From NCBI GenBank assembly GCA_040903745.1, contig JBBDUV010000063.1, positions 42,432-106,431 on the forward strand: 64,000 bases of DNA, in the 5' to 3' direction. Positions within the stretch are counted from its first letter, which is position 1. Every line of letters begins with the position of its first letter. The stretch comes from Bacteroidales bacterium. Its GTDB lineage: Bacteria > Bacteroidota > Bacteroidia > Bacteroidales > GCA-2748055. This document shows positions 1 to 64,000 of this stretch, one piece after another. A model generated the notes under the pieces. It made no database searches. It was not told the origin of the DNA and saw nothing but the letters and a program-made list of their open reading frames with translations. Both the position numbers and the translations under genes were made by a program.

Positions 1-3000
1 AACAATAAAGGTTACCGGGTCCTCTCCCAGCTCAATGGTTCCAGTAACAACCAGTCGTGCATTGCTCAATGTTGCCGGTGTTGTTACCTTGATGCGCTTG
101 TTGGACAAGATCTCATAATCCGCCTCAACCTCCTGTCCGCTTTCGTCAAAGACCTCAACTTTAATCTTCTCCGTTCTCAGATTATGGGTTACGAAGCGTC
201 CCGAGTTTTCTCTGAAATAGAGGTTGGTCTGCTCAAATATTTTTGTCCTGGTCCGTGTTTCTTCGGGTTTGGGAGCCGCTCTCCCCCTGGAACTCCTTCG
301 GTATTTATCGTTAATACTCTTCAGGTATCCCGATTTGTTGTAGAGGTTCACCAGGTTCATCTGGCCGTTCAGCTGAATGGTATAAGAGTTCTTAATGGTA
401 TTTCCCAGATTAATGGGTCCAAGATCCGGGTCGTCCGGAATAACCGGACCGGCATCCCAACCGTATGTTCCGTTGTAACGTCCGTTGAGGGTGGTCCAGT
501 CGAAGAAGGGAATCTTGTTGATCGGGAAGGTATAACTCAGGTTGAACTGGTGGTAGTAGCTGGTGGTTCTTCCCATGTCTCTTATATTTTGCCAGACAGA
601 ATCCCTGTAAGCCTCGAAGTAATCATTTTCACGATGATACCTCCCTTCCGGCTCATCGATCCGCGCAATATTTGAGGCTGAGAAATCAAACTTCAGGTTA
701 CGTGTCAGGTCAAATTTCAAATTATAATCCCTGTTCCAGTAAAAATCCTTCTTGAAGGTGGGTTGGACAATGAAGTCCGGATTGCTGATGTTCCTGATCT
801 GCTTCTCCATGTATTTCCGGTCCATATCTGTGCGGAAGGACAGCCTGGAGGGCAGATAATAAAAGTTGAAATCCTTGATCATTCTCAGCCATTTGTTATT
901 AAAAAAGGCGATCTTATTGAAAGGCTGAACGTTCTTTGGCCTTATGTTGTAATTGTAGCTGACATTGGCACGGATCCTTTCCGTATTATAATACTGCAAA
1001 TTGGGATTTAAGCTACTCATCTCATTCAAAGAGAAGCTGGTGGACCAGTTGGAGAGGGAGTAGAGTTTGGGCTGACCACCGCCCTGGGGATTGACACGCA
1101 TATTGGTAAGGGCAAATGACTTTCTCTCAACCAGATCCTGGGAATTTCTTTTTATGGAATCGCGTTCAGTATTATCACGTGCATTGTCGATGGCCTCCTT
1201 CAGGGGTATATCGGGATCGAGCGGGTTATACTCGGGATTTACAATGGATTTCGAATATCCAACATAGAGTGGAACGGAGACACCCGCCTCATCCTTAAGC
1301 ACCTTTCCCATTTCAAAGTTGGACGATACGTCATACTGCAGAATCTGTTCGCGCGACCGTTCATTCACCTTCTGCTCAATACTCCCAAATCCCGGGGTAC
1401 TGGCTGATCCTGCAAGGGTAACATTTCCGAAATCGGCCAATCGGGCAGAGGCCCGTCCAGTGGCTGCCCATCCTCCCTTTTCGTTAAAATCGGTAAGCCG
1501 CAGCTCATTCAGCCAGATCTCGCCCGATTTAGGCAGACCGTCGTCAATATTTGTATTGCTGCCCCGCCTGGGATTTCTCACTCCGATCAGGATGGTCCGG
1601 ACGCTGCTCAGGTTCGGGGTTCCTGATACAGATACCTTGTTGCCCTTTTCATCAAAGATAGAGTAGACTGAGGTGATGGTCATATTGCTATTGGGATCGG
1701 CCAAAGCCCTGTTTCTCTCCTGCTTAGCACGGGTAAACAATGAAAGGTCGATATCGAAACGGTTCTCCTCCGGCCACACGATTCTCCGGTCTGCCTCACT
1801 CTTGTTATTATATCTGTCATGTGGGGTGAGAACCAATGGAACCTCATACTCATAATAGTTGCTTTGGTAATCGGAGCCAATCCTGATAAAGGCACTCAGC
1901 TCCTTGTCCCTGAGATCACCATCAATCAGCGCCTCTGCATGAGCCTCCATTTTTATTCGCTTGTACTGCCGTATGTCCAGATCGGTATTTTTGTAGGCGG
2001 CCCGGGCATCTCCATCGCCCAGCTCCAGTACCTTTAGCACGATCGACTGTTCGTTCAGTTGCCTGAGCTGTGGCTGTGTCGGATCAATCTGCCGGTCGAA
2101 GCCGGGGGGGAGGGTATAATTTACCGGCTCCTTCCCTGCATTCTCCTCGATATTCACCGCCGAAATTGCCAGGGTTCCCTCGGGTGGCTCAATGCCTGTC
2201 CAGTCTTCGCCCCCTTGCAGGAACGGCTGGTTGTACCTTCTCCACTCTCCCCTGATCAGTTCAAGTTTTGCGAAGCGTAGAAAAACCGTATCCTGGAAAC
2301 CTGTAAGGAACATACGCATAAAACGGATGGTCTTAAAATCGGAGATGCCTCCTACAGTACGGGTGTAATCAAAGATGGGGACCCTGAATTGGTACCATGT
2401 TACTTCATCGCTGGTACCATTCTCATAGTCTACCTTGTGCGCAACTTTGTCGATGATATAATTCCGCCCCACTTCGAACTCGGAAGGGCTCATATCGATG
2501 CGGTACTCATAATAACTCTCCGTTTCGCTCAAGGTATTGTCGCGGTTAATGTCCTCAATATCGGGCAGGGTTGTACCCGTGGTGGGATATGATTCCGGAT
2601 TATCCAGATCACTTGGGGAGTTTCCTTCTGTGTTGTTGAAATCTTTGTAGCGGTCGATAATGCCCAACTCCTGCACATCATAGTCGCTGCCCCGGTAGTA
2701 ATGGTAATTATCGGAAGAGGGATCATCCAGCAGATTGTTATATGCCTCTTCTGTTAGCTGTCCCCCCGTGTAGAGATTTTCGATCCTCTGCAGGAAGTCG
2801 TCAGATTGAGACGAAAAAAAGTCCCTCTCATCCACGCTGGACAGCCCGTCCAGTCCCGCATCCTGGAATTTTCTGGCTGCAGGGTCGCTGCTAAACGCAT
2901 TAACCATTGCCTGTACCCTGGGGACACGCCCCCATACTGTGGTATCTACTTTGCTAACCACCTCGGATGATGGTAGTCCGTTTTCAAACATCTTGCGCGA

Positions 3001-6000
3001 ATCTTTCAGGATATCCTCCGACACATCGCCCAGGTTAAACACAAGCTCTCCCCCCGGACTTCCTTCCATTCCTGCATATGGATCCATTAGCCAGAATTCG
3101 ATAAACTCAACATTGGCTGCTTCAAAATCACTGGAGTAGATCGACCGCATCATCCCTCCCCAGCGTTGCCGTGGATCGAGAAGTCTTCCATTCGCATCGA
3201 TGCGGTCATAATCGTAATTATAGGGACCACGTTCACGGGGATAAAAGGCCAGGTTCAAAACGGGTACCCGGGTTGAAACACCGTAAGGATTTTCCTTTTC
3301 CGGAAATATGTCCTGTTCAAGTAGCTGGTAAACGTACGGACTGGAAAGATAATCAGGGTTTTCCCTGATATGCTGGGGGGAGCGGGATCCTCCTTCAATA
3401 AAAAGGGGATCGATCTGGAACCAGGCAAACTTGGCCCGGCCGTAGCCATACTCCCGGTTGTTGTGCAAATCGGCTTCCGGGAAAAAGCCACCCGGTGTAC
3501 TGGCCAGGTGCCAGGCTGAAAAATGCTTGAGGTCAATGGATGTTTCACTGCCCTCAAAATCGTCGATATAGGCATTTCCCTCCTTCTGAATGGCGCGGGA
3601 ATGTCCTGGAATAAGTTGCGCGAATTCACCTACAACAGTCAGCTGCGATGGTGCTTTTGTCTCAATTAAGGGCAGCTTATCGATAATGGTCGTCAAAAGC
3701 GGAGCCGGCCTGGAATAGGAGGTATTCATTCCCCAGATGGTGTTGGAGATGGGTTCATTTCCAATATTAACTTTTTGTGTATGGGGTCGTTCCGACAAAT
3801 GGAGAACGGTGGCCCCGACATTAAAGTTGTCTGAGATGGTATAATCGAAATGTGATCCCACCATGGATTTTGTCTGAAAGTTAAAGAGCGACTGGTTCTC
3901 CAGGGAGATTTTTACCGGGGTGCCCGATTCGAGGATTCCCTGGTTAATAATGGTAACGCGTCCAAGGGTATAATCCACTGTATAATCCTGTCCCTCGGTC
4001 AGCTCCCTTCCACCTGCAGTAACCTTTACCGATCCCTCGGGAACATTCATGGCGTTCAGCATGATCTCCGAACTTGAGCTGGAGGAGTATGTTCCTGTAA
4101 GGATAAATTTATTCTTCTCCGCGATCTGTTGTGCCTTGGTCTTTGTGCTATCGTACAGCTCTTTAAAAACATATTTCCCCGCGGCGATATCTGCAGCTTC
4201 AGCAGACAGGCTGTCGCGCAAAATCTTTTCCAGGTCGGAACCAAACGGCTCGAGCAACGGAAAGATTATCCTGCCATTCCCCGGCAGGATCGTAATGCCT
4301 CTGAGGAAATCGAAAACACCATCTGGATAGGGATCACGCTGGGAGTTCATATTATCAAGATTCATCAACGTAAGCAGCGTTGTCTTATTAAGTTCTCCTT
4401 CGGGCAGGTAGTTGATATTGTTACCGGTTTTGTCGTCGCGATACATCACATCAAGTGTAAACTCCTCCTCCTGGACCTGGAATGCACCGATGGCATAAAC
4501 GTTTTTCATCATCAGGTCCCATGTATAGCTTTTCGGTGCAAAATTCGAGGGCTTCAATAATTTCAGGAAAAGGGTCCGGGGAGCGCTTATCCCTGATGAG
4601 CCTGACAGCTCTCCCACCTGGTATGTTTGTCCGCGGTAGGTATATTCATAGGCAACAGCCAGAACCTCATCGGTATTCAATGCAGAATTCAGCGAAATAA
4701 AACCAAGCTTATCATTAAAATCATATTCACGGGTGGAGAGCATCCTCGCATTTTCAATTTTCTCATAATCTGCACCCAGCTTTAGTCCCGCCGCGCCAAG
4801 CACCCCTGTTGCATTTTTTATATCCCGGATAGCTTCATAGGTGGTTGTCAACTCTTCATAGGCAGAGTTAAGTCCATTTCTGGGAAAATTATTTCCGGGG
4901 CCCGCGGAAACGGTAAATTGTCCGCTGTAAGACACCGCCTCCCCCAGATCGGTCAGGGCAACAATATTTCTTGCCTGCTCAAAATTTGTCGTCTTGTTGG
5001 TTACCCATACTTCGATCTTGTTGATGGTAACGTCGGATGTAATTACCGGCAGCCGTTTCATGGCATCGACATAGGTATCACGGAAGTAATCCGAGAGAAA
5101 GAAGTGTTTGTTCACATCATAATCGTCTCCTGTAACAGCAAACTCGCTGGTCTGGGCTCCGCCGGAGGCTTCAATGACTTGTGACTCGCCTCTCTGCTGT
5201 GAGAAAACACTGGTAACACGCAGCTTACCGAACTGCATCTCTGTTTTAAGTCCGAAAAGGCTCATGCTTCCATTGATCAGCGATCCGGGCAGTGGCAGGC
5301 TCACATTCCCCGCCTCTATCTTCTTGAGGATCTCATCCTCATCCCCCGCATATTCCAGCTTTGTTTTCTGATCAAAATCAAAAGTTGCCTCTGTATTGTA
5401 GCTGAAATCCATGTTCAGTTTATCTCCGATTGACCCGGAAACATTCATAATAATTTTTTCATCAAACTGGAAGGAGGGTTGTCGTTGGAGGCGCTCGGAG
5501 ATATTCGGGTTTTCTATAATAGAATAGTTGAATCCAAAGATCAGCTCTGCGCTTCCGCTCGGAACGATATTTATGACGTTGGACCCAAATACCTTATCGA
5601 ATGCCTCCCCCCCCAGGCTGATGGATGGAATAAAAGAGGGCTGATCGACCACTCCTCCTCCCGACTTGAGTTTCCAGTAGTCCTGTACATCCTTGTTAAA
5701 CTGGTATTGTCTGAAGTCATCGGACGACATAACTGTCGGAGTTCTGTAATTCCAGGAACCGATTCTCTCCCTGAAAACATAGCTGTTGGTTTCAGGGTCA
5801 TATTCGATTTGGGCATTGATGTTTGAAGGATTGTTCAGGTAGAGTGGTGAAGAATTTGAGTGAGAAAACGGGTAATTATCCTGCTGTCGGATAGGAAAAG
5901 GAAGCGTTGTGTCGGGTTGTGAAAACAGCGAAGCAGCAAGCTCCGCATTGGATCCACTCATCGCTGCGGTCCTGGAATGGACCATGCCTGTAGCAAGCAA

Positions 6001-6042
6001 AAACAGCAAAAACAGAACTATATGATCAGGCCTTGGCTTCAA
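1..6042 (-). CDS. sprA: T9SS translocon / gliding motility protein SprA (N-terminal ~2014 aa; C-terminus beyond window start)
   Basis: The minus-strand frame (codon starts at positions divisible by 3) is open from 6063 to 1. It is missing from the ORF track only because it runs off the edge. My translation gives a signal peptide (KPRPDHIVLFLLFLLATGMVHS) followed by SprA-like sequence: ...DDFRQYQFNKDVQDYWKLKSGG..., ...FDFDQKTKLEYAGDEDEILKKIEAGNVSLPLPGSLI..., ...FGKLRVTSVFSQQRGESQ.... The likely start is TTG at 6042, because no ATG precedes the signal peptide. The ruvA-sprA adjacency is common in Bacteroidota. Confidence 0.85.
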   Translation of the reverse strand, partial: MKPRPDHIVLFLLFLLATGMVHSRTAAMSGSNAELAASLFSQPDTTLPFPIRQQDNYPFSHSNSSPLYLNNPSNINAQIEYDPETNSYVFRERIGSWNYRTPTVMSSDDFRQYQFNKDVQDYWKLKSGGGVVDQPSFIPSISLGGEAFDKVFGSNVINIVPSGSAELIFGFNYSIIENPNISERLQRQPSFQFDEKIIMNVSGSIGDKLNMDFSYNTEATFDFDQKTKLEYAGDEDEILKKIEAGNVSLPLPGSLINGSMSLFGLKTEMQFGKLRVTSVFSQQRGESQVIEASGGAQTSEFAVTGDDYDVNKHFFLSDYFRDTYVDAMKRLPVITSDVTINKIEVWVTNKTTNFEQARNIVALTDLGEAVSYSGQFTVSAGPGNNFPRNGLNSAYEELTTTYEAIRDIKNATGVLGAAGLKLGADYEKIENARMLSTREYDFNDKLGFISLNSALNTDEVLAVAYEYTYRGQTYQVGELSGSSGISAPRTLFLKLLKPSNFAPKSYTWDLMMKNVYAIGAFQVQEEEFTLDVMYRDDKTGNNINYLPEGELNKTTLLTLMNLDNMNSQRDPYPDGVFDFLRGITILPGNGRIIFPLLEPFGSDLEKILRDSLSAEAADIAAGKYVFKELYDSTKTKAQQIAEKNKFILTGTYSSSSSSEIMLNAMNVPEGSVKVTAGGRELTEGQDYTVDYTLGRVTIINQGILESGTPVKISLENQSLFNFQTKSMVGSHFDYTISDNFNVGATVLHLSERPHTQKVNIGNEPISNTIWGMNTSYSRPAPLLTTIIDKLPLIETKAPSQLTVVGEFAQLIPGHSRAIQKEGNAYIDDFEGSETSIDLKHFSAWHLASTPGGFFPEADLHNNREYGYGRAKFAWFQIDPLFIEGGSRSPQHIRENPDYLSSPYVYQLLEQDIFPEKENPYGVSTRVPVLNLAFYPRERGPYNYDYDRIDANGRLLDPRQRWGGMMRSIYSSDFEAANVEFIEFWLMDPYAGMEGSPGGELVFNLGDVSEDILKDSRKMFENGLPSSEVVSKVDTTVWGRVPRVQAMVNAFSSDPAARKFQDAGLDGLSSVDERDFFSSQSDDFLQRIENLYTGGQLTEEAYNNLLDDPSSDNYHYYRGSDYDVQELGIIDRYKDFNNTEGNSPSDLDNPESYPTTGTTLPDIEDINRDNTLSETESYYEYRIDMSPSEFEVGRNYIIDKVAHKVDYENGTSDEVTWYQFRVPIFDYTRTVGGISDFKTIRFMRMFLTGFQDTVFLRFAKLELIRGEWRRYNQPFLQGGEDWTGIEPPEGTLAISAVNIEENAGKEPVNYTLPPGFDRQIDPTQPQLRQLNEQSIVLKVLELGDGDARAAYKNTDLDIRQYKRIKMEAHAEALIDGDLRDKELSAFIRIGSDYQSNYYEYEVPLVLTPHDRYNNKSEADRRIVWPEENRFDIDLSLFTRAKQERNRALADPNSNMTITSVYSIFDEKGNKVSVSGTPNLSSVRTILIGVRNPRRGSNTNIDDGLPKSGEIWLNELRLTDFNEKGGWAATGRASARLADFGNVTLAGSASTPGFGSIEQKVNERSREQILQYDVSSNFEMGKVLKDEAGVSVPLYVGYSKSIVNPEYNPLDPDIPLKEAIDNARDNTERDSIKRNSQDLVERKSFALTNMRVNPQGGGQPKLYSLSNWSTSFSLNEMSSLNPNLQYYNTERIRANVSYNYNIRPKNVQPFNKIAFFNNKWLRMIKDFNFYYLPSRLSFRTDMDRKYMEKQIRNISNPDFIVQPTFKKDFYWNRDYNLKFDLTRNLKFDFSASNIARIDEPEGRYHRENDYFEAYRDSVWQNIRDMGRTTSYYHQFNLSYTFPINKIPFFDWTTLNGRYNGTYGWDAGPVIPDDPDLGPINLGNTIKNSYTIQLNGQMNLVNLYNKSGYLKSINDKYRRSSRGRAAPKPEETRTRTKIFEQTNLYFRENSGRFVTHNLRTEKIKVEVFDESGQEVEADYEILSNKRIKVTTPATLSNARLVVTGTIELGEDPVTFIV

Positions 6043-6063
6043 TAGTTCGCAGCAGTTCAGGTT

Positions 6064-6642
6064 TTACATTAATTTCAGGGCTGCCTTAACAACTTCCTCA
6101 ACATCCATAGCTTCGCCGGTCATAATCCTGTCAAGACTCTTTTCAACAGCCTTTCGGGGGAAACCGAGTGCCACTAAAGCTGATAACGCTTCTTCTTTAA
6201 CAGTATTGTCCTGGGGTTGGAATAATTCATCCGTTTCAACGGCTTTCCCGACTTTGTCACGCAGGTCGACAATAATCCGCTGGGCCGATTTTGCGCCGAT
6301 TCCTTTAATATTCTGAAGAGCGGCCACATTGCCGTTTAGAATGGATTGTCTGACCTCATCGGACGACATGGAAGAGAGGATAAGACGTGCCGTGTTGGCG
6401 CCTACCCCCGAAACGGAGATGAGCATTCTAAAAATCTCCCGTTCCTTCTTATCGGCAAATCCGTAGAGCAACTGTGCATCCTCCCTCACCACGTGGTGTA
6501 GAAAGATCCTGACAGATTCGCTGTTGCCGATTTTTGAATAGGTGTTAACAGAAATATGCACCATGAATGCTACCTGCCCTGCTTTTATGACCAGTTGTGC
6601 CGGGGATTTTTCTACAACTTCACCTTCTATAAACTCATACAT
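6064..6642 (-). CDS. ruvA: Holliday junction DNA helicase subunit RuvA
   Basis: The internal Met 'MYEFIEGEVVEKSPAQLVIKAGQVAF...' gives the canonical 192-aa RuvA (OB fold, HhH 'GIGAKSAQRII', C-terminal domain III). The 48-aa extension in the ORF track would overlap infB and is rejected. Confidence 0.9.
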   Translation of the reverse strand: MYEFIEGEVVEKSPAQLVIKAGQVAFMVHISVNTYSKIGNSESVRIFLHHVVREDAQLLYGFADKKEREIFRMLISVSGVGANTARLILSSMSSDEVRQSILNGNVAALQNIKGIGAKSAQRIIVDLRDKVGKAVETDELFQPQDNTVKEEALSALVALGFPRKAVEKSLDRIMTGEAMDVEEVVKAALKLM

Positions 6643-6709
6643 AATTTCTCTTCTTGAATTGGCTAAGATACATAAAAGAAGGTAGAGATTACGATCCAGG
6701 CAAAGGTCG

Positions 6710-9655
6710 TTACAGTGTCTTTTTAACCTCCGTTTCATCGTATGCCTCAACAACATCACCCACCTTAATGTCGTTGAAGTTGGCAATGTTCAGGCCACAT
6801 TCAAGACCGCTGACCACCTCTTTTGCGTCGTCCTTAAACCGCTTCAGAGAACCAAGTTCACCTGTATAAACCACGATACCATCGCGGATAAGTCGGATTC
6901 TGGAGTTTCTCCTGATCTTGCCTTCCCTTACAATGCAACCTGCAACTGTACCTACTTTAGTAATCTTGAAAGCTTCAATCACCTCCAGTGTGGCAGTTAT
7001 CTCCTCCTTGATCTCCGGGGAAAGCATACCCTCCATCGCCGCTCTTATCTGCTCTATCGCATCGTAGATAATCGAGTAGAGCCTGATGTCAATCTGTTCT
7101 TTTTCGGCCAGTTTTCGTGCACTGAGAGAGGGTCTTACCTGGAATCCAATCACAATGGCATTGGATGCGGCTGCCAGTAGTATATCAGATTCGGATATCT
7201 GTCCAACTGCCTTGTGCTTAATATTGACCTGGATTTCATTTGTACTGAGCTTCATCAGCGAATCGGAAAGTGCCTCAATGGAGCCATCCACATCACCTTT
7301 CACAATTACATTCAACTCCTGGAAATTACCGATAGCAATTCTACGACCGATTTCATCCAGGGTAATATGCTTCTTCGTTCGCAGATCCTGTTCGCGCTGG
7401 AGTTGCTCACGTTTGTTGGCAATATCTTTCGCCTCCTTATCGCTGCCCATCACATTGAAACGGTCGCCCGCCTGTGGCGAACCATTCAGTCCAAGGATCA
7501 TTACCGGGGCAGCTGGACCAGCCTTTTCAATTTTATGTCCCCGTTCGTTGAACATGGCTTTCACATGACCGTAATACTGTCCGGCAATAACAACATCACC
7601 GATATTCAGTGTTCCTGCCTCCACAAGCATTGTGGCCACATTGCCACGGCCTTTATCCAGGGTCGATTCAATGATCGTTCCAACAGCCCTCCTGTTTGGA
7701 TTGGCTTTCAGATCAAGCAGTTCCGCTTCAAGCAACACCTTCTCGAGCAACTCATCAATATTAATACCATTGAGTGCAGAGATCTCCTGCGACTGGTATT
7801 TGCCCCCCCAGTCCTCCACCATGTAATTCATGTTGGCAAGCTCTTCCTTGATCTTCTCAGGATTTGCTGTGGGACGGTCGATTTTGTTAATCGCAAACAC
7901 AATCGGCACTCCTGCCGCTGCAGCGTGGTTGATCGCCTCTACCGTTTGTGGCTTCACACCATCGTCGGCCGCAACCACGATAATGGCCACATCGGTAATT
8001 TGGGCACCACGGGCCCGCATTGCGGTAAAGGCCTCATGACCAGGCGTGTCCAGAAACGTTATCTTTTTGTTTTTATCCAGCTCTACACCGTAAGCACCGA
8101 TATGCTGGGTAATCCCACCGGCTTCACCGGCAACCACATTCGCGCTCCGGACATAGTCAAGCAATTTGGTCTTTCCATGGTCAACATGACCCATTACTGT
8201 TACAATAGGTGGTCTGAACTCCAATGATCCCTCATCATCTACCTCCTCTGCAATTACATCCAATACATCTGCGCTAATGAACTCCATAGAAAACCCAAAC
8301 TCATCTGCAACGAGGGCCATGGTTTCAGCATCGAGTCGCTGATTGATAGAAACAAACAGGCCGAGATTCATGCAGGTCTGGATCACCTCTGTCGGTGTGA
8401 CATCCATCATGGATGCGAGCTCACTGACAGACACAAACTCTGTCACCTTCAATATCTTGCGATCGAGTTCATGCTGCTCCTCCTCATCCATCAAACGCTG
8501 ATGAACGGTGTCGCGCTTTTCTCTCCTGTATTTTGATGTTTTTGTTTTACTTCCCTTGGTAGTAAGCTTAGCCAGTGTGTCTTTGATCTGCTTTTGTACA
8601 TCTTCATCGCTTACCTCCGGACGTACAGGGCGTTTCTTTCTTTTACCACCCGATTTTGAATCTCTTCTTCCACCAGCTTTCTCCTTGTCTCCCAGATCCA
8701 CCCGTGATGTATCTTTCCTGATCCGTTTCCGTTTTTTTCGTATATCAGATTCAGAATCTGAACTTGATGCAACCGGCTTTTTCTTTTTCGGCTGTCTTCT
8801 TTCGGGCAGGTCAATTTTTCCAACAACACTCAATCCTTTCAGTTTTTCGAAATGGGTAGGTATGAGATCTTCTTCTTTTATCTCTTTCTCCTTCTCTTGC
8901 GGTTCAGTGCTTGATTCTGGATCTTCGATCCCTGATTGCCCGGGCGCCTGATCCTCAACCTCTGAAATATCCGGCTCAGTTTTCTTTTCCTTTTCCGGTT
9001 CAGTAGCTTCAACATTCGACCTTCTCCGGTCCTCCTTCTCTTCTTCCCTTTCCTTTTTAGATTTTTTCTTCGGACGGGTTTTCTGGTTCATTGAATCAAG
9101 ATCAATTTTCCCAATGACCCTGGGGCCATTTGAATCTGCATCTTGTTCTGAGGAAATGTTTTCATCCTCTGCTTCCTCAGGTCTTTTCGGATCGGGTTGC
9201 TTCTCTTTATTCTCAACCTTTTCTGTTTCCTTTTTCTCTTCAGAAGCCTTTGCAGATGGTTGTTCTTGTGACGTCTCTTTCACCTCCTCCGGCTTCGTCT
9301 CATGCGCCGGTTTCCTGGCTTCTTGCTTCGATTCTTCCTTTTTGGAAGTGGTCTTATCAGTGATCAAGAGTTCAGGTTCATCAGCAGATGTATCCTTCTC
9401 AGCCTCTGGTGCAGACTCCTCTATCACGGACTGTTCCCTCATGGATCTCAGCGTAAGCTTCTCTGCATCCTTCCTGACATTTAAATCTGTACTGTATTCA
9501 CCAACCAGCAAGTCATATAGCTCTGAGTCCAGCTTGGTATTGGGATTAGAATCAACATTATGGCCTTTCTTTTTCAGAAATTCCACAATGGTAGAGATCC
9601 CAACATTGAACTCACGGGCTGCCTTGCTTAACCTTGTCGCCTTTTTTTCTGCCAT
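6710..9655 (-). CDS. infB: Translation initiation factor IF-2
   Basis: 981 aa. The N-terminal region is K/E-rich and low-complexity. The GTPase motifs [13 protein letters not shown] and NKID are present, followed by the C-terminal IF2 domains. Confidence 0.95.
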
Positions 9656-9697
9656 AAACGATTTTCTTATTTACAACAACTTAATAACAAGCTGCTC

Positions 9698-10936
9698 CTA
9701 TTCAAATTCTTCATTCAGCACCTTCATCACCTCCCGAATGGTCTCCTCCTCAAGGTCTGTCCGTTTTACCAGATCGTCAACTGTAAGATTCAACACTGAC
9801 TTGGCTGTATCGCACCCTATTGACTTCAGTTCATCCAGTACCCAACTTTCAATTTCGTCGGCAAATTCTTCGAGGTTTACATCCTCATCATCATCTTCAT
9901 TCATTTCCCGGTATACATCGATCTCATATCCTGAGAGCTGACTAGCCAGTTTGATATTGAGCCCCCCTTTGCCAATAGCCAGAGATACCTCCTTCGGCTG
10001 CAGATAAACCTCTGCCTTCTTCTCTTCATCATTCAGTTTGATAGAGGTGATCTTTGCCGGACTCAAGGCCCTGGAGATAAACAGATTCATGTTATTGGTG
10101 AAATTAATCACATCAATATTCTCATTTCTCAACTCCCTTACTATACCATGAATTCTTGACCCCTTCATTCCCACACATGCACCCACGGGATCAATCCGCT
10201 CATCGTACGACTCCACCGCAACTTTGGCGCGCTCCCCAGGTACCCTTACAATCTTCTTGATGGTAATCAATCCATCGAAAATCTCGGGCACCTCAAGTTC
10301 AAACAATCGCTCAAGAAACATTGGGGAGGTCCTTGATAAAATGATCAACGGATTGGAATTCCTCATCTCAACCGCGATTACAACTGCCCTTAAGGTATCC
10401 CCCTTCCTAAAAAAATCTGATGGAATCTGCTCCGCTTTGGGCAGGATAAGTTCGTTGCCTTCATCGTCCAGGACCAGGATTTCCCGCTTCCATATCTGGT
10501 ACACTTCACCGGTTACGATCTCCCCTGTTCGATCCTTATACTTCATATAAACTGAACTCTTCTCCAGTTCAAGAATCCGGGCAGAAAGATTCTGCCGCAG
10601 GGATAAAATGGCCCTTCGTCCAAAATCCATCATCTTTACCTCATCGGAAACCTCCTCTCCTACTTCATAATCCTCATCAATCATCTTTGCCTGGGCCAAG
10701 CTGATCTGGAAATTCGGATCTTCAACCTCCCCATCTTCCACCACTTCGCGGTTTCTCCATATTTCAAAATCGCCCTTATCAATGTTTATGATAATATCGA
10801 AATTCTCATCAGACCCGTAGTTTTTCTGTAGCAAACTCCTGAAAACATCTTCCAGAACACTCATCATGGTTACACGGTCAATGTTCTTTAGCTCCTTGAA
10901 TTCCGAAAACGTATCAAATAAATTAAGATTTTCCAT
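9698..10936 (-). CDS. nusA: Transcription termination/antitermination factor NusA
   Basis: 412 aa with NusA N-terminal, S1 and two KH regions ('GACVGMKGSRI', 'AIGKGGLNIKLASQL'). It sits in the conserved rimP-nusA-infB order. Confidence 0.95.
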   Translation of the reverse strand: MENLNLFDTFSEFKELKNIDRVTMMSVLEDVFRSLLQKNYGSDENFDIIINIDKGDFEIWRNREVVEDGEVEDPNFQISLAQAKMIDEDYEVGEEVSDEVKMMDFGRRAILSLRQNLSARILELEKSSVYMKYKDRTGEIVTGEVYQIWKREILVLDDEGNELILPKAEQIPSDFFRKGDTLRAVVIAVEMRNSNPLIILSRTSPMFLERLFELEVPEIFDGLITIKKIVRVPGERAKVAVESYDERIDPVGACVGMKGSRIHGIVRELRNENIDVINFTNNMNLFISRALSPAKITSIKLNDEEKKAEVYLQPKEVSLAIGKGGLNIKLASQLSGYEIDVYREMNEDDDEDVNLEEFADEIESWVLDELKSIGCDTAKSVLNLTVDDLVKRTDLEEETIREVMKVLNEEFE

Positions 10937-10953
10937 TTTATACCATCAATACT

Positions 10954-11421
10954 TTAAAATTCTATAACAACTTTAGTTGATTTAATATCACTGTGAGCAA
11001 ATGACTTGCTTACAACTACATTTTTCTTTCTCTTCTGGCTGCCACCAGCAACCATTTTTTCGGTGACCTCCATCGTAATTCTATCCTCCTCAACACCTGT
11101 CAGCCTACCCCTCTTCTTCTTCCCATCTTTAAAAATAACCTCTACATCACGACCAACATTCTTAAGATATTGTTGCTTCAAAACCAGGGGAGTACCCAGT
11201 CCGGGAGATGATACCTCCAGGCTAAAGCGCTCATCGATCTGCTCCAGATCCCCGGTAAGCCAACGGGACAATTCCGCACATTCACTGATCTTCACCCCTT
11301 CCATAGAATCGACCAGAACGCGAAAATCATTCGACTTTCCCGAAATGACATCCACAAGGAAGAGATCAGAACCTTCTATCCTCTTGTTTACCAATTCTAT
11401 AATTTCACTCTCCTGAATCAT
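10954..11421 (-). CDS. rimP: Ribosome maturation factor RimP
   Basis: 155 aa, located immediately upstream of nusA. It contains the 'LEVSSPGL' RimP signature. Confidence 0.85.
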   Translation of the reverse strand: MIQESEIIELVNKRIEGSDLFLVDVISGKSNDFRVLVDSMEGVKISECAELSRWLTGDLEQIDERFSLEVSSPGLGTPLVLKQQYLKNVGRDVEVIFKDGKKKRGRLTGVEEDRITMEVTEKMVAGGSQKRKKNVVVSKSFAHSDIKSTKVVIEF

Positions 11422-11433
11422 ATTGTCAATAAA

Positions 11434-11455
11434 ATAGGGGACAAATGTCCCCTAT
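11434..11455 (-). promoter_or_regulatory. Terminator-like leader hairpin in front of rimP (possible attenuator)
   Basis: The minus strand reads AUAGGGGAC-AUUU-GUCCCCUAU followed by UUUAUU, ending 12 nt before the rimP ATG. This is a perfect 9-bp stem. No upstream minus-strand gene exists for it to terminate. A candidate -7 box TACCTTTG lies at 11490-11483. Confidence 0.4.
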
Positions 11456-11482
11456 AAATTCTACCTCGTATCAAACAACACG

Positions 11483-11490
11483 CAAAGGTA
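11483..11490 (-). promoter_or_regulatory. Candidate Bacteroidota -7 promoter box (TAccTTTG) for rimP-nusA-infB
   Basis: It matches the TAnnTTTG consensus of Bacteroidetes primary-sigma promoters and lies about 60 nt upstream of the rimP ATG. Confidence 0.35.
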
Positions 11491-11571
11491 CAAATAATCA
11501 TATAATTACCAAAAATCCCGACCATTTTTCAACCATTTTTAAAAAGTGTTTAAACTTTTGATTTAATCCTT

Positions 11572-11579
11572 TACTTTTG
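11572..11579 (+). promoter_or_regulatory. Candidate -7 promoter box (TActTTTG) for the HD-domain gene
   Basis: A TAnnTTTG match 19 nt upstream of the ATG at 11598. It overlaps the TTG 'start' used in the ORF track, which argues for the ATG at 11598. Confidence 0.35.
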
Positions 11580-11597
11580 TCTGTCAATCGGAATCTC

Positions 11598-12848
11598 ATG
11601 AATTTACCACCCGTAAATAAATACAAGATCATCAATGACCCGGTGTATGGCTTCATTAAGATCAGGCATGAGATTATTTTTCATCTGATTGAACACCCTT
11701 TATTTCAAAGGCTTAGAAGAATACGGCAGTTGGGCATGACCCACTTTGTCTATCCCGGGGCCAACCACACCCGCTTTCAGCATGCACTGGGTGCTATGCA
11801 TCTGATGGAAGATGCCATTGAGTCGATCAGGGGCAAGGGACATGAGATAACGGATGAGGAGGCTGAAGCTGCAAATATCGCCATTCTGCTTCACGACATC
11901 GGTCACGGTCCATTTTCTCACACCCTGGAAAAGACGTTGATTCCCGACCTGCACCATGAAGAGATCTCGCTAATGATCATGGAAAAGCTTAACGAAGAAT
12001 TCAATGGGAGGCTTTCCCTGGCTATCCGTATATTCAAGAATGAATATCGGAAAAAATTCCTTCACCAGCTTGTTACCGGTCAGCTCGACGTTGACCGGCT
12101 CGATTATCTGCGACGCGACAGCTTTTTTACCGGTGTTACGGAGGGATCGATTGGTTCAGACCGAATCATAAAGATGTTGCAGGTTCATGATGATCAATTG
12201 GTAATAGAGGAGAAAGGCATTTATTCGATCGAGAAATTTTTGGTGGCCAGAAGACTCATGTACTGGCAGGTATACCTTCACAAGGGAGTGCTGGCAGGTG
12301 ATCAGTTACTTATCATGATGCTTCATCGGGCCAGGGATCTGGCTTCATCGGGCGAAAAATTGTTTGCCACACCTGCACTCGGGTACTTCCTTTATGGAAG
12401 GGGCGAATCGTTAAACGCGGGGAATAAAGCTGCGTTTCTGGAACATTTCAGTGCGCTTGACGATACCGATATTATCAGTGCTGCCAAGGTATGGAGCAAG
12501 TACGACGATCCTTTACTGCGCTATCTCTGTTCAGGGTTTATCCATCGAAAGTTGTTCCGTGTTGAGATCAGCGATCATCCTTTCAAAGCATCAAAAATCA
12601 GGATGGAACAAAAAAACGCAGCTGGTGCTCTTTCCATCCCGGTGTCTCTCGCTTCTTCCCTTGTAATATCAGATTCCATCAGCAACCATGCATACTCAAG
12701 CCTTGACGAAAACATAAAGATTCTTGGCAAAGATGGTGGTGTAAGGGATATTACCGAAGTTTCAGAGATCCTGAATGTGTCGGTGCTGTCCAGGCAGATC
12801 AAAAAATTTTACCTTTGTTATCCTAAAATCAGGCAGGAGCAGCAATAG
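11598..12848 (+). CDS. HD-domain phosphohydrolase (dNTP triphosphohydrolase-like)
   Basis: Contains the motifs 'RFQHALGAMHL' and 'LLHDIGHGPFSH', plus 'DVDRLDYLRRD', typical of the HD superfamily (SAMHD1/EF1143-like family). Confidence 0.7.
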   Translation: MNLPPVNKYKIINDPVYGFIKIRHEIIFHLIEHPLFQRLRRIRQLGMTHFVYPGANHTRFQHALGAMHLMEDAIESIRGKGHEITDEEAEAANIAILLHDIGHGPFSHTLEKTLIPDLHHEEISLMIMEKLNEEFNGRLSLAIRIFKNEYRKKFLHQLVTGQLDVDRLDYLRRDSFFTGVTEGSIGSDRIIKMLQVHDDQLVIEEKGIYSIEKFLVARRLMYWQVYLHKGVLAGDQLLIMMLHRARDLASSGEKLFATPALGYFLYGRGESLNAGNKAAFLEHFSALDDTDIISAAKVWSKYDDPLLRYLCSGFIHRKLFRVEISDHPFKASKIRMEQKNAAGALSIPVSLASSLVISDSISNHAYSSLDENIKILGKDGGVRDITEVSEILNVSVLSRQIKKFYLCYPKIRQEQQ

Positions 12849-12902
12849 TTTACATTTTCTGTCGTTATGAATGAATACCCCTAAACAGAAAACCAACTTT
12901 GA

Positions 12903-13949
12903 ATGAATTTCACTGCTAAAGAAATCGCAGCATTCCTGCGCGGCACGGTGGAAGGGAATCCGGAAGCAATCATCAATGATGTTGCCCGTATCGAGGAGGG
13001 AAGACCAGGAACCCTCTCATTCCTGGCGAACCCAAAATATGAAAAACATATCTACGATTCACAATCTTCGGTCGTTATTGTGAATGATGACTTTCAGCCC
13101 GGAAAGCCGGTCGGTGCAACGCTTGTCAGGGTAGAGAACGCTTATGAGGCCTTCGCTTCATTGCTTCAGCTTTATGAAGAGAATAAACCAAAGAAGAGAG
13201 GAATCAGTAAACTGGCAGCTATTGACGGGTCTGCTGAATTGGGTGCGAATATATACATTGGGGAATTTTCAGTGATCGGGGAAAATGTGGTAATTGAGGA
13301 TCATGTGATGATCTATCCCCAGGTATACATCGGTGACAACGTTAAAATTAAAAGCAATACAATACTTTACCCCGGGGTGAAAATCTATCACGATTGCATC
13401 ATCGGGAGCTCATGTATCTTCCATTCAGGAGCGGTTATCGGAGGTGACGGATTCGGATTTGCACCCGACAAAGAGAATAATTACAGCAAGGTGCCTCAGC
13501 TGGGGAATGTGATTATCGAAGATGATGTTGAGATCGGAGCCAATACGACGGTCGACAGAGCCACAATGGGATCAACCATCTTGCGAAAAGGGGTAAAACT
13601 GGACAACCTGATTATGGTGGCCCATAATGTAGAAATCGGAAAGAATACTGTTATTGCCGCGCAGACAGGTATATCGGGATCGACCAAGGTGGGAGAAAAT
13701 TGCCTGATGGGTGGACAGGTCGGTCTGGCGGGCCATATAGAAATTGCCAACGGTGTAAAAATCGGTGCACAGGCAGGAATTGGAAGTAGTGTTAAAAAAG
13801 AGGCGTCTGTGATCATGGGCTCTCCGGCTATTAATCTTTCATCCTTCTACAAGAGCTACGCTGTTTTCAGGAAGCTTCCAGAGCTGCGCAGACAGGTGAT
13901 CGATATTGAAAATGAGTTGAAAGAAAAAAGCAAGCGGGATGCGCTCTAA
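12903..13949 (+). CDS. lpxD: UDP-3-O-acylglucosamine N-acyltransferase
   Basis: 348 aa with the LpxD N-terminal domain followed by left-handed beta-helix hexapeptide repeats. It lies upstream of lpxC/fabZ-lpxA. Confidence 0.9.
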
Positions 13950-14011
13950 GAGACGACTGAACATTGCTTTCTGTCAGGTGCTGTATATGTTAAAATTCTA
14001 TGTCTGAAAAA

Positions 14012-14019
14012 CCATAACC
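14012..14019 (+). promoter_or_regulatory. Candidate -7 promoter box (TAttTTTG) upstream of lpxC/fabZ
   Basis: A TAnnTTTG match 48 nt upstream of the ATG at 14067. Confidence 0.3.
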
Positions 14020-14066
14020 CTTATTTTTGTATCTTGCGGCGATTTTTAAAGTAAATATCTTCATCT

Positions 14067-15455
14067 ATGGCTGAAAAGCAGAGAACCCTCAAAGGTTCAA
14101 TCTCTTTTAAAGGAAAAGGACTACACACAGGAGAACTTGTTAACCTCACCATCCATCCTGCCCCGGAAAACCACGGATACTTGTTCAGGCGCACCGATTT
14201 AGCTGGTCAACCCGAGATAAGACCCTTCGCTGAAAATGTAACTGACACCTCCCGGGGAACCACCATTGAGGAAAACGAAGCGAAGGTATCAACCATCGAG
14301 CATGTGCTTTCAGCCCTTGCCGGTATGCGGCTCGACAATGCTCTCATGGAGATCGACGGACCGGAAGCTCCCATCATGGATGGCAGCGCAAGAGAGTACG
14401 TTGAAGCCATAGAGCAAATAGGTGTTGTTGAACAGGATGCTGAAAGGAAATATTTTAAGCTCAAGGAAAAAATCGAATACTATGATGAGGAGAGGGGTAT
14501 ACATATTATCGCTTATCCCGACCAGATGCAGAGCATCAATGTGCTCATCGATTACAACTCCGATATCCTTGGGAACCAATACGCCACACTTGAAAAGTGG
14601 GAGGACTTTAAGGAGCAGATCGCTCCCTGCAGAACATTTGTTTTCCTGCACGAGTTGGAACAACTTGCAAAACTTGGTCTGATCAAAGGGGGAGATCTCG
14701 ATAATGCGATTGTAATTGTGGATCATGAAATGCCTCAGGAAGATATAAACCGTTTATCTGACCTCTTCAAGCAGCCAAAAATCGAGGTTAAAGAAGGGAT
14801 TCTGAATAATGTCGAACTCCGATTTTCCAATGAACCTGCCCGTCACAAAATGCTCGACATGATTGGCGATCTGGCTTTGGTCGGACGCTGGTTCAAGGCA
14901 AAGATCATTGCAACCCGCCCTGGCCATATGGCGAATGTCGAATTTGCCAAGCTTCTTAGACAAACAATGAAGAAGCAATTGCTAAAAAAAAATATTCCAC
15001 TGTATGATCCCAGAAAGGCACCGGTATATGATATAAAACAGATCATGCAAAAACTGCCGCACAGACCTCCCATTTTGCTGATCGACAAGACCATTTACCT
15101 CGATGATAAGCAGGTAGTATGCATCAAAAATGTGTCAATGAACGAGCCCTTCTTTGTCGGACATTTCCCTTCAGAACCTGTTATGCCGGGAGTTCTGCTG
15201 ATTGAGGCCCTTGCTCAGGCCGGAGGTATGCTTATCCTGGGAATGGTCCCGGATCCGGAAAACTACTCCACCTATTTCATGAAAATTGACAAGGTAAAAT
15301 TCAAAGCAAAAGTTGTGCCTGGAGACACACTCATCCTTAAAATGGATTTGCTCTCTCCTGTTCGAAGAGGAATAGCAGTAATGTTTGGCGAGATATTTGT
15401 AGGTGAAAGGCTTGTCTGTGAAGGAGAATTAATGGCCCAGATCGTAAAAGAATAA
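14067..15455 (+). CDS. lpxC: Bifunctional UDP-3-O-acyl-GlcNAc deacetylase / 3-hydroxyacyl-ACP dehydratase (LpxC-FabZ fusion)
   Basis: 462 aa. The N-terminal part is LpxC ('GKGLHTG', 'TIEHVLSAL'). The C-terminal part is the FabZ hot-dog fold ('LPHRPPILLID', 'FFVGHFP..PVMPGVL'). This fusion is characteristic of Bacteroidota. Confidence 0.9.
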   Translation: MAEKQRTLKGSISFKGKGLHTGELVNLTIHPAPENHGYLFRRTDLAGQPEIRPFAENVTDTSRGTTIEENEAKVSTIEHVLSALAGMRLDNALMEIDGPEAPIMDGSAREYVEAIEQIGVVEQDAERKYFKLKEKIEYYDEERGIHIIAYPDQMQSINVLIDYNSDILGNQYATLEKWEDFKEQIAPCRTFVFLHELEQLAKLGLIKGGDLDNAIVIVDHEMPQEDINRLSDLFKQPKIEVKEGILNNVELRFSNEPARHKMLDMIGDLALVGRWFKAKIIATRPGHMANVEFAKLLRQTMKKQLLKKNIPLYDPRKAPVYDIKQIMQKLPHRPPILLIDKTIYLDDKQVVCIKNVSMNEPFFVGHFPSEPVMPGVLLIEALAQAGGMLILGMVPDPENYSTYFMKIDKVKFKAKVVPGDTLILKMDLLSPVRRGIAVMFGEIFVGERLVCEGELMAQIVKE

Positions 15456-15467
15456 AATACCGTATAT

Positions 15468-16262
15468 ATGACCCAGCCCGTTGCAAATATCCATCCCAAT
15501 GCCAAACTTGGAAAAAATGTAAAAGTTGAACCATTTGCCACGATCTGTGAAAACGTAGAAATTGGTGACGATACATGGATCGGTCCAAATGCTATTCTGA
15601 TGCCTGGAACACGTATTGGAAAAAATTGTAAAGTATTTCCCGGAGCAGTGATCTCAGCAGATCCGCAGGACCTGAAATTCGAAGGAGAATATACCACCGT
15701 TGAAATCGGGGACCATACTACCATCCGTGAATTCGTTACCATTAACAAGGGCACAAAAACCAGGGGGAAAACGGTAGTAGGCAGCTATTGCCTGCTCATG
15801 TCCTATGTCCATATTGCCCACGATTGTATTGTGCATGATCGCGTGATCATTGGCAGCTACGCAGGTTTGGCGGGTGAAGTTGAGGTCGACAACTGGGCGA
15901 TTGTGAGTCCGGGCAGCCTGGTACACCAGTTCGTCAGGATAGGTTCCCATGTCATGATTCAGGGAGGAAGCAAAGTCACCAAGGATGTGCCACCCTACAT
16001 CCTGGCCGGACGTGAGCCGCTCTCCTTCACCGGGATCAACTCCATCGGACTCCGCAGAAAAAACTTTAATAATGACATCATTTATGCGATACAGGAGGTT
16101 TACAGAATCATTTACCAGCGGGGACTAAATATCTCCGACGCACTCGATTTTATCGATGTTAACCTTCCTGCATCAAATGAAAGAGACGAAATCGTACTCT
16201 TTGTGCGTGAATCCAAACGAGGGATTATTAAAGGCTATTTCGACGGAGAGAAGGAGGAGTAG
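15468..16262 (+). CDS. lpxA: Acyl-ACP--UDP-GlcNAc O-acyltransferase
   Basis: 264 aa with hexapeptide repeats and the LpxA C-terminal helical domain. It is the last gene of the lpxD-lpxC/fabZ-lpxA cluster. Confidence 0.9.
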   Translation: MTQPVANIHPNAKLGKNVKVEPFATICENVEIGDDTWIGPNAILMPGTRIGKNCKVFPGAVISADPQDLKFEGEYTTVEIGDHTTIREFVTINKGTKTRGKTVVGSYCLLMSYVHIAHDCIVHDRVIIGSYAGLAGEVEVDNWAIVSPGSLVHQFVRIGSHVMIQGGSKVTKDVPPYILAGREPLSFTGINSIGLRRKNFNNDIIYAIQEVYRIIYQRGLNISDALDFIDVNLPASNERDEIVLFVRESKRGIIKGYFDGEKEE

Positions 16263-16317
16263 CTCTTCCATCTGAATTACTTTTGAAGATCGGCTATCCT
16301 CCGATTTAGCAGCACGA

Positions 16318-17355
16318 TCAACCCTTGTATGCCTGCCAGCCCTGCGCTTTCAATTTAATACCATTCCCTTCAGGGGTCATCATAATAGCCGTCCCCTTAT
16401 GCTCTGTAATATTACCAATAATACTGATCCCGGGGATAGTTTTAACCCTGTCGTGTGCCGATAGAGGTATCGTGAATAACAGTTCATAATCCTCTCCTCC
16501 GTTTAATGCGGGAATCAATGGCTCCAATTGAAACTCATCGGCAGCAAGCTGAACCTCCATGCTCACAGGCAGCTGGTCCTGATAGATCACCACACCACAA
16601 TCCGATTGCCTGCAAATATGAAGCAACTCGGAGGATAGTCCGTCGCTGATATCAATCATTGAGGTGGGCTGCACATCTACCTCTTTTAACTTGAGTAATG
16701 CCTCCACCCTTACTTCAGGCTTTAGAAATCTCCCCACGATATACTCGTAATCACCGAGTTTTGGCTGGATCTGGTTGTCTTCCTGAAAAATCTTTTTCTC
16801 CCGTTCCAGTACCTGTAGTCCCATGTAAGCGGCGCCAAGATCACCGGTAACACATATGAGGTTGTTGACCTGTGCTCCGCTGCGGTAAACGACCTCCCTT
16901 TTTGAAGCAGTGCCCAGGGCAGTAACCGAGATCATCAGCCCGGTCATAGAGGCCGATGTGTCACCTCCGATCAGGTCAACGCCATACTGACTGCAGGCGA
17001 GATGTACCCCTTCATAAAACTGCTCCAGCGCTTCAACCGAAAACTTCCCAGACAGAGCGATCGACACGGTTACCTGCCGCGGAACAGCGTTCATCGCGTA
17101 TATATCCGAAATATTTACGATAACTGACTTGTAGCCAAGGTGTTTCAAAGGGGTATACATCAGGTCGAAATGGATCCCCTCTACCAACAGATCGGTGGTG
17201 ACCACCTGGCACCGATCACCAAAATCGATCACCGCTGCATCGTCACCCACCCCTTTCAGTGTCGAATCCTGGTATTTCCTGATATTCTTTGTAAGGTGTT
17301 CGATCAGCCCGAACTCCCCTAGCTCTTCTATTGTTCTTAACCGCTGTTTTGTCAT
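16318..17355 (-). CDS. thiL: Thiamine-monophosphate kinase
   Basis: The AIR-synthase-related fold motifs 'GEFGLIEHL' and 'GVGDDAAVI...TTDLLVEGIHF' are present. The start is taken at the internal Met 'MTKQRLRT'; the 40-aa upstream extension has no family similarity. Confidence 0.8.
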   Translation of the reverse strand: MTKQRLRTIEELGEFGLIEHLTKNIRKYQDSTLKGVGDDAAVIDFGDRCQVVTTDLLVEGIHFDLMYTPLKHLGYKSVIVNISDIYAMNAVPRQVTVSIALSGKFSVEALEQFYEGVHLACSQYGVDLIGGDTSASMTGLMISVTALGTASKREVVYRSGAQVNNLICVTGDLGAAYMGLQVLEREKKIFQEDNQIQPKLGDYEYIVGRFLKPEVRVEALLKLKEVDVQPTSMIDISDGLSSELLHICRQSDCGVVIYQDQLPVSMEVQLAADEFQLEPLIPALNGGEDYELLFTIPLSAHDRVKTIPGISIIGNITEHKGTAIMMTPEGNGIKLKAQGWQAYKG

Positions 17356-17551
17356 CGAATTAACAGTTGTGTTTTCATCTACCGCATTCTGCTTCCCTCC
17401 AATTCCGGAAACAATATCTATATCTATCCCTACCCCGTGACAGATCTTCATCAGCATGATTACTTCATGGGTCAACCGGTATGCTATCTATACCATAATT
17501 GTTAAAAATTCTCCTATATCAGCATGTTAAGCTGATCCGCATGAACAAAAC

Positions 17552-17575
17552 CATTTGTACAGTGTAGTACAAATG
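17552..17575. promoter_or_regulatory. Perfect 9-bp inverted repeat (CATTTGTAC-N6-GTACAAATG), candidate operator of the suf operon
   Basis: Read directly from the sequence. It lies 17-40 nt upstream of the candidate -7 box at 17592-17599. Confidence 0.3.
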
Positions 17576-17591
17576 TAAGGACAAGTTTTTG

Positions 17592-17599
17592 TATATTTG
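17592..17599 (+). promoter_or_regulatory. Candidate -7 promoter box (TAtaTTTG) for sufB
   Basis: A TAnnTTTG match 58 nt upstream of the sufB ATG. Confidence 0.35.
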
Positions 17600-17656
17600 C
17601 GTCTGTTTTAAATTAATCTATTTAAAGCCGGGCAGAACATAAAAAGATGGAGAAAT

Positions 17657-19105
17657 ATGGCAACTGATCAAGATAAAATATTAAGTGAAGTTACAAATAA
17701 CGAGTATAAATTTGGTTTTGAAACACTCATTGAAACAGATACCCTGCCCCCGGGATTAAATGAGGATGTGGTCAGGGCGATCTCAGTGAAAAAGGAGGAG
17801 CCTGAATGGCTCACTGAATTCAGGCTGAAGGCTTACAGGCACTGGCTTACCATGAAGATGCCCGAATGGGCACACCTTGTTATTCCGGAGATCAGCTACA
17901 ACGATATCATCTATTATGCCGCACCGCGGAGAAACGCTAAATATGAGAGCATGGATGAAGTGGATCCTGAATTGATCGATACGTTCAATAAGCTGGGGAT
18001 TCCGCTGGAAGAGCAGAAACAGCTCGCCGGAGTAGCAGTCGACGCAGTGATGGACAGCATCTCTGTGAAAACCACGTTTTCTGAGACCCTCGCCGACCTG
18101 GGGATTATCTTTTGCTCGTTTAGCGATGCAGTGAAAAATTATCCCGACCTGGTGAAAAAATACATGGGCAGCGTAGTACCCTATACCGATAATTTCTTTG
18201 CAGCACTGAACTCAGCGGTGTTCAGCGACGGATCTTTCTGCTTCATCCCCAAAGGGGTGCGTTGTCCGATGGAGCTGTCGACCTACTTCAGGATCAACGC
18301 AGCCAATACAGGCCAGTTCGAACGTACTTTGATTATCGCAGAGGATGACTCCTATGTGAGTTATCTGGAAGGATGTACGGCACCCCGGCGGGATGAAAAC
18401 CAGCTTCATGCCGCCATCGTAGAGATCGTGGCCCTGGAAAATGCAGAGGTGAAATATTCAACCGTACAAAACTGGTACCCGGGCGATAAAAACGGCAAGG
18501 GAGGTGTTTACAATTTCGTTACAAAACGAGGAATCTGTAAGGGTGATAACTCAAAAATTTCGTGGACCCAGGTTGAGACAGGTTCGGCAGTTACCTGGAA
18601 ATACCCCAGTTGTATTTTGAAAGGCGATAATTCGACCGGTGAATTTTATTCCGTGGCAGTTACAAACAACCACCAACAGGCCGATACCGGCACCAAAATG
18701 ACACATATCGGGAAAAATACAAAAAGCATCGTTATCTCCAAGGGGATCAGTGCAGGAGTAGGCCAGAATTCTTACCGTGGACTGGTAAAGGTGCTGAAAG
18801 GTGCCGAGAATGCCAGGAATTTTTCACAGTGCGACAGCCTGCTGCTGGGGAATAAGTGTGGGGCGCATACCTTCCCCTACCTGGAGGCCGATAACGACAC
18901 AGCAATCGTGGAGCATGAGGCAACCACCTCGAAGATCGGGGAGGACCAGATTTTTTACTGTAACCAGAGGGGGATCGATACTGAGATCGCTATCGGACTG
19001 ATCGTCAACGGTTACGCCAAAGAGGTGCTGAATAAGCTGCCGATGGAGTTTGCCGTAGAGGCACAGAAATTATTGGCCATAACATTAGAAGGCAGTGTGG
19101 GGTAG
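17657..19105 (+). CDS. sufB: Fe-S cluster assembly scaffold SufB
   Basis: 482 aa, highly conserved SufB sequence ('YSTVQNWY', '[13 protein letters not shown]'). Confidence 0.95.
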
Positions 19106-19115
19106 GGAAGAGACG

Positions 19116-19389
19116 TACAGACATGTCGCTCCTAACGGAGCTGGGGGTTTCATGTGGGCAGATTGTTTTACAGACATTCCTTCTACAGACATTCCTTCTA
19201 CAGACATGTCGCTCCTAACGGAGCTGAGGGTTTCATGTGGGCAGATTGTTCTACAGACATGTCGCTCCTAACGGAGCTGAAAAAAAGCTCCGTAGGAGCG
19301 ACATGTCTGTAGCAGGCAGATACAAACAGGACAGATCAAGCCCCGTTAGGGGCGACATGTATAGCCCCATTAGGGGCGCAACGTCTGTA
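19116..19389. repeat. Array of REP/MITE-like hairpin repeats (core CTACAGACATGTCGCTCC-TAAC-GGAGC) inside the sufB-sufC spacer
   Basis: Contents: two 52-nt forward units (19116-19168 and 19199-19250), two 15-nt partial units, a third forward unit, and three inverted units. Units 19251-19278 and 19286-19312 form a 27/28-bp inverted repeat. Confidence 0.85.
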
Positions 19390-19427
19390 AAGAAAGATTT
19401 AATTGACTAATAATTATAATATACAAA

Positions 19428-20186
19428 ATGCTTAAAATAAAAAACTTAAGAGTCAGCATAGAAGGAAAAGAGATCCTCAAAGGCATCAACCTGCACGTAA
19501 AACCCGGAGAGGTACATGCCATCATGGGACCCAACGGTTCCGGAAAAAGCACCCTTGCCTCCGCGCTTGCCGGAAACGAAAACTTTGAAATCACCGAGGG
19601 AGAGGTGGAATATATGGGTAAGGACCTCCTCGAACTCTCCCCCGAAAACCGTGCCCGTGAAGGGATGTTCCTGGGTTTCCAGTACCCGGTCGAGATCCCA
19701 GGGGTTAGTATGGTCAATTTCCTTAGAACAGCCATCAACGAGCAGCGAAAATACCGGGACGAAGAGCCTCTGTCGGCTGGTGAATTCCTGAAACTGATGC
19801 GGGAAAAGAAAAACCTTGTTGAGATCGATTCTGATCTCACGAGCCGTTCCGTCAACGAAGGTTTCTCCGGCGGGGAGAAAAAGAAGAACGAGATCTTCCA
19901 GATGGCCCTGCTCAATCCGAAACTTTCTATTCTCGACGAAACTGACTCCGGATTGGATATCGATGCCCTGCGAATTGTGGCTCTCGGTGTCAATAAACTA
20001 AAAACAAAAGACAATGCCACCATAGTAATTACACACTACCAACGGCTGCTTGAATATATCGTTCCCGATTTTGTTCATGTACTGTATAATGGCAGAATCG
20101 TAAAATCGGGAGACAAGAGCCTGGCACTTAAACTGGAAGAGAAGGGCTATGACTGGATCAGGCTCGCAGCTGAAGCAGAGGTATAA
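19428..20186 (+). CDS. sufC: Fe-S cluster assembly ATPase SufC
   Basis: 252 aa ABC ATPase with Walker A 'GPNGSGKST', the signature 'FSGGEKK' and Walker B 'LSILDE'. Confidence 0.95.
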   Translation: MLKIKNLRVSIEGKEILKGINLHVKPGEVHAIMGPNGSGKSTLASALAGNENFEITEGEVEYMGKDLLELSPENRAREGMFLGFQYPVEIPGVSMVNFLRTAINEQRKYRDEEPLSAGEFLKLMREKKNLVEIDSDLTSRSVNEGFSGGEKKKNEIFQMALLNPKLSILDETDSGLDIDALRIVALGVNKLKTKDNATIVITHYQRLLEYIVPDFVHVLYNGRIVKSGDKSLALKLEEKGYDWIRLAAEAEV

Positions 20187-20425
20187 CAGGGAGTAAATGC
20201 GAATTTTTAAATGAGTCAACAGTAGATTATTATAAAGTGACAGCATATTTATTATCGTGTACCAGGTATAATTTGCAAATAAAGTCAAGTGGCTGGATCA
20301 TTATATTCAAGAATAAGGAGCGTAAAAAAAACTACAGTATACATAAGTATTAGAGAATTTAAATGTTTGCAGCGACTCAAATATCGAACATGATGGATAT
20401 ACACCAAAACAAAGGAATTATATAG

Positions 20426-21799
20426 ATGAGTACAATAGCAGAACCTACAGATACAGTATTGAAGTTCTTGGAGCTTTTTGAAGAACATAGTGGCGAGATC
20501 CTATCGTCAGACCCGTCCTTTCTCTCAGAAATGAGGAGAGAGGCGATGAATAATTTTGAACGACTGGGGTTTCCTGCCAAAAAATCTGAAGACTATAAAT
20601 ACGTCCACCTCGAGCCCTTTTTTAATGGCTCACTCTCCACCCGTTTCTCACCCAGGAAACTGGAATTTGATGTGAAGGAGATGTTTAGCTGTGATATTCC
20701 CACACTGGATACCCATGTGCTGTTAGTGCTGAATGGTTTCTACTATACCACTACCGGTAAAAGGCTGGTCGAACAGGAGAACGGTATCATCTTCGGAAGC
20801 CTGCAGGAGGCTTTAAAAAGACATCCCAAACTGGTAGAAAAACATTTGGGGCAGTATGCCGATCACCAAAACGATCCCTTCGTGGCTCTGAATATGGCAT
20901 ATGCACAAGATGGCATATTCCTCTACGTGCCTGAAAAAAAGAGGCTCGACAAACCTATTCAGATCATTCACCTGCTTCTTTCCGACGAAAACGAGATGGT
21001 GCAACACAGAAATCTTTTTGTAGCAGAGAAAAACAGCGAGGCCGAGGTGATTATCTGTGACCATACCCTTTCGAACCACCTCTTCTTAACCAATTCAGTT
21101 TCGGAGATGGCTGTAGGGGAAAATGCCACACTCGATTTGGTAAGGGTACAGAATGAACACAACCATTCCGTTCAGATCACCAACTCCTGGATCGAACAGT
21201 TGGCCGACTCAAATATGAAACATACTACCATTACACTGCATGGTGGAAAAGTCAGGAACAACCTGAACATTAAACTAAAGGGCGAAAATGCATCCTGCGA
21301 TGCCAATGGGCTGTTCCTGATCGACAAGCAGCAGCATGTCGATAACTTCACAATCATTGAACACCAGGTACCCCACTGCGTTTCGAGTCAGCACTACAAA
21401 GGGGTACTCGATGATTCATCCACCGGTGCTTTTGCAGGCAAGATCCATGTCTACCCGGATGCTCAAAAGACCGAAGCATACCAATCGAATAACAATATCC
21501 TGCTCACCCGCGACGCGAAAATGCACACCAAGCCGCAACTGGAGATCTACGCCGACGATGTGAAATGCAGCCACGGTGCTACCATTGGCCAGATCGATGA
21601 AGTTGCGCTCTTCTATCTCCAGACCAGGGGGATCTCCAAAAAGGAGGCCCGGTTGATGCTGATGTACGCCTTCGCCGATGATGTGATCTCCGGAATAAAA
21701 GAGGAGGCACTCAGGGGCAGGATCGAGGAGCTGGTGAGTAAAAGGCTCAGGGGAGAGCTCTCCCGGTGCGACAACTGTGCCATTCAATGTTACGACTAA
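20426..21799 (+). CDS. sufD: Fe-S cluster assembly protein SufD
   Basis: 457 aa with a SufB/D-family C-terminal beta-helix ('EIYADDVKCSHGATIGQID'). Position is within the suf operon. Confidence 0.9.
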   Translation: MSTIAEPTDTVLKFLELFEEHSGEILSSDPSFLSEMRREAMNNFERLGFPAKKSEDYKYVHLEPFFNGSLSTRFSPRKLEFDVKEMFSCDIPTLDTHVLLVLNGFYYTTTGKRLVEQENGIIFGSLQEALKRHPKLVEKHLGQYADHQNDPFVALNMAYAQDGIFLYVPEKKRLDKPIQIIHLLLSDENEMVQHRNLFVAEKNSEAEVIICDHTLSNHLFLTNSVSEMAVGENATLDLVRVQNEHNHSVQITNSWIEQLADSNMKHTTITLHGGKVRNNLNIKLKGENASCDANGLFLIDKQQHVDNFTIIEHQVPHCVSSQHYKGVLDDSSTGAFAGKIHVYPDAQKTEAYQSNNNILLTRDAKMHTKPQLEIYADDVKCSHGATIGQIDEVALFYLQTRGISKKEARLMLMYAFADDVISGIKEEALRGRIEELVSKRLRGELSRCDNCAIQCYD

Positions 21800-23034
21800 A
21801 ACCCAAAATTTTGAATTTCGATATAAAAAAAATACGAGCCGACTTCCCAATCTTACAAGAGAAGGTATACGACAAACCGCTGATCTACCTCGACAATGGT
21901 GCCACAACACAGAAGCCCCAGGTGGTGATCGACGGTCTGCAGGAGATCTATGCCAGAAAAAACAGCTCCATTCACCGCGGCATCCATTACCTGAGCGAGC
22001 AGATGACAGATGCATACGAAGAGGCACGGGATACCGTAAGGGAATTTATTAACGCCCTGTCGACCACAGAGATTATTTTTACCCATGGTGCCACCAGTGC
22101 CATCAATGCCGTTGCATTCTCTTTCGGAGAGAAATATGTGAAGAAGAATGATGAGATCCTGATTTCCGAAATGGAGCATCACTCCAACATCGTCCCCTGG
22201 CAGATGCTGTGCGAAAGGAAGCAAGCCACTCTGAAGGTCATCCCGTTCGATGACAACGGCGAACTGGTCATGGAAGAATATAAAAAACTGCTCACAGAAA
22301 AGACAAAAATCGTAGCAGTGAACTACGCCTCCAACTCACTGGGAACAGTGAACCCGGTGAAAGAAATCACCCGTCTGGCTCATGAAAAGAACATACTGGT
22401 GCTGATCGACGGTGCACAGATCGTTCAGCATGACAAGGTTGACGTAAGGGAGATTGGCTGCGATTTCTTTGTCTTCTCCGGACACAAGGTCTTCGGTCCT
22501 ACCGGGATCGGTGTATTGTACGGGAAGGAGGCATTGCTCGAGGCACTGCCCCCCTACCAGGGAGGTGGCGATATGGTCGATTGCGTGAAGATGGAGAAGA
22601 CCACCTACAATGAGCTGCCCTACAAATTTGAGGCTGGAACGATGCACTACACCGGGGCCATCGGGCTGGGAAAGGCGCTCGATTATGTAACTTCAGTCGG
22701 GATAGAGCATATCGCTACATATGAAGCTGAATTGTTGCACTACACCCGGAAAAAACTGGAGGAGTTAGAGGGGTTGCGAACCTATGGGAATACCGCACAA
22801 AAGATCAATGTATTCTCCTTCCTGCTTGAGGGCGTTCACCCCTACGATGCCGGCATGGTGCTCGACAAGCTGGGTATCGCTGTGCGCACCGGCACCCATT
22901 GCACCCAACCCGTTATGGACCACTTCAATATCAGCGGCACGATACGCGCATCAATGGTCCTTTACAATTCCTTTGAAGAGGTGGATATGTTAGTACACGG
23001 TCTCAAGCGCGTTAAAAAAATGTTCTCAAAGTAA
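21787..23034 (+). CDS. sufS: Cysteine desulfurase SufS (class V aminotransferase, group II)
   Basis: Contains 'IRADFPIL', the PLP lysine region 'FSGHKVFGPTGIG' and the active-site 'RTGTHCTQP'. The ATG at 21787 overlaps the sufD stop by 13 nt; TTG at 21811 is an alternative start. Confidence 0.9.
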   Translation: MLRLKPKILNFDIKKIRADFPILQEKVYDKPLIYLDNGATTQKPQVVIDGLQEIYARKNSSIHRGIHYLSEQMTDAYEEARDTVREFINALSTTEIIFTHGATSAINAVAFSFGEKYVKKNDEILISEMEHHSNIVPWQMLCERKQATLKVIPFDDNGELVMEEYKKLLTEKTKIVAVNYASNSLGTVNPVKEITRLAHEKNILVLIDGAQIVQHDKVDVREIGCDFFVFSGHKVFGPTGIGVLYGKEALLEALPPYQGGGDMVDCVKMEKTTYNELPYKFEAGTMHYTGAIGLGKALDYVTSVGIEHIATYEAELLHYTRKKLEELEGLRTYGNTAQKINVFSFLLEGVHPYDAGMVLDKLGIAVRTGTHCTQPVMDHFNISGTIRASMVLYNSFEEVDMLVHGLKRVKKMFSK

Positions 23035-23051
23035 CAGTAAAATAATACAAT

Positions 23052-23483
23052 ATGGCACTCAACAAGATCCAGGACGAGATCATCGAAGAATTTTCAATCT
23101 TCAGCGACTGGCTGGATAAATACGATTACCTGATTGAGCTGGGCAATGACCTGCCCGCCATAGATCCGGCATACAAGACCGACGAATACCTCATCAGTGG
23201 TTGTCAGTCGAAAGTATGGCTGAACGCGGATTTCAATGACGGGAAGATGTGGTACCAGGCCGACAGTGATGCTATTATCGTCAAAGGTATTGTGGCCCTG
23301 CTGGTAAAAGTTCTGAACGGTCAGCCACCCAGGGAGATTATCGACAACGAGCTGTACTTTATCGATGAGATCGGATTAAAACAAAACCTCTCCCCTACGC
23401 GTTCCAATGGTCTGGTAGCGATGGTAAAAAAGATGAAGCTGTACGCGATCGCTTACCAGGCGAAGGCGGAAAAAGAGGGTTAA
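23052..23483 (+). CDS. sufE: Sulfur acceptor SufE
   Basis: 143 aa with the 'SGCQSKVWL' active-site Cys motif of the SufE/CsdE family. Confidence 0.85.
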   Translation: MALNKIQDEIIEEFSIFSDWLDKYDYLIELGNDLPAIDPAYKTDEYLISGCQSKVWLNADFNDGKMWYQADSDAIIVKGIVALLVKVLNGQPPREIIDNELYFIDEIGLKQNLSPTRSNGLVAMVKKMKLYAIAYQAKAEKEG

Positions 23484-23524
23484 GGAGCGCCGAAACAGAT
23501 GATGCAACATAAAATTAATGAGAC

Positions 23525-23848
23525 ATGAGTGAAGAAAAGAATTATACAGAAATTGAGGCGAATATTGTAAAGGCACTTAAAAATGTGTACGACCCGGAGA
23601 TACCGGTGAATGTGTATGACCTGGGACTCATCTATGAGATCGATGTGAAATCGGAAAAAGAGGTGGATATCACCATGACCCTCACTGCACCCAACTGTCC
23701 GATGGCAGATATCCTCTTCAATGATGTAGAGACCTATGTGAAGGATGTGAAGGAGATCGAGAAGGTGAATGTGATCCTCACTTTCGATCCTCCGTGGGAC
23801 AAAGATATGCTCAATGAAGAGGCGCGGCTGGAACTGGGATTGATGTAG
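23525..23848 (+). CDS. sufT: DUF59/MIP18-family Fe-S assembly protein (SufT-like)
   Basis: 107 aa with 'VYDPEIPVNVYDLGLIY' and 'TLTAPNCPMAD', typical of DUF59 proteins. Confidence 0.75.
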   Translation: MSEEKNYTEIEANIVKALKNVYDPEIPVNVYDLGLIYEIDVKSEKEVDITMTLTAPNCPMADILFNDVETYVKDVKEIEKVNVILTFDPPWDKDMLNEEARLELGLM

Positions 23849-23890
23849 AGAGCTTTTTTGCTTCGGTTGGAGTAATTTGGATGCATCTGG

Positions 23891-24102
23891 CTACAGACAT
23901 TTCTTCTACAGACATTTCGCTCCTCTGGAGCTTGTTTTGTTCCGTTATGACATTTCTGCTACAGACATTTCTGCTACAGACATTTCTGCTACAGACATTT
24001 CGCTCCTCTGGAGCTAGGCCATCTCTGCTACAGATAGCACGCTCCTCGGGAGTCAGGCCATCTCTGCTACAGATAGCACGCTCCTCGGGAGTCAGGCCAT
24101 CT
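23891..24102. repeat. Second array of the same hairpin-repeat family (CTACAGACATTTCGCTCC-TCT-GGAGC), with 15-bp and 39-bp tandem sub-repeats
   Basis: CTACAGACATTTCTG occurs three times in tandem (23959-24003). AGGCCATCTCTGCTACAGATAGCACGCTCCTCGGGAGTC occurs twice (24016-24093) plus a partial third copy. The core is shared with the array at 19116-19389. Confidence 0.85.
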
Positions 24103-24150
24103 TGCATAGTAAGTTATTTCGGCACCAAAAATGCCTGCTATTAAAGCCCT

Positions 24151-25104
24151 ATGGAAAATGAACTCATATCACTGGCCATCAAAAACGAGGCCCTTCGCCT
24201 CGGGTTCTCTGCATGTGGGTTTTCAAAGGCTGAGTTTCTGCCACAGGATGCCGACCGGTTGAGAAAATGGCTCGACAATGGCTACCACGGCTCGATGCAG
24301 TACATGGAGAACCACTTCGAAAAGCGGACCGATCCATTGAAACTGGTGGAAGGTGCCAAATCGGTGGTCTCGCTGCTGATGAATTACTACACGGACGAGC
24401 GGCAGGACGATCCGGACGCACCGGTGATCTCTAAATATGCCTATGGTACCGATTACCATTTTGTGATGAAGGATAAGATGAAATCGCTCCTCCGTTTTAT
24501 CCAGGAGAATTTCGGTCCGGCTGAAGGCAGGGTGTTTGTCGACTCGGCGCCTGTTTTGGACCGTGCCTGGGCGGTGAGGGCCGGACTGGGTTGGATCGGA
24601 AAGCACTCCAACCTGATCAACCGCGACCTCGGATCGTTTGTCTTTATCGGGGAGCTGATCCTCGACCTGGAGCTGGAGTACAACCAGGTTCCTGAAAGCG
24701 ATTTCTGTGGCGGCTGCACCATGTGCATTGATGCCTGTCCGACCGATGCCATCCTCCCGGGCCGAACCATCGATTCCAACCGCTGCATCTCCTACCTCAC
24801 CATTGAAAACCGTGAGCAGATTCCGGACACGTTCCGCGGGAAACTCGAGAACCGCGCCTTCGGCTGTGATATTTGTCAGGATGTATGCCCCTGGAACCGC
24901 AAAGCTATACCACATCAGGTGGAAGAGTTCCAACCCAAACCCCGGCTCCTGGAGATGAAAAAAACGGACTGGCAGCAGCTGGATAAACCGACTTTTAACC
25001 AGCTCTTCAAAAGCTCTGCTGTAAAACGGGCGGGTTACAAAGGGCTAACAAGAAACATTGAATTCTTAACCAGCGACCCCGAAAAAAGTTGCGATCACCT
25101 GTAA
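24151..25104 (+). CDS. queG: tRNA epoxyqueuosine(34) reductase
   Basis: 317 aa with two 4Fe-4S motifs ('CGGCTMCIDACP', 'CDICQDVCPWN') and the QueG N-terminal domain. Confidence 0.9.
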   Translation: MENELISLAIKNEALRLGFSACGFSKAEFLPQDADRLRKWLDNGYHGSMQYMENHFEKRTDPLKLVEGAKSVVSLLMNYYTDERQDDPDAPVISKYAYGTDYHFVMKDKMKSLLRFIQENFGPAEGRVFVDSAPVLDRAWAVRAGLGWIGKHSNLINRDLGSFVFIGELILDLELEYNQVPESDFCGGCTMCIDACPTDAILPGRTIDSNRCISYLTIENREQIPDTFRGKLENRAFGCDICQDVCPWNRKAIPHQVEEFQPKPRLLEMKKTDWQQLDKPTFNQLFKSSAVKRAGYKGLTRNIEFLTSDPEKSCDHL

Positions 25105-25150
25105 CAAATCGAAACAAGGTTCGTCTTAAGGGAAAGAAAACGATGTTACC

Positions 25151-25645
25151 ATGAAAAAACTACTGACACTTTCGATAGCGATCCTGTTCACAGGAACAGT
25201 GCTTTCAGCGCAAACCATTGAAACAGAAAGGCTCTACCAGAAATACAGGGGCGAAAAAGGGGTGGTATCGCTCTGGATTCCCGGTATCGTTATGAAGCTG
25301 GCGGCCAACATTGCCGACCTTGAACCTGCTGAAAAGGCGTTCCTCAGGTCGATCCGCTCGATCCGCCTGCTTACCATCGACAACAACGATATATACCCTG
25401 ATGTGAATTTCATTAGGGAGGCGCGTATCACACCGGGCAGAAATGGCTATGAGGTGATGATGCAGGTTACTTCCGATGGCGAGGATGTAATGATCCTCGG
25501 CAGGGAGCGAAACGGCAAGCTGAAAGATATGCTGGTGCTCGTCGGCGGCGACGACAATGTAATGGTGCATATAAAAGGCCGGCTGAACGCCGATATGATC
25601 GGTGCCGTGGCACAAATCGCCGGAAAAGACCGGGGTTTTCTGTAG
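25151..25645 (+). CDS. Secreted DUF4252-like protein
   Basis: 164 aa with a signal peptide (MKKLLTLSIAILFTGTVLSAQ). The 'YQKYRGEKGVVSLWIPG...' layout recalls DUF4252. Confidence 0.5.
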   Translation: MKKLLTLSIAILFTGTVLSAQTIETERLYQKYRGEKGVVSLWIPGIVMKLAANIADLEPAEKAFLRSIRSIRLLTIDNNDIYPDVNFIREARITPGRNGYEVMMQVTSDGEDVMILGRERNGKLKDMLVLVGGDDNVMVHIKGRLNADMIGAVAQIAGKDRGFL

Positions 25646-25655
25646 TAATTATCAA

Positions 25656-26063
25656 TTATTCACCTGCCATCGCTGTTACAGCAATATTCCGCTGCTCCCG
25701 CGGTCCGTCGAACTCACATAAAAAAATATTCTGCCAGGTCGAGAGCCCCATCTTTCCGTCTATAATGGGAATGGTCTCCTGCGGACCGACAATCCCCGCT
25801 TTCAGGTGAGAATCGCCGTTCCCGTCCTGCCGGTCGTGCTCCCAAACACCCGCCGGAATTAGTTTCTGCAGTAAACTTATCACATCCCTTTGCACCGAAT
25901 CGTCCCAGTTCTCCTGGATCATAATCCCCGCCGTGGCGCCCTGAACGTAAACATTCACCAGGCCGGTCAACACACCGGATTCCGACACGATGTCTTCCAC
26001 CTGCCGGGTGATGTCGTAGAGGCCGTCGTGGGCCTGTGTGGATATTTGAATGGTTTTTTGCAT
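25656..26063 (-). CDS. yjbQ: YjbQ/UPF0047 family protein (secondary thiamine-phosphate synthase)
   Basis: 135 aa with 'GLYDIT..V', 'VQGATAGIMIQENWD' and 'GDSHLKA', typical of UPF0047. Confidence 0.8.
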   Translation of the reverse strand: MQKTIQISTQAHDGLYDITRQVEDIVSESGVLTGLVNVYVQGATAGIMIQENWDDSVQRDVISLLQKLIPAGVWEHDRQDGNGDSHLKAGIVGPQETIPIIDGKMGLSTWQNIFLCEFDGPREQRNIAVTAMAGE

Positions 26064-26221
26064 TGTAATTATGATTTTTATATTGCTTTCATTGGTATGA
26101 ATTCTTTATTTAAATAATCGAACCATTTATTGGTTTCACCGAGCTCATCGCCAAGGCGATTTCGGTTCATGTTCTTTTGTCTTTGCACCGCTGAAAAACT
26201 ATTTCAAATGATGAGGGGTTC

Positions 26222-26578
26222 TTATCTGCAAATGCCAAATTCTTTGGCTATCCTATGCAAAGACCTGTCCTTCGTCCAAATATCGACATGATGAATTAAA
26301 GCCGATGCAAGAAGATGCACATCAATAAAACCCAATCCCTTTCCATAAAGTTTACTTCCTTCAAGCAAAGTGAATACTTCCTCATCCATCACAGTATCAA
26401 TTTTCGGAAGTGCTCCGAGAAGAGATAGTACCTCTTTTCGATTCGAAATATTTCCGCAGGATAATTCACCAATAACAAACTGATGAATAGCTGCCTGGCC
26501 AGAATAAAGCAATTCCTTTAATTCCTCATCCGAATGATGAAGGTGATCGATCCAAACAGAAGTGTCAACCAATATCAT
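26222..26578 (-). CDS. vapC: PIN-domain toxin VapC
   Basis: 118 aa. It starts 'MILVDTSVWIDH' (first acidic residue), with further acidic residues in 'GEL', 'IDVHL' and 'TKDRS'. It overlaps the upstream antitoxin by 4 nt. Confidence 0.8.
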   Translation of the reverse strand: MILVDTSVWIDHLHHSDEELKELLYSGQAAIHQFVIGELSCGNISNRKEVLSLLGALPKIDTVMDEEVFTLLEGSKLYGKGLGFIDVHLLASALIHHVDIWTKDRSLHRIAKEFGICR

Positions 26579-26772
26579 TCTGCTTCCGGTTTTCTCCTGG
26601 GAATGCTTTTTACCGTTTTTTCAGTTCCACCAAGGGCTGCAAGCCGTTTTGCACTCTCCTGGGCGATCAAAGCTTCCAAACCCCGTCTGACCAGGGCTGT
26701 TTTCTCTGAAATACCTGTGAGCCTGGATGCTTTTCCAAGGATGTGATCATCAATGTTCAGCGTTGTTTTCAT
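26575..26772 (-). CDS. vapB: Type II antitoxin VapB-like
   Basis: 65 aa from the Met in 'MKTTLNIDDHILGKA...'. It has the typical 'TLNIDD' antitoxin N-terminus and a 4-nt overlap with vapC. Confidence 0.6.
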   Translation of the reverse strand: MKTTLNIDDHILGKASRLTGISEKTALVRRGLEALIAQESAKRLAALGGTEKTVKSIPRRKPEAE

Positions 26773-27039
26773 CTGTATATGTCCATTCCCCAATCATATG
26801 GGATTCATCTCCGAAATATATACAAAATATATGTATTTATCAATACATATTAGCCATATTTGCCGAGGATTTCACATAAAAAGTTAGCTCATCACAGTAT
26901 TCCCTGCGCGCTCCCGCATCGGTGCGGGGCAAGTCCCCGATAAATGCGGGGCAAGTTATGCTCTCAGAATTTATTTTATTACCTTAGTGTTCAATATCCC
27001 AAATATATAATTTTTGGGGAACTGACCAAAAACGAACCA

Positions 27040-27867
27040 ATGACACGATATAAAGATTCCTGGTTTACTACAGCTGACAATAAAAAACTATACCTGCAGG
27101 AATGGATCCCGGAGAAAGAACCCACCGCCCTTATCCTCTACGTCCACGGCCTGGGCAGTCACGGGGGAAGGCTCGATCACTGGGCCGAAAGATTTGTAAA
27201 GCAGGGAGTTGCTTTTTTTGCCTACGACCAGCGCGGACATGGAAAATCGGATGGAAAAAGGGGGCACCCGACCCATATTAAATACCTTATTCATGATGTA
27301 AAGGCGATGGTGACTCAACTCAGGGAGGCATATCCTGAAAAACCGGTTATACTTTACGGACACAGCATGGGCGGTGCCATTGCCATCAACTATGTCATCA
27401 GCACCACCTTTACCGTCGATGCCCTCATCGTTACCTCCCCCTGGCTTAAGCTGGTCAACCCACCTTCAAAGAGCCTGGTAAAACTGATCAAACCCCTGCT
27501 GAGGATCGCCCCGGGCATCTCCCTTCCCAACGGACTCGATCCGAAAGATATATCACACGATGAGCAAGAGGTGCAGAAATATGCAGAAGATCCGTTGGTA
27601 CACAACAAGATATCTATCGGACTGTTCAAGTCGGTCTACGAGGCCGGGTACAATGCCCTGCGAAATGTCTATAAGATCAACTGCCCGTTTCTGATCATGC
27701 ATGGTACGGGCGACCGTATCACTTCGGCAAAGGCAAGCGAAGAGTATGTGATGAATACAAGCGACCGCACACGGCTCAAACTCTGGGAGGGGGCCTATCA
27801 TGAGTTGCACCACGAACCAAACAGGGAAGAGGTGTTCAACTATATTGCCGACTGGCTGAAGGAGTAA
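27040..27867 (+). CDS. Alpha/beta hydrolase (lysophospholipase / monoacylglycerol lipase-like)
   Basis: Contains 'HGLGSHGGR', the nucleophile elbow 'GHSMGG', and a C-terminal 'HELHHE' with the catalytic His. The start is taken at the internal Met 'MTRYKDSWF'. Confidence 0.75.
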   Translation: MTRYKDSWFTTADNKKLYLQEWIPEKEPTALILYVHGLGSHGGRLDHWAERFVKQGVAFFAYDQRGHGKSDGKRGHPTHIKYLIHDVKAMVTQLREAYPEKPVILYGHSMGGAIAINYVISTTFTVDALIVTSPWLKLVNPPSKSLVKLIKPLLRIAPGISLPNGLDPKDISHDEQEVQKYAEDPLVHNKISIGLFKSVYEAGYNALRNVYKINCPFLIMHGTGDRITSAKASEEYVMNTSDRTRLKLWEGAYHELHHEPNREEVFNYIADWLKE

Positions 27868-27918
27868 AACCTCATCATTACTTACAAATATTACAGCGGT
27901 GCAAAGACAATAGAATCT

Positions 27919-28896
27919 ATGAAATTCAGAACCGAGATCGATATAAAAAAGGCCCCATACCCAATAGGATATGAGAAACCGGTCGTCATGCTGGGTTCCT
28001 GTTTTACCGACAATACAGGCAGTTACCTGGAAAAATACCTTTTCCATGTCTCAGTCAACCCTTTCGGCGTGATCTATAACCCACTGAGTATCTCAAACAG
28101 CATTACTGCGCTTATTGGGAAGGAGGAATACCTGGAAGAGGAACTGCGGTTCCACGACGGATTATGGTTCTCATTCGACCACTACACGAAATTCTCCGAC
28201 CCCGACAGGAAGATAGCAACCGAAAAGATCAACAAGGCGTTCCTGGAAGCCAAACAGCTGTTCCAACGGGCGGGTCACCTCATCCTGACATTCGGATCGG
28301 CCTATGTTTACGAACGCAAGGAAACAGGGAAAATCGTGAATAACTGTCACAAACTGCCGGCATCACAATTTATCCGCAGGCTATTAACGGTGAAGGAGAT
28401 CGTTCAGCATTACCAGGCGCTGGTGGATCAGATACTCTCCATCTACCCGGAAATAAAGATCATTCTCACGGTGAGCCCGGTACGCCATATCAAGGACGGA
28501 CTCACCGGTAACCAGCAGAGCAAGTCAACATTGCTGCTATCCGCCGGCGAACTGGAAAAGCTGTATCCTGATACCTGCTATTATTTCCCCTCCTACGAAA
28601 TCATGATGGACGATCTGCGCGGTTACCGCTTCTACAGTGCCGATCTGCTCCATCCCAACGGACAGGCCATTGAATACATCTGGAACCATTTCCTCGGAAA
28701 CTGTATCAAAGAAGATGCGGAAAAAATCATCAAAAGCCTGGATCCACTGATGAAGGCTCTTCATCACCGTCCGCTGCATGCCCACACCGAACAGTATAAA
28801 AAATTTCGGGAACTATTGGCGGAAAAAATGAGGAAACTAAAAAAAGATTTTCCGTTTCTTCAATGGTCTGAAATAGACAATTTTTTAACTTATTAG
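27919..28896 (+). CDS. GSCFA-domain protein
   Basis: 325 aa with the eponymous 'LGSCFTDN' motif near the N-terminus. Confidence 0.7.
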   Translation: MKFRTEIDIKKAPYPIGYEKPVVMLGSCFTDNTGSYLEKYLFHVSVNPFGVIYNPLSISNSITALIGKEEYLEEELRFHDGLWFSFDHYTKFSDPDRKIATEKINKAFLEAKQLFQRAGHLILTFGSAYVYERKETGKIVNNCHKLPASQFIRRLLTVKEIVQHYQALVDQILSIYPEIKIILTVSPVRHIKDGLTGNQQSKSTLLLSAGELEKLYPDTCYYFPSYEIMMDDLRGYRFYSADLLHPNGQAIEYIWNHFLGNCIKEDAEKIIKSLDPLMKALHHRPLHAHTEQYKKFRELLAEKMRKLKKDFPFLQWSEIDNFLTY

Positions 28897-29016
28897 TGTT
28901 TTTAAGATACTTTTGTTTAATCTTTTATTTGTTTATGTCAACATTTTATTGAACAAAAAAATCTTGCCGGTGTTATGGAGAAAAATAGTTTGATTACACC
29001 AAAAGTTGTTAAACAG

Positions 29017-30005
29017 ATGTCGCTTAAAAAAATCACAATCCCGCTGTTATTTGGTCTGCTTGTCAATTTCACCTACGGACAGAAAGGGGTAATAGAGGGT
29101 CGCGTATACAATTCCAAGAACAACACACCGGTAGAGTTCGCATCAATCGCGATATTTGGAACCAGCATCGGGTCGATCAGCGACCTTGACGGAAATTTTC
29201 TGTTTACTGGACTTGAGCCAGGGTTTGTCGAGCTAAGGGTGTCATCTGTTGGATTTGAAAATTATGTATCCGAGGCGATACAGATAACGAATTCGGGAAA
29301 GACGTTTATTGAGATACCCCTTCTCTCTTACGGATTCCATTTCGCTGGCCAGCAAGGGTGCGGATTTCGGTCTGTACGGCGCCGAGCCGGTAACATCGAC
29401 TGCAGAAGGAAGATCCTATGGCACGGAGGTGCTTTACAGAAACAAGGACCTCTATAAATTTAACCTGATCCTCTCCTACACGCTGGTAAGAAGTGAAACA
29501 AAGCCTTTGAAGGCGGCATTGGTTGACAGGGAATGGATCCCGACCGCCTGGGACAACCGGCACCTGCTGAACCTGACCGGATTCAGGAAGTTTAACAAGA
29601 ACTGGCAGGTGGGATTCAAGTGGCGCTTCGTGGGAGGAGTACCTTATACACCGATCGATGTCGAAGCAAGTTCAAATGTTTTCAACTGGGACATTACCGG
29701 GCGTGAAATCTTAGATCTTACAAATTACAACGACCTGCGATTTAAACCATTTTGATCAACTCGATGTGCGGGTTGCCAAAGAGTGGTTTCTTGACAATTT
29801 CACACTTAATCTGTATCTTGACGTTCAAAACCTGTATAACTACAGGACCACAGGAACAGAGTTTCTTGTGCAGCAATTTGAAAACGGACGACCGGTCATT
29901 GAAAATCTCGAAGCACCCATGGATCAGCAACGCTATGAATTGGAGCCGGAAAAAACCGAGGTGGGTACCCTCTTGCCTTCAGTAGGTGTTATTCTAAAGT
30001 TCTAG
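29017..30005 (+). pseudogene. Decayed TonB-dependent receptor (CarboxypepD_reg domain joined to the last barrel strands; internal deletion plus frameshift)
   Basis: It is spread over three ORF fragments in different frames. The N-terminal fragment has the signal peptide and 'GVIEGRVYNSKNNTPVEFASI...DLDGNFLF'. The frame changes near 29310. The barrel C-terminus follows ('...RSYGTEVLYR...', a stop at 29753 in a T-run, then 'QLDVRVAKEWF..LNLYLDVQNLYNY...GVILKF'). Only about 330 of the expected ~800 codons remain. Confidence 0.65.
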
Positions 30006-30099
30006 TTATAAAGCATCTAGTGTGCAAAAGAAAAATCAGTATATAAAAACATAGGTGCAAATAAAATATTAATGAGCTAACAAATAAATATTTACATAT

Positions 30100-30498
30100 A
30101 TGAGCCGATCATATCTAATTATCCCGGCAGTATTAGTGTTTTTTACCTTTTCCTGTAGGAGCGCAAAGGTTCCTGAATCAGAGATTCCGGAAACCATAAC
30201 ATCAAATACCACTGGGAGCGGTCAGCAGTTACAGATAGAATTTATCCGGGGTGAGGCACACAACCATCCGCTGATGGCCCTCTGGGTTGAGAGTGAAAGC
30301 GGACAGTTCATCCAGACCCTGTTTGTGGCCGAATCGCTGGGAAAAGGAATTTTCCAACATGGGAACGCCACCTCCGGAAAATGGCTCCCCGCTGCCATCC
30401 GGCGTCCGGCTGCCCTGCCGGTATGGTCGCACAGCCGGGGAGTAATGGTCCACTGCACTGAATATTACCCGGAGTATCAAGGTTCGTCAGATAGATAA
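30100..30498 (+). CDS. Small lipoprotein, possibly a truncated DUF2271-like protein
   Basis: It has a lipobox ('FTFSC'). 'HNHPLMALWVESESGQFIQTLFV' resembles the DUF2271 core. The C-terminus looks abrupt. Confidence 0.35.
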   Translation: MSRSYLIIPAVLVFFTFSCRSAKVPESEIPETITSNTTGSGQQLQIEFIRGEAHNHPLMALWVESESGQFIQTLFVAESLGKGIFQHGNATSGKWLPAAIRRPAALPVWSHSRGVMVHCTEYYPEYQGSSDR

Positions 30499-30507
30499 TT
30501 AAAAATT

Positions 30508-31191
30508 ATGATCAAAACCATCGATCTTGTAAAGGTATTCCGTACAGATGAAGTGAAAACCACAGCGCTGAACAAGGTAAATATTGAGGTAGTGGATGGT
30601 GAATTTGTTGCCATCATGGGCCCTTCCGGCTGCGGAAAGTCGACACTACTGAACATTCTCGGACTGCTGGATAATCCTACGGGAGGCTCCTATCTGTTTG
30701 GTGACAGAGAAGTGGCCGGACTGAAAGAGAAGCAGAGGACCAACCTGCGAAAGGGAACCATCGGGTTTGTCTTCCAGAGCTTCAACCTGATCGACGAGCT
30801 TACCGTATTTGAAAACATCGAACTACCACTGCTCTATTTGAAGATGTCGGGCTCTGAAAGAAAAAAAAAGGTAAGTGCGGTGATGGAGCGGATGAAGATT
30901 TCGCACAGGAAAAATCACTTTCCGCAGCAACTATCGGGCGGACAGCAGCAGCGTGTTGCCATTGCCAGGGCAGTAGTAACCAATCCAAAGCTGATCCTAG
31001 CCGATGAGCCAACAGGAAATCTTGACTCAGCCAACAGCGATGAGGTAATGGCCCTGCTCACGGAACTAAATGAAGAGGGCACAACCATCATCATGGTGAC
31101 CCACTCACCCAGTGATGCGGAAAAAGCACACAGGATCATACAACTCTTCGACGGACATATCGTCACCGAAAACATTCATAAGAGGCTTTAA
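30508..31191 (+). CDS. ABC transporter ATP-binding protein (MacB/LolD/FtsE-like)
   Basis: Walker A 'GPSGCGKST', Q-loop, signature 'LSGGQQQR' and Walker B 'LILADEPT' are present. No permease gene lies adjacent. Confidence 0.85.
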   Translation: MIKTIDLVKVFRTDEVKTTALNKVNIEVVDGEFVAIMGPSGCGKSTLLNILGLLDNPTGGSYLFGDREVAGLKEKQRTNLRKGTIGFVFQSFNLIDELTVFENIELPLLYLKMSGSERKKKVSAVMERMKISHRKNHFPQQLSGGQQQRVAIARAVVTNPKLILADEPTGNLDSANSDEVMALLTELNEEGTTIIMVTHSPSDAEKAHRIIQLFDGHIVTENIHKRL

Positions 31192-31523
31192 GCTGACTGA
31201 TCAAAGAGGCAAGTCCTTATCAGCGAACAGTTCGCTACCGGCAATTTCCCGGGAAGCTTGACGGGAAGATCCTACCCATAATACCGGGTTGTTTAAAATA
31301 TTTACAATCACCTTCTCCATGGAACTTACTTTTCATTCTTTGCTTCCCCGCATTTCAGAAGTTACAGATCACCATTACTGCCTTCAAATCATACATTGTA
31401 TTTCATTACACACCCCTGTTTTTATATGGGTGCGGTTAGATTTAATTGTATTTTTTTACTTATAACATTTACATTTTATAGGATATATTTATTTTTTTTA
31501 TTGTTTTTTTCATTTTTACCCCC

Positions 31524-31531
31524 TATTTTTG
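31524..31531 (+). promoter_or_regulatory. Candidate -7 promoter box (TAttTTTG) for amt
   Basis: A TAnnTTTG match 37 nt upstream of the ATG at 31568, embedded in a very AT-rich tract. Confidence 0.3.
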
Positions 31532-31567
31532 AGGGATTATTATTTTATCAACAATTAAACTATTAAA

Positions 31568-32899
31568 ATGAAATCTTTCACACGAAAAGTCTTTTTCACC
31601 CTTGTATTGCTATTAACCGTTTACACGGTGATAGATGCATCGGATGGCAACGGTATTGACAGTGGAGCCACAGCATGGATGCTGACCTCCACAGCGCTTG
31701 TTTTATTAATGATTCCTGGTTTGGCCATGTTCTATGGCGGACTGGTACGTTCAAAAAATGTTCTGGGCACGATTATGCACAGTTTTGCAGCCATGGGCGT
31801 GATGAGTGTCCTGTGGGTGGGGATTAGCTACAGCATGTGTTTTGGTCCGAATGTGCTGGGGGGCTGGATTGGTTGGAACCCCGATTTTATCATGCTAAAG
31901 GGAATCGACGAATCAATCCTGGATGCCGGTGTTCCGGAGTATGTCTTTTCCATGTTCCAGGGAAAGTTCGCGATCATCACCCCTGCCCTGATCGCCGGGG
32001 CATTTGCTGAAAGGGTCTCTTTCAAGGCATACATTGCCTTCATTGCACTTTGGGGATTATTTATATACAATCCGCTGTGTCACTGGGTATGGGCCGAAGA
32101 TGGATTTCTTTTCAATATGGGAGCCAACGGAGCAATTGATTTTGCGGGGGGTACTGTGGTACACATTTCAGCTGGTGTAAGCGGACTTGTTGCTGTAATA
32201 TACATGGGAGCCAGACGCGGTTTCCCATTTCAGGCGGTGCGTCCGAATAACCTGGTTATCACAATGTTAGGCGCGGGATTGCTTTGGGTGGGCTGGTTTG
32301 GTTTCAATGCCGGCAGCAGTGTATCGTCGGGGCTTTCAACGGCGCAGGCGCTGACAGCCACGCAGGCAGCTGCGGCTTCAGGGGCGCTGGTCTGGATGAT
32401 CATTGAAGGGGTACACCGCGGCAAAGCCACTGCGCTTGGATTTGCTTCCGGGATTCTTGCCGGTCTGGTAGCTATTACGCCAGCTGCAGGTGTAGTGCAG
32501 CCTGGTGGCGCATTGGCCCTGGGTGCTATCTCTGCGATCATATGCTATTTTGCCATCCTGATGAAAAACAGGTTGGGTTACGACGACAGTCTGGATGCAT
32601 TCGGATTGCATGGTGTCGGTGGTATTGTCGGGGCCCTGGTCCTTACCTTTTTCATTCGCCCGACATGGATGGCTGAAGCAGCAGAAGCTGCGGGCGGAAG
32701 CTGGACCATCTGGCAGCAGTTTGGCGTTCAGGCAACTGCCGTCGGAATTGCGATCGCCTATGCTGGAGTACTAACGCTGGTGCTGATCTTTATTGTGGAT
32801 AAGATCTTCGGCATACGTTCCACTGAAAAAGAGGAGATGGCAGGGCTTGACAGATCCTACCACGGTGAACGCGGCTATGGATTGATCAATCCGAACTAA
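31568..32899 (+). CDS. amt: Ammonium transporter (Amt family)
   Basis: 443 aa, about 11 TM helices, with 'AIDFAGGTVVHISAG' and 'GFNAGS' Amt signatures. Confidence 0.9.
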   Translation: MKSFTRKVFFTLVLLLTVYTVIDASDGNGIDSGATAWMLTSTALVLLMIPGLAMFYGGLVRSKNVLGTIMHSFAAMGVMSVLWVGISYSMCFGPNVLGGWIGWNPDFIMLKGIDESILDAGVPEYVFSMFQGKFAIITPALIAGAFAERVSFKAYIAFIALWGLFIYNPLCHWVWAEDGFLFNMGANGAIDFAGGTVVHISAGVSGLVAVIYMGARRGFPFQAVRPNNLVITMLGAGLLWVGWFGFNAGSSVSSGLSTAQALTATQAAAASGALVWMIIEGVHRGKATALGFASGILAGLVAITPAAGVVQPGGALALGAISAIICYFAILMKNRLGYDDSLDAFGLHGVGGIVGALVLTFFIRPTWMAEAAEAAGGSWTIWQQFGVQATAVGIAIAYAGVLTLVLIFIVDKIFGIRSTEKEEMAGLDRSYHGERGYGLINPN

Positions 32900-32996
32900 T
32901 AAATGACACTATGGCGGGTTCATTCTGGGTACAGCCCGCCCATAGTACCGTAAAAATTGTATTAAACCCGTATGTAAAATTTTAAAAAATATTCAA

Positions 32997-33347
32997 GTGA
33001 AACTTATCATCGCAATCATCCGTGAATCACAGCTCGATGAAGTGCGCGAAGCACTTATCGCAGCAGAAATATCAAGAATAACCGTCTCAAAAGTCTCCGG
33101 GCATGGACAACAGCAGCAGGAGGAGTATTACCGTGGACAAAAGATTATTCCCAACCTCATCCCCAAGATCAAGATCGAAATTGCAGTGAACGATGAATAT
33201 GTCGATACAACGGTCAACACAATTATCAAAGCTGCCAGGACGAGCAATGGTGAGCAGGGGGAGATCGGAGATGGCAAGCTATTTATCCTCCCACTGGAAG
33301 AGTGTATCCGCATCAGAACGGGCGAAAAGGGAGGATCGGCTATTTGA
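32997..33347 (+). CDS. glnK: P-II nitrogen regulatory protein
   Basis: 116 aa with a GTG start. 'MKLIIAIIR..LDEVREAL' and 'GDGKLFILPLEECIRIRTGE' match the P-II fold. The T-loop is atypical ('GHGQQQQEEYYRGQKII'). Confidence 0.85.
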   Translation: MKLIIAIIRESQLDEVREALIAAEISRITVSKVSGHGQQQQEEYYRGQKIIPNLIPKIKIEIAVNDEYVDTTVNTIIKAARTSNGEQGEIGDGKLFILPLEECIRIRTGEKGGSAI

Positions 33348-33358
33348 AAAAGTAAAAT

Positions 33359-34876
33359 CTAATAATAAAGTCCTGCATCCGGACCGAGGGGCAACCCGAT
33401 CCAGACCCATAGTACAAGCAGGATCGTCCAGACGATAAAGAATGCGATGGAGTATGGCAGCATAGTAGCAATCACCGTTCCGATCCCTGCTTTATTGTCA
33501 TATTTCTGTACGAACGCAATGATCAGTGCAAAGAAACTCATCATAGGAGAAATAACATTGGTTACACTGTCGCCAATCCGGAATATCACCTGGGCCAGCT
33601 CCGGGGAGTACCCCAGAAACATAAAGATCGGAATAAAGATCGGGGCGATCAGTGCCCACTTTGCTGATGCACTACCCATGAACATGTTCAGGGTGGCGGC
33701 AAAAATAACGAACATAATTAACAGGGGAATCAGTCCCATGTTCATGGCCGATAACAGTCCGGCTCCCTTGATGGCAATAATCAGACCCAAATTGCTCCAT
33801 TTAAAATAGGCCACAAACTGCGCGGCAAAAAAGACCAGTACCATGTATGTCGTCAATGTTTTCAGACTCTCGCCCATGCTGTTCATCACATCGGCATCGT
33901 TCCGGTACGTTTTCGTAACCGCGCCATAGGTAACGCCCGCAAAAGCGCATAGGATCACCAGCCAGGCCACCACGCCCCTGATCAGGGGTGAATTGATCAC
34001 CGTCCCATCATCTCCCCTGAGAAAACCGTTTTCAGGTATAATACCAATCAGAATAATGGCCACGACTCCCAGTGTAGCAACACCGCTCCATTTAATCCCC
34101 TTTCTTTCCAGGGGTGTCAGTGGTCCGAATTCATCATTGTGCTCAACTCCTTTGCTATCATAATCACCCAGCCTTGGTGCAACGATACGTTCCGTAACGA
34201 AGGTTCCTACAAATGCAATAACGAATGTCGAAACGATCATAAAATAATAGTTTGCTGTAGGATTCACATAATAATCGGGATCAACAATCTGGGCAGCTTC
34301 CGTACTCAGTCCTGCCAGCAAAGGATCAATGGAACCGATCAGGAGGTTGGCGGAAAAGCCGCCAGAAACACCAGCAAAGGCAGCAGCCATACCTGTTATG
34401 GGATGCCGTCCGACCGCCTGGAAGATGATGCCTGCCAATGGGATCAACAGCACATAACCAATATCCGATGCAAAATTTGAAACGATACCGGCAAAGACCA
34501 GCACAAAGGTAAGCAGACGCCGCGGTGCCGAGAGCACCAGCAGCCTGATGAGTGCGCCGATCAGCCCGCTCCCTTCTGCGATACCAATCCCCAGCATGGC
34601 TACCAGGACAATTCCCAGGGGAGCAAACCCGGTGTAATTATCGACCAGTTCAAGCAAAATCCGGTGAAATCCCTCTTTCGAAAGAAGGTTCACCACATTG
34701 ATCTCCTCCCCCGTTCCCGGATGGACTCCCGACCAATTAAAAATATAGGCAATAAAGGAGAAAAGAAGAACGGAAAGTGCAAATAACAAAAAAAGCGTTG
34801 CAGGATGTGGCAACGCGTTTCCAACTTTCTCGGTGGCATTTAACAGCCTGTCAACAAAAGATCGTTTTTTCGCCAT
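33359..34876 (-). CDS. abgT: AbgT-family transporter (p-aminobenzoyl-glutamate / short-chain exporter family)
   Basis: 505 aa and polytopic. The N-terminus 'FVDRLLNATEKVGNALPHPATLFLLF' is typical of AbgT/MtrF. Confidence 0.8.
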   Translation of the reverse strand: MAKKRSFVDRLLNATEKVGNALPHPATLFLLFALSVLLFSFIAYIFNWSGVHPGTGEEINVVNLLSKEGFHRILLELVDNYTGFAPLGIVLVAMLGIGIAEGSGLIGALIRLLVLSAPRRLLTFVLVFAGIVSNFASDIGYVLLIPLAGIIFQAVGRHPITGMAAAFAGVSGGFSANLLIGSIDPLLAGLSTEAAQIVDPDYYVNPTANYYFMIVSTFVIAFVGTFVTERIVAPRLGDYDSKGVEHNDEFGPLTPLERKGIKWSGVATLGVVAIILIGIIPENGFLRGDDGTVINSPLIRGVVAWLVILCAFAGVTYGAVTKTYRNDADVMNSMGESLKTLTTYMVLVFFAAQFVAYFKWSNLGLIIAIKGAGLLSAMNMGLIPLLIMFVIFAATLNMFMGSASAKWALIAPIFIPIFMFLGYSPELAQVIFRIGDSVTNVISPMMSFFALIIAFVQKYDNKAGIGTVIATMLPYSIAFFIVWTILLVLWVWIGLPLGPDAGLYY

Positions 34877-35156
34877 ATGTTCATCTATATAAAAAGAGTG
34901 AGCGAAAATAGTAAAGATTATTCAGCTGTGAAAGTCTTATTCAGCACGATGTAATGTTGTCGTTCTGATCAAAAAAAAACAATGCTCTTGCAAGTCTTAA
35001 TGTATGATCTGCCACTAAGCAATCCATGTATATTCAGGCCTTAGAGTCAAGTGACTGTACCATAAAGACCGAGAGCTGCCCTGCTGCAATTTTACTTCCC
35101 AATCCGGGATGGCGCAGTATATGCACTAAGTCACTATATTTACAGCAAAATTTATT

Positions 35157-35630
35157 GTGAAATTGTTTTTAAACATGCATGAACCTGTCATACTTGCAAT
35201 AACCGGACCTGCAGCGCTGGTTTTCGTGATCATTTTCATTGTAGTCACAGCTTTTCCTATCATATTTTACCTGCTGTCACTCCAGAATACCCTCAGGGAA
35301 ATCAGCCTGGAAAACCGGAAAATGCAACCGGAGCAGGTATGGCTCACCCTCATTCCCCTGTTTGGGATCATCTGGCAGTATTTTATCGTTGCGCGAATGG
35401 CTGATTCGCTCTACCTGGAGTTTAGCAAAAGGAATGTCCAGAGCGCAGAACAAAGACCGGGCTACAACTATGGAATCGCATATTGCATCCTCCTTACTGC
35501 CTCTGTAATTCCCATGCTAGGGTTTCTGGCGATTCTCGGCGCTGCAGTTTGCTGGATTATTTATTGGGTTAAAATCAGCGAGTACAGGAATCTGCTCAGG
35601 CAGAATCCCCAGAATTATATTGAAATATAG
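35157..35630 (+). CDS. Hypothetical membrane protein (3-4 TM)
   Basis: The call rests on the ORF and hydrophobic segments only. The start is ambiguous (GTG at 35157 or ATG at 35175). Confidence 0.4.
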   Translation: MKLFLNMHEPVILAITGPAALVFVIIFIVVTAFPIIFYLLSLQNTLREISLENRKMQPEQVWLTLIPLFGIIWQYFIVARMADSLYLEFSKRNVQSAEQRPGYNYGIAYCILLTASVIPMLGFLAILGAAVCWIIYWVKISEYRNLLRQNPQNYIEI

Positions 35631-35729
35631 ACTTGGAAGCAAGCGTTAAATGATTTCGTTTTGACTGTAACCCTAAGAACTAATTCTAAATTGAGGCTTT
35701 TTATGTAAAAAATTTAACAACTTACTATC

Positions 35730-35737
35730 TATATTTG
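35730..35737 (+). promoter_or_regulatory. Candidate -7 promoter box (TAtaTTTG) for metA
   Basis: A TAnnTTTG match 32 nt upstream of the ATG at 35769. Confidence 0.35.
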
Positions 35738-35768
35738 TTACCCTTTAACAAGATAAACCTATTGTGCC

Positions 35769-36677
35769 ATGCCAATCAATGTTCCAAATAATCTGCCTGC
35801 TATTGAGGAGCTCAAAATGGAGAACATCTTCGTCATGGAGCAGGAGCGGGCCGTTAAGCAGGATATCCGTCCGCTGAAGATCATATTGCTGAACCTGATG
35901 CCCGTAAAAAAAGTGGCAGAAACTGATCTGATTCGCAATCTTTCCAATACGCCCATGCAGGTGGAACTTGACCTGTTGTATATGGATGAACATGAATCGA
36001 AAAATACACCGCGGGAGCATATGGAGGTTTTCTACAAAACCTTTGAGCAGATTCAGGGAAAGAAATTTGACGGCTTGATTATTACCGGTGCGCCGGTGGA
36101 ACTGCTCGAATTTGAAGAGGTGGATTACTGGGAAAAATTATGCGAGGTAATGGAATGGAGCAAAACCCATGTTACCAGCACACTCCATATCTGCTGGGGT
36201 TCCCAGGCCGGACTCTACTACCACTACGGGATCAGGAAATATGAACTGCCCAAAAAGATCTTTGGTGTATACGACCACCTGATCACCGACCGAAGGCACC
36301 ATTTGGTGCGCGGATTTGATGATGTTTTTCCAGCTCCGCATTCAAGGTATACTGAGAACCGTATTGAAGATATTAGGAAGCATTCCGAACTAACTCTGCT
36401 GGCATGGTCGGAGCAGATCGGCGCCAATATCGTACTTTCGAACGACAACCGGCAGATCTTTATTTCTGGTCATCTCGAATACAATCCGCTGACACTTAAG
36501 AACGAGTACGACCGGGATGTTGCAAAGGGGCTTGGTATTGCGGTACCGGAAAATTATTTTCCTGGCAACGACCCGTCGAAAGAACCGGTAATCCGCTGGC
36601 GGGCACACGCCAATTTGCTTTTTACCAACTGGTTAAATTACTATGTGTACCAGGTAACCCCATTCGACTGGGATTAA
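35769..36677 (+). CDS. metA: Homoserine O-acyltransferase (MetA family)
   Basis: 302 aa with '[11 protein letters not shown]', 'ILLNLMP', '[10 protein letters not shown]' and '[15 protein letters not shown]', characteristic of MetA. Confidence 0.9.
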
Positions 36678-36713
36678 AACAGGAAACAGATGGTTGATTA
36701 TTCAATTACATAT

Positions 36714-36736
36714 GGCAGGTTACCTGCCCTTTTTTA
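36714..36736 (+). terminator. Intrinsic terminator after metA
   Basis: GGCAGG-tta-CCTGCC followed by CTTTTTTATT. Confidence 0.6.
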
Positions 36737-36796
36737 TTGCCTTCTGAATCCTCTCGAAAAATAGTATATTGATATTATATTTTTCAAATTATATTC

Positions 36797-36804
36797 TATA
36801 TTTG
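36797..36804 (+). promoter_or_regulatory. Candidate -7 promoter box (TAtaTTTG) for the small OMP gene
   Basis: A TAnnTTTG match 41 nt upstream of the ATG at 36845. Confidence 0.3.
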
Positions 36805-36844
36805 TACACCAATATCCAATAGGAAAAACCTTAAAAAAACCAGA

Positions 36845-37318
36845 ATGATGAAAAGATTTATATTGGCTTTTATTGTCATGATAACAATGACAACCCTCAG
36901 CAGTGCCCAGGAGTATGAAACAGCAGCCGGTTTACGCGGTGGTTTGTATAATGGAGTGACCATCAAGCATTTCCTGGGAGGCAAAAGTGCCGTTGAGGGA
37001 ATTATAACCACGCGATGGCAAGGATTCAATATCACAGGACTATATGAACTACACAAGTGGAGGGCTTTTGATGTGGACCGCCTGAACTGGTATTATGGTA
37101 TTGGCGGTCACCTGGGTATCTGGGATGACACCTATGCCACCTGGGTAACGGCAGGAAATAGTGTAGTCATTGGAGTAGATTTGATCCTGGGAATTGAATA
37201 CACCTTTGACGAGATCCCTGTCAACATTGGAGTCGACTGGAAACCAGCCTTCAACTTTATCGGTGCTGACGGATTCAGAGGAGATGGCGGAGCGTTCTCC
37301 GCCAGGTACGTTTTCTAA
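36845..37318 (+). CDS. Small outer-membrane beta-barrel protein
   Basis: 157 aa with a signal peptide ending 'SSAQ', alternating amphipathic strands and a C-terminal aromatic residue ('ARYVF'). Confidence 0.45.
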   Translation: MMKRFILAFIVMITMTTLSSAQEYETAAGLRGGLYNGVTIKHFLGGKSAVEGIITTRWQGFNITGLYELHKWRAFDVDRLNWYYGIGGHLGIWDDTYATWVTAGNSVVIGVDLILGIEYTFDEIPVNIGVDWKPAFNFIGADGFRGDGGAFSARYVF

Positions 37319-37329
37319 TAGAAACTGAA

Positions 37330-37872
37330 TTATTCCGACAGTTTAGCATCCAGTTTTTCCCTGCAGTGAAGACAGAAATCTCCCTCTTTCTGGTCCAGAT
37401 CTTCTACGTATGTGCTTGAACGCATTACACATACCGGGTTGGTGCAGTGGATCAACCCGAATGTATGTCCAAGCTCATGAACCACCACCTTGGCAAGTCG
37501 TTCAAGCATCAGGTTATGGTCCTCCTTCAGACCGTACAATTCATTTCTCAGCCGGAAAAGCGAGGCGATCCCGCAATTACCATTCAACCGTGCCTGTCCG
37601 TAAATATAAGTAAGAATGGGTATGTAAAGATCGCCCCTGAAAAGGCTCATATACCTGAAGTAACCGGCAGGTGCCCGGGCATATGAAGCTGCCAGGAGTT
37701 CATCGGCATTGTATTGCCTTCGGGCAGGATTATAGAACTCCGACACATCTAAAGTACACTCTTTCAGGTCAACGTCCACATGAAAAACTGAAGCAACCTT
37801 TGTCATAATATGTTTGGTGGTACTTCGCTCGAATTTACCACAAGTAATAATTATGATTCTTTTTTTCTTCAA
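37330..37872 (-). CDS. Archaemetzincin-family (M54) zinc metalloprotease
   Basis: 'HELGHTFGLIHCTNPVCVM-X16-CLHC' matches the archaemetzincin signature HEXXHXXGX3CX4CXM...CXXC almost exactly. Confidence 0.75.
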   Translation of the reverse strand: MKKKRIIIITCGKFERSTTKHIMTKVASVFHVDVDLKECTLDVSEFYNPARRQYNADELLAASYARAPAGYFRYMSLFRGDLYIPILTYIYGQARLNGNCGIASLFRLRNELYGLKEDHNLMLERLAKVVVHELGHTFGLIHCTNPVCVMRSSTYVEDLDQKEGDFCLHCREKLDAKLSE

Positions 37873-37922
37873 ATGGATCGCTTTGCCTGAAATTGCAGAT
37901 TGAATTTACCAGGGGAGTTGAA

Positions 37923-39260
37923 TTAATGCTTCTTTAGTCCGAATTTTTTAATCTTGTTATACAGCGTTGCCCTGTCAACATTCAGCGCCTTTGCAGTACG
38001 TGAAATGTTCCAGTCATATTTCTTTAGGATCTTCTGAATATGGTTTAACTCCAGCTCATCCAGACTCTCCACCGAACTATTGATCATCTCCTTCCCCATC
38101 GGCAGATCCTTCAGTTTGATCTCTTTCCCGTTCCCTACAACGATGGCACGCTCTATCATGTTCTCCAGTTCTCTGACATTCCCGGGGAAGTCAAAATTCA
38201 TCATATGTTTCATGGCTGCCGGATCGATGGTCAATATATCCCTGCTCATTGATTTACAGTACTTTCCAATAAAATGATTCACCAGCAGGGGAATGTCCTC
38301 CTTGCGCTTGCGCAGTGGTGGGATCTTGATATTCAACACATTTAATCTGTAATACAGGTCTTCCCTGAAGGTGCCATTCTTAACCATCCCTCCCAGATCA
38401 CGGTTGGTCGCGCAGATCGTCCTGAAATCGGAGGAGATCTCCTTATTTCCTCCCACCCGCATAAATGACTTTGTCTCAAGCACACGCAACAATTCAACCT
38501 GCATCTTCGACGAGATCGTGGCGATCTCATCCAGGAAGATCGTTCCCCCGTCTGCCATCTCAAACCTGCCCTTTCTGGTAAAACTTGCGCCGGTAAAGGC
38601 CCCTCTCTCATGACCGAATAGTTCACTTTCTAGCAGACTTTCCGTGAGCGCACCGCAATGTACACTGACCAATGGAAAATACTTACGTGAAGAATTTGAA
38701 TGTATAGCTCTTGCTATCAGTTCTTTACCTGTGCCTGACTCGCCCGTAATGATCACCGAAGAGTTCGATTGTGCAATACTTTCGACATCCTTCAAAACCT
38801 TTTTCAGGGCATCGCTTTCGCCCACGATATCCTCGACATCCACCAGACTGGTAATGCTCTCCTTTAATGTTGTATTTTCAGCCTGGAGAGCTACCTGTTT
38901 CGCTGCATTCCGGATCAGGTGGGACAGATCATCCGGGTCGAATGGCTTGGTCACATAATCGAACGCACCGTTCTTCAGTGCCTGAACTGCAGTGTCCACA
39001 GAAGCGAATGCCGTCATGATAATAAAGATCGGCTCATTTGTAAGCGTCTTAATCCGTTTATGCAACTCCATTCCGTCCATACCGGGCATCTTGATATCGG
39101 CCAGGACAATATCATACTCCTTTTCTTCAAGCATATTGAGTGCCCTTTTTCCATCCTCGGCACAATCGACATCATAACCATCATCAATAAACCAGTTATA
39201 AAGGGAATCCCTTACCGATTCCTCATCATCAACAATTAAAATGGATACCAGTTCTGCCAT
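37923..39260 (-). CDS. Sigma-54-dependent response regulator (REC + AAA+ EBP + Fis-type HTH; NtrC family)
   Basis: Domains seen: REC ('ILIVDDE', 'DIVLADIKMPGMDG'), Walker A 'GESGTGKE', the 'GAFTGA' sigma-54 contact loop, and a C-terminal HTH ('ISRTAKALNVDRATLYNKIKK'). Confidence 0.9.
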   Translation of the reverse strand: MAELVSILIVDDEESVRDSLYNWFIDDGYDVDCAEDGKRALNMLEEKEYDIVLADIKMPGMDGMELHKRIKTLTNEPIFIIMTAFASVDTAVQALKNGAFDYVTKPFDPDDLSHLIRNAAKQVALQAENTTLKESITSLVDVEDIVGESDALKKVLKDVESIAQSNSSVIITGESGTGKELIARAIHSNSSRKYFPLVSVHCGALTESLLESELFGHERGAFTGASFTRKGRFEMADGGTIFLDEIATISSKMQVELLRVLETKSFMRVGGNKEISSDFRTICATNRDLGGMVKNGTFREDLYYRLNVLNIKIPPLRKRKEDIPLLVNHFIGKYCKSMSRDILTIDPAAMKHMMNFDFPGNVRELENMIERAIVVGNGKEIKLKDLPMGKEMINSSVESLDELELNHIQKILKKYDWNISRTAKALNVDRATLYNKIKKFGLKKH

Positions 39261-39265
39261 AATTT

Positions 39266-40942
39266 CTATTTGTTATTTTCTGCCAGAGGTAACACGATCG
39301 AAAAGGTGGTCCCTTTGCCAGGATGAGAATCAACTTTTATTTTTCCCTTGTGGTTTTCAACGATGCCATGTACAATGGCCAGTCCCAGGCCTATACCACT
39401 TGACTCCCTTTTAGTTGAATAGAATGGTTCAAAGATATGCGGTAGTTCCTGTTCCGATATCCCCGTGCCATTATCAATTATATCCAGCTTGAAATGGTTT
39501 TCATCCGGATTGGTGGTTCTGATGATGATCTCACCTTTTTCGCTGACTGCCTCCGAAGAGTTAACCAGCATAGCAACACAGGCTTGTTTTATCTGATTGG
39601 GGCTGCAACCTACCATGTCATTGTTTGCCCTGAAATCCATTTCGAATGCGATGTCGGCCATCTTGATTGTATGCAGCATCAGCCTGTATGTCTCATTTAA
39701 AATCCGGTGCAGGCTTGTAATCTCAAAATCATCCCTGTCTTTTTTTGAGAAATCCAACAACCCCTTCACAATATCGCCGCACCGCTTGGTCTCCGTTTCA
39801 ATAAGCTTCAGGTTTTTTAGGATTGAATCTTTCCTGGCATGGTAAAAATCCGAACTACTCAGCTGCTTGTGCACCAGCTTACAGTAGACGAGAATGCCCG
39901 ACAATGGATTATTAATCTCATGGGCCACCGATGAAGAGAGTTTACCGAGGGAAGCGATTCTCTCTACATGGATCAGTTCATTCTGGGCCTCTGAAAGCGC
40001 CTCTGATTTCTTCTGCACCTTATATTCCAGCTGCTGCGACCAGTTCTGAAGCTCTTCAGTTGCCCTGTCAATATTATCGAGCATATTATTGAATGCCTCG
40101 GAAACCAGCCGCATATCATCCAGAAGATGTGGTTCAAGCTTCAGCCTGATGCTGGTATCTCCACTGGAGACGGCCTCGCTGGCACTGACAATGGAGTTCA
40201 ATGGATCCTTTATCCGCTTGCGGGTGAAAACAACCAGAATACCAACCATGATTCCTGTTATTAAAAGTGCCAGCAGGAGGAAGTCGCGCGATGACCTGTC
40301 AATAAAGCTATCAAGATCACGCAATGGAAGATTGATGATCAGCGATCCCAGCACCTTTTCATCCTCATGGTGGGCATGGCAGGCGGCGGTATAACATGAA
40401 GGTTCATTTAGAATAGGCTTCCTTATTAGCAGGTGTCTTTCGCTGCTGCTTGCCTGGTATAACCCGCAACCAGGATGTTCGTCGAGAATGCGGTACTCCT
40501 TTTCCATGTAGGAGAACATGGAGGAGAGATCGGAGTGACAATCGTTGCAGTTGGGATTTCGCAAGTCGGCATATTCCGCTCCCAGGGAGGTATAGGCCAG
40601 CTGGTCATGCTCATCATACAGGTTTACCTCATTGATGCCCGACATTGTACCGATAATGTCCAGCTCACGCTGGAGCATCGCTTTGTCATTCTCCAGCATG
40701 GAGTAATAGAGTGCTCCCTCTGCAATGGAACTCACCTGGTCGCCGGTCTGACGGATCGTGGTATCAAACAGTTCCAGGTAGATGGTACGAAATACAACAT
40801 TGAAGAGTATAAAAAGAAGAAACAGTGATCCGGCAATGATGAACACCACCCTTCCATAAATCGATGACCTGAAACGGATATAGTTCCTTACCACCTTATT
40901 ATTTGTATTCCTCCTAAAAAATCCGACAAGGGGCCTTGTCAT
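39266..40942 (-). CDS. Sensor histidine kinase with a Cys/His-rich periplasmic domain (CXXCH + CX4CH), HAMP, HisKA and HATPase_c
   Basis: TM1 spans aa 31-52 and TM2 aa 221-240. The periplasmic motifs are 'CNDCH' (nt 40535-40549) and 'CYTAACH' (nt 40376-40396). The H-box is 'SVAHEINNPL', and the G-boxes are 'DNGTGI' and 'GIGLGL'. Confidence 0.85.
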   Translation of the reverse strand: MTRPLVGFFRRNTNNKVVRNYIRFRSSIYGRVVFIIAGSLFLLFILFNVVFRTIYLELFDTTIRQTGDQVSSIAEGALYYSMLENDKAMLQRELDIIGTMSGINEVNLYDEHDQLAYTSLGAEYADLRNPNCNDCHSDLSSMFSYMEKEYRILDEHPGCGLYQASSSERHLLIRKPILNEPSCYTAACHAHHEDEKVLGSLIINLPLRDLDSFIDRSSRDFLLLALLITGIMVGILVVFTRKRIKDPLNSIVSASEAVSSGDTSIRLKLEPHLLDDMRLVSEAFNNMLDNIDRATEELQNWSQQLEYKVQKKSEALSEAQNELIHVERIASLGKLSSSVAHEINNPLSGILVYCKLVHKQLSSSDFYHARKDSILKNLKLIETETKRCGDIVKGLLDFSKKDRDDFEITSLHRILNETYRLMLHTIKMADIAFEMDFRANNDMVGCSPNQIKQACVAMLVNSSEAVSEKGEIIIRTTNPDENHFKLDIIDNGTGISEQELPHIFEPFYSTKRESSGIGLGLAIVHGIVENHKGKIKVDSHPGKGTTFSIVLPLAENNK

Positions 40943-41084
40943 AGTATCTTGGTTTTTAATAAAATATCAATCTGCACATAAACCCGCCGGAATGTAGGCC
41001 AGGGAAACGTGTTGCCACTATTCCCCGGCATAATCAGTTGGACCGGGTGCTCTTTTGAACACCGGTTAAATTACGAAAAAACGG

Positions 41085-41795
41085 TCAATCTAAAAATTCC
41101 TTCTGAAATTTATTCCATACCTCTCCCGGCATCTCAGCCAGAGGGAAATCGGTCAGTTCTCCGCCCTCCTGCAACACAACATGCGATGATCCTTTGTTGA
41201 TTAGTTGCGCAGCTTCGGCCATAAAATCCTTGCAACGCACCAACTCCTCCTGTGACCAGACCACTGCCTCCTCATCCATTTTACAGTCACTGATCTCGGT
41301 TTTCCAGTTTTCCGGCTTCACCTTACAAATCCATCCCTTTCCATAGGGATCGCTGTTGATGAATCCCTCTTTTACCTGTACTTCAGAATTCAGCTTGCGG
41401 ATCTCTCCTGAAATGGGGGAGGCAATTTTTAACTTCCGGTCGCCGCTGGTAACAGTGGCGATGAGATCACCCTTGCTGACCCTTTCGCCTTCAGCCCGTA
41501 AAAAATCTACACTCACACCTCCTGTGATATGCAGCAGCAGGTCGTCCACTCCCACCCTGGCTGCTCCCGATTTCTCCAGGTAGGTCCAGGTATGATTGCG
41601 GTTATAGAACAGTCCTCTCGGAATACTTAAGAGGGCTGCTGAAAGGCCGTTCATCGATCTGACCAACTGTGTTTTTACACTCACCGGTCTGTTCAACAAG
41701 ATCCATGTTGGTATCAGGATCAAAAGAAATGCAATAATCACCAGATATTCAATACCCTTGGTTTCGAAAATATCCGTATACGTAAATGCTTCCAT
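41085..41795 (-). CDS. Membrane-anchored GcvH-like (lipoyl-fold) protein with a conserved C-terminal extension
   Basis: It has an N-terminal TM helix ('IEYLVIIAFLLILIPTWILL'). 'HTWTYLEKSGAARVGVDD...ASPISGEI...INSDPYGKGW' resembles glycine-cleavage H protein. It is a paralog of the C-terminal half of 44032-45759. Confidence 0.6.
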   Translation of the reverse strand: MEAFTYTDIFETKGIEYLVIIAFLLILIPTWILLNRPVSVKTQLVRSMNGLSAALLSIPRGLFYNRNHTWTYLEKSGAARVGVDDLLLHITGGVSVDFLRAEGERVSKGDLIATVTSGDRKLKIASPISGEIRKLNSEVQVKEGFINSDPYGKGWICKVKPENWKTEISDCKMDEEAVVWSQEELVRCKDFMAEAAQLINKGSSHVVLQEGGELTDFPLAEMPGEVWNKFQKEFLD

Positions 41796-41835
41796 AATTG
41801 TCTGTTAAAATTTAATTGTCTGTTAAAAAAATATT

Positions 41836-43065
41836 CTAATGGTCGTCATCCTTTGCCCATTCGGGAGGATCATTGTATACAGGCATGCGGTTCACAATCC
41901 ATCTGAAAACCCAAACCTCTGCAAATACAATGGTGAATGTAACCACTACCTCCATCCATGTTGGATAATAAGGAGTCGCGGAATCCCACCTGTAAGCAAT
42001 AATAGAAACGTTCAGCCGGTTAATCACAATTCCAACCATGGCCACAATAGCGGCCACCCTGGCCAGGGTGATGTTCACCTTCCTGTAGCTGACAAAGAAC
42101 AATACCATCGGGACCAGAACAAAGCCGATCATTTCGACCAGGTACCATAAACCCATGCGTGAATTCAGGTATTCCCAGTTTTTCCCATGTACAAAAACAA
42201 TGATGTGCATGAAGAAATAGACGAACATGGCAAAAGCACATATCTGTGAGAAGCTGTGGACAATCCCATTGTGGGCACGTTTATGTGTATCAGTAATTTT
42301 ATCGGCAAATACCTTTTTGCTGACAGATCCCTCGAAGATGACCATGGAAAGACCGGCAAATACACTGGATACAAGGAACAGAATAGGAATGAATTCATTG
42401 TACCACAGTGGATGAATCTTCTCCCTGGCCATAAGAAACAGGGCACCCAGACCCGACTGATGAAGTGTTGAGAGGGTGATTCCAAAGATCACTGCAGCGA
42501 TGGTCATCCCCGACAAGATCTTCCGTGCCCTTTTCGCCCCGAGCCATTCAGCGATCGCCGGTGAAAACTCGATCAGCTGTGCAACCATGTAAAGCAGGAA
42601 ATGCCAGGCGATCAAAAACAGGACGGAACTCGCTCCAAAACTGTTACCGATAATCGGGTTGATAATGCTTAACGGTCGACCCAGATCAAGCACCAGGGCC
42701 CCCGCATAGAACAGGTAGGCCAGGAAACCGTTAAGCACCGTTACACGAACGATGGATTTATACTTCTTAACGTTCAGTATATAGACGATGAACGTGAGTA
42801 CATAAGCGCCCCCGGCAAATGCGACACCGGTAACAACATTAAATCCTTTCCACAAACCCCAGGGAACCTCCTGGTCAATATTACTGACATACCCGAGTCC
42901 GTGAATAAACCTGAGGATAATGATAACAACGCCTGCCGTCATCACAGGTACGGAGATAATATTGAACCATGTAAAGGCTTTACCTCTGGGCTTTAGTTCG
43001 TCTGCCAGGAATTTCCAGATCGTTCTTCCGTTCCCGGGCTGTTCAATTGCTTCGATATTATTCAT
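41836..43065 (-). CDS. NrfD/HybB/PsrC-family polytopic membrane quinone-interacting subunit
   Basis: About 410 aa with about 10 TM helices ('VPWGLWKGFNVVTGVAFAGGAYVL'). It immediately follows the Tat-FeS subunit. The ATG at 43065 gives an 8-nt overlap with the FeS stop; the track's GTG at 43101 is an alternative. Confidence 0.8.
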   Translation of the reverse strand: MNNIEAIEQPGNGRTIWKFLADELKPRGKAFTWFNIISVPVMTAGVVIIILRFIHGLGYVSNIDQEVPWGLWKGFNVVTGVAFAGGAYVLTFIVYILNVKKYKSIVRVTVLNGFLAYLFYAGALVLDLGRPLSIINPIIGNSFGASSVLFLIAWHFLLYMVAQLIEFSPAIAEWLGAKRARKILSGMTIAAVIFGITLSTLHQSGLGALFLMAREKIHPLWYNEFIPILFLVSSVFAGLSMVIFEGSVSKKVFADKITDTHKRAHNGIVHSFSQICAFAMFVYFFMHIIVFVHGKNWEYLNSRMGLWYLVEMIGFVLVPMVLFFVSYRKVNITLARVAAIVAMVGIVINRLNVSIIAYRWDSATPYYPTWMEVVVTFTIVFAEVWVFRWIVNRMPVYNDPPEWAKDDDH

Positions 43066-43930
43066 TTTCGTTATCTTGTTTTGAATTATGTTTGGTTGCA
43101 CTATGAATTCCCAGGAGCACTGCAGGTGCCAGTACGAAAACAGAAGGCACGCTGTAGAGAAATCCCTTGGTTAATTCAGGATAAGGCTTTTTCTGGATCT
43201 TCGTATTGAATCCAAGCTCTTCAAAAGGCACTGCCGACAGGTAGAGCCAACCGGTTCCCCCTGCTTCATGCTCTCCATAGATCACATCGTGGTACATGCT
43301 GGGATAGTCGTTAATACGCTTACGCGCCTCTGCGATCAACTCACGCCGGTTGCCAAACTTAACAGCTTCTGCCGGACAGTTTTCCACGCAGGCGGGCAGC
43401 AGACCCTCTTTTACCCTGTCGTAGCACATATCACACTTCTGGATTTTCGGATTGGTACTGTGGTACTCAAACTTTGGAGCATCGAACGGACAGGAGATCA
43501 TACAGTACCTGCATCCCATGCTTTTGTCTTCACGCCATATAACTGATCCGTCCTTTTGCTTGTGCATGGCCCTGGTTAGACAAGCCGATACACATGCAGG
43601 TTGTGCGCACTGCATACACTGGGTTTTCACATAAAACTCACCTGCAGAAGTTTCGTATGCATTTACCACAGTACGACGTTTTTCATTCGCCATTCGCTTT
43701 AACCCCACTTCAGGTACATCTTCCAGATCCGGCCCTTCAAACCCATGTGCTTCTGCACATGCAATTTCACACCCCTGGCAACCTGCACACCATGTTGAAT
43801 CGAAAAGGATTCCATGAAACTCATTCTCCTCTTCAATAGGTTCAGCTGTTGCTCCCAGGGGCTTACCTGTTCCGAGTGCAACCCCCGTCAGGCCAAGCGC
43901 CTTTAAAAAATTTCTTCTGTCTACTCCCAT
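43058..43930 (-). CDS. Tat-exported 4x[4Fe-4S] ferredoxin-type subunit (HybA/NrfC/DmsB/PsrB family) with a C-terminal TM anchor
   Basis: The twin-arginine signal is 'VDRRNFLKALG'. Four Cys clusters are present: 'CAGCQGCEIAC', 'CMQCAQPACVSAC', 'CRYCMISCP' and 'CDMCYDRV...ACVENCP'. The hydrophobic tail is 'VPSVFVLAPAVLLGI'. Confidence 0.85.
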   Translation of the reverse strand: MGVDRRNFLKALGLTGVALGTGKPLGATAEPIEEENEFHGILFDSTWCAGCQGCEIACAEAHGFEGPDLEDVPEVGLKRMANEKRRTVVNAYETSAGEFYVKTQCMQCAQPACVSACLTRAMHKQKDGSVIWREDKSMGCRYCMISCPFDAPKFEYHSTNPKIQKCDMCYDRVKEGLLPACVENCPAEAVKFGNRRELIAEARKRINDYPSMYHDVIYGEHEAGGTGWLYLSAVPFEELGFNTKIQKKPYPELTKGFLYSVPSVFVLAPAVLLGIHSATKHNSKQDNENE

Positions 43931-43951
43931 TTTGATTGATTTTATTCTTTA

Positions 43952-44023
43952 GATAATTCACTTGGATAATTCACTTGGATAATTCACTGGATAATTCACT
44001 TGGATAATTCACTTGGATAATTT
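43952..44023. repeat. 13-bp tandem repeat GATAATTCACTTG x5.5, filling the intercistronic gap
   Basis: Copies lie at 43952, 43965, 43978 (12 nt, one T missing), 43990 and 44003, with a partial copy at 44016. The array lies between the stop at 44032 and the start at 43930 of two co-directional minus-strand genes. Confidence 0.9.
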
Positions 44024-44031
44024 ATTTTCGC

Positions 44032-45759
44032 TTAATTTTTGAGGAAACCTGACTGAAAATCTTCCCAGACCTCCGGTCCGAAATTCTTCAGAACCCCTTC
44101 CTGTACTTCACCACCGTCCTGCAGAACTACAGCATGTTCTGATTTAGGTTGTAAAACTTCGGCGAGAAAATCCTTTAGCCTGATAAACTCATACCTGATC
44201 CAATCCCTGTACTTTTGTCCGGTCATATAGGCAGTAAACTCCTCCCTCCAGTTTGTGGGCTCTACCAGATACACCCAACCTTTAGCAAATGGTTCGGTAT
44301 TGATCAGTGATGCGTTTGTCAACAGTTTACCATTTTGCTCCCTGACAATACCGGTAACAGGAGATTTTACCTCGAGTCGTTTCCCGTTTTGTATAATCGC
44401 AAAGACAGTTTCTCCCTTTTTCACCTTTTCTCCCGGACTTTTCATATCCACTTTGGTAATGGCACCTGTTATCTTTTGAAGAAAACAGTCAAGCCCGACC
44501 CTGATCCTGCCATCCTTCTCCATAAAGGTCCAGGTATGTGAACGGTCGAAGAAATATCCCCCGGGAACCTCTGAGGATTCGGCAACAAACGTTGTAGATT
44601 TCACCATGCTTCCCTGCTCTGGTAAAGGCTCCCTGCTGTTAAAAACACGTAGAACAAGGTATACAATGATTGCTCCTGCAAGAAGAGCCAGTATGACAAG
44701 CAGTAGCGGTGAGGCTAAATTCGGAGCAATATCAGGCTCACTGGCAGTAACCGGCGCAGCATCCAGGTTAGCAAGGATCACATCTCTTTCGCGCTCCATC
44801 AGTGGCGCATAACCATTGGCAGCAATCAGCTCCTGTCCCCTGCCCAACATCCAGCTAACCAGTTCCATTCCGGTTGCGGTTCCAGTTCCGGTTGCGGTTC
44901 CGGTTCCGGTTGCGGTTGCGGTTCCAGTTCCGGTTGCGGCTGATGCTTCAAGAGAGGTAACCGCAAAGATTCTGCTATAAAGTGTACCCGAATATTTACC
45001 GATCCAGACACCCCTGGCAAGTTCATCTACGCTTCCATAGATCTCTTCAAAGTGGTCCACCTTCCCGTTGTTATTCAAATCGACCGGAATCATAAGCACA
45101 CCGGGGGAAGATTTGGTGCGCTCCATCTCCAACAACTGGGTAAGCGTACAGAATCCAACCGCATTCAATTCACTTTTTACCTTGTCAACAACATCTTCAC
45201 AACTGCCCAGTATGGTACCTTGGATGGATGCTTCACCGGAATTTGTAAAATCTGACAGATAAGAATTAAAGGATGGGTCAGAAATCCGGTAAGCTGTTAC
45301 CGGTACATTACTGTTGTTGTGCAATACAGATCCCCATGTTGTAGATTCTCCAGGTGCATAAAGCGATGCAAACTCAACAGGAGAAATTCCCTGTTTCATG
45401 ATCTCATCCCGGTACCTGTTTCCGGGATTCATCACCGGAACATACACCTCTCTGCCAATCACACTGACCTTTGTTGTCCGCGGATCAACACCTTTCATGT
45501 AACTTTTGGTAAGAAATGCAATATGACCCGGCTTTCCGATCCATTCTCCCAGTTCAGCCTCATAAGCCTCAACCGATACGATCATGCCTTCGTTCTCCAA
45601 CATAAAGGCATCAGCACACTCTTTTACAACAGGGAAAAGATCAGGACTGCACCTGACCTGTATAGCCTCCGAAGAAGACCCCTCCGGTAACATGGCCCCA
45701 GCAAAAGCTTCTCCTGCAAACAGAGCCAATGAACAAATAAGAACTGCTAAATTTTTCAT
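44032..45759 (-). CDS. Signal peptide + periplasmic PBP-like (PstS-type) domain + TM helix + cytoplasmic GcvH-like domain fusion protein
   Basis: The start is taken at 'MKNLAVLICSLALFAGEAFA'. The periplasmic part resembles phosphate-binding-protein-like folds ('IAFLTKSY','VGFCTL','GYAPL'). A Thr-Gly/Thr-Ala low-complexity insert follows, then the TM helix 'LLLVILALLAGAIIVYLVL'. The C-terminal part is 'HTWTFMEKDGRIRVGLD...KSPVTGIV...INTEPFAKGW'. Confidence 0.6.
   Translation of the reverse strand: MKNLAVLICSLALFAGEAFAGAMLPEGSSSEAIQVRCSPDLFPVVKECADAFMLENEGMIVSVEAYEAELGEWIGKPGHIAFLTKSYMKGVDPRTTKVSVIGREVYVPVMNPGNRYRDEIMKQGISPVEFASLYAPGESTTWGSVLHNNSNVPVTAYRISDPSFNSYLSDFTNSGEASIQGTILGSCEDVVDKVKSELNAVGFCTLTQLLEMERTKSSPGVLMIPVDLNNNGKVDHFEEIYGSVDELARGVWIGKYSGTLYSRIFAVTSLEASAATGTGTATATGTGTATGTGTATGMELVSWMLGRGQELIAANGYAPLMERERDVILANLDAAPVTASEPDIAPNLASPLLLVILALLAGAIIVYLVLRVFNSREPLPEQGSMVKSTTFVAESSEVPGGYFFDRSHTWTFMEKDGRIRVGLDCFLQKITGAITKVDMKSPGEKVKKGETVFAIIQNGKRLEVKSPVTGIVREQNGKLLTNASLINTEPFAKGWVYLVEPTNWREEFTAYMTGQKYRDWIRYEFIRLKDFLAEVLQPKSEHAVVLQDGGEVQEGVLKNFGPEVWEDFQSGFLKN
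44869..44940. repeat. In-frame GGTTCC/GGTTGC microsatellite encoding a (T-G/T-A)n linker
   Basis: The plus strand reads CCGGTTGCGGTTCCAGTT-like 18-nt units, about 4 copies. They translate on the minus strand to 'ATGTGTATATGTGTATGTGTATG'. Confidence 0.8.
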
Positions 45760-45809
45760 ATTCCAGATTTTTAAAATCGTTCCGTAATTCATCATGACCT
45801 CAATATTTG

Positions 45810-45825
45810 CAATGCCAATTACAAA
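45810..45825 (-). promoter_or_regulatory. Weak candidate sigma-54 promoter (TGGCAT-N5-TTGTA)
   Basis: The minus strand reads TGGCATcatgtTTGTA, 51 nt upstream of the ATG at 45759. The spacing is correct and the -24 GG is present, but the -12 element is GT rather than the consensus GC. Confidence 0.25.
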
Positions 45826-45902
45826 CATGATGCCAGATGATATTAAAGTTCTGATTTACTGGTTTTTACGCTATAACGCAATGTCTATCAACAGGAGGGC
45901 AA

Positions 45903-45921
45903 GTGTTGTATTTTTCAACAC
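45903..45921. promoter_or_regulatory. Palindrome GTGTTG-N7-CAACAC (candidate enhancer/UAS)
   Basis: It lies about 95 nt upstream of the candidate sigma-54 promoter. Its half-sites recur at 45973-45983 and 46001-46009, separated by a 17-nt insert. Confidence 0.3.
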
Positions 45922-46102
45922 TCGAAAAATATATTTGTTGTTATTATCTGTTTTTCAATATGTTATATTGCATGTTGTATTTTACTACAGGTGATGTATA
46001 TTTCAACACCCAGCATTGTATAATATTGATTAGATGATATTTGTATGTTTATAATTTATATATATTGTCGAAAATAGCTTTCGAGTTGAGCTATTGTAAT
46101 CT

Positions 46103-46747
46103 TTAATCTCCCCCATATCCGAGGTCATAGATCTCACGAATCTCCTTTAATTTCTCTTCAAAATCAATTTTCAGGTCGACCAGTTCCCCGGAGTTCAGAT
46201 CGAAAACCCAGCCATGAACCACCGGATAACCATGCCCAAGGAAAGTCCTCTGGACAACGGCTGTTTTGATAATATTGATGCATTGCTCCTCGACGTTTAA
46301 CTCCACGAGACGGTCATATTTTCGTTGCTCATCGGTAATGGAGTTTAATTCCTTTCTGTGCAGGCGATACACATCCCTGATACTTCGCAGCCAGGGGTTG
46401 AGGATTCCCTGGTCCTGCGGTTCCATAGCTGCTTTCACACCACCACAACGGTAATGGCCACAAACCACAATATGTTTTACCTTCAACTGTTTTACAGCAT
46501 AGTTAATCACCGACATCACATTTAAGTCTGTATTTTGCACCATGTTGGCAATATTGCGGTGGACAAACACATCGCCCGGCTCGGCACCCATCATCTCCTC
46601 AGCGGAGACCCGGCTATCACTGCAGCCGATATACAAGAAATCCGGATTCTGATCCTTCGCCAGTTTCTCAAAAAAATGGTTGTCAGCAGCCTTTTTTTCT
46701 GCCACCCACCTTTTGTTGTTCTCAAATATCTTTTCGTATTCGGTCAT
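46103..46747 (-). CDS. can: Beta-class carbonic anhydrase
   Basis: 214 aa with 'CSDSRV' and 'HYRCGG' zinc-ligand motifs. Confidence 0.85.
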   Translation of the reverse strand: MTEYEKIFENNKRWVAEKKAADNHFFEKLAKDQNPDFLYIGCSDSRVSAEEMMGAEPGDVFVHRNIANMVQNTDLNVMSVINYAVKQLKVKHIVVCGHYRCGGVKAAMEPQDQGILNPWLRSIRDVYRLHRKELNSITDEQRKYDRLVELNVEEQCINIIKTAVVQRTFLGHGYPVVHGWVFDLNSGELVDLKIDFEEKLKEIREIYDLGYGGD

Positions 46748-46846
46748 AATAAAGCGTAGTTAATGAAACGAAACACTCTTACATCGAATTTCAACGGAGG
46801 CGGTTCTGCCAGACGGATAGACACCCTTTGTTGAAATCGTTAAAAT

Positions 46847-46971
46847 GTCTTTGCAAGAAAACGCCAACTACTGCGTTATTCTCGTTTTTGAAGCAGTCAT
46901 TTACGAAATAGTAAACTCCTTGGCTTCAAAAACTTCGAAAGCCTTGTATTTGACGCTTTCTTATCAAAGAC
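46847..46971. other. 125-nt rod-like imperfect hairpin (candidate ncRNA or MITE)
   Basis: The outer stem pairs GTCTTTG..AAGAAAACGCCAA with TTGACGCTTTCTT..CAAAGAC. There is a roughly 12/12-nt internal loop. The inner stem is 11 bp (GTTTTTGAAGC / GCTTCAAAAAC) with a 28-nt apical loop. Confidence 0.3.
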
Positions 46972-47237
46972 TGAAAATAACTTAGTTTTCTTTCTGACAC
47001 TAAATACCGTTTGAAATATAGTGAGAATATTTTTATATCTAACATTTGTTCGACATACGGCACATTCCGAAAGGATCCCATGCGCATCAAATACTGAGTA
47101 GACACCCAGCCTTACCCGATTGTTCTAAAATGGCCCTCATAAAAGCAATGATAGAAATTTTCAGCGGTTTAACCCAATAACTGATCCCCTCCATCCAATT
47201 TTTCATTAAATTTGGTCTGAAACATAAAATTTACACC

Positions 47238-50200
47238 ATGAAAAAGGTCATCCACATCCTCACCATCACCCTCGCCCTGCTCCTGATCCTGCTTATCACC
47301 CTCCCCTTCCTTTTCAAATCGAAAATCGAGGGTCTCGTGAAACAGGAGATCAACAAACAGGTCGAAGCCACAGTCAACTGGTCGAAATTCAGCCTCACCT
47401 TCTTCCGCGGCTTCCCCGACCTCAGCGTGAACCTGCACGAACTATCTGTTGTTGGAAAAGAGACCTTCGAAGGCGACACCCTCCTCTCCCTCAACCGGTT
47501 CGAGCTCAGGGTGAGCCCCTTCACCGCCCTCAAAAAGAAGATCATCGTAAAATCGATCCTCCTCAACCAACCGCTGATCAACGCCATCGTTCTGGCCGAC
47601 GGATCGGCCAATTACGATATCGTGCCTCCGGCGGAGGAAGAAGATGTTTTAGCTGAACGCCCGGTGGCGCAGCAGTCGCCCGAAAGCCAGGCAGCAGCGG
47701 CGGCTGACAAGGCAGCGAAAAAGGCTGATGAGGCGTCAGATCAAGCTGATGAGGCAGCAGGTCAGGCTGGTGCCACAGCCGGTAGTTCCATGGGCATCTC
47801 CCTGAAGTTGTTTGCCATAAAAAATGGCAAAATACTTTACGACGACCACTCATCCAACATCGCAGCCTCCGTTGGTAACTTCAACCTGGAGGTGCGGGGC
47901 GATTTATCCATGGAGCAGACCGACATCGACCTTGAGATGGCGGTGCACGATATAACCGCCTACTCTGATGGTATACGGTACATGAGAAACGGAAAACTCG
48001 GGATGGAGATGACCGCTGCAGCGGATATGGTCAACAGCATCTACACCCTGAAAAAGAATGAGATCAGGATCAACGGACTGGTTCTTGGCGCTGAAGGGAC
48101 AGTGGCCATGCCGGCCGACGGATCGATCCTGCCCGATATCAGGTTCTTCACCCGGGAGACCTCCTTCCGGACGCTGCTATCTATGGTACCGGCCATCTAC
48201 CTGTCAGATTTCGAAAGCCTGGAAACCTCCGGCTCCCTCGCCCTTGAAGGGACTGTCAAAGGTATGATGAAGGACTCCATCCTGCCCGATGTAACACTGA
48301 ACCTGTCGGTAAAAGACGGCTTCTTCTCCTATCCCGACCTGCCGAAGGATGTATCGGATGTGCAGATCGCCCTGCAGGTGAACTACTTCGGCTCAGATAT
48401 GGACGCCACTACCGTTAGCCTCGACCGGTTCCACCTTCTCCTGGGAGGCAACCCGTTTAACATCGACATGCAGGTTGCCACCCCCTTCAGCGATATGCAT
48501 GTGGCGGGGATGGTGAAAGGGATGATCGATTTTGCCACCCTGAAGGATGTCGTACCCATGAAAGATCTCAACCTGTCGGGCCGGCTCAATGCTGACCTGC
48601 AATGGGATACGCGGATGTCGTACATCGAGAAGGAGCAGTATGAGCAGGTGGATCTCGACGGACGGCTAACGATCGAAGAAGTGATGGTCGAGGCGCCCGA
48701 ACTCCCTGTCCCGGTGCAGTTGAAGAAGATGTCGATGATCTTCACCCCCCGGTTTGTGAACCTGGAGACGATCGATCTGCTGCTGGGGGCGTCCGACCTG
48801 CATATGGACGGACGGTTAACCAACTTTGTACCCTATGTGTTTGAGGGGAAAACAGTGGCAGGAACATTGAATGTGTCTTCAAGTATGCTGGATGCCAATG
48901 AATTTCTGGAAGAGGAAGCCGCAAATAATGGAACGGATCAACCTGACGGTGCCCTGACTGATCCGGGGACCGGTGCCGGTGAACCACCCTCTGAAGAGCG
49001 TTCCCCCGGTACAGAAATGGCTTCAGCAGAAAGTGGGAACGGTGGGGCTGCAGAAGATGAAGAATTATTGGTACCAGCCGACTCCCTCGCGGTGCCACCG
49101 GCGATGAAAATACCGGAAAACATCAATTTTGATATGACCCTCAACCTGAAGAAATTGTTGTACGATAACATCGTGGTGGAGAATATGTCAGGAAAGGTGG
49201 CGGTGAAGGATGGGGTTGCCCACCTGGCTGGACTCGAAATGAATGTGCTGAAGGGGAAGGTGTCGGTTGATGGTGAAGTAGACACCCGGGAGGAATTTAC
49301 CCGGGCCGATGTGAAGATGAACCTGACCGGCATCGATATTCCCACTTCGTATGAGACATTCATGACCATCAAAACGCTCGCACCTGTAGCGCAATACTGC
49401 CAGGGGACCGCCAATGTGGTGATGGACCTCACAACACTCCTGGATGCATCGATGAACCCGCTGTATGAGTCGATCGATGCCAATGGTCACCTCTATACCC
49501 GCAACCTGAAGGTGGAGCAGCCGGCATCGCTCGAAAAACTCAGTAGCATGCTGAAAAATGAGAAGCTGAAAAACCTGGAGCTCGACAGGGCCGATATCAG
49601 ATTTGCCATCCGCGACGGTCGGGTGATCGTGGAGCCGTTCGACATGAACTTCGAGAATTCGAAGATCGTTGCATCCGGATCGCATGGGATCGACCAGACG
49701 ATGGACTACCTGCTGGATATGAATATCGCTAAAAGTGATATGGGCGGTGCCGCCAATGAGATGATGAACAGTGTGACCGCCCTGGCAGCCGGGGCAGGAT
49801 TTTCCGTACCACAGTCTGACTATATCAAGGTGAGGGCCAATATCACCGGTACCTTTAAGGATCCCCGGGTAAGCACCGATTTGAGGGGGAACCTGACCGG
49901 CGGAGAGGGAACAGTGAGGGAGGTTGTGAAGGAGGCTGTGAAGGAGAAGGTTACCCAAGAGGTCGAGCGGGTGAAGGATGAAGTGAAACAGGAGGTGCAG
50001 GAGGAGGCGACCGCAAGGGCTGCTGAGTTGATCGAAAATGCAGAGGCTGAGAAGGCCCGGCTGGCGGGGGAGGCCCGGCAGGCGGGCGACAAGCTGGTGG
50101 CAGAAGCCGAAAAGAAGGGTGAACAGCTGATCAGGGAGGCCGGAAACAACCCGCTCAAACAGATCGCGGCGAAGAAGGCGGCCGAAGAGCTGGTGAAGCA

Positions 50201-50294
50201 GGCAGAGAGGCAGTCGGCCAGGCTCATCAAAGAGGCTGAAACCAAAGGCGATGCAATCGTTGAGAGGGCCAGGGAGGAGGCAGCAAGACTTTGA
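47238..50294 (+). CDS. AsmA-family outer-membrane biogenesis / lipid-transport-like protein
   Basis: 1018 aa with an N-terminal TM anchor and an AsmA-like N-terminus ('VNWSKFSLTFFRGFPDLSV...LNQPLINAIVLADGSANYDIV'). The middle is a long beta-rich body. The tail is a coiled-coil with repeated 'EAExKG' segments. Confidence 0.8.
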   Translation: MKKVIHILTITLALLLILLITLPFLFKSKIEGLVKQEINKQVEATVNWSKFSLTFFRGFPDLSVNLHELSVVGKETFEGDTLLSLNRFELRVSPFTALKKKIIVKSILLNQPLINAIVLADGSANYDIVPPAEEEDVLAERPVAQQSPESQAAAAADKAAKKADEASDQADEAAGQAGATAGSSMGISLKLFAIKNGKILYDDHSSNIAASVGNFNLEVRGDLSMEQTDIDLEMAVHDITAYSDGIRYMRNGKLGMEMTAAADMVNSIYTLKKNEIRINGLVLGAEGTVAMPADGSILPDIRFFTRETSFRTLLSMVPAIYLSDFESLETSGSLALEGTVKGMMKDSILPDVTLNLSVKDGFFSYPDLPKDVSDVQIALQVNYFGSDMDATTVSLDRFHLLLGGNPFNIDMQVATPFSDMHVAGMVKGMIDFATLKDVVPMKDLNLSGRLNADLQWDTRMSYIEKEQYEQVDLDGRLTIEEVMVEAPELPVPVQLKKMSMIFTPRFVNLETIDLLLGASDLHMDGRLTNFVPYVFEGKTVAGTLNVSSSMLDANEFLEEEAANNGTDQPDGALTDPGTGAGEPPSEERSPGTEMASAESGNGGAAEDEELLVPADSLAVPPAMKIPENINFDMTLNLKKLLYDNIVVENMSGKVAVKDGVAHLAGLEMNVLKGKVSVDGEVDTREEFTRADVKMNLTGIDIPTSYETFMTIKTLAPVAQYCQGTANVVMDLTTLLDASMNPLYESIDANGHLYTRNLKVEQPASLEKLSSMLKNEKLKNLELDRADIRFAIRDGRVIVEPFDMNFENSKIVASGSHGIDQTMDYLLDMNIAKSDMGGAANEMMNSVTALAAGAGFSVPQSDYIKVRANITGTFKDPRVSTDLRGNLTGGEGTVREVVKEAVKEKVTQEVERVKDEVKQEVQEEATARAAELIENAEAEKARLAGEARQAGDKLVAEAEKKGEQLIREAGNNPLKQIAAKKAAEELVKQAERQSARLIKEAETKGDAIVERAREEAARL

Positions 50295-50381
50295 TCCTTT
50301 TGTCGTTACAATAAAAGAATCAAAGAATTTGGTCTGAAGTTGCTGTTGAGAACCGGCAACCCCAGCAGGGGGATGAAATTC

Positions 50382-50403
50382 ATGATATTATTGATAATAT
50401 CAT
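50382..50403. promoter_or_regulatory. Perfect 22-bp palindrome ATGATATTAT-TG-ATAATATCAT (candidate operator)
   Basis: Read directly from the sequence. It ends 17 nt upstream of the ATG at 50421. Confidence 0.3.
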
Positions 50404-50420
50404 ACTATTGATATCGTATT

Positions 50421-51119
50421 ATGAGAAAGTTCTACAATAAAATATTTATAGTCACCCTCTTCGCCATCGCCATGGCACTGCTCGAAAGCGTTGTGGTGAT
50501 CTACCTGCGGGAGATATTGTACCCCGATGGATTTCGCTTTCCCCTGGCACCGATCCATCCGCATTTGATCCTAACAGAGATACTGAGAGAAGCGGCAACA
50601 CTGGCGATGCTGGTCTGTATAGGCCTGCTCGCCGGAAAACGGTTCAGCGAAAAATTTGCATGGTTTATCTACAGCTTTGCGGTATGGGATATCTTCTACT
50701 ACATTTTCCTGTGGTTCCTTCTCGGATGGCCGGAGTCGCTCATGACCTGGGATGTGCTGTTCCTGATTCCCGCTACATGGACCGGCCCGGTGATCACGCC
50801 GCTAATTCTCACCATGGTGATGATCCTGCTGTCCTGGTTCATTCTTACAGCTTCGGAGAAAGGCAAAGATACAAGGATAGAACGTATCGAATGGCTGGGA
50901 CTGTTGGTGGGTTCGGGAATTGCCGTGGCCGCCTTTATGACCGACTACCTGAAACATATGCTGAAGACGTTTGCGCCGGGTGAACTGCTGCGAACCAGCG
51001 ATCCCCGGGTAATGGAAATGGCGCAGCAGTATGTTCCGGATAGTTTTCCATGGCTGCTGTTCGCAGCAGGAATAGTGGTGCTCCTTGCTCCGGTGATACG
51101 TTTCAGGTCCAGGGTATAA
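50421..51119 (+). CDS. Hypothetical polytopic membrane protein
   Basis: 232 aa with about 6 hydrophobic segments. No family was recognised. Confidence 0.4.
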   Translation: MRKFYNKIFIVTLFAIAMALLESVVVIYLREILYPDGFRFPLAPIHPHLILTEILREAATLAMLVCIGLLAGKRFSEKFAWFIYSFAVWDIFYYIFLWFLLGWPESLMTWDVLFLIPATWTGPVITPLILTMVMILLSWFILTASEKGKDTRIERIEWLGLLVGSGIAVAAFMTDYLKHMLKTFAPGELLRTSDPRVMEMAQQYVPDSFPWLLFAAGIVVLLAPVIRFRSRV

Positions 51120-51314
51120 CCTTTTTGTATACTATACGTTACAATATAGAGTATAGCCATGTAAAACGACCGGACTGATCAATAAAAAAAAGAGAATTCG
51201 CCGTTAATACTGCTTCCTGCCTGGCATTCGGAGTAGCCGAAGAAGGCACCCGTAACTGGCAAAGACCAACTTCATGGCCATTCGGAACTGCGTTGCAGTG
51301 TAGTTCTGGAGTCA

Positions 51315-52721
51315 TCATTGATCAAATGGCCTGAAGGTCCTTCTGAAGAGAAGGTTGACCCCGAGGTTGTTGCCGTACATCTTACCAATATCAGCCGCCA
51401 GCATGATGTTCAGGTCTATCCCCTTCCATATAGCCGGCAGGGTGGTCTCAAGGTACCAGCTGAATTGGTTTTTCTGAGGAATAAAACGATCTTTATATGT
51501 TCCCTTGTTGATGCTGTATGTAAAAAAGGTGCGGTAATTCAACCCTTGAACCACTCCTCCCAATCCAAGGTGGTACCCTTTGACCCGGGTGTTAATCATA
51601 CCTGTATCATTTTCATCGTTATAAACCGGCGAAGTGATCAGTGGCGTGCCTAAAGTCATGCCCATATAGGACCATCCGCTTCTATAAATACCATGGTTAA
51701 AATAGTTGTCATTCCCTTTTAGTTTAATGGTATCTGTCAGGTCATGTACAGGCCCCGACTGCCAGGTAGTTTGGATATACTCCACCACCACATGATTCAC
51801 AAGCCGCTCCTTGCCATGTATTCGTATAACCAACCCTTTCACCCCATCCTCATAGAACAGCTTGGACATCCCTGAATTATCCTCAAAAATCGTCTGGAAA
51901 TAGAATCCGGTCGAGAATTTCTCCCACATGTAATCGATCCGGTAGTTCCTGGCGCCGAGGTGGTTTCCGAGAGAATTAATGATCTCAGCGGTATCGACAG
52001 TCCCTGTTGCCCCCGACTGTGCCAGGAAAATCCGTTGATAGGCATCGAGGTCGGACGGCAGCTCACCAAACCGTTCAGTAGGAGAAACCCCACCCCAGTG
52101 AGCAAAGTGGATCAGGCCCAGGGAGACGTTCAGCCGGGAATCGCCTCCGAAACGTATATGGGCATGTTTCTGATGCAGGTAGACATTTTCAACATACCGA
52201 TCCTTCTCAAACCAGCCATGTGCCAGTGATCCATTCACCTCCAAATACCCCTTCGTGAATGGCACATCTACATATCCGGGCGTAGCGAGTACAAGTTTGG
52301 GCATTGGCCTGGCATTGGCGGACCAGACCGAGCCGCCTGTTGAAAGGGTGCTGTCCTGGTTTCCAATCACCTCCTCCTTCCGCCCGGCCCAAAAAGTGAG
52401 CAGGGGTGTTTTAAGCGCGGCATACCCCTGGTGAATTGAAAAACCACCGTCTTGGGCCCCCGGGTAATAGCATTCCAGGCCATAATCAAAGCGTAAAAAA
52501 GAGTCGGAGCTGTCAGCCGCTTCTATACGGAATCCGGCCACCCCTCCGAAGGGATTCAGGGAATATTTTCCATACTGATTTGAATGATTCCAAAAGGGTC
52601 TGTTTTCGCCTGTTCCGGCAGATCCACCTCCATACAATTCAATTACCGGGGGTGAAATCTGACCTGCACAAAGGGTAGAGATAAACAGAAAAAAAGATAT
52701 GGGGAAAGCAACCGTCTTCAA
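51315..52721 (-). CDS. Outer-membrane beta-barrel protein, possibly capsule assembly Wzi family
   Basis: 468 aa with a signal peptide, an aromatic C-terminus and 'RPFWNHSNQYG' near the N-terminus. It sits at the edge of a polysaccharide locus. The family call comes from context and memory only. Confidence 0.4.
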   Translation of the reverse strand: MKTVAFPISFFLFISTLCAGQISPPVIELYGGGSAGTGENRPFWNHSNQYGKYSLNPFGGVAGFRIEAADSSDSFLRFDYGLECYYPGAQDGGFSIHQGYAALKTPLLTFWAGRKEEVIGNQDSTLSTGGSVWSANARPMPKLVLATPGYVDVPFTKGYLEVNGSLAHGWFEKDRYVENVYLHQKHAHIRFGGDSRLNVSLGLIHFAHWGGVSPTERFGELPSDLDAYQRIFLAQSGATGTVDTAEIINSLGNHLGARNYRIDYMWEKFSTGFYFQTIFEDNSGMSKLFYEDGVKGLVIRIHGKERLVNHVVVEYIQTTWQSGPVHDLTDTIKLKGNDNYFNHGIYRSGWSYMGMTLGTPLITSPVYNDENDTGMINTRVKGYHLGLGGVVQGLNYRTFFTYSINKGTYKDRFIPQKNQFSWYLETTLPAIWKGIDLNIMLAADIGKMYGNNLGVNLLFRRTFRPFDQ

Positions 52722-52724
52722 ACC

Positions 52725-53834
52725 CTATTTTTCAATTAATTCAATAACTTTTTTAACATTGGTGTTAAAATCAAATTTTTTCTCGACCTGCACCCTGGCA
52801 TTCTTTCCCATCCGGACCAACGCCTTCTTGTCGGCCCAAAGCTGTATAATCTTTTCAGCATATTGCTCAACGTCACCAAATGGTACCAGGTATCCTGAAT
52901 CACCATCAACAATCATCTCAGGCATACTGCTGATGTCAAAAGCTAAAACAGGCTTCCCTGCAGCCATTGCCTCCAGTATTACATGCGACGACCCTTCATG
53001 AATTGAGGTTGACAGGTACATGTCAAGCCCTTTTAGGAATTCTTTAATATCATCTACAAAATCGAGAAAAACAACCTCTTCCCGTAGATTCTCCTTAATG
53101 CACCTGCGTTTCAATGACTTCTCAAGATCACCTCTTCCGGCAATGAGCAACTTAAAATCAATACGATGTTCTTTCAGTAAACCAGCTATACTGATCAGAT
53201 AATCCTGTCCTTTTTGTTCTACCAGTCTTCCTGCATTACCCAGTATCAGTTGAGTCGGTCGATCTTTCCCATTCATGAAGAAATCCGGGGCTGGCCAATT
53301 GGCCAGGTTAATCCCGTTATAAATTGTATGTACCTTGCTTGTGTTTATTATTTCAGGATTTCTCTGAAAAAGGGTATTCCTGATCTCCTCCGAGTTCGTA
53401 ATGATCCGGGTCAAAACATGTTGAAAAAGGAACCGATTAAAAAAGGAATTATTTACAGGAATCGCCGATCCTCGTCGGTAAATAATCTGCTCAACCCCTG
53501 CCATCCTGGCGGCCAATCCACCCAATTTTACATCATTGGATAGACCCAGGAAAACTGAATGGACATGGTGTATCTTGAACAACTTCCTAAAATAATTTAG
53601 TTTGAAGGGATTAAAAAAACTGAAGTTGGATACCCGTTTTGATATTACAAGGATATCCTTTTGCCCTTTTAACCTGTAATACAGATCACTCCTCCGATTC
53701 GTGATCACGATAACCGAATACCCCTGTTGATCAAAAAAGCAGGCGGTTTCATAATGCCATTTCTCTCCTCCTCCCCATACCCGGTTCGAATTCATAAAAC
53801 AGACTTTTTTGTTATCCCCGGGTTGATGATCCAT
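52725..53834 (-). CDS. Glycosyltransferase family 4 (GT-B)
   Basis: It has a 'WGGGEKW' N-terminus and the 'EGSSHVILEAMAAGKPV' EX7E-type motif. Confidence 0.8.
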   Translation of the reverse strand: MDHQPGDNKKVCFMNSNRVWGGGEKWHYETACFFDQQGYSVIVITNRRSDLYYRLKGQKDILVISKRVSNFSFFNPFKLNYFRKLFKIHHVHSVFLGLSNDVKLGGLAARMAGVEQIIYRRGSAIPVNNSFFNRFLFQHVLTRIITNSEEIRNTLFQRNPEIINTSKVHTIYNGINLANWPAPDFFMNGKDRPTQLILGNAGRLVEQKGQDYLISIAGLLKEHRIDFKLLIAGRGDLEKSLKRRCIKENLREEVVFLDFVDDIKEFLKGLDMYLSTSIHEGSSHVILEAMAAGKPVLAFDISSMPEMIVDGDSGYLVPFGDVEQYAEKIIQLWADKKALVRMGKNARVQVEKKFDFNTNVKKVIELIEK

Positions 53835-53891
53835 GTCCAGAAGGAATGTTTAAATCTTAAGTAAAGATGAAGGAACCTCCTCAGTTACCAG

Positions 53892-55778
53892 CTATACAGC
53901 TGAAATTTTCTTGTCGAGCTTCTCGTAAACGGAGTTGTTGCTCTTAAATTCAGGAATGGTCTCCTTTAATTGCATAACCAATTCACTGTCATTCTGGTTT
54001 TTTAACGCCTGCTTAAACCTTTTCATCCTTGCCTGAATCCATTCATGATCATATTCCTGCACATGGGCAATTAAAATTTTGGGATGATACGTGGGAATAT
54101 TATTTTCAGTGCTATAGATAAGCTCTTCAAAGATCTTTTCACCTGGACGCAAACCGATAAATTTAATCTCTATATCCACATCAGGTTCATAGCCGCTTAA
54201 TTTAATCATGTTTCTGGCCAGGTTAACTATCTTGACCGATTTTCCCATATCGAAGACAAATATCTCTCCGCCATTCCCCATAGAAGCGGCTTCCAGTACC
54301 AGCTGACAAGCCTCTGAGATCGTCATGAAGTACCTGTTTATATCAGGATGGGTAACTGTAACAGGTCCCCCTTTATCAATCTGTTCTTTAAACAGGGAGA
54401 TGACAGATCCGTTTGACCCAAGCACATTTCCGAAGCGGGTAGTAATAAAACGGGTTCTGGATATATTGTTATTCAATGACTGGATATATATTTCAGCAGC
54501 ACGCTTGGTGGCCCCCATCACATTGGTTGGATTAACCGCCTTATCGCTGGAGATCATGATAAAGGTCTTCACATCGTGCTTGATAGACAGATCTGCAAGA
54601 ATTTTCGTTCCGATTACATTGTTCCTTACAGCCTCCTGTGGATTGTCCTCCATCACAGGAACGTGCTTATAGGCTGCTGCATGATAAACGATATCGGGCT
54701 GAAACTCCTTGAAGATGGTGTCCATCCGGCAATCGTCGGTAATATCAGCAAGGATATTGTGGTACACAACCGGATCCTGAAACTGAGAAAGCTCCAGTTC
54801 CATATTGTATAACGGTGTTTCGGCCTGATCCACCAAAACAATTCTGTCTATGGGGTACCGACATAGCTGCCGCACAATTTCACTGCCAATTGATCCGGCT
54901 GCACCGGTAACCATGATCGTTCTGTTGTACAATTGCTTCTTTAACTTGCCATTGCTGAGATATATCGGATTCCGTTCCAGAAGGTCCTCAATATGAATAT
55001 TTTTAAGGTGTTTTGTCTGCAGATCATTGTCAAGCCACGATCGGATACTTGGCACTGTTTTCACCTGCACTCCCTTGTCGATACAGGTCTGAATAATCTG
55101 CTTCCTGATTTTTGAGGAAACCCCGGGTGTCGCGATAACAAAAAGAGAGATGTGGTGTTTCTCGAGCAAGGTTTTAACTTCTGTATAGGGATATATCTGA
55201 ATACCTCCCATTTTCTTGCCTGACTTATGGCGGTTTGTCTCAACATATCCAACAATTTTATAATTGTTTTCTTCGTCAAGATCAAATGCACGTCTGGCCA
55301 TGATGGCCAGTTCACTTGAGCCAAGTATCAACACCTTTTTCGAATATCTCTCGGGGTGGGTCAATTCGGCGTAAATAAATTTCACAACAAGACGCAGTGA
55401 GGTCATCAGGTAAACAGAGGTAATGAGATCGATCAGCACAATGGAATTTGGAATAATGGTACTCACACCAAAGAAACCGGCACTTACCACATTGATCATA
55501 ACAAAAACAGCGCTCCCTGCGCTGTTTACAATAAGAATCCTGAACGAATCGCGAACGCTGGTATGCCGTACGATTCCCATATATGACTTTCCAACCAGAA
55601 AAGTCAACGAGCGAACCAAAATGTAAATTGGAATTACGTACTTGAAACTCTGTACCTCTGCAGGGGGAACGGAAAAATTAAACCGCAGGACATATGCAAT
55701 TAACAGAGAGAAAGTACATATAAACAGATCAAGAACAAACACAAGCCACCGTGGACTATTTTTACTTAAAAAAATCAT
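53892..55778 (-). CDS. Membrane-anchored UDP-sugar 4,6-dehydratase (CapD/WbpM/PglF family)
   Basis: 628 aa with N-terminal TM helices, a Rossmann motif 'VTGAAGSIGSE' and 'YHAAAYKHVP'. Confidence 0.85.
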   Translation of the reverse strand: MIFLSKNSPRWLVFVLDLFICTFSLLIAYVLRFNFSVPPAEVQSFKYVIPIYILVRSLTFLVGKSYMGIVRHTSVRDSFRILIVNSAGSAVFVMINVVSAGFFGVSTIIPNSIVLIDLITSVYLMTSLRLVVKFIYAELTHPERYSKKVLILGSSELAIMARRAFDLDEENNYKIVGYVETNRHKSGKKMGGIQIYPYTEVKTLLEKHHISLFVIATPGVSSKIRKQIIQTCIDKGVQVKTVPSIRSWLDNDLQTKHLKNIHIEDLLERNPIYLSNGKLKKQLYNRTIMVTGAAGSIGSEIVRQLCRYPIDRIVLVDQAETPLYNMELELSQFQDPVVYHNILADITDDCRMDTIFKEFQPDIVYHAAAYKHVPVMEDNPQEAVRNNVIGTKILADLSIKHDVKTFIMISSDKAVNPTNVMGATKRAAEIYIQSLNNNISRTRFITTRFGNVLGSNGSVISLFKEQIDKGGPVTVTHPDINRYFMTISEACQLVLEAASMGNGGEIFVFDMGKSVKIVNLARNMIKLSGYEPDVDIEIKFIGLRPGEKIFEELIYSTENNIPTYHPKILIAHVQEYDHEWIQARMKRFKQALKNQNDSELVMQLKETIPEFKSNNSVYEKLDKKISAV

Positions 55779-56183
55779 TCATCAATATTTTTAAATTTTT
55801 GATGCAGATCCGGTCGTGAAAAAGACCTGCGCTATTTTTCTTTACCATGCAATATGCTAAAGTCTATTACTTAGACACATTAAGAGAATAAAAGTTGTAT
55901 ACAGTCTAAAAACAATAACATCTGCCACCATTGAATCAATAATTGTACCAAATAAAATGAAATTACTACTTTTTATTTAATTATTAGTGTTTTACACAAT
56001 AATTTTATCAAAATAGCCGATTCTGAATTAGTATCATAACTATACCCATAAAAATAAATTTTAGCCAAAATTCCAAAGCCATACAAATTTAATAAATTAT
56101 TTGTTTTTCAAAACTGATCGCAATATTAACTTATCTTCAAAAAAAAAAATCGTAATTTCGAGCGAATTTTAAAACCTGACAGC

Positions 56184-58649
56184 ATGGTATCCAGAATTTT
56201 TATTTTCTGCTTGGCGTTTTTGATCTGTGGCACTTCCCTTTTTGGACAGTCTGATATAGGCAGCAGTGATCTCTCAAAGGTGAAGGTCGAAGAGTTAAGC
56301 AACAGCCAGATACGACAGATTATGCAACGGGCGGAGCAAAGTGGCATGACAGAATCTCAGATGAATGCAGCTTTGTTAACGCGTGGGATGTCACCGGCTG
56401 AGCTGCAAAAGCTGGAAAAAAGGCTGAATTCAATGAGAGCCGGGCAGACAAGCATAGAGGTTGCAGATCGAAACCGGGAAGTAAGCTCATCTGCAGGACA
56501 GGAGGATATTTTCTCTTCGATCAGCGAAGCCAGTAGTCCCGCAAGACCTACGGGCCCCGCTCGCCGGATATTTGGTTATGAAATCTTCAGAAATGAAAAC
56601 CTGACCTTTGAGCCATCTCTGAATATTCCTACTCCGCCCGATTACCAGATTGGTCCGGGTGATGAGCTTGTTGTTGATATATGGGGGGCATCTCAGCAAA
56701 ATTATCAATTACCGGTATCTCCCGAGGGTACCGTTTACATAGAAAACCTGGGGCCAATCAACGTCAACGGTTTAACCATAGAGAAAGCATCTGACAGAAT
56801 ACTTCATCGTCTCAGGAGCATCTATTCCGGCCTGGCAGGTCCGGACAGGAACACCTATGCTGAAGTGACCCTGGGTGATGCCAGGACCATCACGGTTCAC
56901 ATGATCGGCGAGGTAAACCTGCCAGGCACCTTCACCATCAGCGCCTTTGCCTCGGTATTCAATGCACTTTATGCTTCCGGCGGACCATCCGTCACCGGTT
57001 CATTCAGAAACATTGAACTGATCAGGAACAACGAGCTGATCGCCACGCTGGACATGTATGATTTTCTTCTGAAGGGAACGCTTGAGAACAATATAAGGCT
57101 GCAGGACCAGGATATTATTAAGGTGAACCATTACCATACCCGGGTTGATATCACGGGAGAGATTAAGCGGCCGGGACTGTATGAGTTAAAGGATCATGAA
57201 GCGCTGCTGGGTAAACTAATTGAGTTTTCCGGTGGCTTTACAGATAAAGCCTTTCAAAAAAGGTTGACAGTCTATCGAAAAACAGATACAGAGAGAAAAA
57301 TAGTCGACCTGAACAAAGATGAGATCAATGCATTTAACCTGATTGATGGAGATTCAATTCCGGTATCACAAATCCTTCAGAGGTTTGAAAACAGGGTCAC
57401 CATCGACGGTGCGGTTTTCCGCCCCGGAGAATTTGCGTTGAACGGCGGATTGACACTGAGTGAACTCATAGCGAAAGCTGAAGGATTAAGAGAGGACGCC
57501 TTTTTACAACGGGCCCTAATCTACCGTACAGGAGATGACCTTACCCTTGAGATAATCCCGGTTGACTTAAGGGCCGTGATGGGTGGACAAGAACCATCCA
57601 TTCAATTACAAAAAGACGATATGGTATCCATATCATCCATTTTTGATCTGAAAGAGGAGTTTTATGTTGCAATAACCGGAGAGGTAAACCAACGCGGAAC
57701 ATATCCCTTTATGGAAAACAGTACACTGGAAGATCTTATTGTTATGGCAGGGGGGCTCAAGGAATCGGCCTCTTTGTCGAGGGTTGAAGTGGCGAGAAGA
57801 CAAAAAGAGGCGGATGCTGAAGAATCCCGTGGCATGATCGCTGAAATTTTCTATTTCGATATAAACAAATCCCTGGAGCTTACTGAAGAGGGCGAGAAAT
57901 TTATCCTTGAACCCTTTGATCAGGTCTATATCAGGAAATCACCCGGCTACGAAACTGAGCAGGTGATCACATTGACAGGCGAAGTAGAGTTTCCCGGCAA
58001 CTATAGCCTCTCTTCGAAAAAGGAAAGAATATCTGACCTTATAGCAAGGGCCGGCGGACTCACCTATGAAGCCTATCCGGCAGGGGCAAGACTGATACGA
58101 AAGGTAGAAGGCAACCGGAGAGTGCGAAGAAGAGCACTTGAATCCCTGGTGAGAGAATCGGAGGACCCATTGGTTTTCGACATTGACGATGAGGATGAGC
58201 AGGCCATAGGAATTGACCTGGAGAAGATACTGGAATCTCCCGGCAGCAAATACGATCTATTTGCCCGGAAGGGAGACAGGATAGAAATTCCAAAAGAGAT
58301 GCAAACGGTAAGATTAACAGGTGCTTTGTTGTATCCCATCACTGTAAGGTACGACAAAAGGTATAGTTTCAATAGATATATATCAATGTCGGGTGGCTTT
58401 GCCCAGGATGCCAAGAAAAGCAAAGCCTATGTGATCTATGCCAACGGCTCTGTTGCCAAAACAACCAATCTGCTGTTTTTCAATGCATATCCGAAGATAG
58501 AGCCCGGAGCAGAGATTATGGTCCCAAGAAAACCGGACAAGGAACGAATGTCAACCCAAGAGGCCATTGGAATAAGCTCCGCACTGACATCCATGGCGTT
58601 AATTATTGTTACAATAATCAATACAATTGGGGGAGGAGGTGGTGGTTAA
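56184..58649 (+). CDS. wza: Polysaccharide export protein (Wza-like, Poly_export + multiple SLBB domains)
   Basis: 821 aa with a signal peptide, 'YQIGPGDELVVDIWG' (Poly_export), repeated SLBB-like segments ('V.I.GEV..PG.Y') and a C-terminal TM helix. Confidence 0.8.
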   Translation: MVSRIFIFCLAFLICGTSLFGQSDIGSSDLSKVKVEELSNSQIRQIMQRAEQSGMTESQMNAALLTRGMSPAELQKLEKRLNSMRAGQTSIEVADRNREVSSSAGQEDIFSSISEASSPARPTGPARRIFGYEIFRNENLTFEPSLNIPTPPDYQIGPGDELVVDIWGASQQNYQLPVSPEGTVYIENLGPINVNGLTIEKASDRILHRLRSIYSGLAGPDRNTYAEVTLGDARTITVHMIGEVNLPGTFTISAFASVFNALYASGGPSVTGSFRNIELIRNNELIATLDMYDFLLKGTLENNIRLQDQDIIKVNHYHTRVDITGEIKRPGLYELKDHEALLGKLIEFSGGFTDKAFQKRLTVYRKTDTERKIVDLNKDEINAFNLIDGDSIPVSQILQRFENRVTIDGAVFRPGEFALNGGLTLSELIAKAEGLREDAFLQRALIYRTGDDLTLEIIPVDLRAVMGGQEPSIQLQKDDMVSISSIFDLKEEFYVAITGEVNQRGTYPFMENSTLEDLIVMAGGLKESASLSRVEVARRQKEADAEESRGMIAEIFYFDINKSLELTEEGEKFILEPFDQVYIRKSPGYETEQVITLTGEVEFPGNYSLSSKKERISDLIARAGGLTYEAYPAGARLIRKVEGNRRVRRRALESLVRESEDPLVFDIDDEDEQAIGIDLEKILESPGSKYDLFARKGDRIEIPKEMQTVRLTGALLYPITVRYDKRYSFNRYISMSGGFAQDAKKSKAYVIYANGSVAKTTNLLFFNAYPKIEPGAEIMVPRKPDKERMSTQEAIGISSALTSMALIIVTIINTIGGGGGG

Positions 58650-58687
58650 TAACCCCAGGATTTTCTTATTTTTAACCAGTTAAATAG

Positions 58688-59827
58688 TTACTTCTTTTCT
58701 ATAAATCCTTTGGTCACATTCTCAATGCGAGAAAGATCAGCATCAGTCATATTTGACCCTGATGGCAAACATAAACAGTTATTGAATAAAAATTCAGATA
58801 CACTGGAAATATATGCGGGATAATCACTGAAGACTGGCTGTAGATGCATTGGTTTCCATAGGGGTCTGCTCTCAATGATGTTTTTTTCAAATTCATTCAT
58901 CAAATCATAATTTGAGAAACCTGTCTTTCCTTTGTCAATGACAATTGTTGTTAACCAATAATTTGAGAAAAAATTTGAATCAGGTTCAGTTAAAAAATCT
59001 ATACCCTCAACACTACCTAATAACTTTCGATAAAAAGTATTAATTTCTCTTCTTGTTTTTACTCTTTCCTCAATAACCTCTAATTGACCGCGACCAATTC
59101 CAGCCAAAACGTTGCTCATTCTATAATTATAGCCTATTTCAGAATGTTGATAATAAGGTGCTTTATCACGGGCCTGGGTTGCCAAAAAACGAGCTTTTTC
59201 AATATGATTTTTATTATTGGATAATAAAGCCCCTCCTCCTGATGTTGTAATTATTTTATTTCCGTTAAAAGAGAGGATTCCAAAACTACCAAAAGAACCT
59301 AATTTCCTGTTTTTAAAACTACTCCCTAATGCTTCAGCTGCATCTTCAATAATTGGAATATTATATTTCCCACAAATATCTATAATTTCGTCCAACTTTG
59401 CAGGCATTCCATATAAATGCACCAGTATAAGAGCCTTGGGTGTTTTACCTGTCTTTACAATTCTATCTAATATGCTCTTTTCCAGTAATTCAGGATCCAT
59501 ATTCCACGTGTCCGGCTCACTGTCAATAAATACAGGGATTGCGCCCTGATAAACTATAGGATTTACCGATGCGGAAAAAGTAAAAGTTGAGACCAGTACT
59601 TCATCACTTCTGCCAACACCTGTAATTATAAGGGCTAAATGCAATGCTGCGGTCCCAGAGCTCAGTGTTGCAGCAAATTTAGTATTTGTATAATCTGCCA
59701 ATTCTTTCTCAAAACCATCTACATTTGGTCCGAGCGGCGCGATCCAGTTTGTGGAGAATGCATCCTCAATATATTTCTGTTCCTTACCACTCATATGCGG
59801 TGATGAAAGATAGATCCGATCAGTCAT
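58688..59827 (-). CDS. DegT/DnrJ/EryC1/StrS-family sugar aminotransferase (PglE/WecE-like)
   Basis: The start is at 'MTDRIYLSSPHMSG'. 'LSFNGNKIITTSGGGAL' carries the PLP lysine. It overlaps the upstream acetyltransferase stop by 8 nt (ATGACTGA). Confidence 0.85.
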   Translation of the reverse strand: MTDRIYLSSPHMSGKEQKYIEDAFSTNWIAPLGPNVDGFEKELADYTNTKFAATLSSGTAALHLALIITGVGRSDEVLVSTFTFSASVNPIVYQGAIPVFIDSEPDTWNMDPELLEKSILDRIVKTGKTPKALILVHLYGMPAKLDEIIDICGKYNIPIIEDAAEALGSSFKNRKLGSFGSFGILSFNGNKIITTSGGGALLSNNKNHIEKARFLATQARDKAPYYQHSEIGYNYRMSNVLAGIGRGQLEVIEERVKTRREINTFYRKLLGSVEGIDFLTEPDSNFFSNYWLTTIVIDKGKTGFSNYDLMNEFEKNIIESRPLWKPMHLQPVFSDYPAYISSVSEFLFNNCLCLPSGSNMTDADLSRIENVTKGFIEKK

Positions 59828-60440
59828 ATTTAATTGGATTTTGGCGAAGTATTTTTCCAGGATTACCAACTACTACATCATAATCTTTAACATCTCTAAG
59901 AATAACCGAACCAGCACCAATGATAGCCCATTTTCCAATTTTAACTCCAGGCAATATCGTAGCTCCTGTGCCTACATGAGTACCCTCACCGATATGAACA
60001 CCTCCTGTTATTGATGCATTTGGTGAAACATGAACAAAATCAAATATTTTACTATCGTGATCGATTACACATGCAGTATTAATAATACAATGACGACCTA
60101 TCTCAACATCGACATTAATTGTAACATTTGCCATAACTACAGTTCCTTCAAGCAATTCTGAATGGGGAGTTATAACTGCTGTTGGATGTATCAATGCTTC
60201 ATGATAATTTAGCATTTTTTTTTCATAAACCTTTTTCCTTGTGTAATTATCACCTATTGAAATAATCCACTTATCATCAGCTAATTCTGAAGGAATATAC
60301 TTTGATGGCAAATACACTGGATAACCTGATAATTCATTAATCTCACCATTATCATCAATAATACCTTCTATTTCAATACTAAGTTGAGATGCAATATCAA
60401 TGATAACTTTTGCATGACCACTTGCTCCATATAAATTCAT
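59820..60440 (-). CDS. NeuD/PglD-family sugar N-acetyltransferase (hexapeptide)
   Basis: 206 aa with a 'GASGHAKVI' Rossmann-like N-terminus and a left-handed beta-helix C-terminus. Confidence 0.8.
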   Translation of the reverse strand: MNLYGASGHAKVIIDIASQLSIEIEGIIDDNGEINELSGYPVYLPSKYIPSELADDKWIISIGDNYTRKKVYEKKMLNYHEALIHPTAVITPHSELLEGTVVMANVTINVDVEIGRHCIINTACVIDHDSKIFDFVHVSPNASITGGVHIGEGTHVGTGATILPGVKIGKWAIIGAGSVILRDVKDYDVVVGNPGKILRQNPIKYD

Positions 60441-60442
60441 TC

Positions 60443-61048
60443 CTAATTATTTCCTTTAAAGCGTTCCATTGTTGAATAACCTTTCTGATTTATGCCTTCT
60501 CGTTTAAAAACATGTAATATTGTCAATATAAATATTTTAAAATCCAGAGCAAAACTTACATTGTCAATATACCAAACATCGAGTGAAAACCTCTTTTTCC
60601 AATTTAATTCATTTCTTCCATTCACCTGTGCCCATCCAGTTATTCCTGGACGTAAGAGCAACCTTCTTTTTTGAAATTCATTATATAGAGAAAGATATTC
60701 CGGAAGTAAAGGTCTAGGGCCAATCATTGACATATCTCCTTTTAAGACATTAAATAACTGGGGCAACTCGTCCAATGAATTCTTTCTTAATATACCTCCC
60801 AATATGGTCATTCTTTTATCATCGGGCAACAAATTACCATTCTCATCAGTAAGGTCAGCCATAGTTTTAAACTTTAGTAATTCAAAGATCAATCCGTCTC
60901 TCCCGGTTCTTTGCTGAACGAAAAACACAACCCCATTATTAAAAAAAAGCTGAGCTATTATAATAAACAGAAAAACCGGAATAAATAATACGATCAGAAA
61001 AAAGGCCGAAAAAATATCAATTACTCTTTTTATTATTAACTTGTACAC
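60443..61048 (-). CDS. Small phosphoglycosyl (sugar-1-phosphate) transferase, PglC/WbaP C-terminal type
   Basis: 201 aa with 'KRVIDIFSAF', 'DELPQLFNVLKGDMSMIGPRP' and 'PGITGWAQV'. Confidence 0.85.
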   Translation of the reverse strand: MYKLIIKRVIDIFSAFFLIVLFIPVFLFIIIAQLFFNNGVVFFVQQRTGRDGLIFELLKFKTMADLTDENGNLLPDDKRMTILGGILRKNSLDELPQLFNVLKGDMSMIGPRPLLPEYLSLYNEFQKRRLLLRPGITGWAQVNGRNELNWKKRFSLDVWYIDNVSFALDFKIFILTILHVFKREGINQKGYSTMERFKGNN

Positions 61049-62225
61049 GCTCTACAATTTTTGCAACTTCTATTGTGAGATGAGATTTATCAAAACTATT
61101 TATAGCCACTTGACGTGCTTTCTGATTGCTTTTTAAATCATTCAAATAGTTCTTAACCGAATCATCCGAAAATATATTTTTAACTTGTTCAATGTTATCC
61201 TGATTAATATAAAAACCCAATTTTTCCTTCTCAATAATGTCATATTTCCATCCTTTATAATTCATAATTACAGGTTTATTTCCAACTGAAAGATAATCAA
61301 AAAACTTGTTTGCTGAATTCGTTTCAAATAATTTGTAATCGGGATCAACTAACATTAAAAAAACATCTGCGTCATTTAAAAATTGATTTAAATCTGTTTT
61401 GGGTACACCATCATGAACTCTAATATTTCTATGTTGCAAGCTCAATTGAATTAATTCTTCTTTCTCCTTTCCTTCTCCAATAAAAACAAAAAATATTTCA
61501 GGCAATTCTAATGCAACTTTACGGGTAAACTTCAGCAAACCATTGACCATCCCCATAGCTCCTGTATGGATAGCAACTAAACTATTTTTGGGAATATTCA
61601 GTTTCCGATGTAGAATATACTTTTTATCGGTTGGAAAAAATGTCTCTAAATCGCACATATTTGGTATCACAGATAACTTTTTTGAATCAATCCCTTTACT
61701 AATTATTGAATTCTTCATCCCGGGCGATAAAGCAATAATATGATATGATTTTCGATAGATACTTTTTTCAAAAGAATATAGTAATTTTACGAATAATGGA
61801 TTTTTAATGATCCCAATGGTAACAGGGATATCAGGCCACAAATCCCTCACTTCAAAAATATAGGGTGTCTTTTTTAATATTTTAAGAAAAATAGCAGGTA
61901 TACCAACTGTTAGCGGAGTTGAAGTAGCATAAACTACATTAATATTTTTTATCCTTAATGCATAGCGAATAGTTTTTAAAACAAAACTTATAAATGAAAT
62001 AATGCGATAAAAGTTAGAAAGTGTATTATCATAAAAATTTCGGATGTAAACAACCTTGATACCATTAATAATTTCCGTCTCCACTGATGATTCCTGATAA
62101 TTTCTACTTGTTAAAACAATCACTTCATGATTTCTATTCGCAAGCTGTTGAGAAATCCAATAAGATCTGGTTCCACCTCCCTCTGCAGGAGTTTTAAAAT
62201 ACTGATGTATATATAAAATTTTCAA
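61017..62225 (-). CDS. Glycosyltransferase family 4
   Basis: 402 aa with an 'MKILYIHQYF..GGGTR' N-terminus (WbuB-like) and GT-B architecture. Confidence 0.75.
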   Translation of the reverse strand: MKILYIHQYFKTPAEGGGTRSYWISQQLANRNHEVIVLTSRNYQESSVETEIINGIKVVYIRNFYDNTLSNFYRIISFISFVLKTIRYALRIKNINVVYATSTPLTVGIPAIFLKILKKTPYIFEVRDLWPDIPVTIGIIKNPLFVKLLYSFEKSIYRKSYHIIALSPGMKNSIISKGIDSKKLSVIPNMCDLETFFPTDKKYILHRKLNIPKNSLVAIHTGAMGMVNGLLKFTRKVALELPEIFFVFIGEGKEKEELIQLSLQHRNIRVHDGVPKTDLNQFLNDADVFLMLVDPDYKLFETNSANKFFDYLSVGNKPVIMNYKGWKYDIIEKEKLGFYINQDNIEQVKNIFSDDSVKNYLNDLKSNQKARQVAINSFDKSHLTIEVAKIVERVQVNNKKSN

Positions 62226-62233
62226 TGTCGTTT

Positions 62234-63361
62234 CTATTCCAAATAAATAGCCAGATATTGATTGGCAATATCATTCCAGTTAAAATCATTTGCAGCCTTT
62301 TTACATCTATCTGATATCATTTCATAATTGATGTTAATCTCTCTAATTTTTGCTATTATTTCTTCCTTATCTTTAGGATTTACAGCAAATCCAACGTAAC
62401 CATCTTTAAAAAATCCATCTATACCCTGCCCTTTTGTATAAATAACGGGAAGTCCCTGAGACATAGCCTCTATATAGGTCAACCCAAATGTTTCCTTTAA
62501 AGAAATCATTATATATATGTCAGAAATTTGATAAAATCTCCTCAACTCTTCTTTATTACTAAGCCTGCATTGGATTTTCACCTTATTAGAAGTACTTGCT
62601 AATCGTTCTACCCGACCACTATATCTATCATTACGATCTTTTCCAATCAAGGTTAAATAGGTAGGTTCCATCAGTTTTTTATTTGCTTCTGTTACCGTAT
62701 TTATCAACCCTATAATGTTCTTATTTCTAGTAAATTGTCCAACAAACAACAATTTATTTATCTCAAAATCATTCCTGTCTTTTATACCAGAATTTTTAAA
62801 CCAAAAGTCACTGATACCGTTTGGAATAACTTCTGACTTTTCCTCAACTATATTTCGATATTTCTTAGGTAGAATGTTGTTTATTAGTTCATCTTTATAG
62901 CTTGGATTAATAAAAATTATTTTTTTTGCATTTTTCAAAATTTGAAATGAAAATTCTCTTAAATGAACCATATATCTGTAAAAAATATTTATATCTGTAT
63001 TCCTTACTGAGATAATATATGGAATAGAAAATCGTTTAAACAGGTTATAAGCTACTCCACCATCGCTAAATAAAGTATGGGCGTGTATAACATTGAATTT
63101 TTGTAAATCATGATGAGTATGAATTAAATGCTTTGTAGTTTTCGCAATTTTAAGTTTATAAAGTATACGATGATATGGTCGTAAGATATTTAAAAAATTG
63201 AAATCAAGGTTATCGCAATTTATCAGATTTTTATTTATCAATGAACTGTCTCTTAAGGGGACATACACATATTGATAGTTACCTTTTTCCCATAATTTAG
63301 TTATTACATTTTTATATAACTCAGTTGTTGAGTAATTACAACAGATATGTAATATATTCAT
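62234..63361 (-). CDS. Glycosyltransferase family 4/1
   Basis: 375 aa with the 'ETFGLTYIEAMSQGLPVI' EX7E motif. Confidence 0.7.
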   Translation of the reverse strand: MNILHICCNYSTTELYKNVITKLWEKGNYQYVYVPLRDSSLINKNLINCDNLDFNFLNILRPYHRILYKLKIAKTTKHLIHTHHDLQKFNVIHAHTLFSDGGVAYNLFKRFSIPYIISVRNTDINIFYRYMVHLREFSFQILKNAKKIIFINPSYKDELINNILPKKYRNIVEEKSEVIPNGISDFWFKNSGIKDRNDFEINKLLFVGQFTRNKNIIGLINTVTEANKKLMEPTYLTLIGKDRNDRYSGRVERLASTSNKVKIQCRLSNKEELRRFYQISDIYIMISLKETFGLTYIEAMSQGLPVIYTKGQGIDGFFKDGYVGFAVNPKDKEEIIAKIREININYEMISDRCKKAANDFNWNDIANQYLAIYLE

Positions 63362-64000
63362 ATTGATAAAAATAACGTACGCATAATCTTAAAAAACTGC
63401 TGTATTCTAAGCAAGAAAAAACCGGGGACAAATACAATTGTCCTTAATAATCCTATCCTTGGTAATAGTTTTTTTACAAATCTTACAATGGTAATAACAT
63501 TAAAAATTCTTACAAACTCGTACGCTAAGACAACTAACGTATCCTTACCTCTTAATTTATACCTTTCTGCTCTTCCTTCTGCTATACGAAGAAATTTTTT
63601 CCTTATTTCTTTGAAAGTTTTTCGGGTTGGATGGTATACTAAAATATCTCTTTTGAAAACAAACATGAATTTACGTTCAAAAGCCCTAAGTGACCATTCA
63701 AAATCGCCACCTGATTTAACGGGTAAAAACTCTCCGATATCTTTAAAAACTTTTTTTGGTACAATTAAATTGGCAGTAGCTCCCCCTGCACCGGAATAAA
63801 ATGTTTTTTCATTATCTAAAAACCCCACGTAATCAAAGTTTTCCCATATAGCCGAATTGCTTTCCAAAATAAGTTTTATATCCCCTGCAATAATTGTTTC
63901 GATATTCTGACTAATTGTATAAAAATTAAATATGTTAATTAACCATTCTTCATGTAAAATGCAATCTGCATCAGTAAATGCTAAAACGTTCCCATTTGAA
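63358..64000 (-). CDS. Glycosyltransferase family 2 (partial; N-terminus beyond window end)
   Basis: The reading frame stays open upstream of the track's TTG 'start'. My translation of 63868-64000 gives '...NGNVLAFTDADCILHEEW...', which is a GT2 DxD region. Confidence 0.6.
   Translation of the reverse strand, partial: SNGNVLAFTDADCILHEEWLINIFNFYTISQNIETIIAGDIKLILESNSAIWENFDYVGFLDNEKTFYSGAGGATANLIVPKKVFKDIGEFLPVKSGGDFEWSLRAFERKFMFVFKRDILVYHPTRKTFKEIRKKFLRIAEGRAERYKLRGKDTLVVLAYEFVRIFNVITIVRFVKKLLPRIGLLRTIVFVPGFFLLRIQQFFKIMRTLFLSI

Follow-up and report, generated by a model that had tools for sequence, protein, structure and literature searches.

A sigma-54-linked gene block combines a haem-motif sensor kinase, an Hmc-like FeS/NrfD pair and H-protein-like membrane proteins

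In Geobacter, the quinone oxidoreductase CbcBA is switched on at low redox potential by BccR/GSU0599: BccR acts as activator of the sigma-54-dependent cbcBA operon exclusively when the potential is low (bioRxiv 10.1101/2021.04.15.440034), and GSU0599 carries two CX2-4CH motifs (PMC8396549, PMC3831638). Hmc is the other close comparison, HmcB and HmcC being the families nearest to the FeS/NrfD pair (genes (ii) and (iii)) considered here, yet gene (ii) scores 306 bits against an HmcB cut-off of 420 (and 225 against 263 for HybA), and gene (iii) 388 bits against an HmcC cut-off of 550. We analyzed this pair within a gene block located in a 64-kb window, the whole stretch of DNA under study. The combination of an FeS/NrfD pair and a haem kinase with H-protein-like proteins was not found described in our literature search, nor does a review of NrfD include a combination with H-protein-like proteins among its listed systems. 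This agrees with a sequence-only reading of the window, which had recognized the association with lipoyl-fold proteins as no known complex, and to the extent of the literature searched the gene set is undescribed as a set.

The six minus-strand open reading frames listed in that reading are all present, co-directional and tightly packed, with 101 nt between genes (i) and (ii), 40 nt between (iii) and (iv), 142 nt between (iv) and (v) and 5 nt between (v) and (vi), and the claimed 8-nt overlap of (ii) and (iii) holds with gene (iii) starting at its ATG (Table 1). A seventh conserved member had been overlooked, however: gene (vii), an archaemetzincin gene in the same direction, 50 nt downstream of (vi). 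Gene (i) most likely starts at M24, where its signal peptide begins, as in orthologues. Profile searches recovered the expected domains throughout, namely GCV_H in (i) and (iv), Fer4_11 in (ii), NrfD in (iii), HAMP-HisKA-HATPase in (v), and the receiver, sigma-54 AAA+ (with GAFTGA) and HTH_8 domains of an NtrC-type activator in (vi).

Table 1. Positions of the genes, domains, motifs and putative regulatory sites of the block within the window.
Feature	Position	Strand	Basis or remark
Gene (i): signal peptide, PstS-like periplasmic domain with EF-hand loop, TM helix, cytoplasmic GcvH-like domain with C-terminal extension	44032..45759	-	Listed ORF reaches 45828
Canonical EF-hand-type loop DLNNNGKVDHFE in periplasmic domain of (i)	45046..45081	-	Residue conservation
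GcvH-like domain and conserved C-terminal extension of (i)	44035..44571	-	GCV_H, residues 427-543, E 9.5e-21
Gene (ii): Tat-exported, C-tail-anchored polyferredoxin, HmcB/HybA-like, 15 cluster Cys	43058..43930	-	Tat signal, Fer4_11, C-terminal TM helix
Codon AGC (Ser137), first ligand of third cluster motif of (ii)	43520..43522	-	Ortholog comparison; Cys in every other orthologue
Gene (iii): NrfD-family membrane subunit, HmcC/HybB-like, ten hydrophobic helices	41836..43065	-	ORF extends to GTG at 43101 (alternative start)
Gene (iv): N-terminal peptide F.Y.DIF.TKGIEYL (conserved), TM helix, cytoplasmic GcvH-like domain with extension	41085..41795	-	Domain and structure searches
Gene (v): histidine kinase (TM, single-Cache sensor, TM, HAMP, HisKA, HATPase)	39266..40942	-	Domain and structure searches
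CNDCH (CXXCH) haem-c motif, periplasmic sensor of (v), residues 132-136	40535..40549	-	Invariant in alignments A3 and A4
CYTAACH (CX4CH), second haem-c motif of the sensor, residues 183-189	40376..40396	-	Invariant in alignments A3 and A4
Gene (vi): NtrC-type sigma-54 activator, REC, AAA+ with GAFTGA (residue 220), HTH_8	37923..39260	-	Domain searches
Gene (vii): archaemetzincin with HELGHTFGLIH and Cys4 site	37330..37872	-	NF033823, 160.9 bits (cut-off 145); synteny
Enhancer-like palindrome 1 (GTGTTGAAATATACATCAC), putative sigma-54 activator site	45991..46009	-	Motif conservation
Enhancer-like palindrome 2 (CTGTAGTAAAATACAACAT), degenerate, abuts palindrome 1	45972..45990	-	Tandem pairs in orthologous loci
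Enhancer-like palindrome 3 (GTGTTGAAAAATACAACAC), perfect	45903..45921	-	Motif conservation
Sigma-54-type -24/-12 element TGGCATCATGTTTGTA	45820..45835	-	61-76 nt upstream of likely gene (i) start

The set recurs in dozens of loci, with the seven families co-occurring in Bacteroidota, Chlorobiota, Thermodesulfobacteriota, Acidobacteriota and Gemmatimonadota in shuffled order; the carriers of the block span many phyla and are mostly uncultured bacteria. This recurrence in permuted order across phyla exceeds chance and makes the set a functional unit, as opposed to a truncated Psr/Ttr/Hyb operon. A molybdopterin, hydrogenase or multihaem partner gene is absent from the block and from 42 of the 50 loci that share its architecture. 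Genes (i)-(iv) also occur by themselves, without a kinase gene nearby, in Tangfeifania and Mariniphaga, where they keep the same sigma-54 element, and they therefore form a separable, regulated unit.

The domain searches agree with a Tat-exported FeS subunit paired with an NrfD/HybB-type membrane subunit. Gene (ii) had been described as a four-cluster ferredoxin; its Tat signal, Fer4_11 domain and C-terminal anchor stand, but it has 15 cluster cysteines, not 16, with Ser137 at a position that is Cys in 83/83 relatives. One cluster ligand is lost by the substitution, which may mean an impaired copy here or an erroneous base call. The lack of a catalytic or cytochrome partner, also claimed for the pair, holds within this lineage but not beyond it, since a small c3/c7-type multihaem cytochrome (TmcA/c7-like) adjoins the FeS/NrfD genes in 19 of 39 sister clusters. 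These neighbors suggest that the pair is an Hmc/Nhc-like cytochrome-facing module whose cytochrome has been lost or unlinked. The window encodes no periplasmic electron partner gene, and the haem-motif domain of the kinase is, as proposed earlier, the sole periplasmic haem candidate of the block.

Of 128 kinases of the gene (v) family, 125 have both haem motifs of this domain and 47 come from fetched loci that contain no FeS/NrfD pair. The kinase/activator pair has precedents: the same pair flanks multihaem-c/cytochrome-b pairs in many Proteobacteria, and a scan of 80 independently sampled loci anchored on cytochrome b returned the (v)-type kinase in 34 and the sigma-54 activator in 37, adjoining a 9-haem cytochrome c and cytochrome b pair. 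A cassette of archaemetzincin, GcvH-like protein, kinase and activator adjoins a 13-haem c and cytochrome b pair in three loci (L101, L043, L098). Relatives of the archaemetzincin keep HExxHxxGxxH in 58/60 cases, and a sigma-54 activator gene adjoins in 51/60.

Upstream of gene (i) lie three 19-bp palindromes and a -24/-12 element. Nearly every Bacteroidota or Chlorobiota locus checked has two or three copies of the palindrome motif, GTGTTGAA-N3-TTCAACAC, in corresponding places upstream of (i), and tandem pairs 19 bp apart recur (e.g., L002, L009, L014, L017, L021, L033); the 64-kb window holds five matches (≤2 mismatches), of which only two are in a promoter region, both upstream of (i). The -24/-12 element was found in 36 of 78 loci within 400 nt around the first structural gene, where 0.04 per locus is expected, and the Bacteroidota form of its -12 part is TTGAA, TTGTA or TTGGA, as opposed to the canonical TTGC. 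Linkage suggests the block's own activator (vi) as the protein binding the palindromes.

The reading that we prefer, at a probability of roughly 45%, is that of a self-contained module under sigma-54 control, which monitors the redox state of the periplasm and tunes quinone-linked electron transfer. Its two-component system would be the redox sensor and would drive an auxiliary menaquinone module of Hmc-like type, to which the H-protein-like proteins belong as accessory subunits. By homology, the single-Cache domain of kinase (v), with two covalent c-haem sites, would report periplasmic redox potential or a haem ligand, and the kinase would phosphorylate activator (vi), which would bind the three palindromes, sites recognized by their conservation, and fire the sigma-54 promoter upstream of (i). 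The products of (ii) and (iii) would form an HmcBC/NhcBC-like complex passing electrons between menaquinone and periplasmic c-type haem partners, which in this lineage, where a dedicated cytochrome gene is absent, may be the haems of the kinase itself or those of a cytochrome encoded away from the block.

Less probable, though the strongest of the alternatives, is a version of the circuit suggested in the sequence-only reading, in which FeS/NrfD serves as a dedicated conduit poising the two c-haems of the kinase against the menaquinone pool with no respiratory outlet, so that the two-component system reports the redox state of the pool and has its true regulon elsewhere. HmcB-type FeS proteins normally face c-type haems, and in the 42 partnerless loci, too, nothing but the kinase domain qualifies as a periplasmic haem candidate. 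Moreover, type-B sister clusters combine FeS, NrfD and kinase genes without a DNA-binding regulator, and the redox complex there therefore cannot be the transcriptional target of that kinase. Against such a conduit stand the conserved promoter and enhancer sites immediately upstream of the structural genes, the kinase-free loci of Tangfeifania and Mariniphaga, the cytochrome that half of the sister clusters possess, and the occurrence of the same kinase family without FeS/NrfD beside cytochrome bc pairs, which in Geobacter are the regulated effector.

It is unlikely that the pair is an ordinary respiratory anchor whose catalytic subunit (hydrogenase, molybdoenzyme or multihaem reductase) has its gene in another part of the genome, with the kinase/activator as a generic regulator. 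While the pair has HybA/HybB and DmsB/NrfC-type similarities, and the survey reached 10 kb to either side of related loci and took in 64 kb at this one, it misses all NCBIfam cut-offs for HybA/B, NrfC, TtrB, DmsB and QrcC/D. Catalytic partners of FeS/NrfD pairs are normally encoded in the same operon, but across the 55 clusters examined in the initial locus set no catalytic gene family is a conserved neighbor at up to 5 kb, and no catalytic partner gene lies in the examined parts of the window; such an anchor would also leave the linkage to H-like proteins, haem kinase and archaemetzincin unexplained.

Among the evidence for the preferred reading is the sensor domain itself. Its AF2 model (pLDDT 83) has a Cache fold matching WalK and the GSU0935 haem-c sensor, PF21563 was found in 9 of 13 relatives, and with its two invariant haem motifs it recalls the haem-c sensors known from Geobacter. 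A slightly less likely alternative than the anchor pair starts from the same fold: with its CXXCH insertion it is also reminiscent of sCache_haem domains, for which NO binding has been reported (PMC12889525), and the operon might accordingly respond to NO or another haem ligand, protecting or re-routing periplasmic electron transfer under nitrosative stress. The block and its surroundings hold no NO-detoxifying gene, however, and the kinase family is tightly linked to quinone oxidoreductase genes. Sigma-54 activators such as NorR commonly control NO responses, but CX4CH is typical of low-potential electron-transfer haems, for example those of cytochrome c3.

The GcvH-like domains of (i) and (iv) match GCV_H at E about 1e-20 and share the H-protein fold (TM-score 0.9, normalized to target), so the earlier assignment to this fold stands, but not as lipoyl carriers: the lipoyl Lys is Asp in (iv) and Gly in most relatives, the neighboring Lys is often Arg, and the NCBIfam cut-offs for GcvH are not reached (72 vs 117). 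That they nonetheless work as swinging-arm carriers in the manner of LbpA/sHdr or of the glycine cleavage system, making the block a lipoate-dependent redox or sulfur pathway, is very improbable despite the profile and fold matches, given these residues, the lack of linked lipoate ligase, LipA/B, Hdr or DsrE genes, and the fusion of the same domain to receiver domains in sister clusters. Its N-terminal partners vary widely (TM helix, binding protein plus TM, receiver, Cys-rich, HoxU-like FeS), and in (i) the QDGG and W..F...FL motifs of the C-terminal extension are kept across 157 distinct relatives. The PstS-like domain claimed for (i) is not detected with the single protein, but is at profile level (PstS structures, E 1e-6; PF12849 in 11/15 orthologues), and among the loci sampled it is restricted to Bacteroidota. 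Within it, EF-hand positions D206, N210, D214 and E217 (alignment A2) are invariant or nearly so, and Pfam EF-hand matches are weak, in two orthologues.

Under the preferred reading of a redox-switched menaquinone module, (i) and (iv) would be membrane-tethered cytoplasmic adaptor or regulatory subunits. Gene (iv)-type loci contain NrfD in 48/49 cases, directly adjoining in 41/49, and (iv) may dock to NrfD through its conserved N-terminal TM segment, while (i) could contribute a further input through its periplasmic binding-protein domain with the EF-hand loop. Domain architecture and gene order suggest these roles, and more speculatively place the archaemetzincin on the regulatory side, where it might process or turn over the activator or the H-like proteins.

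Taken together, the analogy with BccR-CbcBA and the conserved sigma-54 promoter and enhancer sites favor FeS/NrfD as a regulated effector over FeS/NrfD as the sensor's wire only. The Geobacter BccR/GSU0599-CbcBA system is the nearest working analogue, mirrored by kinase/activator pairs beside multihaem-c/cytochrome-b genes, and the likeness is one of motifs and gene arrangement.

An ORF check of the window returned all six co-directional minus-strand genes that had been read from the sequence, with intergenic spacings from gene (i) to gene (vi) of 101 nt, an overlap, 40 nt, 142 nt and 5 nt, and an archaemetzincin gene (vii) lies downstream of them (table below). The 8-nt overlap reported for (ii) and (iii) is true with an ATG start of (iii) at 43065, and the most likely start of gene (i) is M24 (45759), which is the first residue of the signal peptide and agrees with the orthologues. 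Domains in the block proteins were called with Pfam and NCBIfam profiles. The activator (vi) belongs to the NtrC family by its receiver, its AAA+ domain with GAFTGA at residue 220 and its Fis-type HTH, and (vii) is identified as an archaemetzincin by NCBIfam NF033823 (160.9 bits against a cut-off of 145), the motifs of which (HExxHxxGxxH and a Cys4 zinc site) are kept in 57-58 of 60 relatives.

Genes and other features of the stretch, in window positions
Feature	Position	Strand	Description
Archaemetzincin gene (vii)	37330-37872	minus	50 nt downstream of (vi); HELGHTFGLIH and Cys4 site
Sigma-54 activator gene (vi)	37923-39260	minus	NtrC type; REC PF00072, sigma-54 AAA+ PF00158 (1e-68), HTH_8 PF02954
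Haem-motif kinase gene (v)	39266-40942	minus	HAMP-HisKA-HATPase kinase; CNDCH (residues 132-136) and CYTAACH (183-189) between two TM helices
GcvH-like gene (iv)	41085-41795	minus	236 aa; one N-terminal TM helix and GCV_H domain
NrfD gene (iii)	41836-43101	minus	NrfD-family protein; ten hydrophobic helices
FeS polyferredoxin gene (ii)	43058-43930	minus	290 aa; Tat signal, four cubane-type Cys motifs, C-terminal TM helix
Codon 137 of (ii)	43520-43522		AGC (Ser)
Binding-domain and GcvH-like gene (i)	44032-45828	minus	598 aa; GCV_H domain at residues 427-543
Tandem repeat in (i)	44859-44939		Period 6/18, plus-strand consensus TTCCGG
EF-hand loop in (i), DLNNNGKVDHFE	45046-45081		In the PstS-like domain; canonical, key positions invariant in orthologues
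Sigma-54-type -24/-12 element, TGGCATCATGTTTGTA	45820-45835		61-76 nt upstream of the likely start of (i)
Beta-carbonic anhydrase gene	46103-46747		Immediately upstream of the block
AsmA-family gene	47238-50294	opposite	Past the carbonic anhydrase gene
Low-G+C segment	60001-64000		G+C 0.29-0.31 against ~0.45 elsewhere; past polysaccharide synthesis/export genes

The neighbouring genes that were examined in the window have housekeeping functions (IF-2, NusA, LpxC-FabZ, Suf, AmtB/GlnK and capsule genes), and no respiratory catalytic subunit was found in the examined parts of the 64-kb window. Rfam gave zero matches anywhere in the window, and a structured RNA or riboswitch in the leader is thus unsupported; scans for terminators and sigma-70 promoters gave no signal over background. 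The beta-carbonic anhydrase and AsmA families also occur near the cluster in one related locus (L001), in another arrangement, which amounts to partial synteny. The low-G+C segment may be a horizontally acquired piece of the capsule locus.

The block is conserved as a unit. Gene (iv) has 1353 relatives at E <= 1e-5, the best 120 of which share 49-91% identity with it and come mainly from Bacteroidales and other Bacteroidota MAGs. Gene contexts and tblastn over 92 fetched loci revealed that the order (i)-(ii)-(iii)-(iv)-(v)-(vi)-archaemetzincin is kept in Bacteroidales, Prolixibacteraceae (Draconibacterium), Salinivirgaceae and Lentimicrobiaceae, and a Chlorobiota MAG has the identical order with a first GcvH-like (H-like) gene that encodes no binding-protein domain. 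The seven families are also found together, in varied order and orientation, in Thermodesulfobacteriota ("Deltaproteobacteria"), Acidobacteriota, Gemmatimonadota and Chitinophagales. Because membership is retained across phyla despite the shuffled order, the comparison provides strong evidence that the seven families are functionally linked; this recurrence is the opposite of the lack of conserved co-occurrence that the sequence-only reading had allowed for. An all-against-all comparison of the other neighbouring ORFs detected no extra family common to more than 5 of 55 clusters. A truncated Psr/Ttr/Hyb operon was ruled out, as the set is intact across phyla and the neighbourhoods of the homologous clusters, which had been singled out for a check for a nearby catalytic gene, have no catalytic family in common.

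The archaemetzincin gene adjoins the activator gene in 51 of 60 cases, and several loci from Deltaproteobacteria and Acidobacteriota have these two genes and the kinase gene in a unit of their own, oriented the opposite way. Genes (i)-(iv) in turn stand alone in Tangfeifania and Mariniphaga, behind the same promoter element. The block can thus be divided into a structural operon (H-like, FeS and NrfD genes) and a regulatory cassette (kinase, activator and archaemetzincin genes).

Within 400 nt around the first structural gene, -24/-12 elements are present in 36 of 78 loci, against an expectation of 0.04 per locus. Farther upstream of (i) are three 19-bp palindromes, GTGTTGAA-N3-TTCAACAC, which recur in two to three copies and at equivalent distances in nearly all Bacteroidota and Chlorobiota loci examined; the copies upstream of (i) are the only ones in a promoter region of the window. 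The promoter of (i) is therefore predicted to have the classical layout of an enhancer-dependent sigma-54 promoter, with (vi) as its sole linked activator. In Bacteroidota and Chlorobiota (in the window's element and upstream of the related loci L002-L051) the sequence of the -12 part is TTGAA, TTGTA or TTGGA, as against TTGC in other phyla, and the non-TTGC reading may be a phylum-specific promoter consensus.

The best family matches of the FeS/NrfD pair in NCBIfam are HmcB for (ii) (306.1 bits, cut-off 420) and HmcC for (iii) (388.3 bits, cut-off 550), followed by HybA (225.3 against 263) and HybB (227.8 against 450); NrfC (93.8 against 377.6), TtrB (86.5 against 416), DmsB (121 against 214) and DsrO (107 against 200) likewise score under their cut-offs. 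Because HmcB/HmcC and then HybA/HybB are the top matches, we assign the pair, on profile scores under all curated cut-offs, to the Hmc/Nhc/Hyb branch, in which the FeS subunits face c-type cytochromes or the small subunit of a hydrogenase. Gene (ii) had been described as a Tat-exported four-cluster ferredoxin with a C-terminal anchor, and the Tat signal (RRNFLK), the anchor (TM residues 257-275) and the four motifs are all there; the full cysteine set is not, since only 15 of the 16 cluster cysteines are encoded and codon 137 specifies Ser where 83 of 83 other orthologues have Cys. Ser137 falls on the first Cys of the third cluster motif and its codon is one base from TGC, so that it is either a real variant (with a 3Fe-4S or Ser-ligated cluster, for example) or a base error. 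The absence of a catalytic or cytochrome partner was confirmed for the block, which contains no multihaem cytochrome, molybdopterin, NrfA or hydrogenase gene. A multihaem cytochrome c partner of the HmcA/NhcA type is, moreover, encoded nowhere in the window and is absent from 42 of 50 loci of the window's architecture.

The CXXCH and CX4CH motifs noted in the periplasmic domain of the kinase are both present and are invariant in the sensor alignment across phyla, with 125 of the 128 kinases of the family carrying the two. An AlphaFold model of the sensor (pLDDT 83) has a single Cache/PAS fold with both motifs in inter-strand insertions, and its best structural matches by Foldseek are the extracellular Cache domain of WalK and the haem-c sensor GSU0935 (3b42). 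PF21563, the family built on the Geobacter haem-c sensors GSU0582 and GSU0935, is matched by 9 of 13 relatives (best E 8.4e-7), the window's own sequence falling under Pfam significance. The sensor is predicted from model and alignment to be a Cache/PAS fold with a CXXCH insertion and two c-haem sites. Searched against the protein database, the sensor-domain profile matched gene fragments only, many of them from long-read assemblies, because frameshifts split the genes there; the related loci L093 and L094, for example, are from long-read metagenome assemblies and have many frameshift-split genes in these clusters. Literature mentions of sensors with two motifs are confined to GSU0591, GSU0599 and a pair of Anaeromyxobacter proteins (PMC3831638; PMC8396549).

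The lipoyl-fold assignment of the GcvH-like proteins stood as to fold and failed as to the lipoyl lysine. A model of (iv) matches the E. coli H-protein 3ab9 with a Foldseek E of 7e-11 and a target-normalised TM-score of 0.90, and also matches GcvH-L (5a35); at the position of the lipoyl Lys (the SVKA hairpin), (iv) has Asp and most relatives have Gly, followed by Lys or Arg, and the column is not conserved across 157 distinct domains. The NCBIfam cut-offs for GcvH are not reached. Like GcvH, GcvH-L and LbpA, proteins (i) and (iv) share the fold and the conserved HxW, SPxSG and DPYxxGW motifs; unlike these, they lack the conserved lipoyl lysine, and they differ from GcvH in ~70 additional C-terminal residues, which include QDGG and W..F...FL motifs, and in a family-wide habit of being membrane-tethered or fused to receiver, Cys-rich, FeS or binding-protein domains. 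Searched by profile, 1.84 billion representative proteins yielded 410 clusters (50% identity) at E <= 1e-30.

The H-like domains are predicted to be cytoplasmic by the positive-inside rule and, for (i), also from the signal peptide. Their N-terminal partners are a TM helix following a TKGIEY peptide, as in (iv) (47 cases), another TM segment (42), a binding-protein domain with TM, as in (i) (32, in Bacteroidota loci only), a receiver domain (50, including 31 that also have a TM) or a Cys-rich segment (14). In one protein of this last group the segment is a HoxU/NuoG-like 2Fe-2S/4Fe-4S module: in the related locus L129 (6715-9738), a NuoF-like flavoprotein gene is followed by the fusion of this module to a GcvH-like domain, the pair adjoins kinase, activator and archaemetzincin genes, and NrfD is absent from the locus. 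The TKGIEY type is probably a subunit of the NrfD complex, because NrfD is encoded in 48 of 49 of its loci and immediately adjoins it in 41 of 49. Because a constant domain is joined to variable, input-like partners that include receivers, the H-like domain bears what we would read as the signature of a transducer or adaptor module, not of a cofactor carrier.

The periplasmic domain of (i) has no Pfam match in the window copy, and PBP_like_2 (PF12849) is found in 11 of 15 orthologues, a profile of which matches PstS structures in the PDB at E 1.3e-6 to 1e-4. The earlier description of this domain as PstS-like is borne out at the level of the fold (profile E 1.3e-6) and does not extend to phosphate as ligand: SSPDL, which includes an acidic residue, takes the place of the VGSTSV loop of 4h1x in the alignment, and the phosphate GS(T/S)(T/S) loop is absent. 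A phosphate-binding role was ruled out, the GSTS binding loop not being conserved, and from the alignment the ligand of (i) would be something other than phosphate. The EF-hand loop is an invariant insertion in the orthologues (DxNxNGxxDxxE). The tandem repeat in (i) encodes a 23-residue Ala/Thr/Gly run (ATGTGTATATGTGTATGTGTATG) that is missing from all aligned orthologues; this low-complexity insertion keeps the reading frame and is situated after the binding-protein domain and before the TM helix.

To survey related architectures, the kinase sensor domain was used as anchor instead of (iv), which gave >564 matches in species-representative genomes from many phyla and 78 new loci; H-like genes are present in 36 of these loci, FeS/NrfD in 33-36, the sigma-54 activator in 28 and archaemetzincin in 14. 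One architecture, type B, joins FeS, NrfD and kinase genes to two or three receiver-GcvH-like fusions, without sigma-54 activator and without archaemetzincin. The type-B clusters L172 (5859-13893), L136, L142, L145, L154, L158, L162, L165 and L200 include a 5- to 13-haem cytochrome and receiver-GcvH fusions, some with an N-terminal TM, and a DNA-binding regulator is absent from them. Our literature search found no paper on a receiver-GcvH response-regulator output domain.

Of the 39 sister loci, which are those without the full activator and archaemetzincin pair, 19 encode a small TmcA/c7-like multihaem cytochrome either beside FeS/NrfD or no more than 3 kb from the cluster, as do 8 of the 50 window-type loci. 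The sister clusters resemble Hmc/Nhc in that c3/TmcA-like cytochromes adjoin the FeS/NrfD pair, and in several Thermodesulfobacteriota the regulatory cassette lies beside a 13-haem cytochrome c and a cytochrome b561/PhsC-like gene. In two related loci (L131, 12215-12997; L140, 13510-14280) tatC immediately follows the kinase, archaemetzincin and activator genes, a linkage of note given that the FeS subunit is a Tat substrate, and a third (L166, 3706-4491) has in the same position a multi-TM gene of similar size whose family is unassigned.

We tentatively favor, at a probability of about 0.45, a composite mechanism that leads from sensing through the activator to FeS/NrfD, the H-like adaptors and archaemetzincin. 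The dihaem Cache domain of the kinase would read the periplasmic redox state, and the phosphorylated activator, the candidate binder of the palindromes that conservation marks as sites, would open the sigma-54 promoter. The induced FeS/NrfD pair would, by homology, link the menaquinone pool with periplasmic c-type haem partners. As their architecture suggests, the H-like proteins may serve as cytoplasmic adaptor or regulatory subunits tethered to NrfD, with (i) adding a periplasmic ligand or Ca2+ input; more speculatively, archaemetzincin might act on the regulatory side.

The main rival is the proposal of the sequence-only reading that FeS/NrfD links the quinone pool to the kinase's own haems. 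It draws support from type-B clusters, which do without any transcription factor, and from the missing cytochrome here, but the layout of the promoter, the operons in which (i)-(iv) stand alone and the precedent from Geobacter described below weigh against it, and we regard it as unlikely. Equally doubtful is a joint proposal in which the FeS/NrfD pair of this lineage gave up its cytochrome and joined a signalling device in which the kinase's two c-haems are wired to the menaquinone pool; the non-lipoylated H-like domain would then be an unrecognised two-component transducer or output domain (here tethered to NrfD and the binding protein, elsewhere fused to receiver, Cys-rich or HoxU-like FeS domains) that couples the redox complex to kinase, activator and archaemetzincin.

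NrfD/FeS pairs are usually regarded as anchors for catalytic subunits, and such a subunit might be encoded elsewhere, unlinked to the block. We consider this improbable: no molybdopterin or NrfA catalytic gene is conserved in the related loci, and no hydrogenase gene is conserved near them, structural and maturation genes not being linked here. Low odds also attach to a response to NO. One-haem "sCache_haem" domains are reported to be NO-binding sensors (2026 preprint, PMC12889525), and (v) shares with these, as with GSU0582 and GSU0935, the single Cache/PAS fold and CXXCH insertion; unlike them, it has a second invariant CX4CH in a further insertion, and its output is a histidine kinase and sigma-54 activator instead of a chemoreceptor. 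Finally, a role of the H-like proteins as true lipoyl carriers was rejected on the missing lipoyl lysine and is highly improbable.

Every part of the block comes from a known superfamily, and the route from a haem kinase and sigma-54 activator to a quinone oxidoreductase has one characterised precedent. In the literature searched, we found no description of the seven-gene set, in keeping with the earlier remark that the combination with lipoyl-fold proteins matches no described complex; none of an Hmc-like FeS/NrfD pair that many genomes retain in the absence of a cytochrome or catalytic subunit; and none of a non-lipoylated H-like domain as modular partner of receivers, anchors and binding proteins, with a linked archaemetzincin. 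Searches on archaemetzincin with kinases returned nothing relevant. A widespread pair encoded without a catalytic subunit would be a new kind of module in anaerobic respiratory chains, and this version is predicted to be under a haem-sensing sigma-54 circuit of its own and comes with added H-protein-like domains. The receiver-fused H-like domain seems to be a response-regulator output or adaptor domain of a kind not yet described, and a new use of the H-protein fold. The carriers are abundant, little-studied bacteria of sediments and digesters (Bacteroidales, Ignavibacteria, Desulfobacterota, Acidobacteriota, Zixibacteria and KSB1), and how cells sense the redox potential of electron acceptors becomes testable in several phyla.

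Among known systems, Hmc/Nhc of Desulfovibrio is like (ii)/(iii) in combining a Tat polyferredoxin that has a C-terminal anchor with a cofactor-less NrfD subunit, but the HmcA/NhcA, HmcD, HmcE and HmcF genes are all missing here, and the host is a member of the Bacteroidales in which the context of sulfate respiration is absent. HybA/HybB of E. coli hydrogenase 2, the second-best match, has an identical two-subunit membrane-anchor architecture, whereas the scores of (ii)/(iii) fall under its cut-offs and hydrogenase genes are unlinked. The DsrJ-DsrO-DsrP part of DsrMKJOP joins a TM-anchored periplasmic c-haem protein to a Tat FeS protein and an NrfD subunit, the arrangement that a link from FeS/NrfD to the kinase haems requires; in the block, however, the haem protein is the sensor domain of the kinase, and DsrM and DsrK homologues are absent.

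The closest parallel to the regulatory cassette is found in Geobacter sulfurreducens. GSU0599 is a two-component protein with two CX2-4CH motifs (PMC8396549; PMC3831638), and the sigma-54-dependent operon GSU0597-0593 needs the sigma-54 regulator GSU0598 (BccR). Besides the 7-haem CbcA and the dihaem-b CbcB, this operon encodes a receiver protein and two hypothetical proteins; its expression is restricted to a falling acceptor potential, and it is required at potentials below -0.21 V (bioRxiv 10.1101/2021.04.15.440034). In a cytochrome-b-anchored scan, which drew loci from Rhodoferax, Burkholderiales and Gamma- and Alphaproteobacteria, a 9-haem cytochrome c and cytochrome b are directly adjoined by a kinase of the two-motif family in 34 of 80 loci and by a sigma-54 activator in 37 of 80, which is the layout of the G. 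sulfurreducens cbcBA locus. The sensor HMM matches the kinases in these 34 loci and in a Geobacteraceae MAG with the order receiver-GcvH-like, 5-haem c, FeS, NrfD, kinase, 9-haem c, cytochrome b, and by architecture and shared sensor profile (v)/(vi) are candidate orthologues of GSU0599/GSU0598. BccR-CbcBA, the sole characterised relative, falls inside a far larger family of haem-kinase and quinone-oxidoreductase cassettes. In both systems a two-component protein with two haem motifs neighbours a sigma-54 response regulator and the operon of an inner-membrane quinone oxidoreductase has a sigma-54 promoter, and the CbcBA operon also encodes small accessory proteins and a receiver protein; the block differs in having an HmcBC-like FeS/NrfD pair instead of a cytochrome bc as effector, no cytochrome c gene, and the addition of H-protein-like proteins and archaemetzincin.

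Follow-up and report, generated by a model that had tools for sequence, protein, structure and literature searches.

Membrane-anchored GcvH-like sister proteins of a conserved Hmc-like operon in Bacteroidia

Two membrane proteins of Bacteroidia, here called A and D, most likely serve as a non-catalytic cytoplasmic accessory pair in an Hmc-like quinone complex, a putative function that is read from sequence and gene context. They are ancient sister proteins which share the fold of the glycine cleavage system H protein (GcvH) on the inner membrane face. Both are encoded in a 64,000-nucleotide stretch of a Bacteroidales contig (the window), with genes B and C between them; all features described below lie on its minus strand.

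Two sister proteins with a glycine cleavage H-type fold

Gene D (41085..41795) encodes 236 amino acids that form an HmcD-like N-terminal segment with a transmembrane helix, a linker and a cytoplasmic GcvH-like module with a C-terminal tail. The open reading frame of gene A (44032..45828) covers 598 amino acids, with a signal peptide, a PstS-like periplasmic domain, one transmembrane helix and again a cytoplasmic GcvH-like module and tail. As a sigma54-type promoter falls within this long frame, the ATG at 45759 (MKNLAVL...) is favoured and is probably the true start, giving 575 amino acids. The reading frames and motif strings quoted in the initial annotation were all found on the minus strand, and the likeness along the module that it described corresponds to a BLASTP alignment of D residues 37-235 with A residues 401-596 (70/199 identities, 35%, E 2e-43). 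Pairs of A proteins share a median identity of 54% and pairs of D proteins one of 52%, against 38% when an A is compared with a D; 42 positions hold the same conserved residue in both paralogues, and the two are always retained together.

The GcvH-fold domains span residues 57-184 of D (41244..41627) and about 420-546 of A (44191..44571). Pfam GCV_H matches them with 75.0 and 74.4 bits, respectively (gathering score 22.2), and phmmer searches of the PDB gave E-values of 2.3e-14 for D and 3.6e-12 for A. The AlphaFold2 models (pLDDT 81 for D and 87 for A) match solved H-proteins in Foldseek with a TMt of 0.87-0.95 and an rmsd of 1.1-2.2 (D 0.87-0.90, A 0.92-0.95), and the E. coli H-protein superposes on both with a TM of 0.89-0.95. 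The GcvH fold proposed in the initial annotation is thereby borne out by profile and structure alike. As in GcvH itself (PF01597; E. coli 3AB9, T. thermophilus 1ONL), the fold includes the C-terminal helix, and the motifs H-x-W, P-[VI]-S-G and N-x-[DE]-P-Y-x-x-G-W are kept.

The membrane tethering and cytoplasmic orientation claimed earlier follow from a direct reading of the transmembrane helices and basic stretches. The module of A is placed in the cytoplasm because it comes after a signal peptide, a domain of a periplasmic family, one transmembrane helix and a basic stretch, and that of D because an acidic N-terminus is followed by the helix and then by a basic stretch.

E. coli GcvH, whose placement agrees with the Foldseek span of about 129 columns, aligns up to E184 of D. 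Therefore, the non-canonical extension comprises residues 185-236 of D (41088..41243; supported by BLASTP, homologue alignment, model and tail profile search) and 547-598 of A (44035..44190). In A it continues the helix, forms a short LQDGGE hairpin and ends in a W..FQ..F helix, with a pLDDT of 90-96 outside the loop. The tail has no match in Pfam, NCBIfam or the PDB. Sought as a stand-alone domain in a profile scan that covered 1.84 billion representatives exhaustively, it was confined to the A and D paralogue types, always at the extreme C-terminus. The novel shared tail of the initial annotation is thus a real extension that matches no known domain, but it is only about 52 residues long, as the roughly 20 residues from W164 onward ('W(K/R)xE') are the normal C-terminal helix of GcvH.

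Anchors and periplasmic domain

Residues 1-35 of D (41691..41795) contain a near-invariant F10-x-T-K-G-x-E-Y17 and a conserved transmembrane helix (F23, P29, W31). The NCBIfam model HmcD (NF045712) matches 21 of 34 D-family N-termini, with a best E-value of 2.6e-5, and gave no match to the window copy. In contrast to this near-invariant anchor and N-terminus, the single transmembrane helix of A (44650..44715; 349-372 in model numbering), which is followed by a basic stretch, is poorly conserved among homologues.

The periplasmic domain of A (44779..45681) is related to PstS (PBP_like_2) in fold (Foldseek 4jwo, E 3e-17, TMt 0.68) and at the profile level (E 5.5e-7 against PstS in the PDB). Pfam PBP_like_2 scores up to 34.7 bits in homologues of A and does not match the window copy. 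Unlike PstS, this degenerate domain has not kept the phosphate-binding GS[TS] and SGT loops, carries an inserted EF-hand-like loop (DLNNNGKVDHFE), continues through an anchoring C-terminal transmembrane helix into a cytoplasmic domain, and has no pstCAB genes with it. Homologue alignments show invariant D/N/E positions in it. At two loci the periplasmic domain is gone and A consists of the helix and module, which makes the module the indispensable part of the protein.

A conserved Hmc-like operon

Gene B (43058..43930; Pfam Fer4_11, TAT_signal) encodes a ferredoxin that holds four [4Fe-4S] clusters, is exported by the Tat route and is tail-anchored, and gene C (41836..43101; Pfam NrfD) an integral membrane subunit of the NrfD family. 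Their best NCBIfam matches are HmcB (306 bits, cut-off 420) and HmcC (388 bits, cut-off 550), both below the NCBI equivalog cut-offs. HybA and HybB of E. coli hydrogenase 2 come second (225 and 228 bits) and offer the same pairing of a Tat-exported, tail-anchored four-cluster ferredoxin with a cofactor-less NrfD-type quinone subunit; in contrast to hydrogenase 2, hydrogenase genes are absent from the window cluster and related loci, and the operon adds the subunits A and D.

B, C and the N-terminus of D are thus closest to HmcB, HmcC and HmcD of the Desulfovibrio Hmc/Nhc complexes (HmcABCDEF, NhcABCD), in the order of hmcB-C-D. Regulator genes lie further downstream, which is also the place of rrf1 and rrf2 in hmc. 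By contrast, the Bacteroidia operon has no multihaem cytochrome (HmcA/NhcA), no HmcE and no HmcF, its first gene is the PstS-like/GcvH-like fusion, its HmcD-like helix shares a protein with a GcvH-like domain, and its hosts are Bacteroidia rather than Desulfobacterota. In the window cluster and related loci no periplasmic redox partner was identified and no catalytic periplasmic subunit is encoded.

Three genes follow gene D. The first encodes a sensor histidine kinase (39266..40942; HAMP, HisKA, HATPase_c) whose periplasmic domain holds conserved haem-c type motifs (C132xxCH, C183x4CH, together with C159 and H191) among 73 homologues. It is followed by an NtrC-type sigma54-dependent response regulator (37923..39260; Response_reg, Sigma54_activat, HTH_8) and a cytoplasmic, archaemetzincin-like M54 zinc peptidase without a signal peptide (37330..37872; Peptidase_M54 81 bits; HELGHxxGxxH). 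The genome searches gave at least 541 matches. Among 80 Bacteroidia genome loci, the order A-B-C-D-kinase-regulator-M54 is kept in every locus as far as the contig reaches, with the M54 gene after the regulator wherever the contig is long enough; no further gene recurs beside this unit in the locus neighbourhoods.

Upstream of gene A lies a sigma54-type -24/-12 promoter, TGGCATCATGTTTGT (45821..45835). At 62/64 loci the pattern TGGCAY-N5-TTG is found in the 200 nt ahead of gene A, compared with 6/9220 control windows. Two palindromes of the form TGTTG-N7-CA(A/T)CA (45992-46008 and 45904-45920), a motif present in 62/63 loci and in 49/2224 control windows, are probably enhancer sites for the regulator. 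The initial annotation had passed over the HmcD-like N-terminus of D, the HmcB/HmcC-like genes, the PstS-like domain and the sigma54-controlled conserved operon.

The lipoylation position

In gap-free HMMER alignments with three solved H-proteins, D119 falls opposite the lipoyl-lysine and R120 comes next (hairpin at 41436..41441). As the hairpin holds Asp and then Arg, there is no conserved Lys, and D can safely be said to lack a lipoylatable one. Among 120 D-type homologues, the canonical column is G in 74% and D in 24%, and the next column K in 74% and R in 23%. In A, ungapped alignment puts G482 at the canonical position and K483 directly after it, in a tight N-G-K hairpin (44380..44385); the two residues are found in 81/81 and 80/81 representatives clustered at 50% identity, and each in 69/70 locus-derived sequences. 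A single, ambiguous HMMER alignment to 1onl places K483 opposite the lipoyl-lysine by means of a pair of gaps. The proposal that this column holds Asp in one paralogue and Gly in the other is therefore correct, and the claim that both proteins lack the lipoyl-lysine stands for D but not for A, in which non-lipoylation is unproven. With K483 near-invariant in A and Arg tolerated in D, a purely structural role fits this site less well than one in which Lys itself is needed, for instance for covalent modification.

Alternative roles

Most database records imply that A and D are ordinary glycine cleavage H proteins, the name given to their homologues, and the scores above the Pfam gathering threshold agree. 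This can hardly be so: the scores reach only about half of the NCBIfam GcvH equivalog cut-offs, both proteins add an N-terminal membrane anchor and the tail to GcvH, the E-S-V-K-A hairpin has become x-[DN]-G-[KR] with no Lys at the canonical site, and gcvT and gcvP never adjoin these genes, which always lie within the Hmc-like operon. The naming of these homologues as glycine cleavage proteins is wrong. Another proposal is that A is a genuine carrier whose K483 bears a lipoyl, octanoyl or other acyl group and which acts as a membrane-anchored swinging arm between the Hmc-like module and a cytoplasmic reaction, with D as its degenerate partner. The constancy of K483 where D drifts to Arg, the 1onl alignment and the very well kept core of A speak for it. 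However, K483 sits just past the two-residue N-G turn, one off the canonical site in the ungapped alignments and the AlphaFold2 secondary structure, and moving the target lysine of lipoyl domains by one residue is reported to abolish lipoylation. Furthermore, the flanks of the site became Q-x-G-K-Q, neither the operon nor its recurrent neighbours encode a ligase, a lipoyl synthase or a cytoplasmic redox enzyme, and the B-C module has no cofactor able to carry electrons across the membrane. A precedent exists in the GcvH-like LbpA proteins of a respiratory sulfur pathway, the sHdr sulfur-oxidation system (PMC6067878), which like GcvH-L of Streptococcus and Staphylococcus (5A35, a Foldseek match to the D model with E 3e-5) were recruited outside glycine cleavage; but those are soluble, keep the lipoyl-lysine and have ligases or modifying enzymes of their own, features not seen for A and D. 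On balance a carrier role is unlikely.

It is likewise improbable that A and D are signalling accessories, in which A would detect a periplasmic ligand through its PstS-like domain and the cytoplasmic modules would relay the state of that ligand or of B-C to the M54 peptidase or to the kinase and regulator, for instance when a module is released in a regulated way. The invariable linkage to these three genes, a receptor-like fold without a phosphate site and the want of a catalytic periplasmic subunit would fit. On the other hand, A and D lie with B and C behind the sigma54 promoter and so are targets of the regulation, the periplasmic domain of A is wholly missing in some lineages, and the kinase has a periplasmic sensor of its own and no obvious cytoplasmic docking domain.

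A model of the complex

We give roughly even odds to the full accessory-pair model, in which the modules are the paired, non-catalytic cytoplasmic domains of two single-pass subunits in a Bacteroidia-specific Hmc-like membrane complex. A single GcvH-type domain would have undergone an ancient duplication, with the C-terminal sub-domain as a gain of both modules and the canonical E-S-V-K hairpin for lipoylation as a loss. The core is homologous to the HmcB-HmcC-HmcD portion of the Hmc/Nhc complexes; B would serve as periplasmic iron-sulfur subunit, C as NrfD-type subunit interacting with quinone, and D would supply the HmcD-like helix that fixes it in the complex. Beneath C, the modules may pair as a non-redox cap, structural or regulatory; this pairing would hold A in the complex and tether its PstS-like domain beside the iron-sulfur subunit. 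The near-invariant anchor of D, the variable one of A and the constant retention of both paralogues speak for such an arrangement. Redox chemistry in module and tail is argued against by the lack of conserved Cys in both and of conserved His in the tail among homologues of A and D, by the K/R interchange at the D hairpin and by the absence of lipoate ligase or synthase genes from the listed neighbourhoods. An analogy is provided by the N-terminal barrel-sandwich-hybrid domains of RnfC and NqrA, where a non-lipoylated lipoyl-type fold serves as a structural element on the cytoplasmic side of a membrane redox complex; the sequence relationship is not significant (Pfam RnfC_N, E 0.0098, below threshold), the subunit context differs and RnfC/NqrA lack the GcvH-specific helices. 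A purely structural role would leave unexplained the 42 positions frozen in both paralogues, many of them charged or aromatic surface-type residues.

The operon would be switched on at the sigma54 promoter, with its own regulator as the most probable activator; the kinase with its periplasmic haem-c-type sensor would feed this regulator. Judged by its genes, the respiratory-type membrane complex to which A and D are predicted to belong is previously undescribed and widespread in Bacteroidia.

Gene content and distribution of the cluster

Six successive minus-strand open reading frames at 37923-45828 encode protein A, protein B, protein C, protein D, a histidine kinase and a response regulator. 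A (44032-45828, minus strand, 598 aa) and D (41085-41795, minus strand, 236 aa) each possess a cytoplasmic GcvH-like domain, here called the module, and enclose B (43058-43930, minus strand, 290 aa) and C (41836-43101, minus strand, 421 aa). B, a ferredoxin of four clusters with Tat export and a tail anchor, matches HmcB first (306 bits, with an equivalog cut-off of 420 in NCBIfam) and then HybA, while C is a membrane protein of the NrfD family whose top NCBIfam match is HmcC (388 bits, equivalog cut-off 550), followed by HybB. The kinase (39266-40942, minus strand) and the regulator (37923-39260, minus strand) are followed by a gene for a cytoplasmic, archaemetzincin-like M54 zinc peptidase of 180 aa (37330-37872, minus strand).

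The best-conserved stretch of D is formed by its N-terminal 35 residues, in which little or no variation is seen at F10, T12, K13, G14, E16, Y17, F23, P29 and W31. The NCBIfam model for HmcD (NF045712, 38 positions) is matched by 21 of 34 D-type N-termini with a best E-value of 2.6e-5, all of these matches falling under the 34-bit cut-off; the N-terminus of the window copy gives no match to this model. From these matches, and from the gene order B-C-D, which is that of hmcB-C-D, the best reading of D is a fusion between an HmcD-like helix and a GcvH-like domain. The transmembrane (TM) helix of A shows low conservation.

Scanning 185,579 species genomes by pattern gave at least 541 relatives, the best 80 of which are labelled Bacteroidia or Bacteroidota, including one "Chitinophaga" MAG; the carriers come from sediments, lakes and digesters. 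When 80 loci were compared by tblastn with the proteins of the window, the order and strand of A-B-C-D-kinase-regulator-M54 were constant in all loci where the contig reaches. No recurrent flanking genes were found, any neighbour being common to at most 7 of about 76 loci, and a search among conserved neighbours for a periplasmic partner gave no candidate. The records of the protein cluster are from MAGs or metagenomes, with no cultured host among them, and the sequencing runs found to cover the region are sediment metagenome DNA runs, with no RNA run.

The cluster is flanked in the window by a beta-class carbonic anhydrase (46103-46747, minus strand) and an AsmA-family protein (47238-50294, plus strand), neighbours that recur in two related loci from other genomes (L002 and L086) and not in most. 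In L086, a close relative, B and C are gone along with most of D, and A is frameshifted (L086:4583-6600), with the kinase, regulator and M54 genes retained; this locus appears to be decaying, or is an assembly artefact. At the far end of the window, within or beside a polysaccharide-synthesis region, the GC content of 60001-64000 is about 0.30 as opposed to 0.45-0.50 elsewhere, and this segment may have been horizontally acquired.

Paralogy and fold of the two modules

The initial annotation described the C-terminal third of A as a paralogue of D, which is borne out by a BLASTP alignment of D 37-235 with A 401-596 (35% identity, three gaps, E 2e-43), far beyond chance; the motif strings that it quoted are all found in the sequences. 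The proposed family assignment holds as well, with Pfam GCV_H scores of 75.0 and 74.4 bits where the gathering score is 22.2. The same conserved residue occurs in both paralogues at 42 positions. Median module identity is 54% among A sequences, 52% among D sequences and 38% between A and D, and the lower value between the two types implies that the duplication is older than the radiation of the family and that both copies were retained.

Structure prediction leads to the same fold, as Foldseek aligns both modules with solved H-proteins at TMt values of 0.87-0.95. The AlphaFold2 model of D, built from 68 sequences (mean pLDDT 81), consists of an N-terminal TM helix (14-35), a disordered linker and a GcvH core (57 to about 185) which superimposes on the lipoylated E. 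coli H-protein with a TMt of 0.89 and an rmsd of 1.9 Å. The full-length model of A (pLDDT 87) comprises a PstS-like periplasmic domain, the TM helix and a GcvH core that fits solved H-proteins with TMt values of 0.92-0.95.

The lipoylation hairpin

That both modules lack the lipoyl-lysine, as had been proposed, holds for D and is equivocal for A. Three HMMER alignments to solved H-proteins, all free of gaps, set D119 against the lipoyl-lysine, and R120 comes next. Among 120 D-type homologues, the canonical column holds Gly in 74% and Asp in 24%, and the following column Lys in 74% and Arg in 23%. As a basic residue that interchanges with arginine cannot be an obligatory acylation site, D is, from its alignments, a non-lipoylated protein and no lipoyl carrier.

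In A, an invariant glycine (G482) occupies the canonical column and the next residue, K483, is lysine in 69 of 70 locus-derived sequences and in 80 of 81 representatives clustered at 50% identity. The alignments differ on its position: with GcvH of T. thermophilus (1onl), a compensating pair of gaps sets K483 against the lipoyl-lysine, while the ungapped alignment with GcvH of T. maritima (2ka7) places G482 there and K483 one residue further on. The AlphaFold2 model of the hairpin has a strand, an N481-G482 turn and a new strand starting from K483, which would put the lysine just past the turn and not at the tip. Its context, Q-x-G-K-Q, shares neither the acidic nor the small residues found in E-S-V-K-A. 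In lipoyl domains, a shift of the target lysine by a single residue abolishes lipoylation. The module of A is probably not lipoylated either, and the frozen K483 keeps the hypothesis of a modification alive.

The C-terminal extension

Both modules continue into a common C-terminal extension, the tail, which had been described as novel and as starting with a "W(K/R)xE" segment. E. coli GcvH aligns up to E184 of D, a span in agreement with the roughly 129 columns aligned by Foldseek, and this segment is therefore the ordinary C-terminal helix of GcvH; the novel part is confined to residues 185-236 of D and 547-598 of A. It is made up of a continuation of the GcvH helix, a short hairpin with an invariant L-Q-x-G-G-E and a terminal helix with W..FQ..FL. 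As the tail of A is predicted with high confidence (pLDDT 90-96 except in the loop), it looks like an integral sub-domain rather than a floppy appendage.

The novelty of this part stands, with no match to it in Pfam, NCBIfam or the PDB. Of 1.84 billion representatives searched with a tail-only profile, 579 were hit at E <= 1e-3; the best 150 of these are exclusively A-type proteins (about 530-594 aa), D-type proteins (229-256 aa) or fragments, the match sits at the extreme C-terminus in every one, and none contains the tail as a stand-alone domain. With the databases silent and the hits listed all of A or D type or fragments, the tail is, on sequence grounds, family-specific. A word-indexed profile search also returned apparent stand-alone tail proteins of 61-133 aa, of which the two on long contigs are pieces of frameshifted A genes.

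The periplasmic domain of A

The periplasmic domain of A matches 4jwo in Foldseek (E 3e-17) and PstS sequences from the PDB in hmmsearch (E 5.5e-7), and Pfam PBP_like_2 exceeds its gathering score in some homologues of A and not in the window copy. It shares the type II fold of periplasmic binding proteins and profile similarity with PstS and PBP_like_2, but not their Ser/Thr/Gly phosphate loops. By eye, "GST" of PstS lies opposite "cSPd" and "SSGS" opposite "des.v" in the HMMER alignments, so that the domain would be PstS-like without phosphate-binding loops. Inside it, at residues of about 250-261 (about 45100-45140, minus strand), lies an EF-hand-like Ca2+-loop consensus, DLNNNGKVDHFE, of the form D-x-N-x-N-G-x-x-D-x-x-E (also D-x-N-x-N-G-x-V-D-x-x-E), whose D/N/E ligand positions are invariant across the family. 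The window copy also has a hexanucleotide tandem repeat of 12 copies (44859-44939) coding for a (Thr-Gly/Ala)n insert in the periplasmic domain that is missing in homologues and predicted to be disordered. A divergent sub-group (L028:5092-5788 and L068:3546-4233, loci in two other genomes) has a short A of about 225 aa with TM helix, module and tail and no periplasmic domain.

Regulation

In 62 of 64 distinct loci, the sequence TGGCAY-N5-TTG is found in the 200 nt preceding A, compared with 6 of 9,220 control windows (0.07%), and it precedes none of the 79 kinase genes compared. This sigma54-type promoter lies at 45821-45835 (minus strand) in the window, inside the long open reading frame of A. 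The first ATG of that frame (45828) was rejected as the start of A, the promoter being downstream of it; since the promoter falls inside the frame, the start is probably the ATG at 45759 (MKNLAVL..., a signal peptide), 23 codons inside the longest frame. The canonical TGGCAC-N5-TTGC is not enriched in the window: the actual -12 element is TTG(A/G/T) and not TTGC, which becomes visible only when loci are compared, and may be the Bacteroidia form of this element.

Farther upstream, one to three TGTTG-N7-CAACA palindromes are present in 62 of 63 loci and in 2.2% of controls. In the window, two copies of TGTTG-N7-CA(A/T)CA about 88 nt apart (45992-46008 and 45904-45920, minus strand) precede the promoter and are probably enhancer sites for the NtrC-type regulator. 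The regulator of the cluster is a sigma54 activator of the NtrC type with a Sigma54_activat domain, and both marks of a sigma54-dependent operon, a putative -24/-12 promoter and an enhancer-binding protein of this kind, are found at the locus; we infer that this regulator acts on the promoter of A. The periplasmic domain of the kinase (residues 132-191) has a CxxCH and a Cx4CH motif, C159 and H191, all conserved in 73 homologues, and because of the two motifs it is likely a c-type haem redox sensor.

Comparison with known systems and models of function

A and D resemble GcvH in Pfam-level family and in fold. In contrast to GcvH, a soluble protein of about 130 aa with GcvT, GcvP and Lpd as partners, both are TM-anchored, and D is without the canonical lysine. 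Both score under the curated equivalog thresholds (59.2 and 57.9 against 115.85 for TIGR00527, 72.7 and 71.8 against 117 for NF002270) and differ in genomic context, as neither gcvT nor gcvP turns up in the cluster, in any of 80 related loci or among neighbours that recur. It is thus extremely improbable that they are genuine GcvH proteins. The hallmarks of LbpA/sHdr systems, that is hdr-like, lipoate ligase and lipoyl synthase genes, are missing from the surroundings of four related loci annotated with Pfam, from the scanned cluster and flanking genes of the window and from the recurrent neighbours. That A is a carrier modified at its lysine K483 is a rival reading, which we consider unlikely.

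The operon resembles Hmc/Nhc complexes in three subunits (HmcB-like, HmcC-like and, putatively, HmcD-like) but is without their cytochrome subunit (HmcA/NhcA): no open reading frame with two or more CxxCH motifs, as in a multihaem cytochrome, exists in the 64-kb window, and no cytochrome is a recurrent neighbour. The cytoplasm-facing HmcE/HmcF module (haem b, HdrD-like) is likewise missing from the cluster and from all loci examined. Without the cytochrome and HmcE/F, the operon does not encode an Hmc complex. A review of the NrfD family names just two Bacteroidetes with NhcC and mentions no subunit of GcvH type. Literature searches on GcvH-like or non-lipoylated proteins, Hmc in Bacteroidales and NrfD-like proteins in Bacteroidetes returned nothing on the seven-gene cluster and no paper that combines GcvH with NrfD, and no curated family for the A-B-C-D-kinase-regulator-M54 unit was found.

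The reading we favour, to which we give an even chance, is that the modules are the cytoplasmic parts of A and D as two single-pass accessory subunits in an Hmc-like, quinone-interacting complex that is specific to Bacteroidia and under sigma54 control. D would be joined to the membrane part by its HmcD-like helix, and A would be recruited by pairing of its module with that of D, the simplest route as the TM helix of A is variable and A is sometimes just a TM helix and a module. The modules would be non-catalytic and serve C on its cytoplasmic face as a scaffold or gate, since they have no conserved cysteine, the tail has no histidine and no partner redox enzyme is encoded. B and C have no cofactor for electron transfer across the membrane, and electrons would presumably pass between menaquinone and a partner in the periplasm whose gene lies elsewhere.

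A signalling role of the modules towards the kinase, the regulator or the M54 peptidase, genes which are constant members of the unit, is as unlikely as the lysine-modified carrier. Somewhat less likely still are two more far-reaching proposals: that the hairpin lysine of A carries a lipoyl or other acyl group, in which case the complex would be a new type of respiratory module whose Hmc-like quinone unit is in communication with the cytoplasm via a membrane-anchored GcvH-type arm, or that A-B-C-D form a sensor of the quinone pool or of periplasmic redox state feeding the haem kinase. The architecture is surprising and widespread, with no new chemistry demonstrated.

Implications

At least 541 species genomes contain the seven-gene unit, and nearly all of them bear the label Bacteroidia or Bacteroidota. 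Database records of D-type proteins are named "glycine cleavage system H protein" or hypothetical, and this routine misnaming of A and D leads to inflated glycine-cleavage calls in metabolic reconstructions of MAGs. For the study of lipoyl domains, the two modules are a natural paired experiment, as A has its lysine frozen one residue off and D accepts arginine at this place, and the sharp sigma54 promoter with its palindromic enhancer offers a ready reporter for the inducing signal. An NrfD module of the Hmc/Nhc type would reach beyond the sulfate reducers, without a cytochrome subunit and with two lipoyl-fold domains on its cytoplasmic side.
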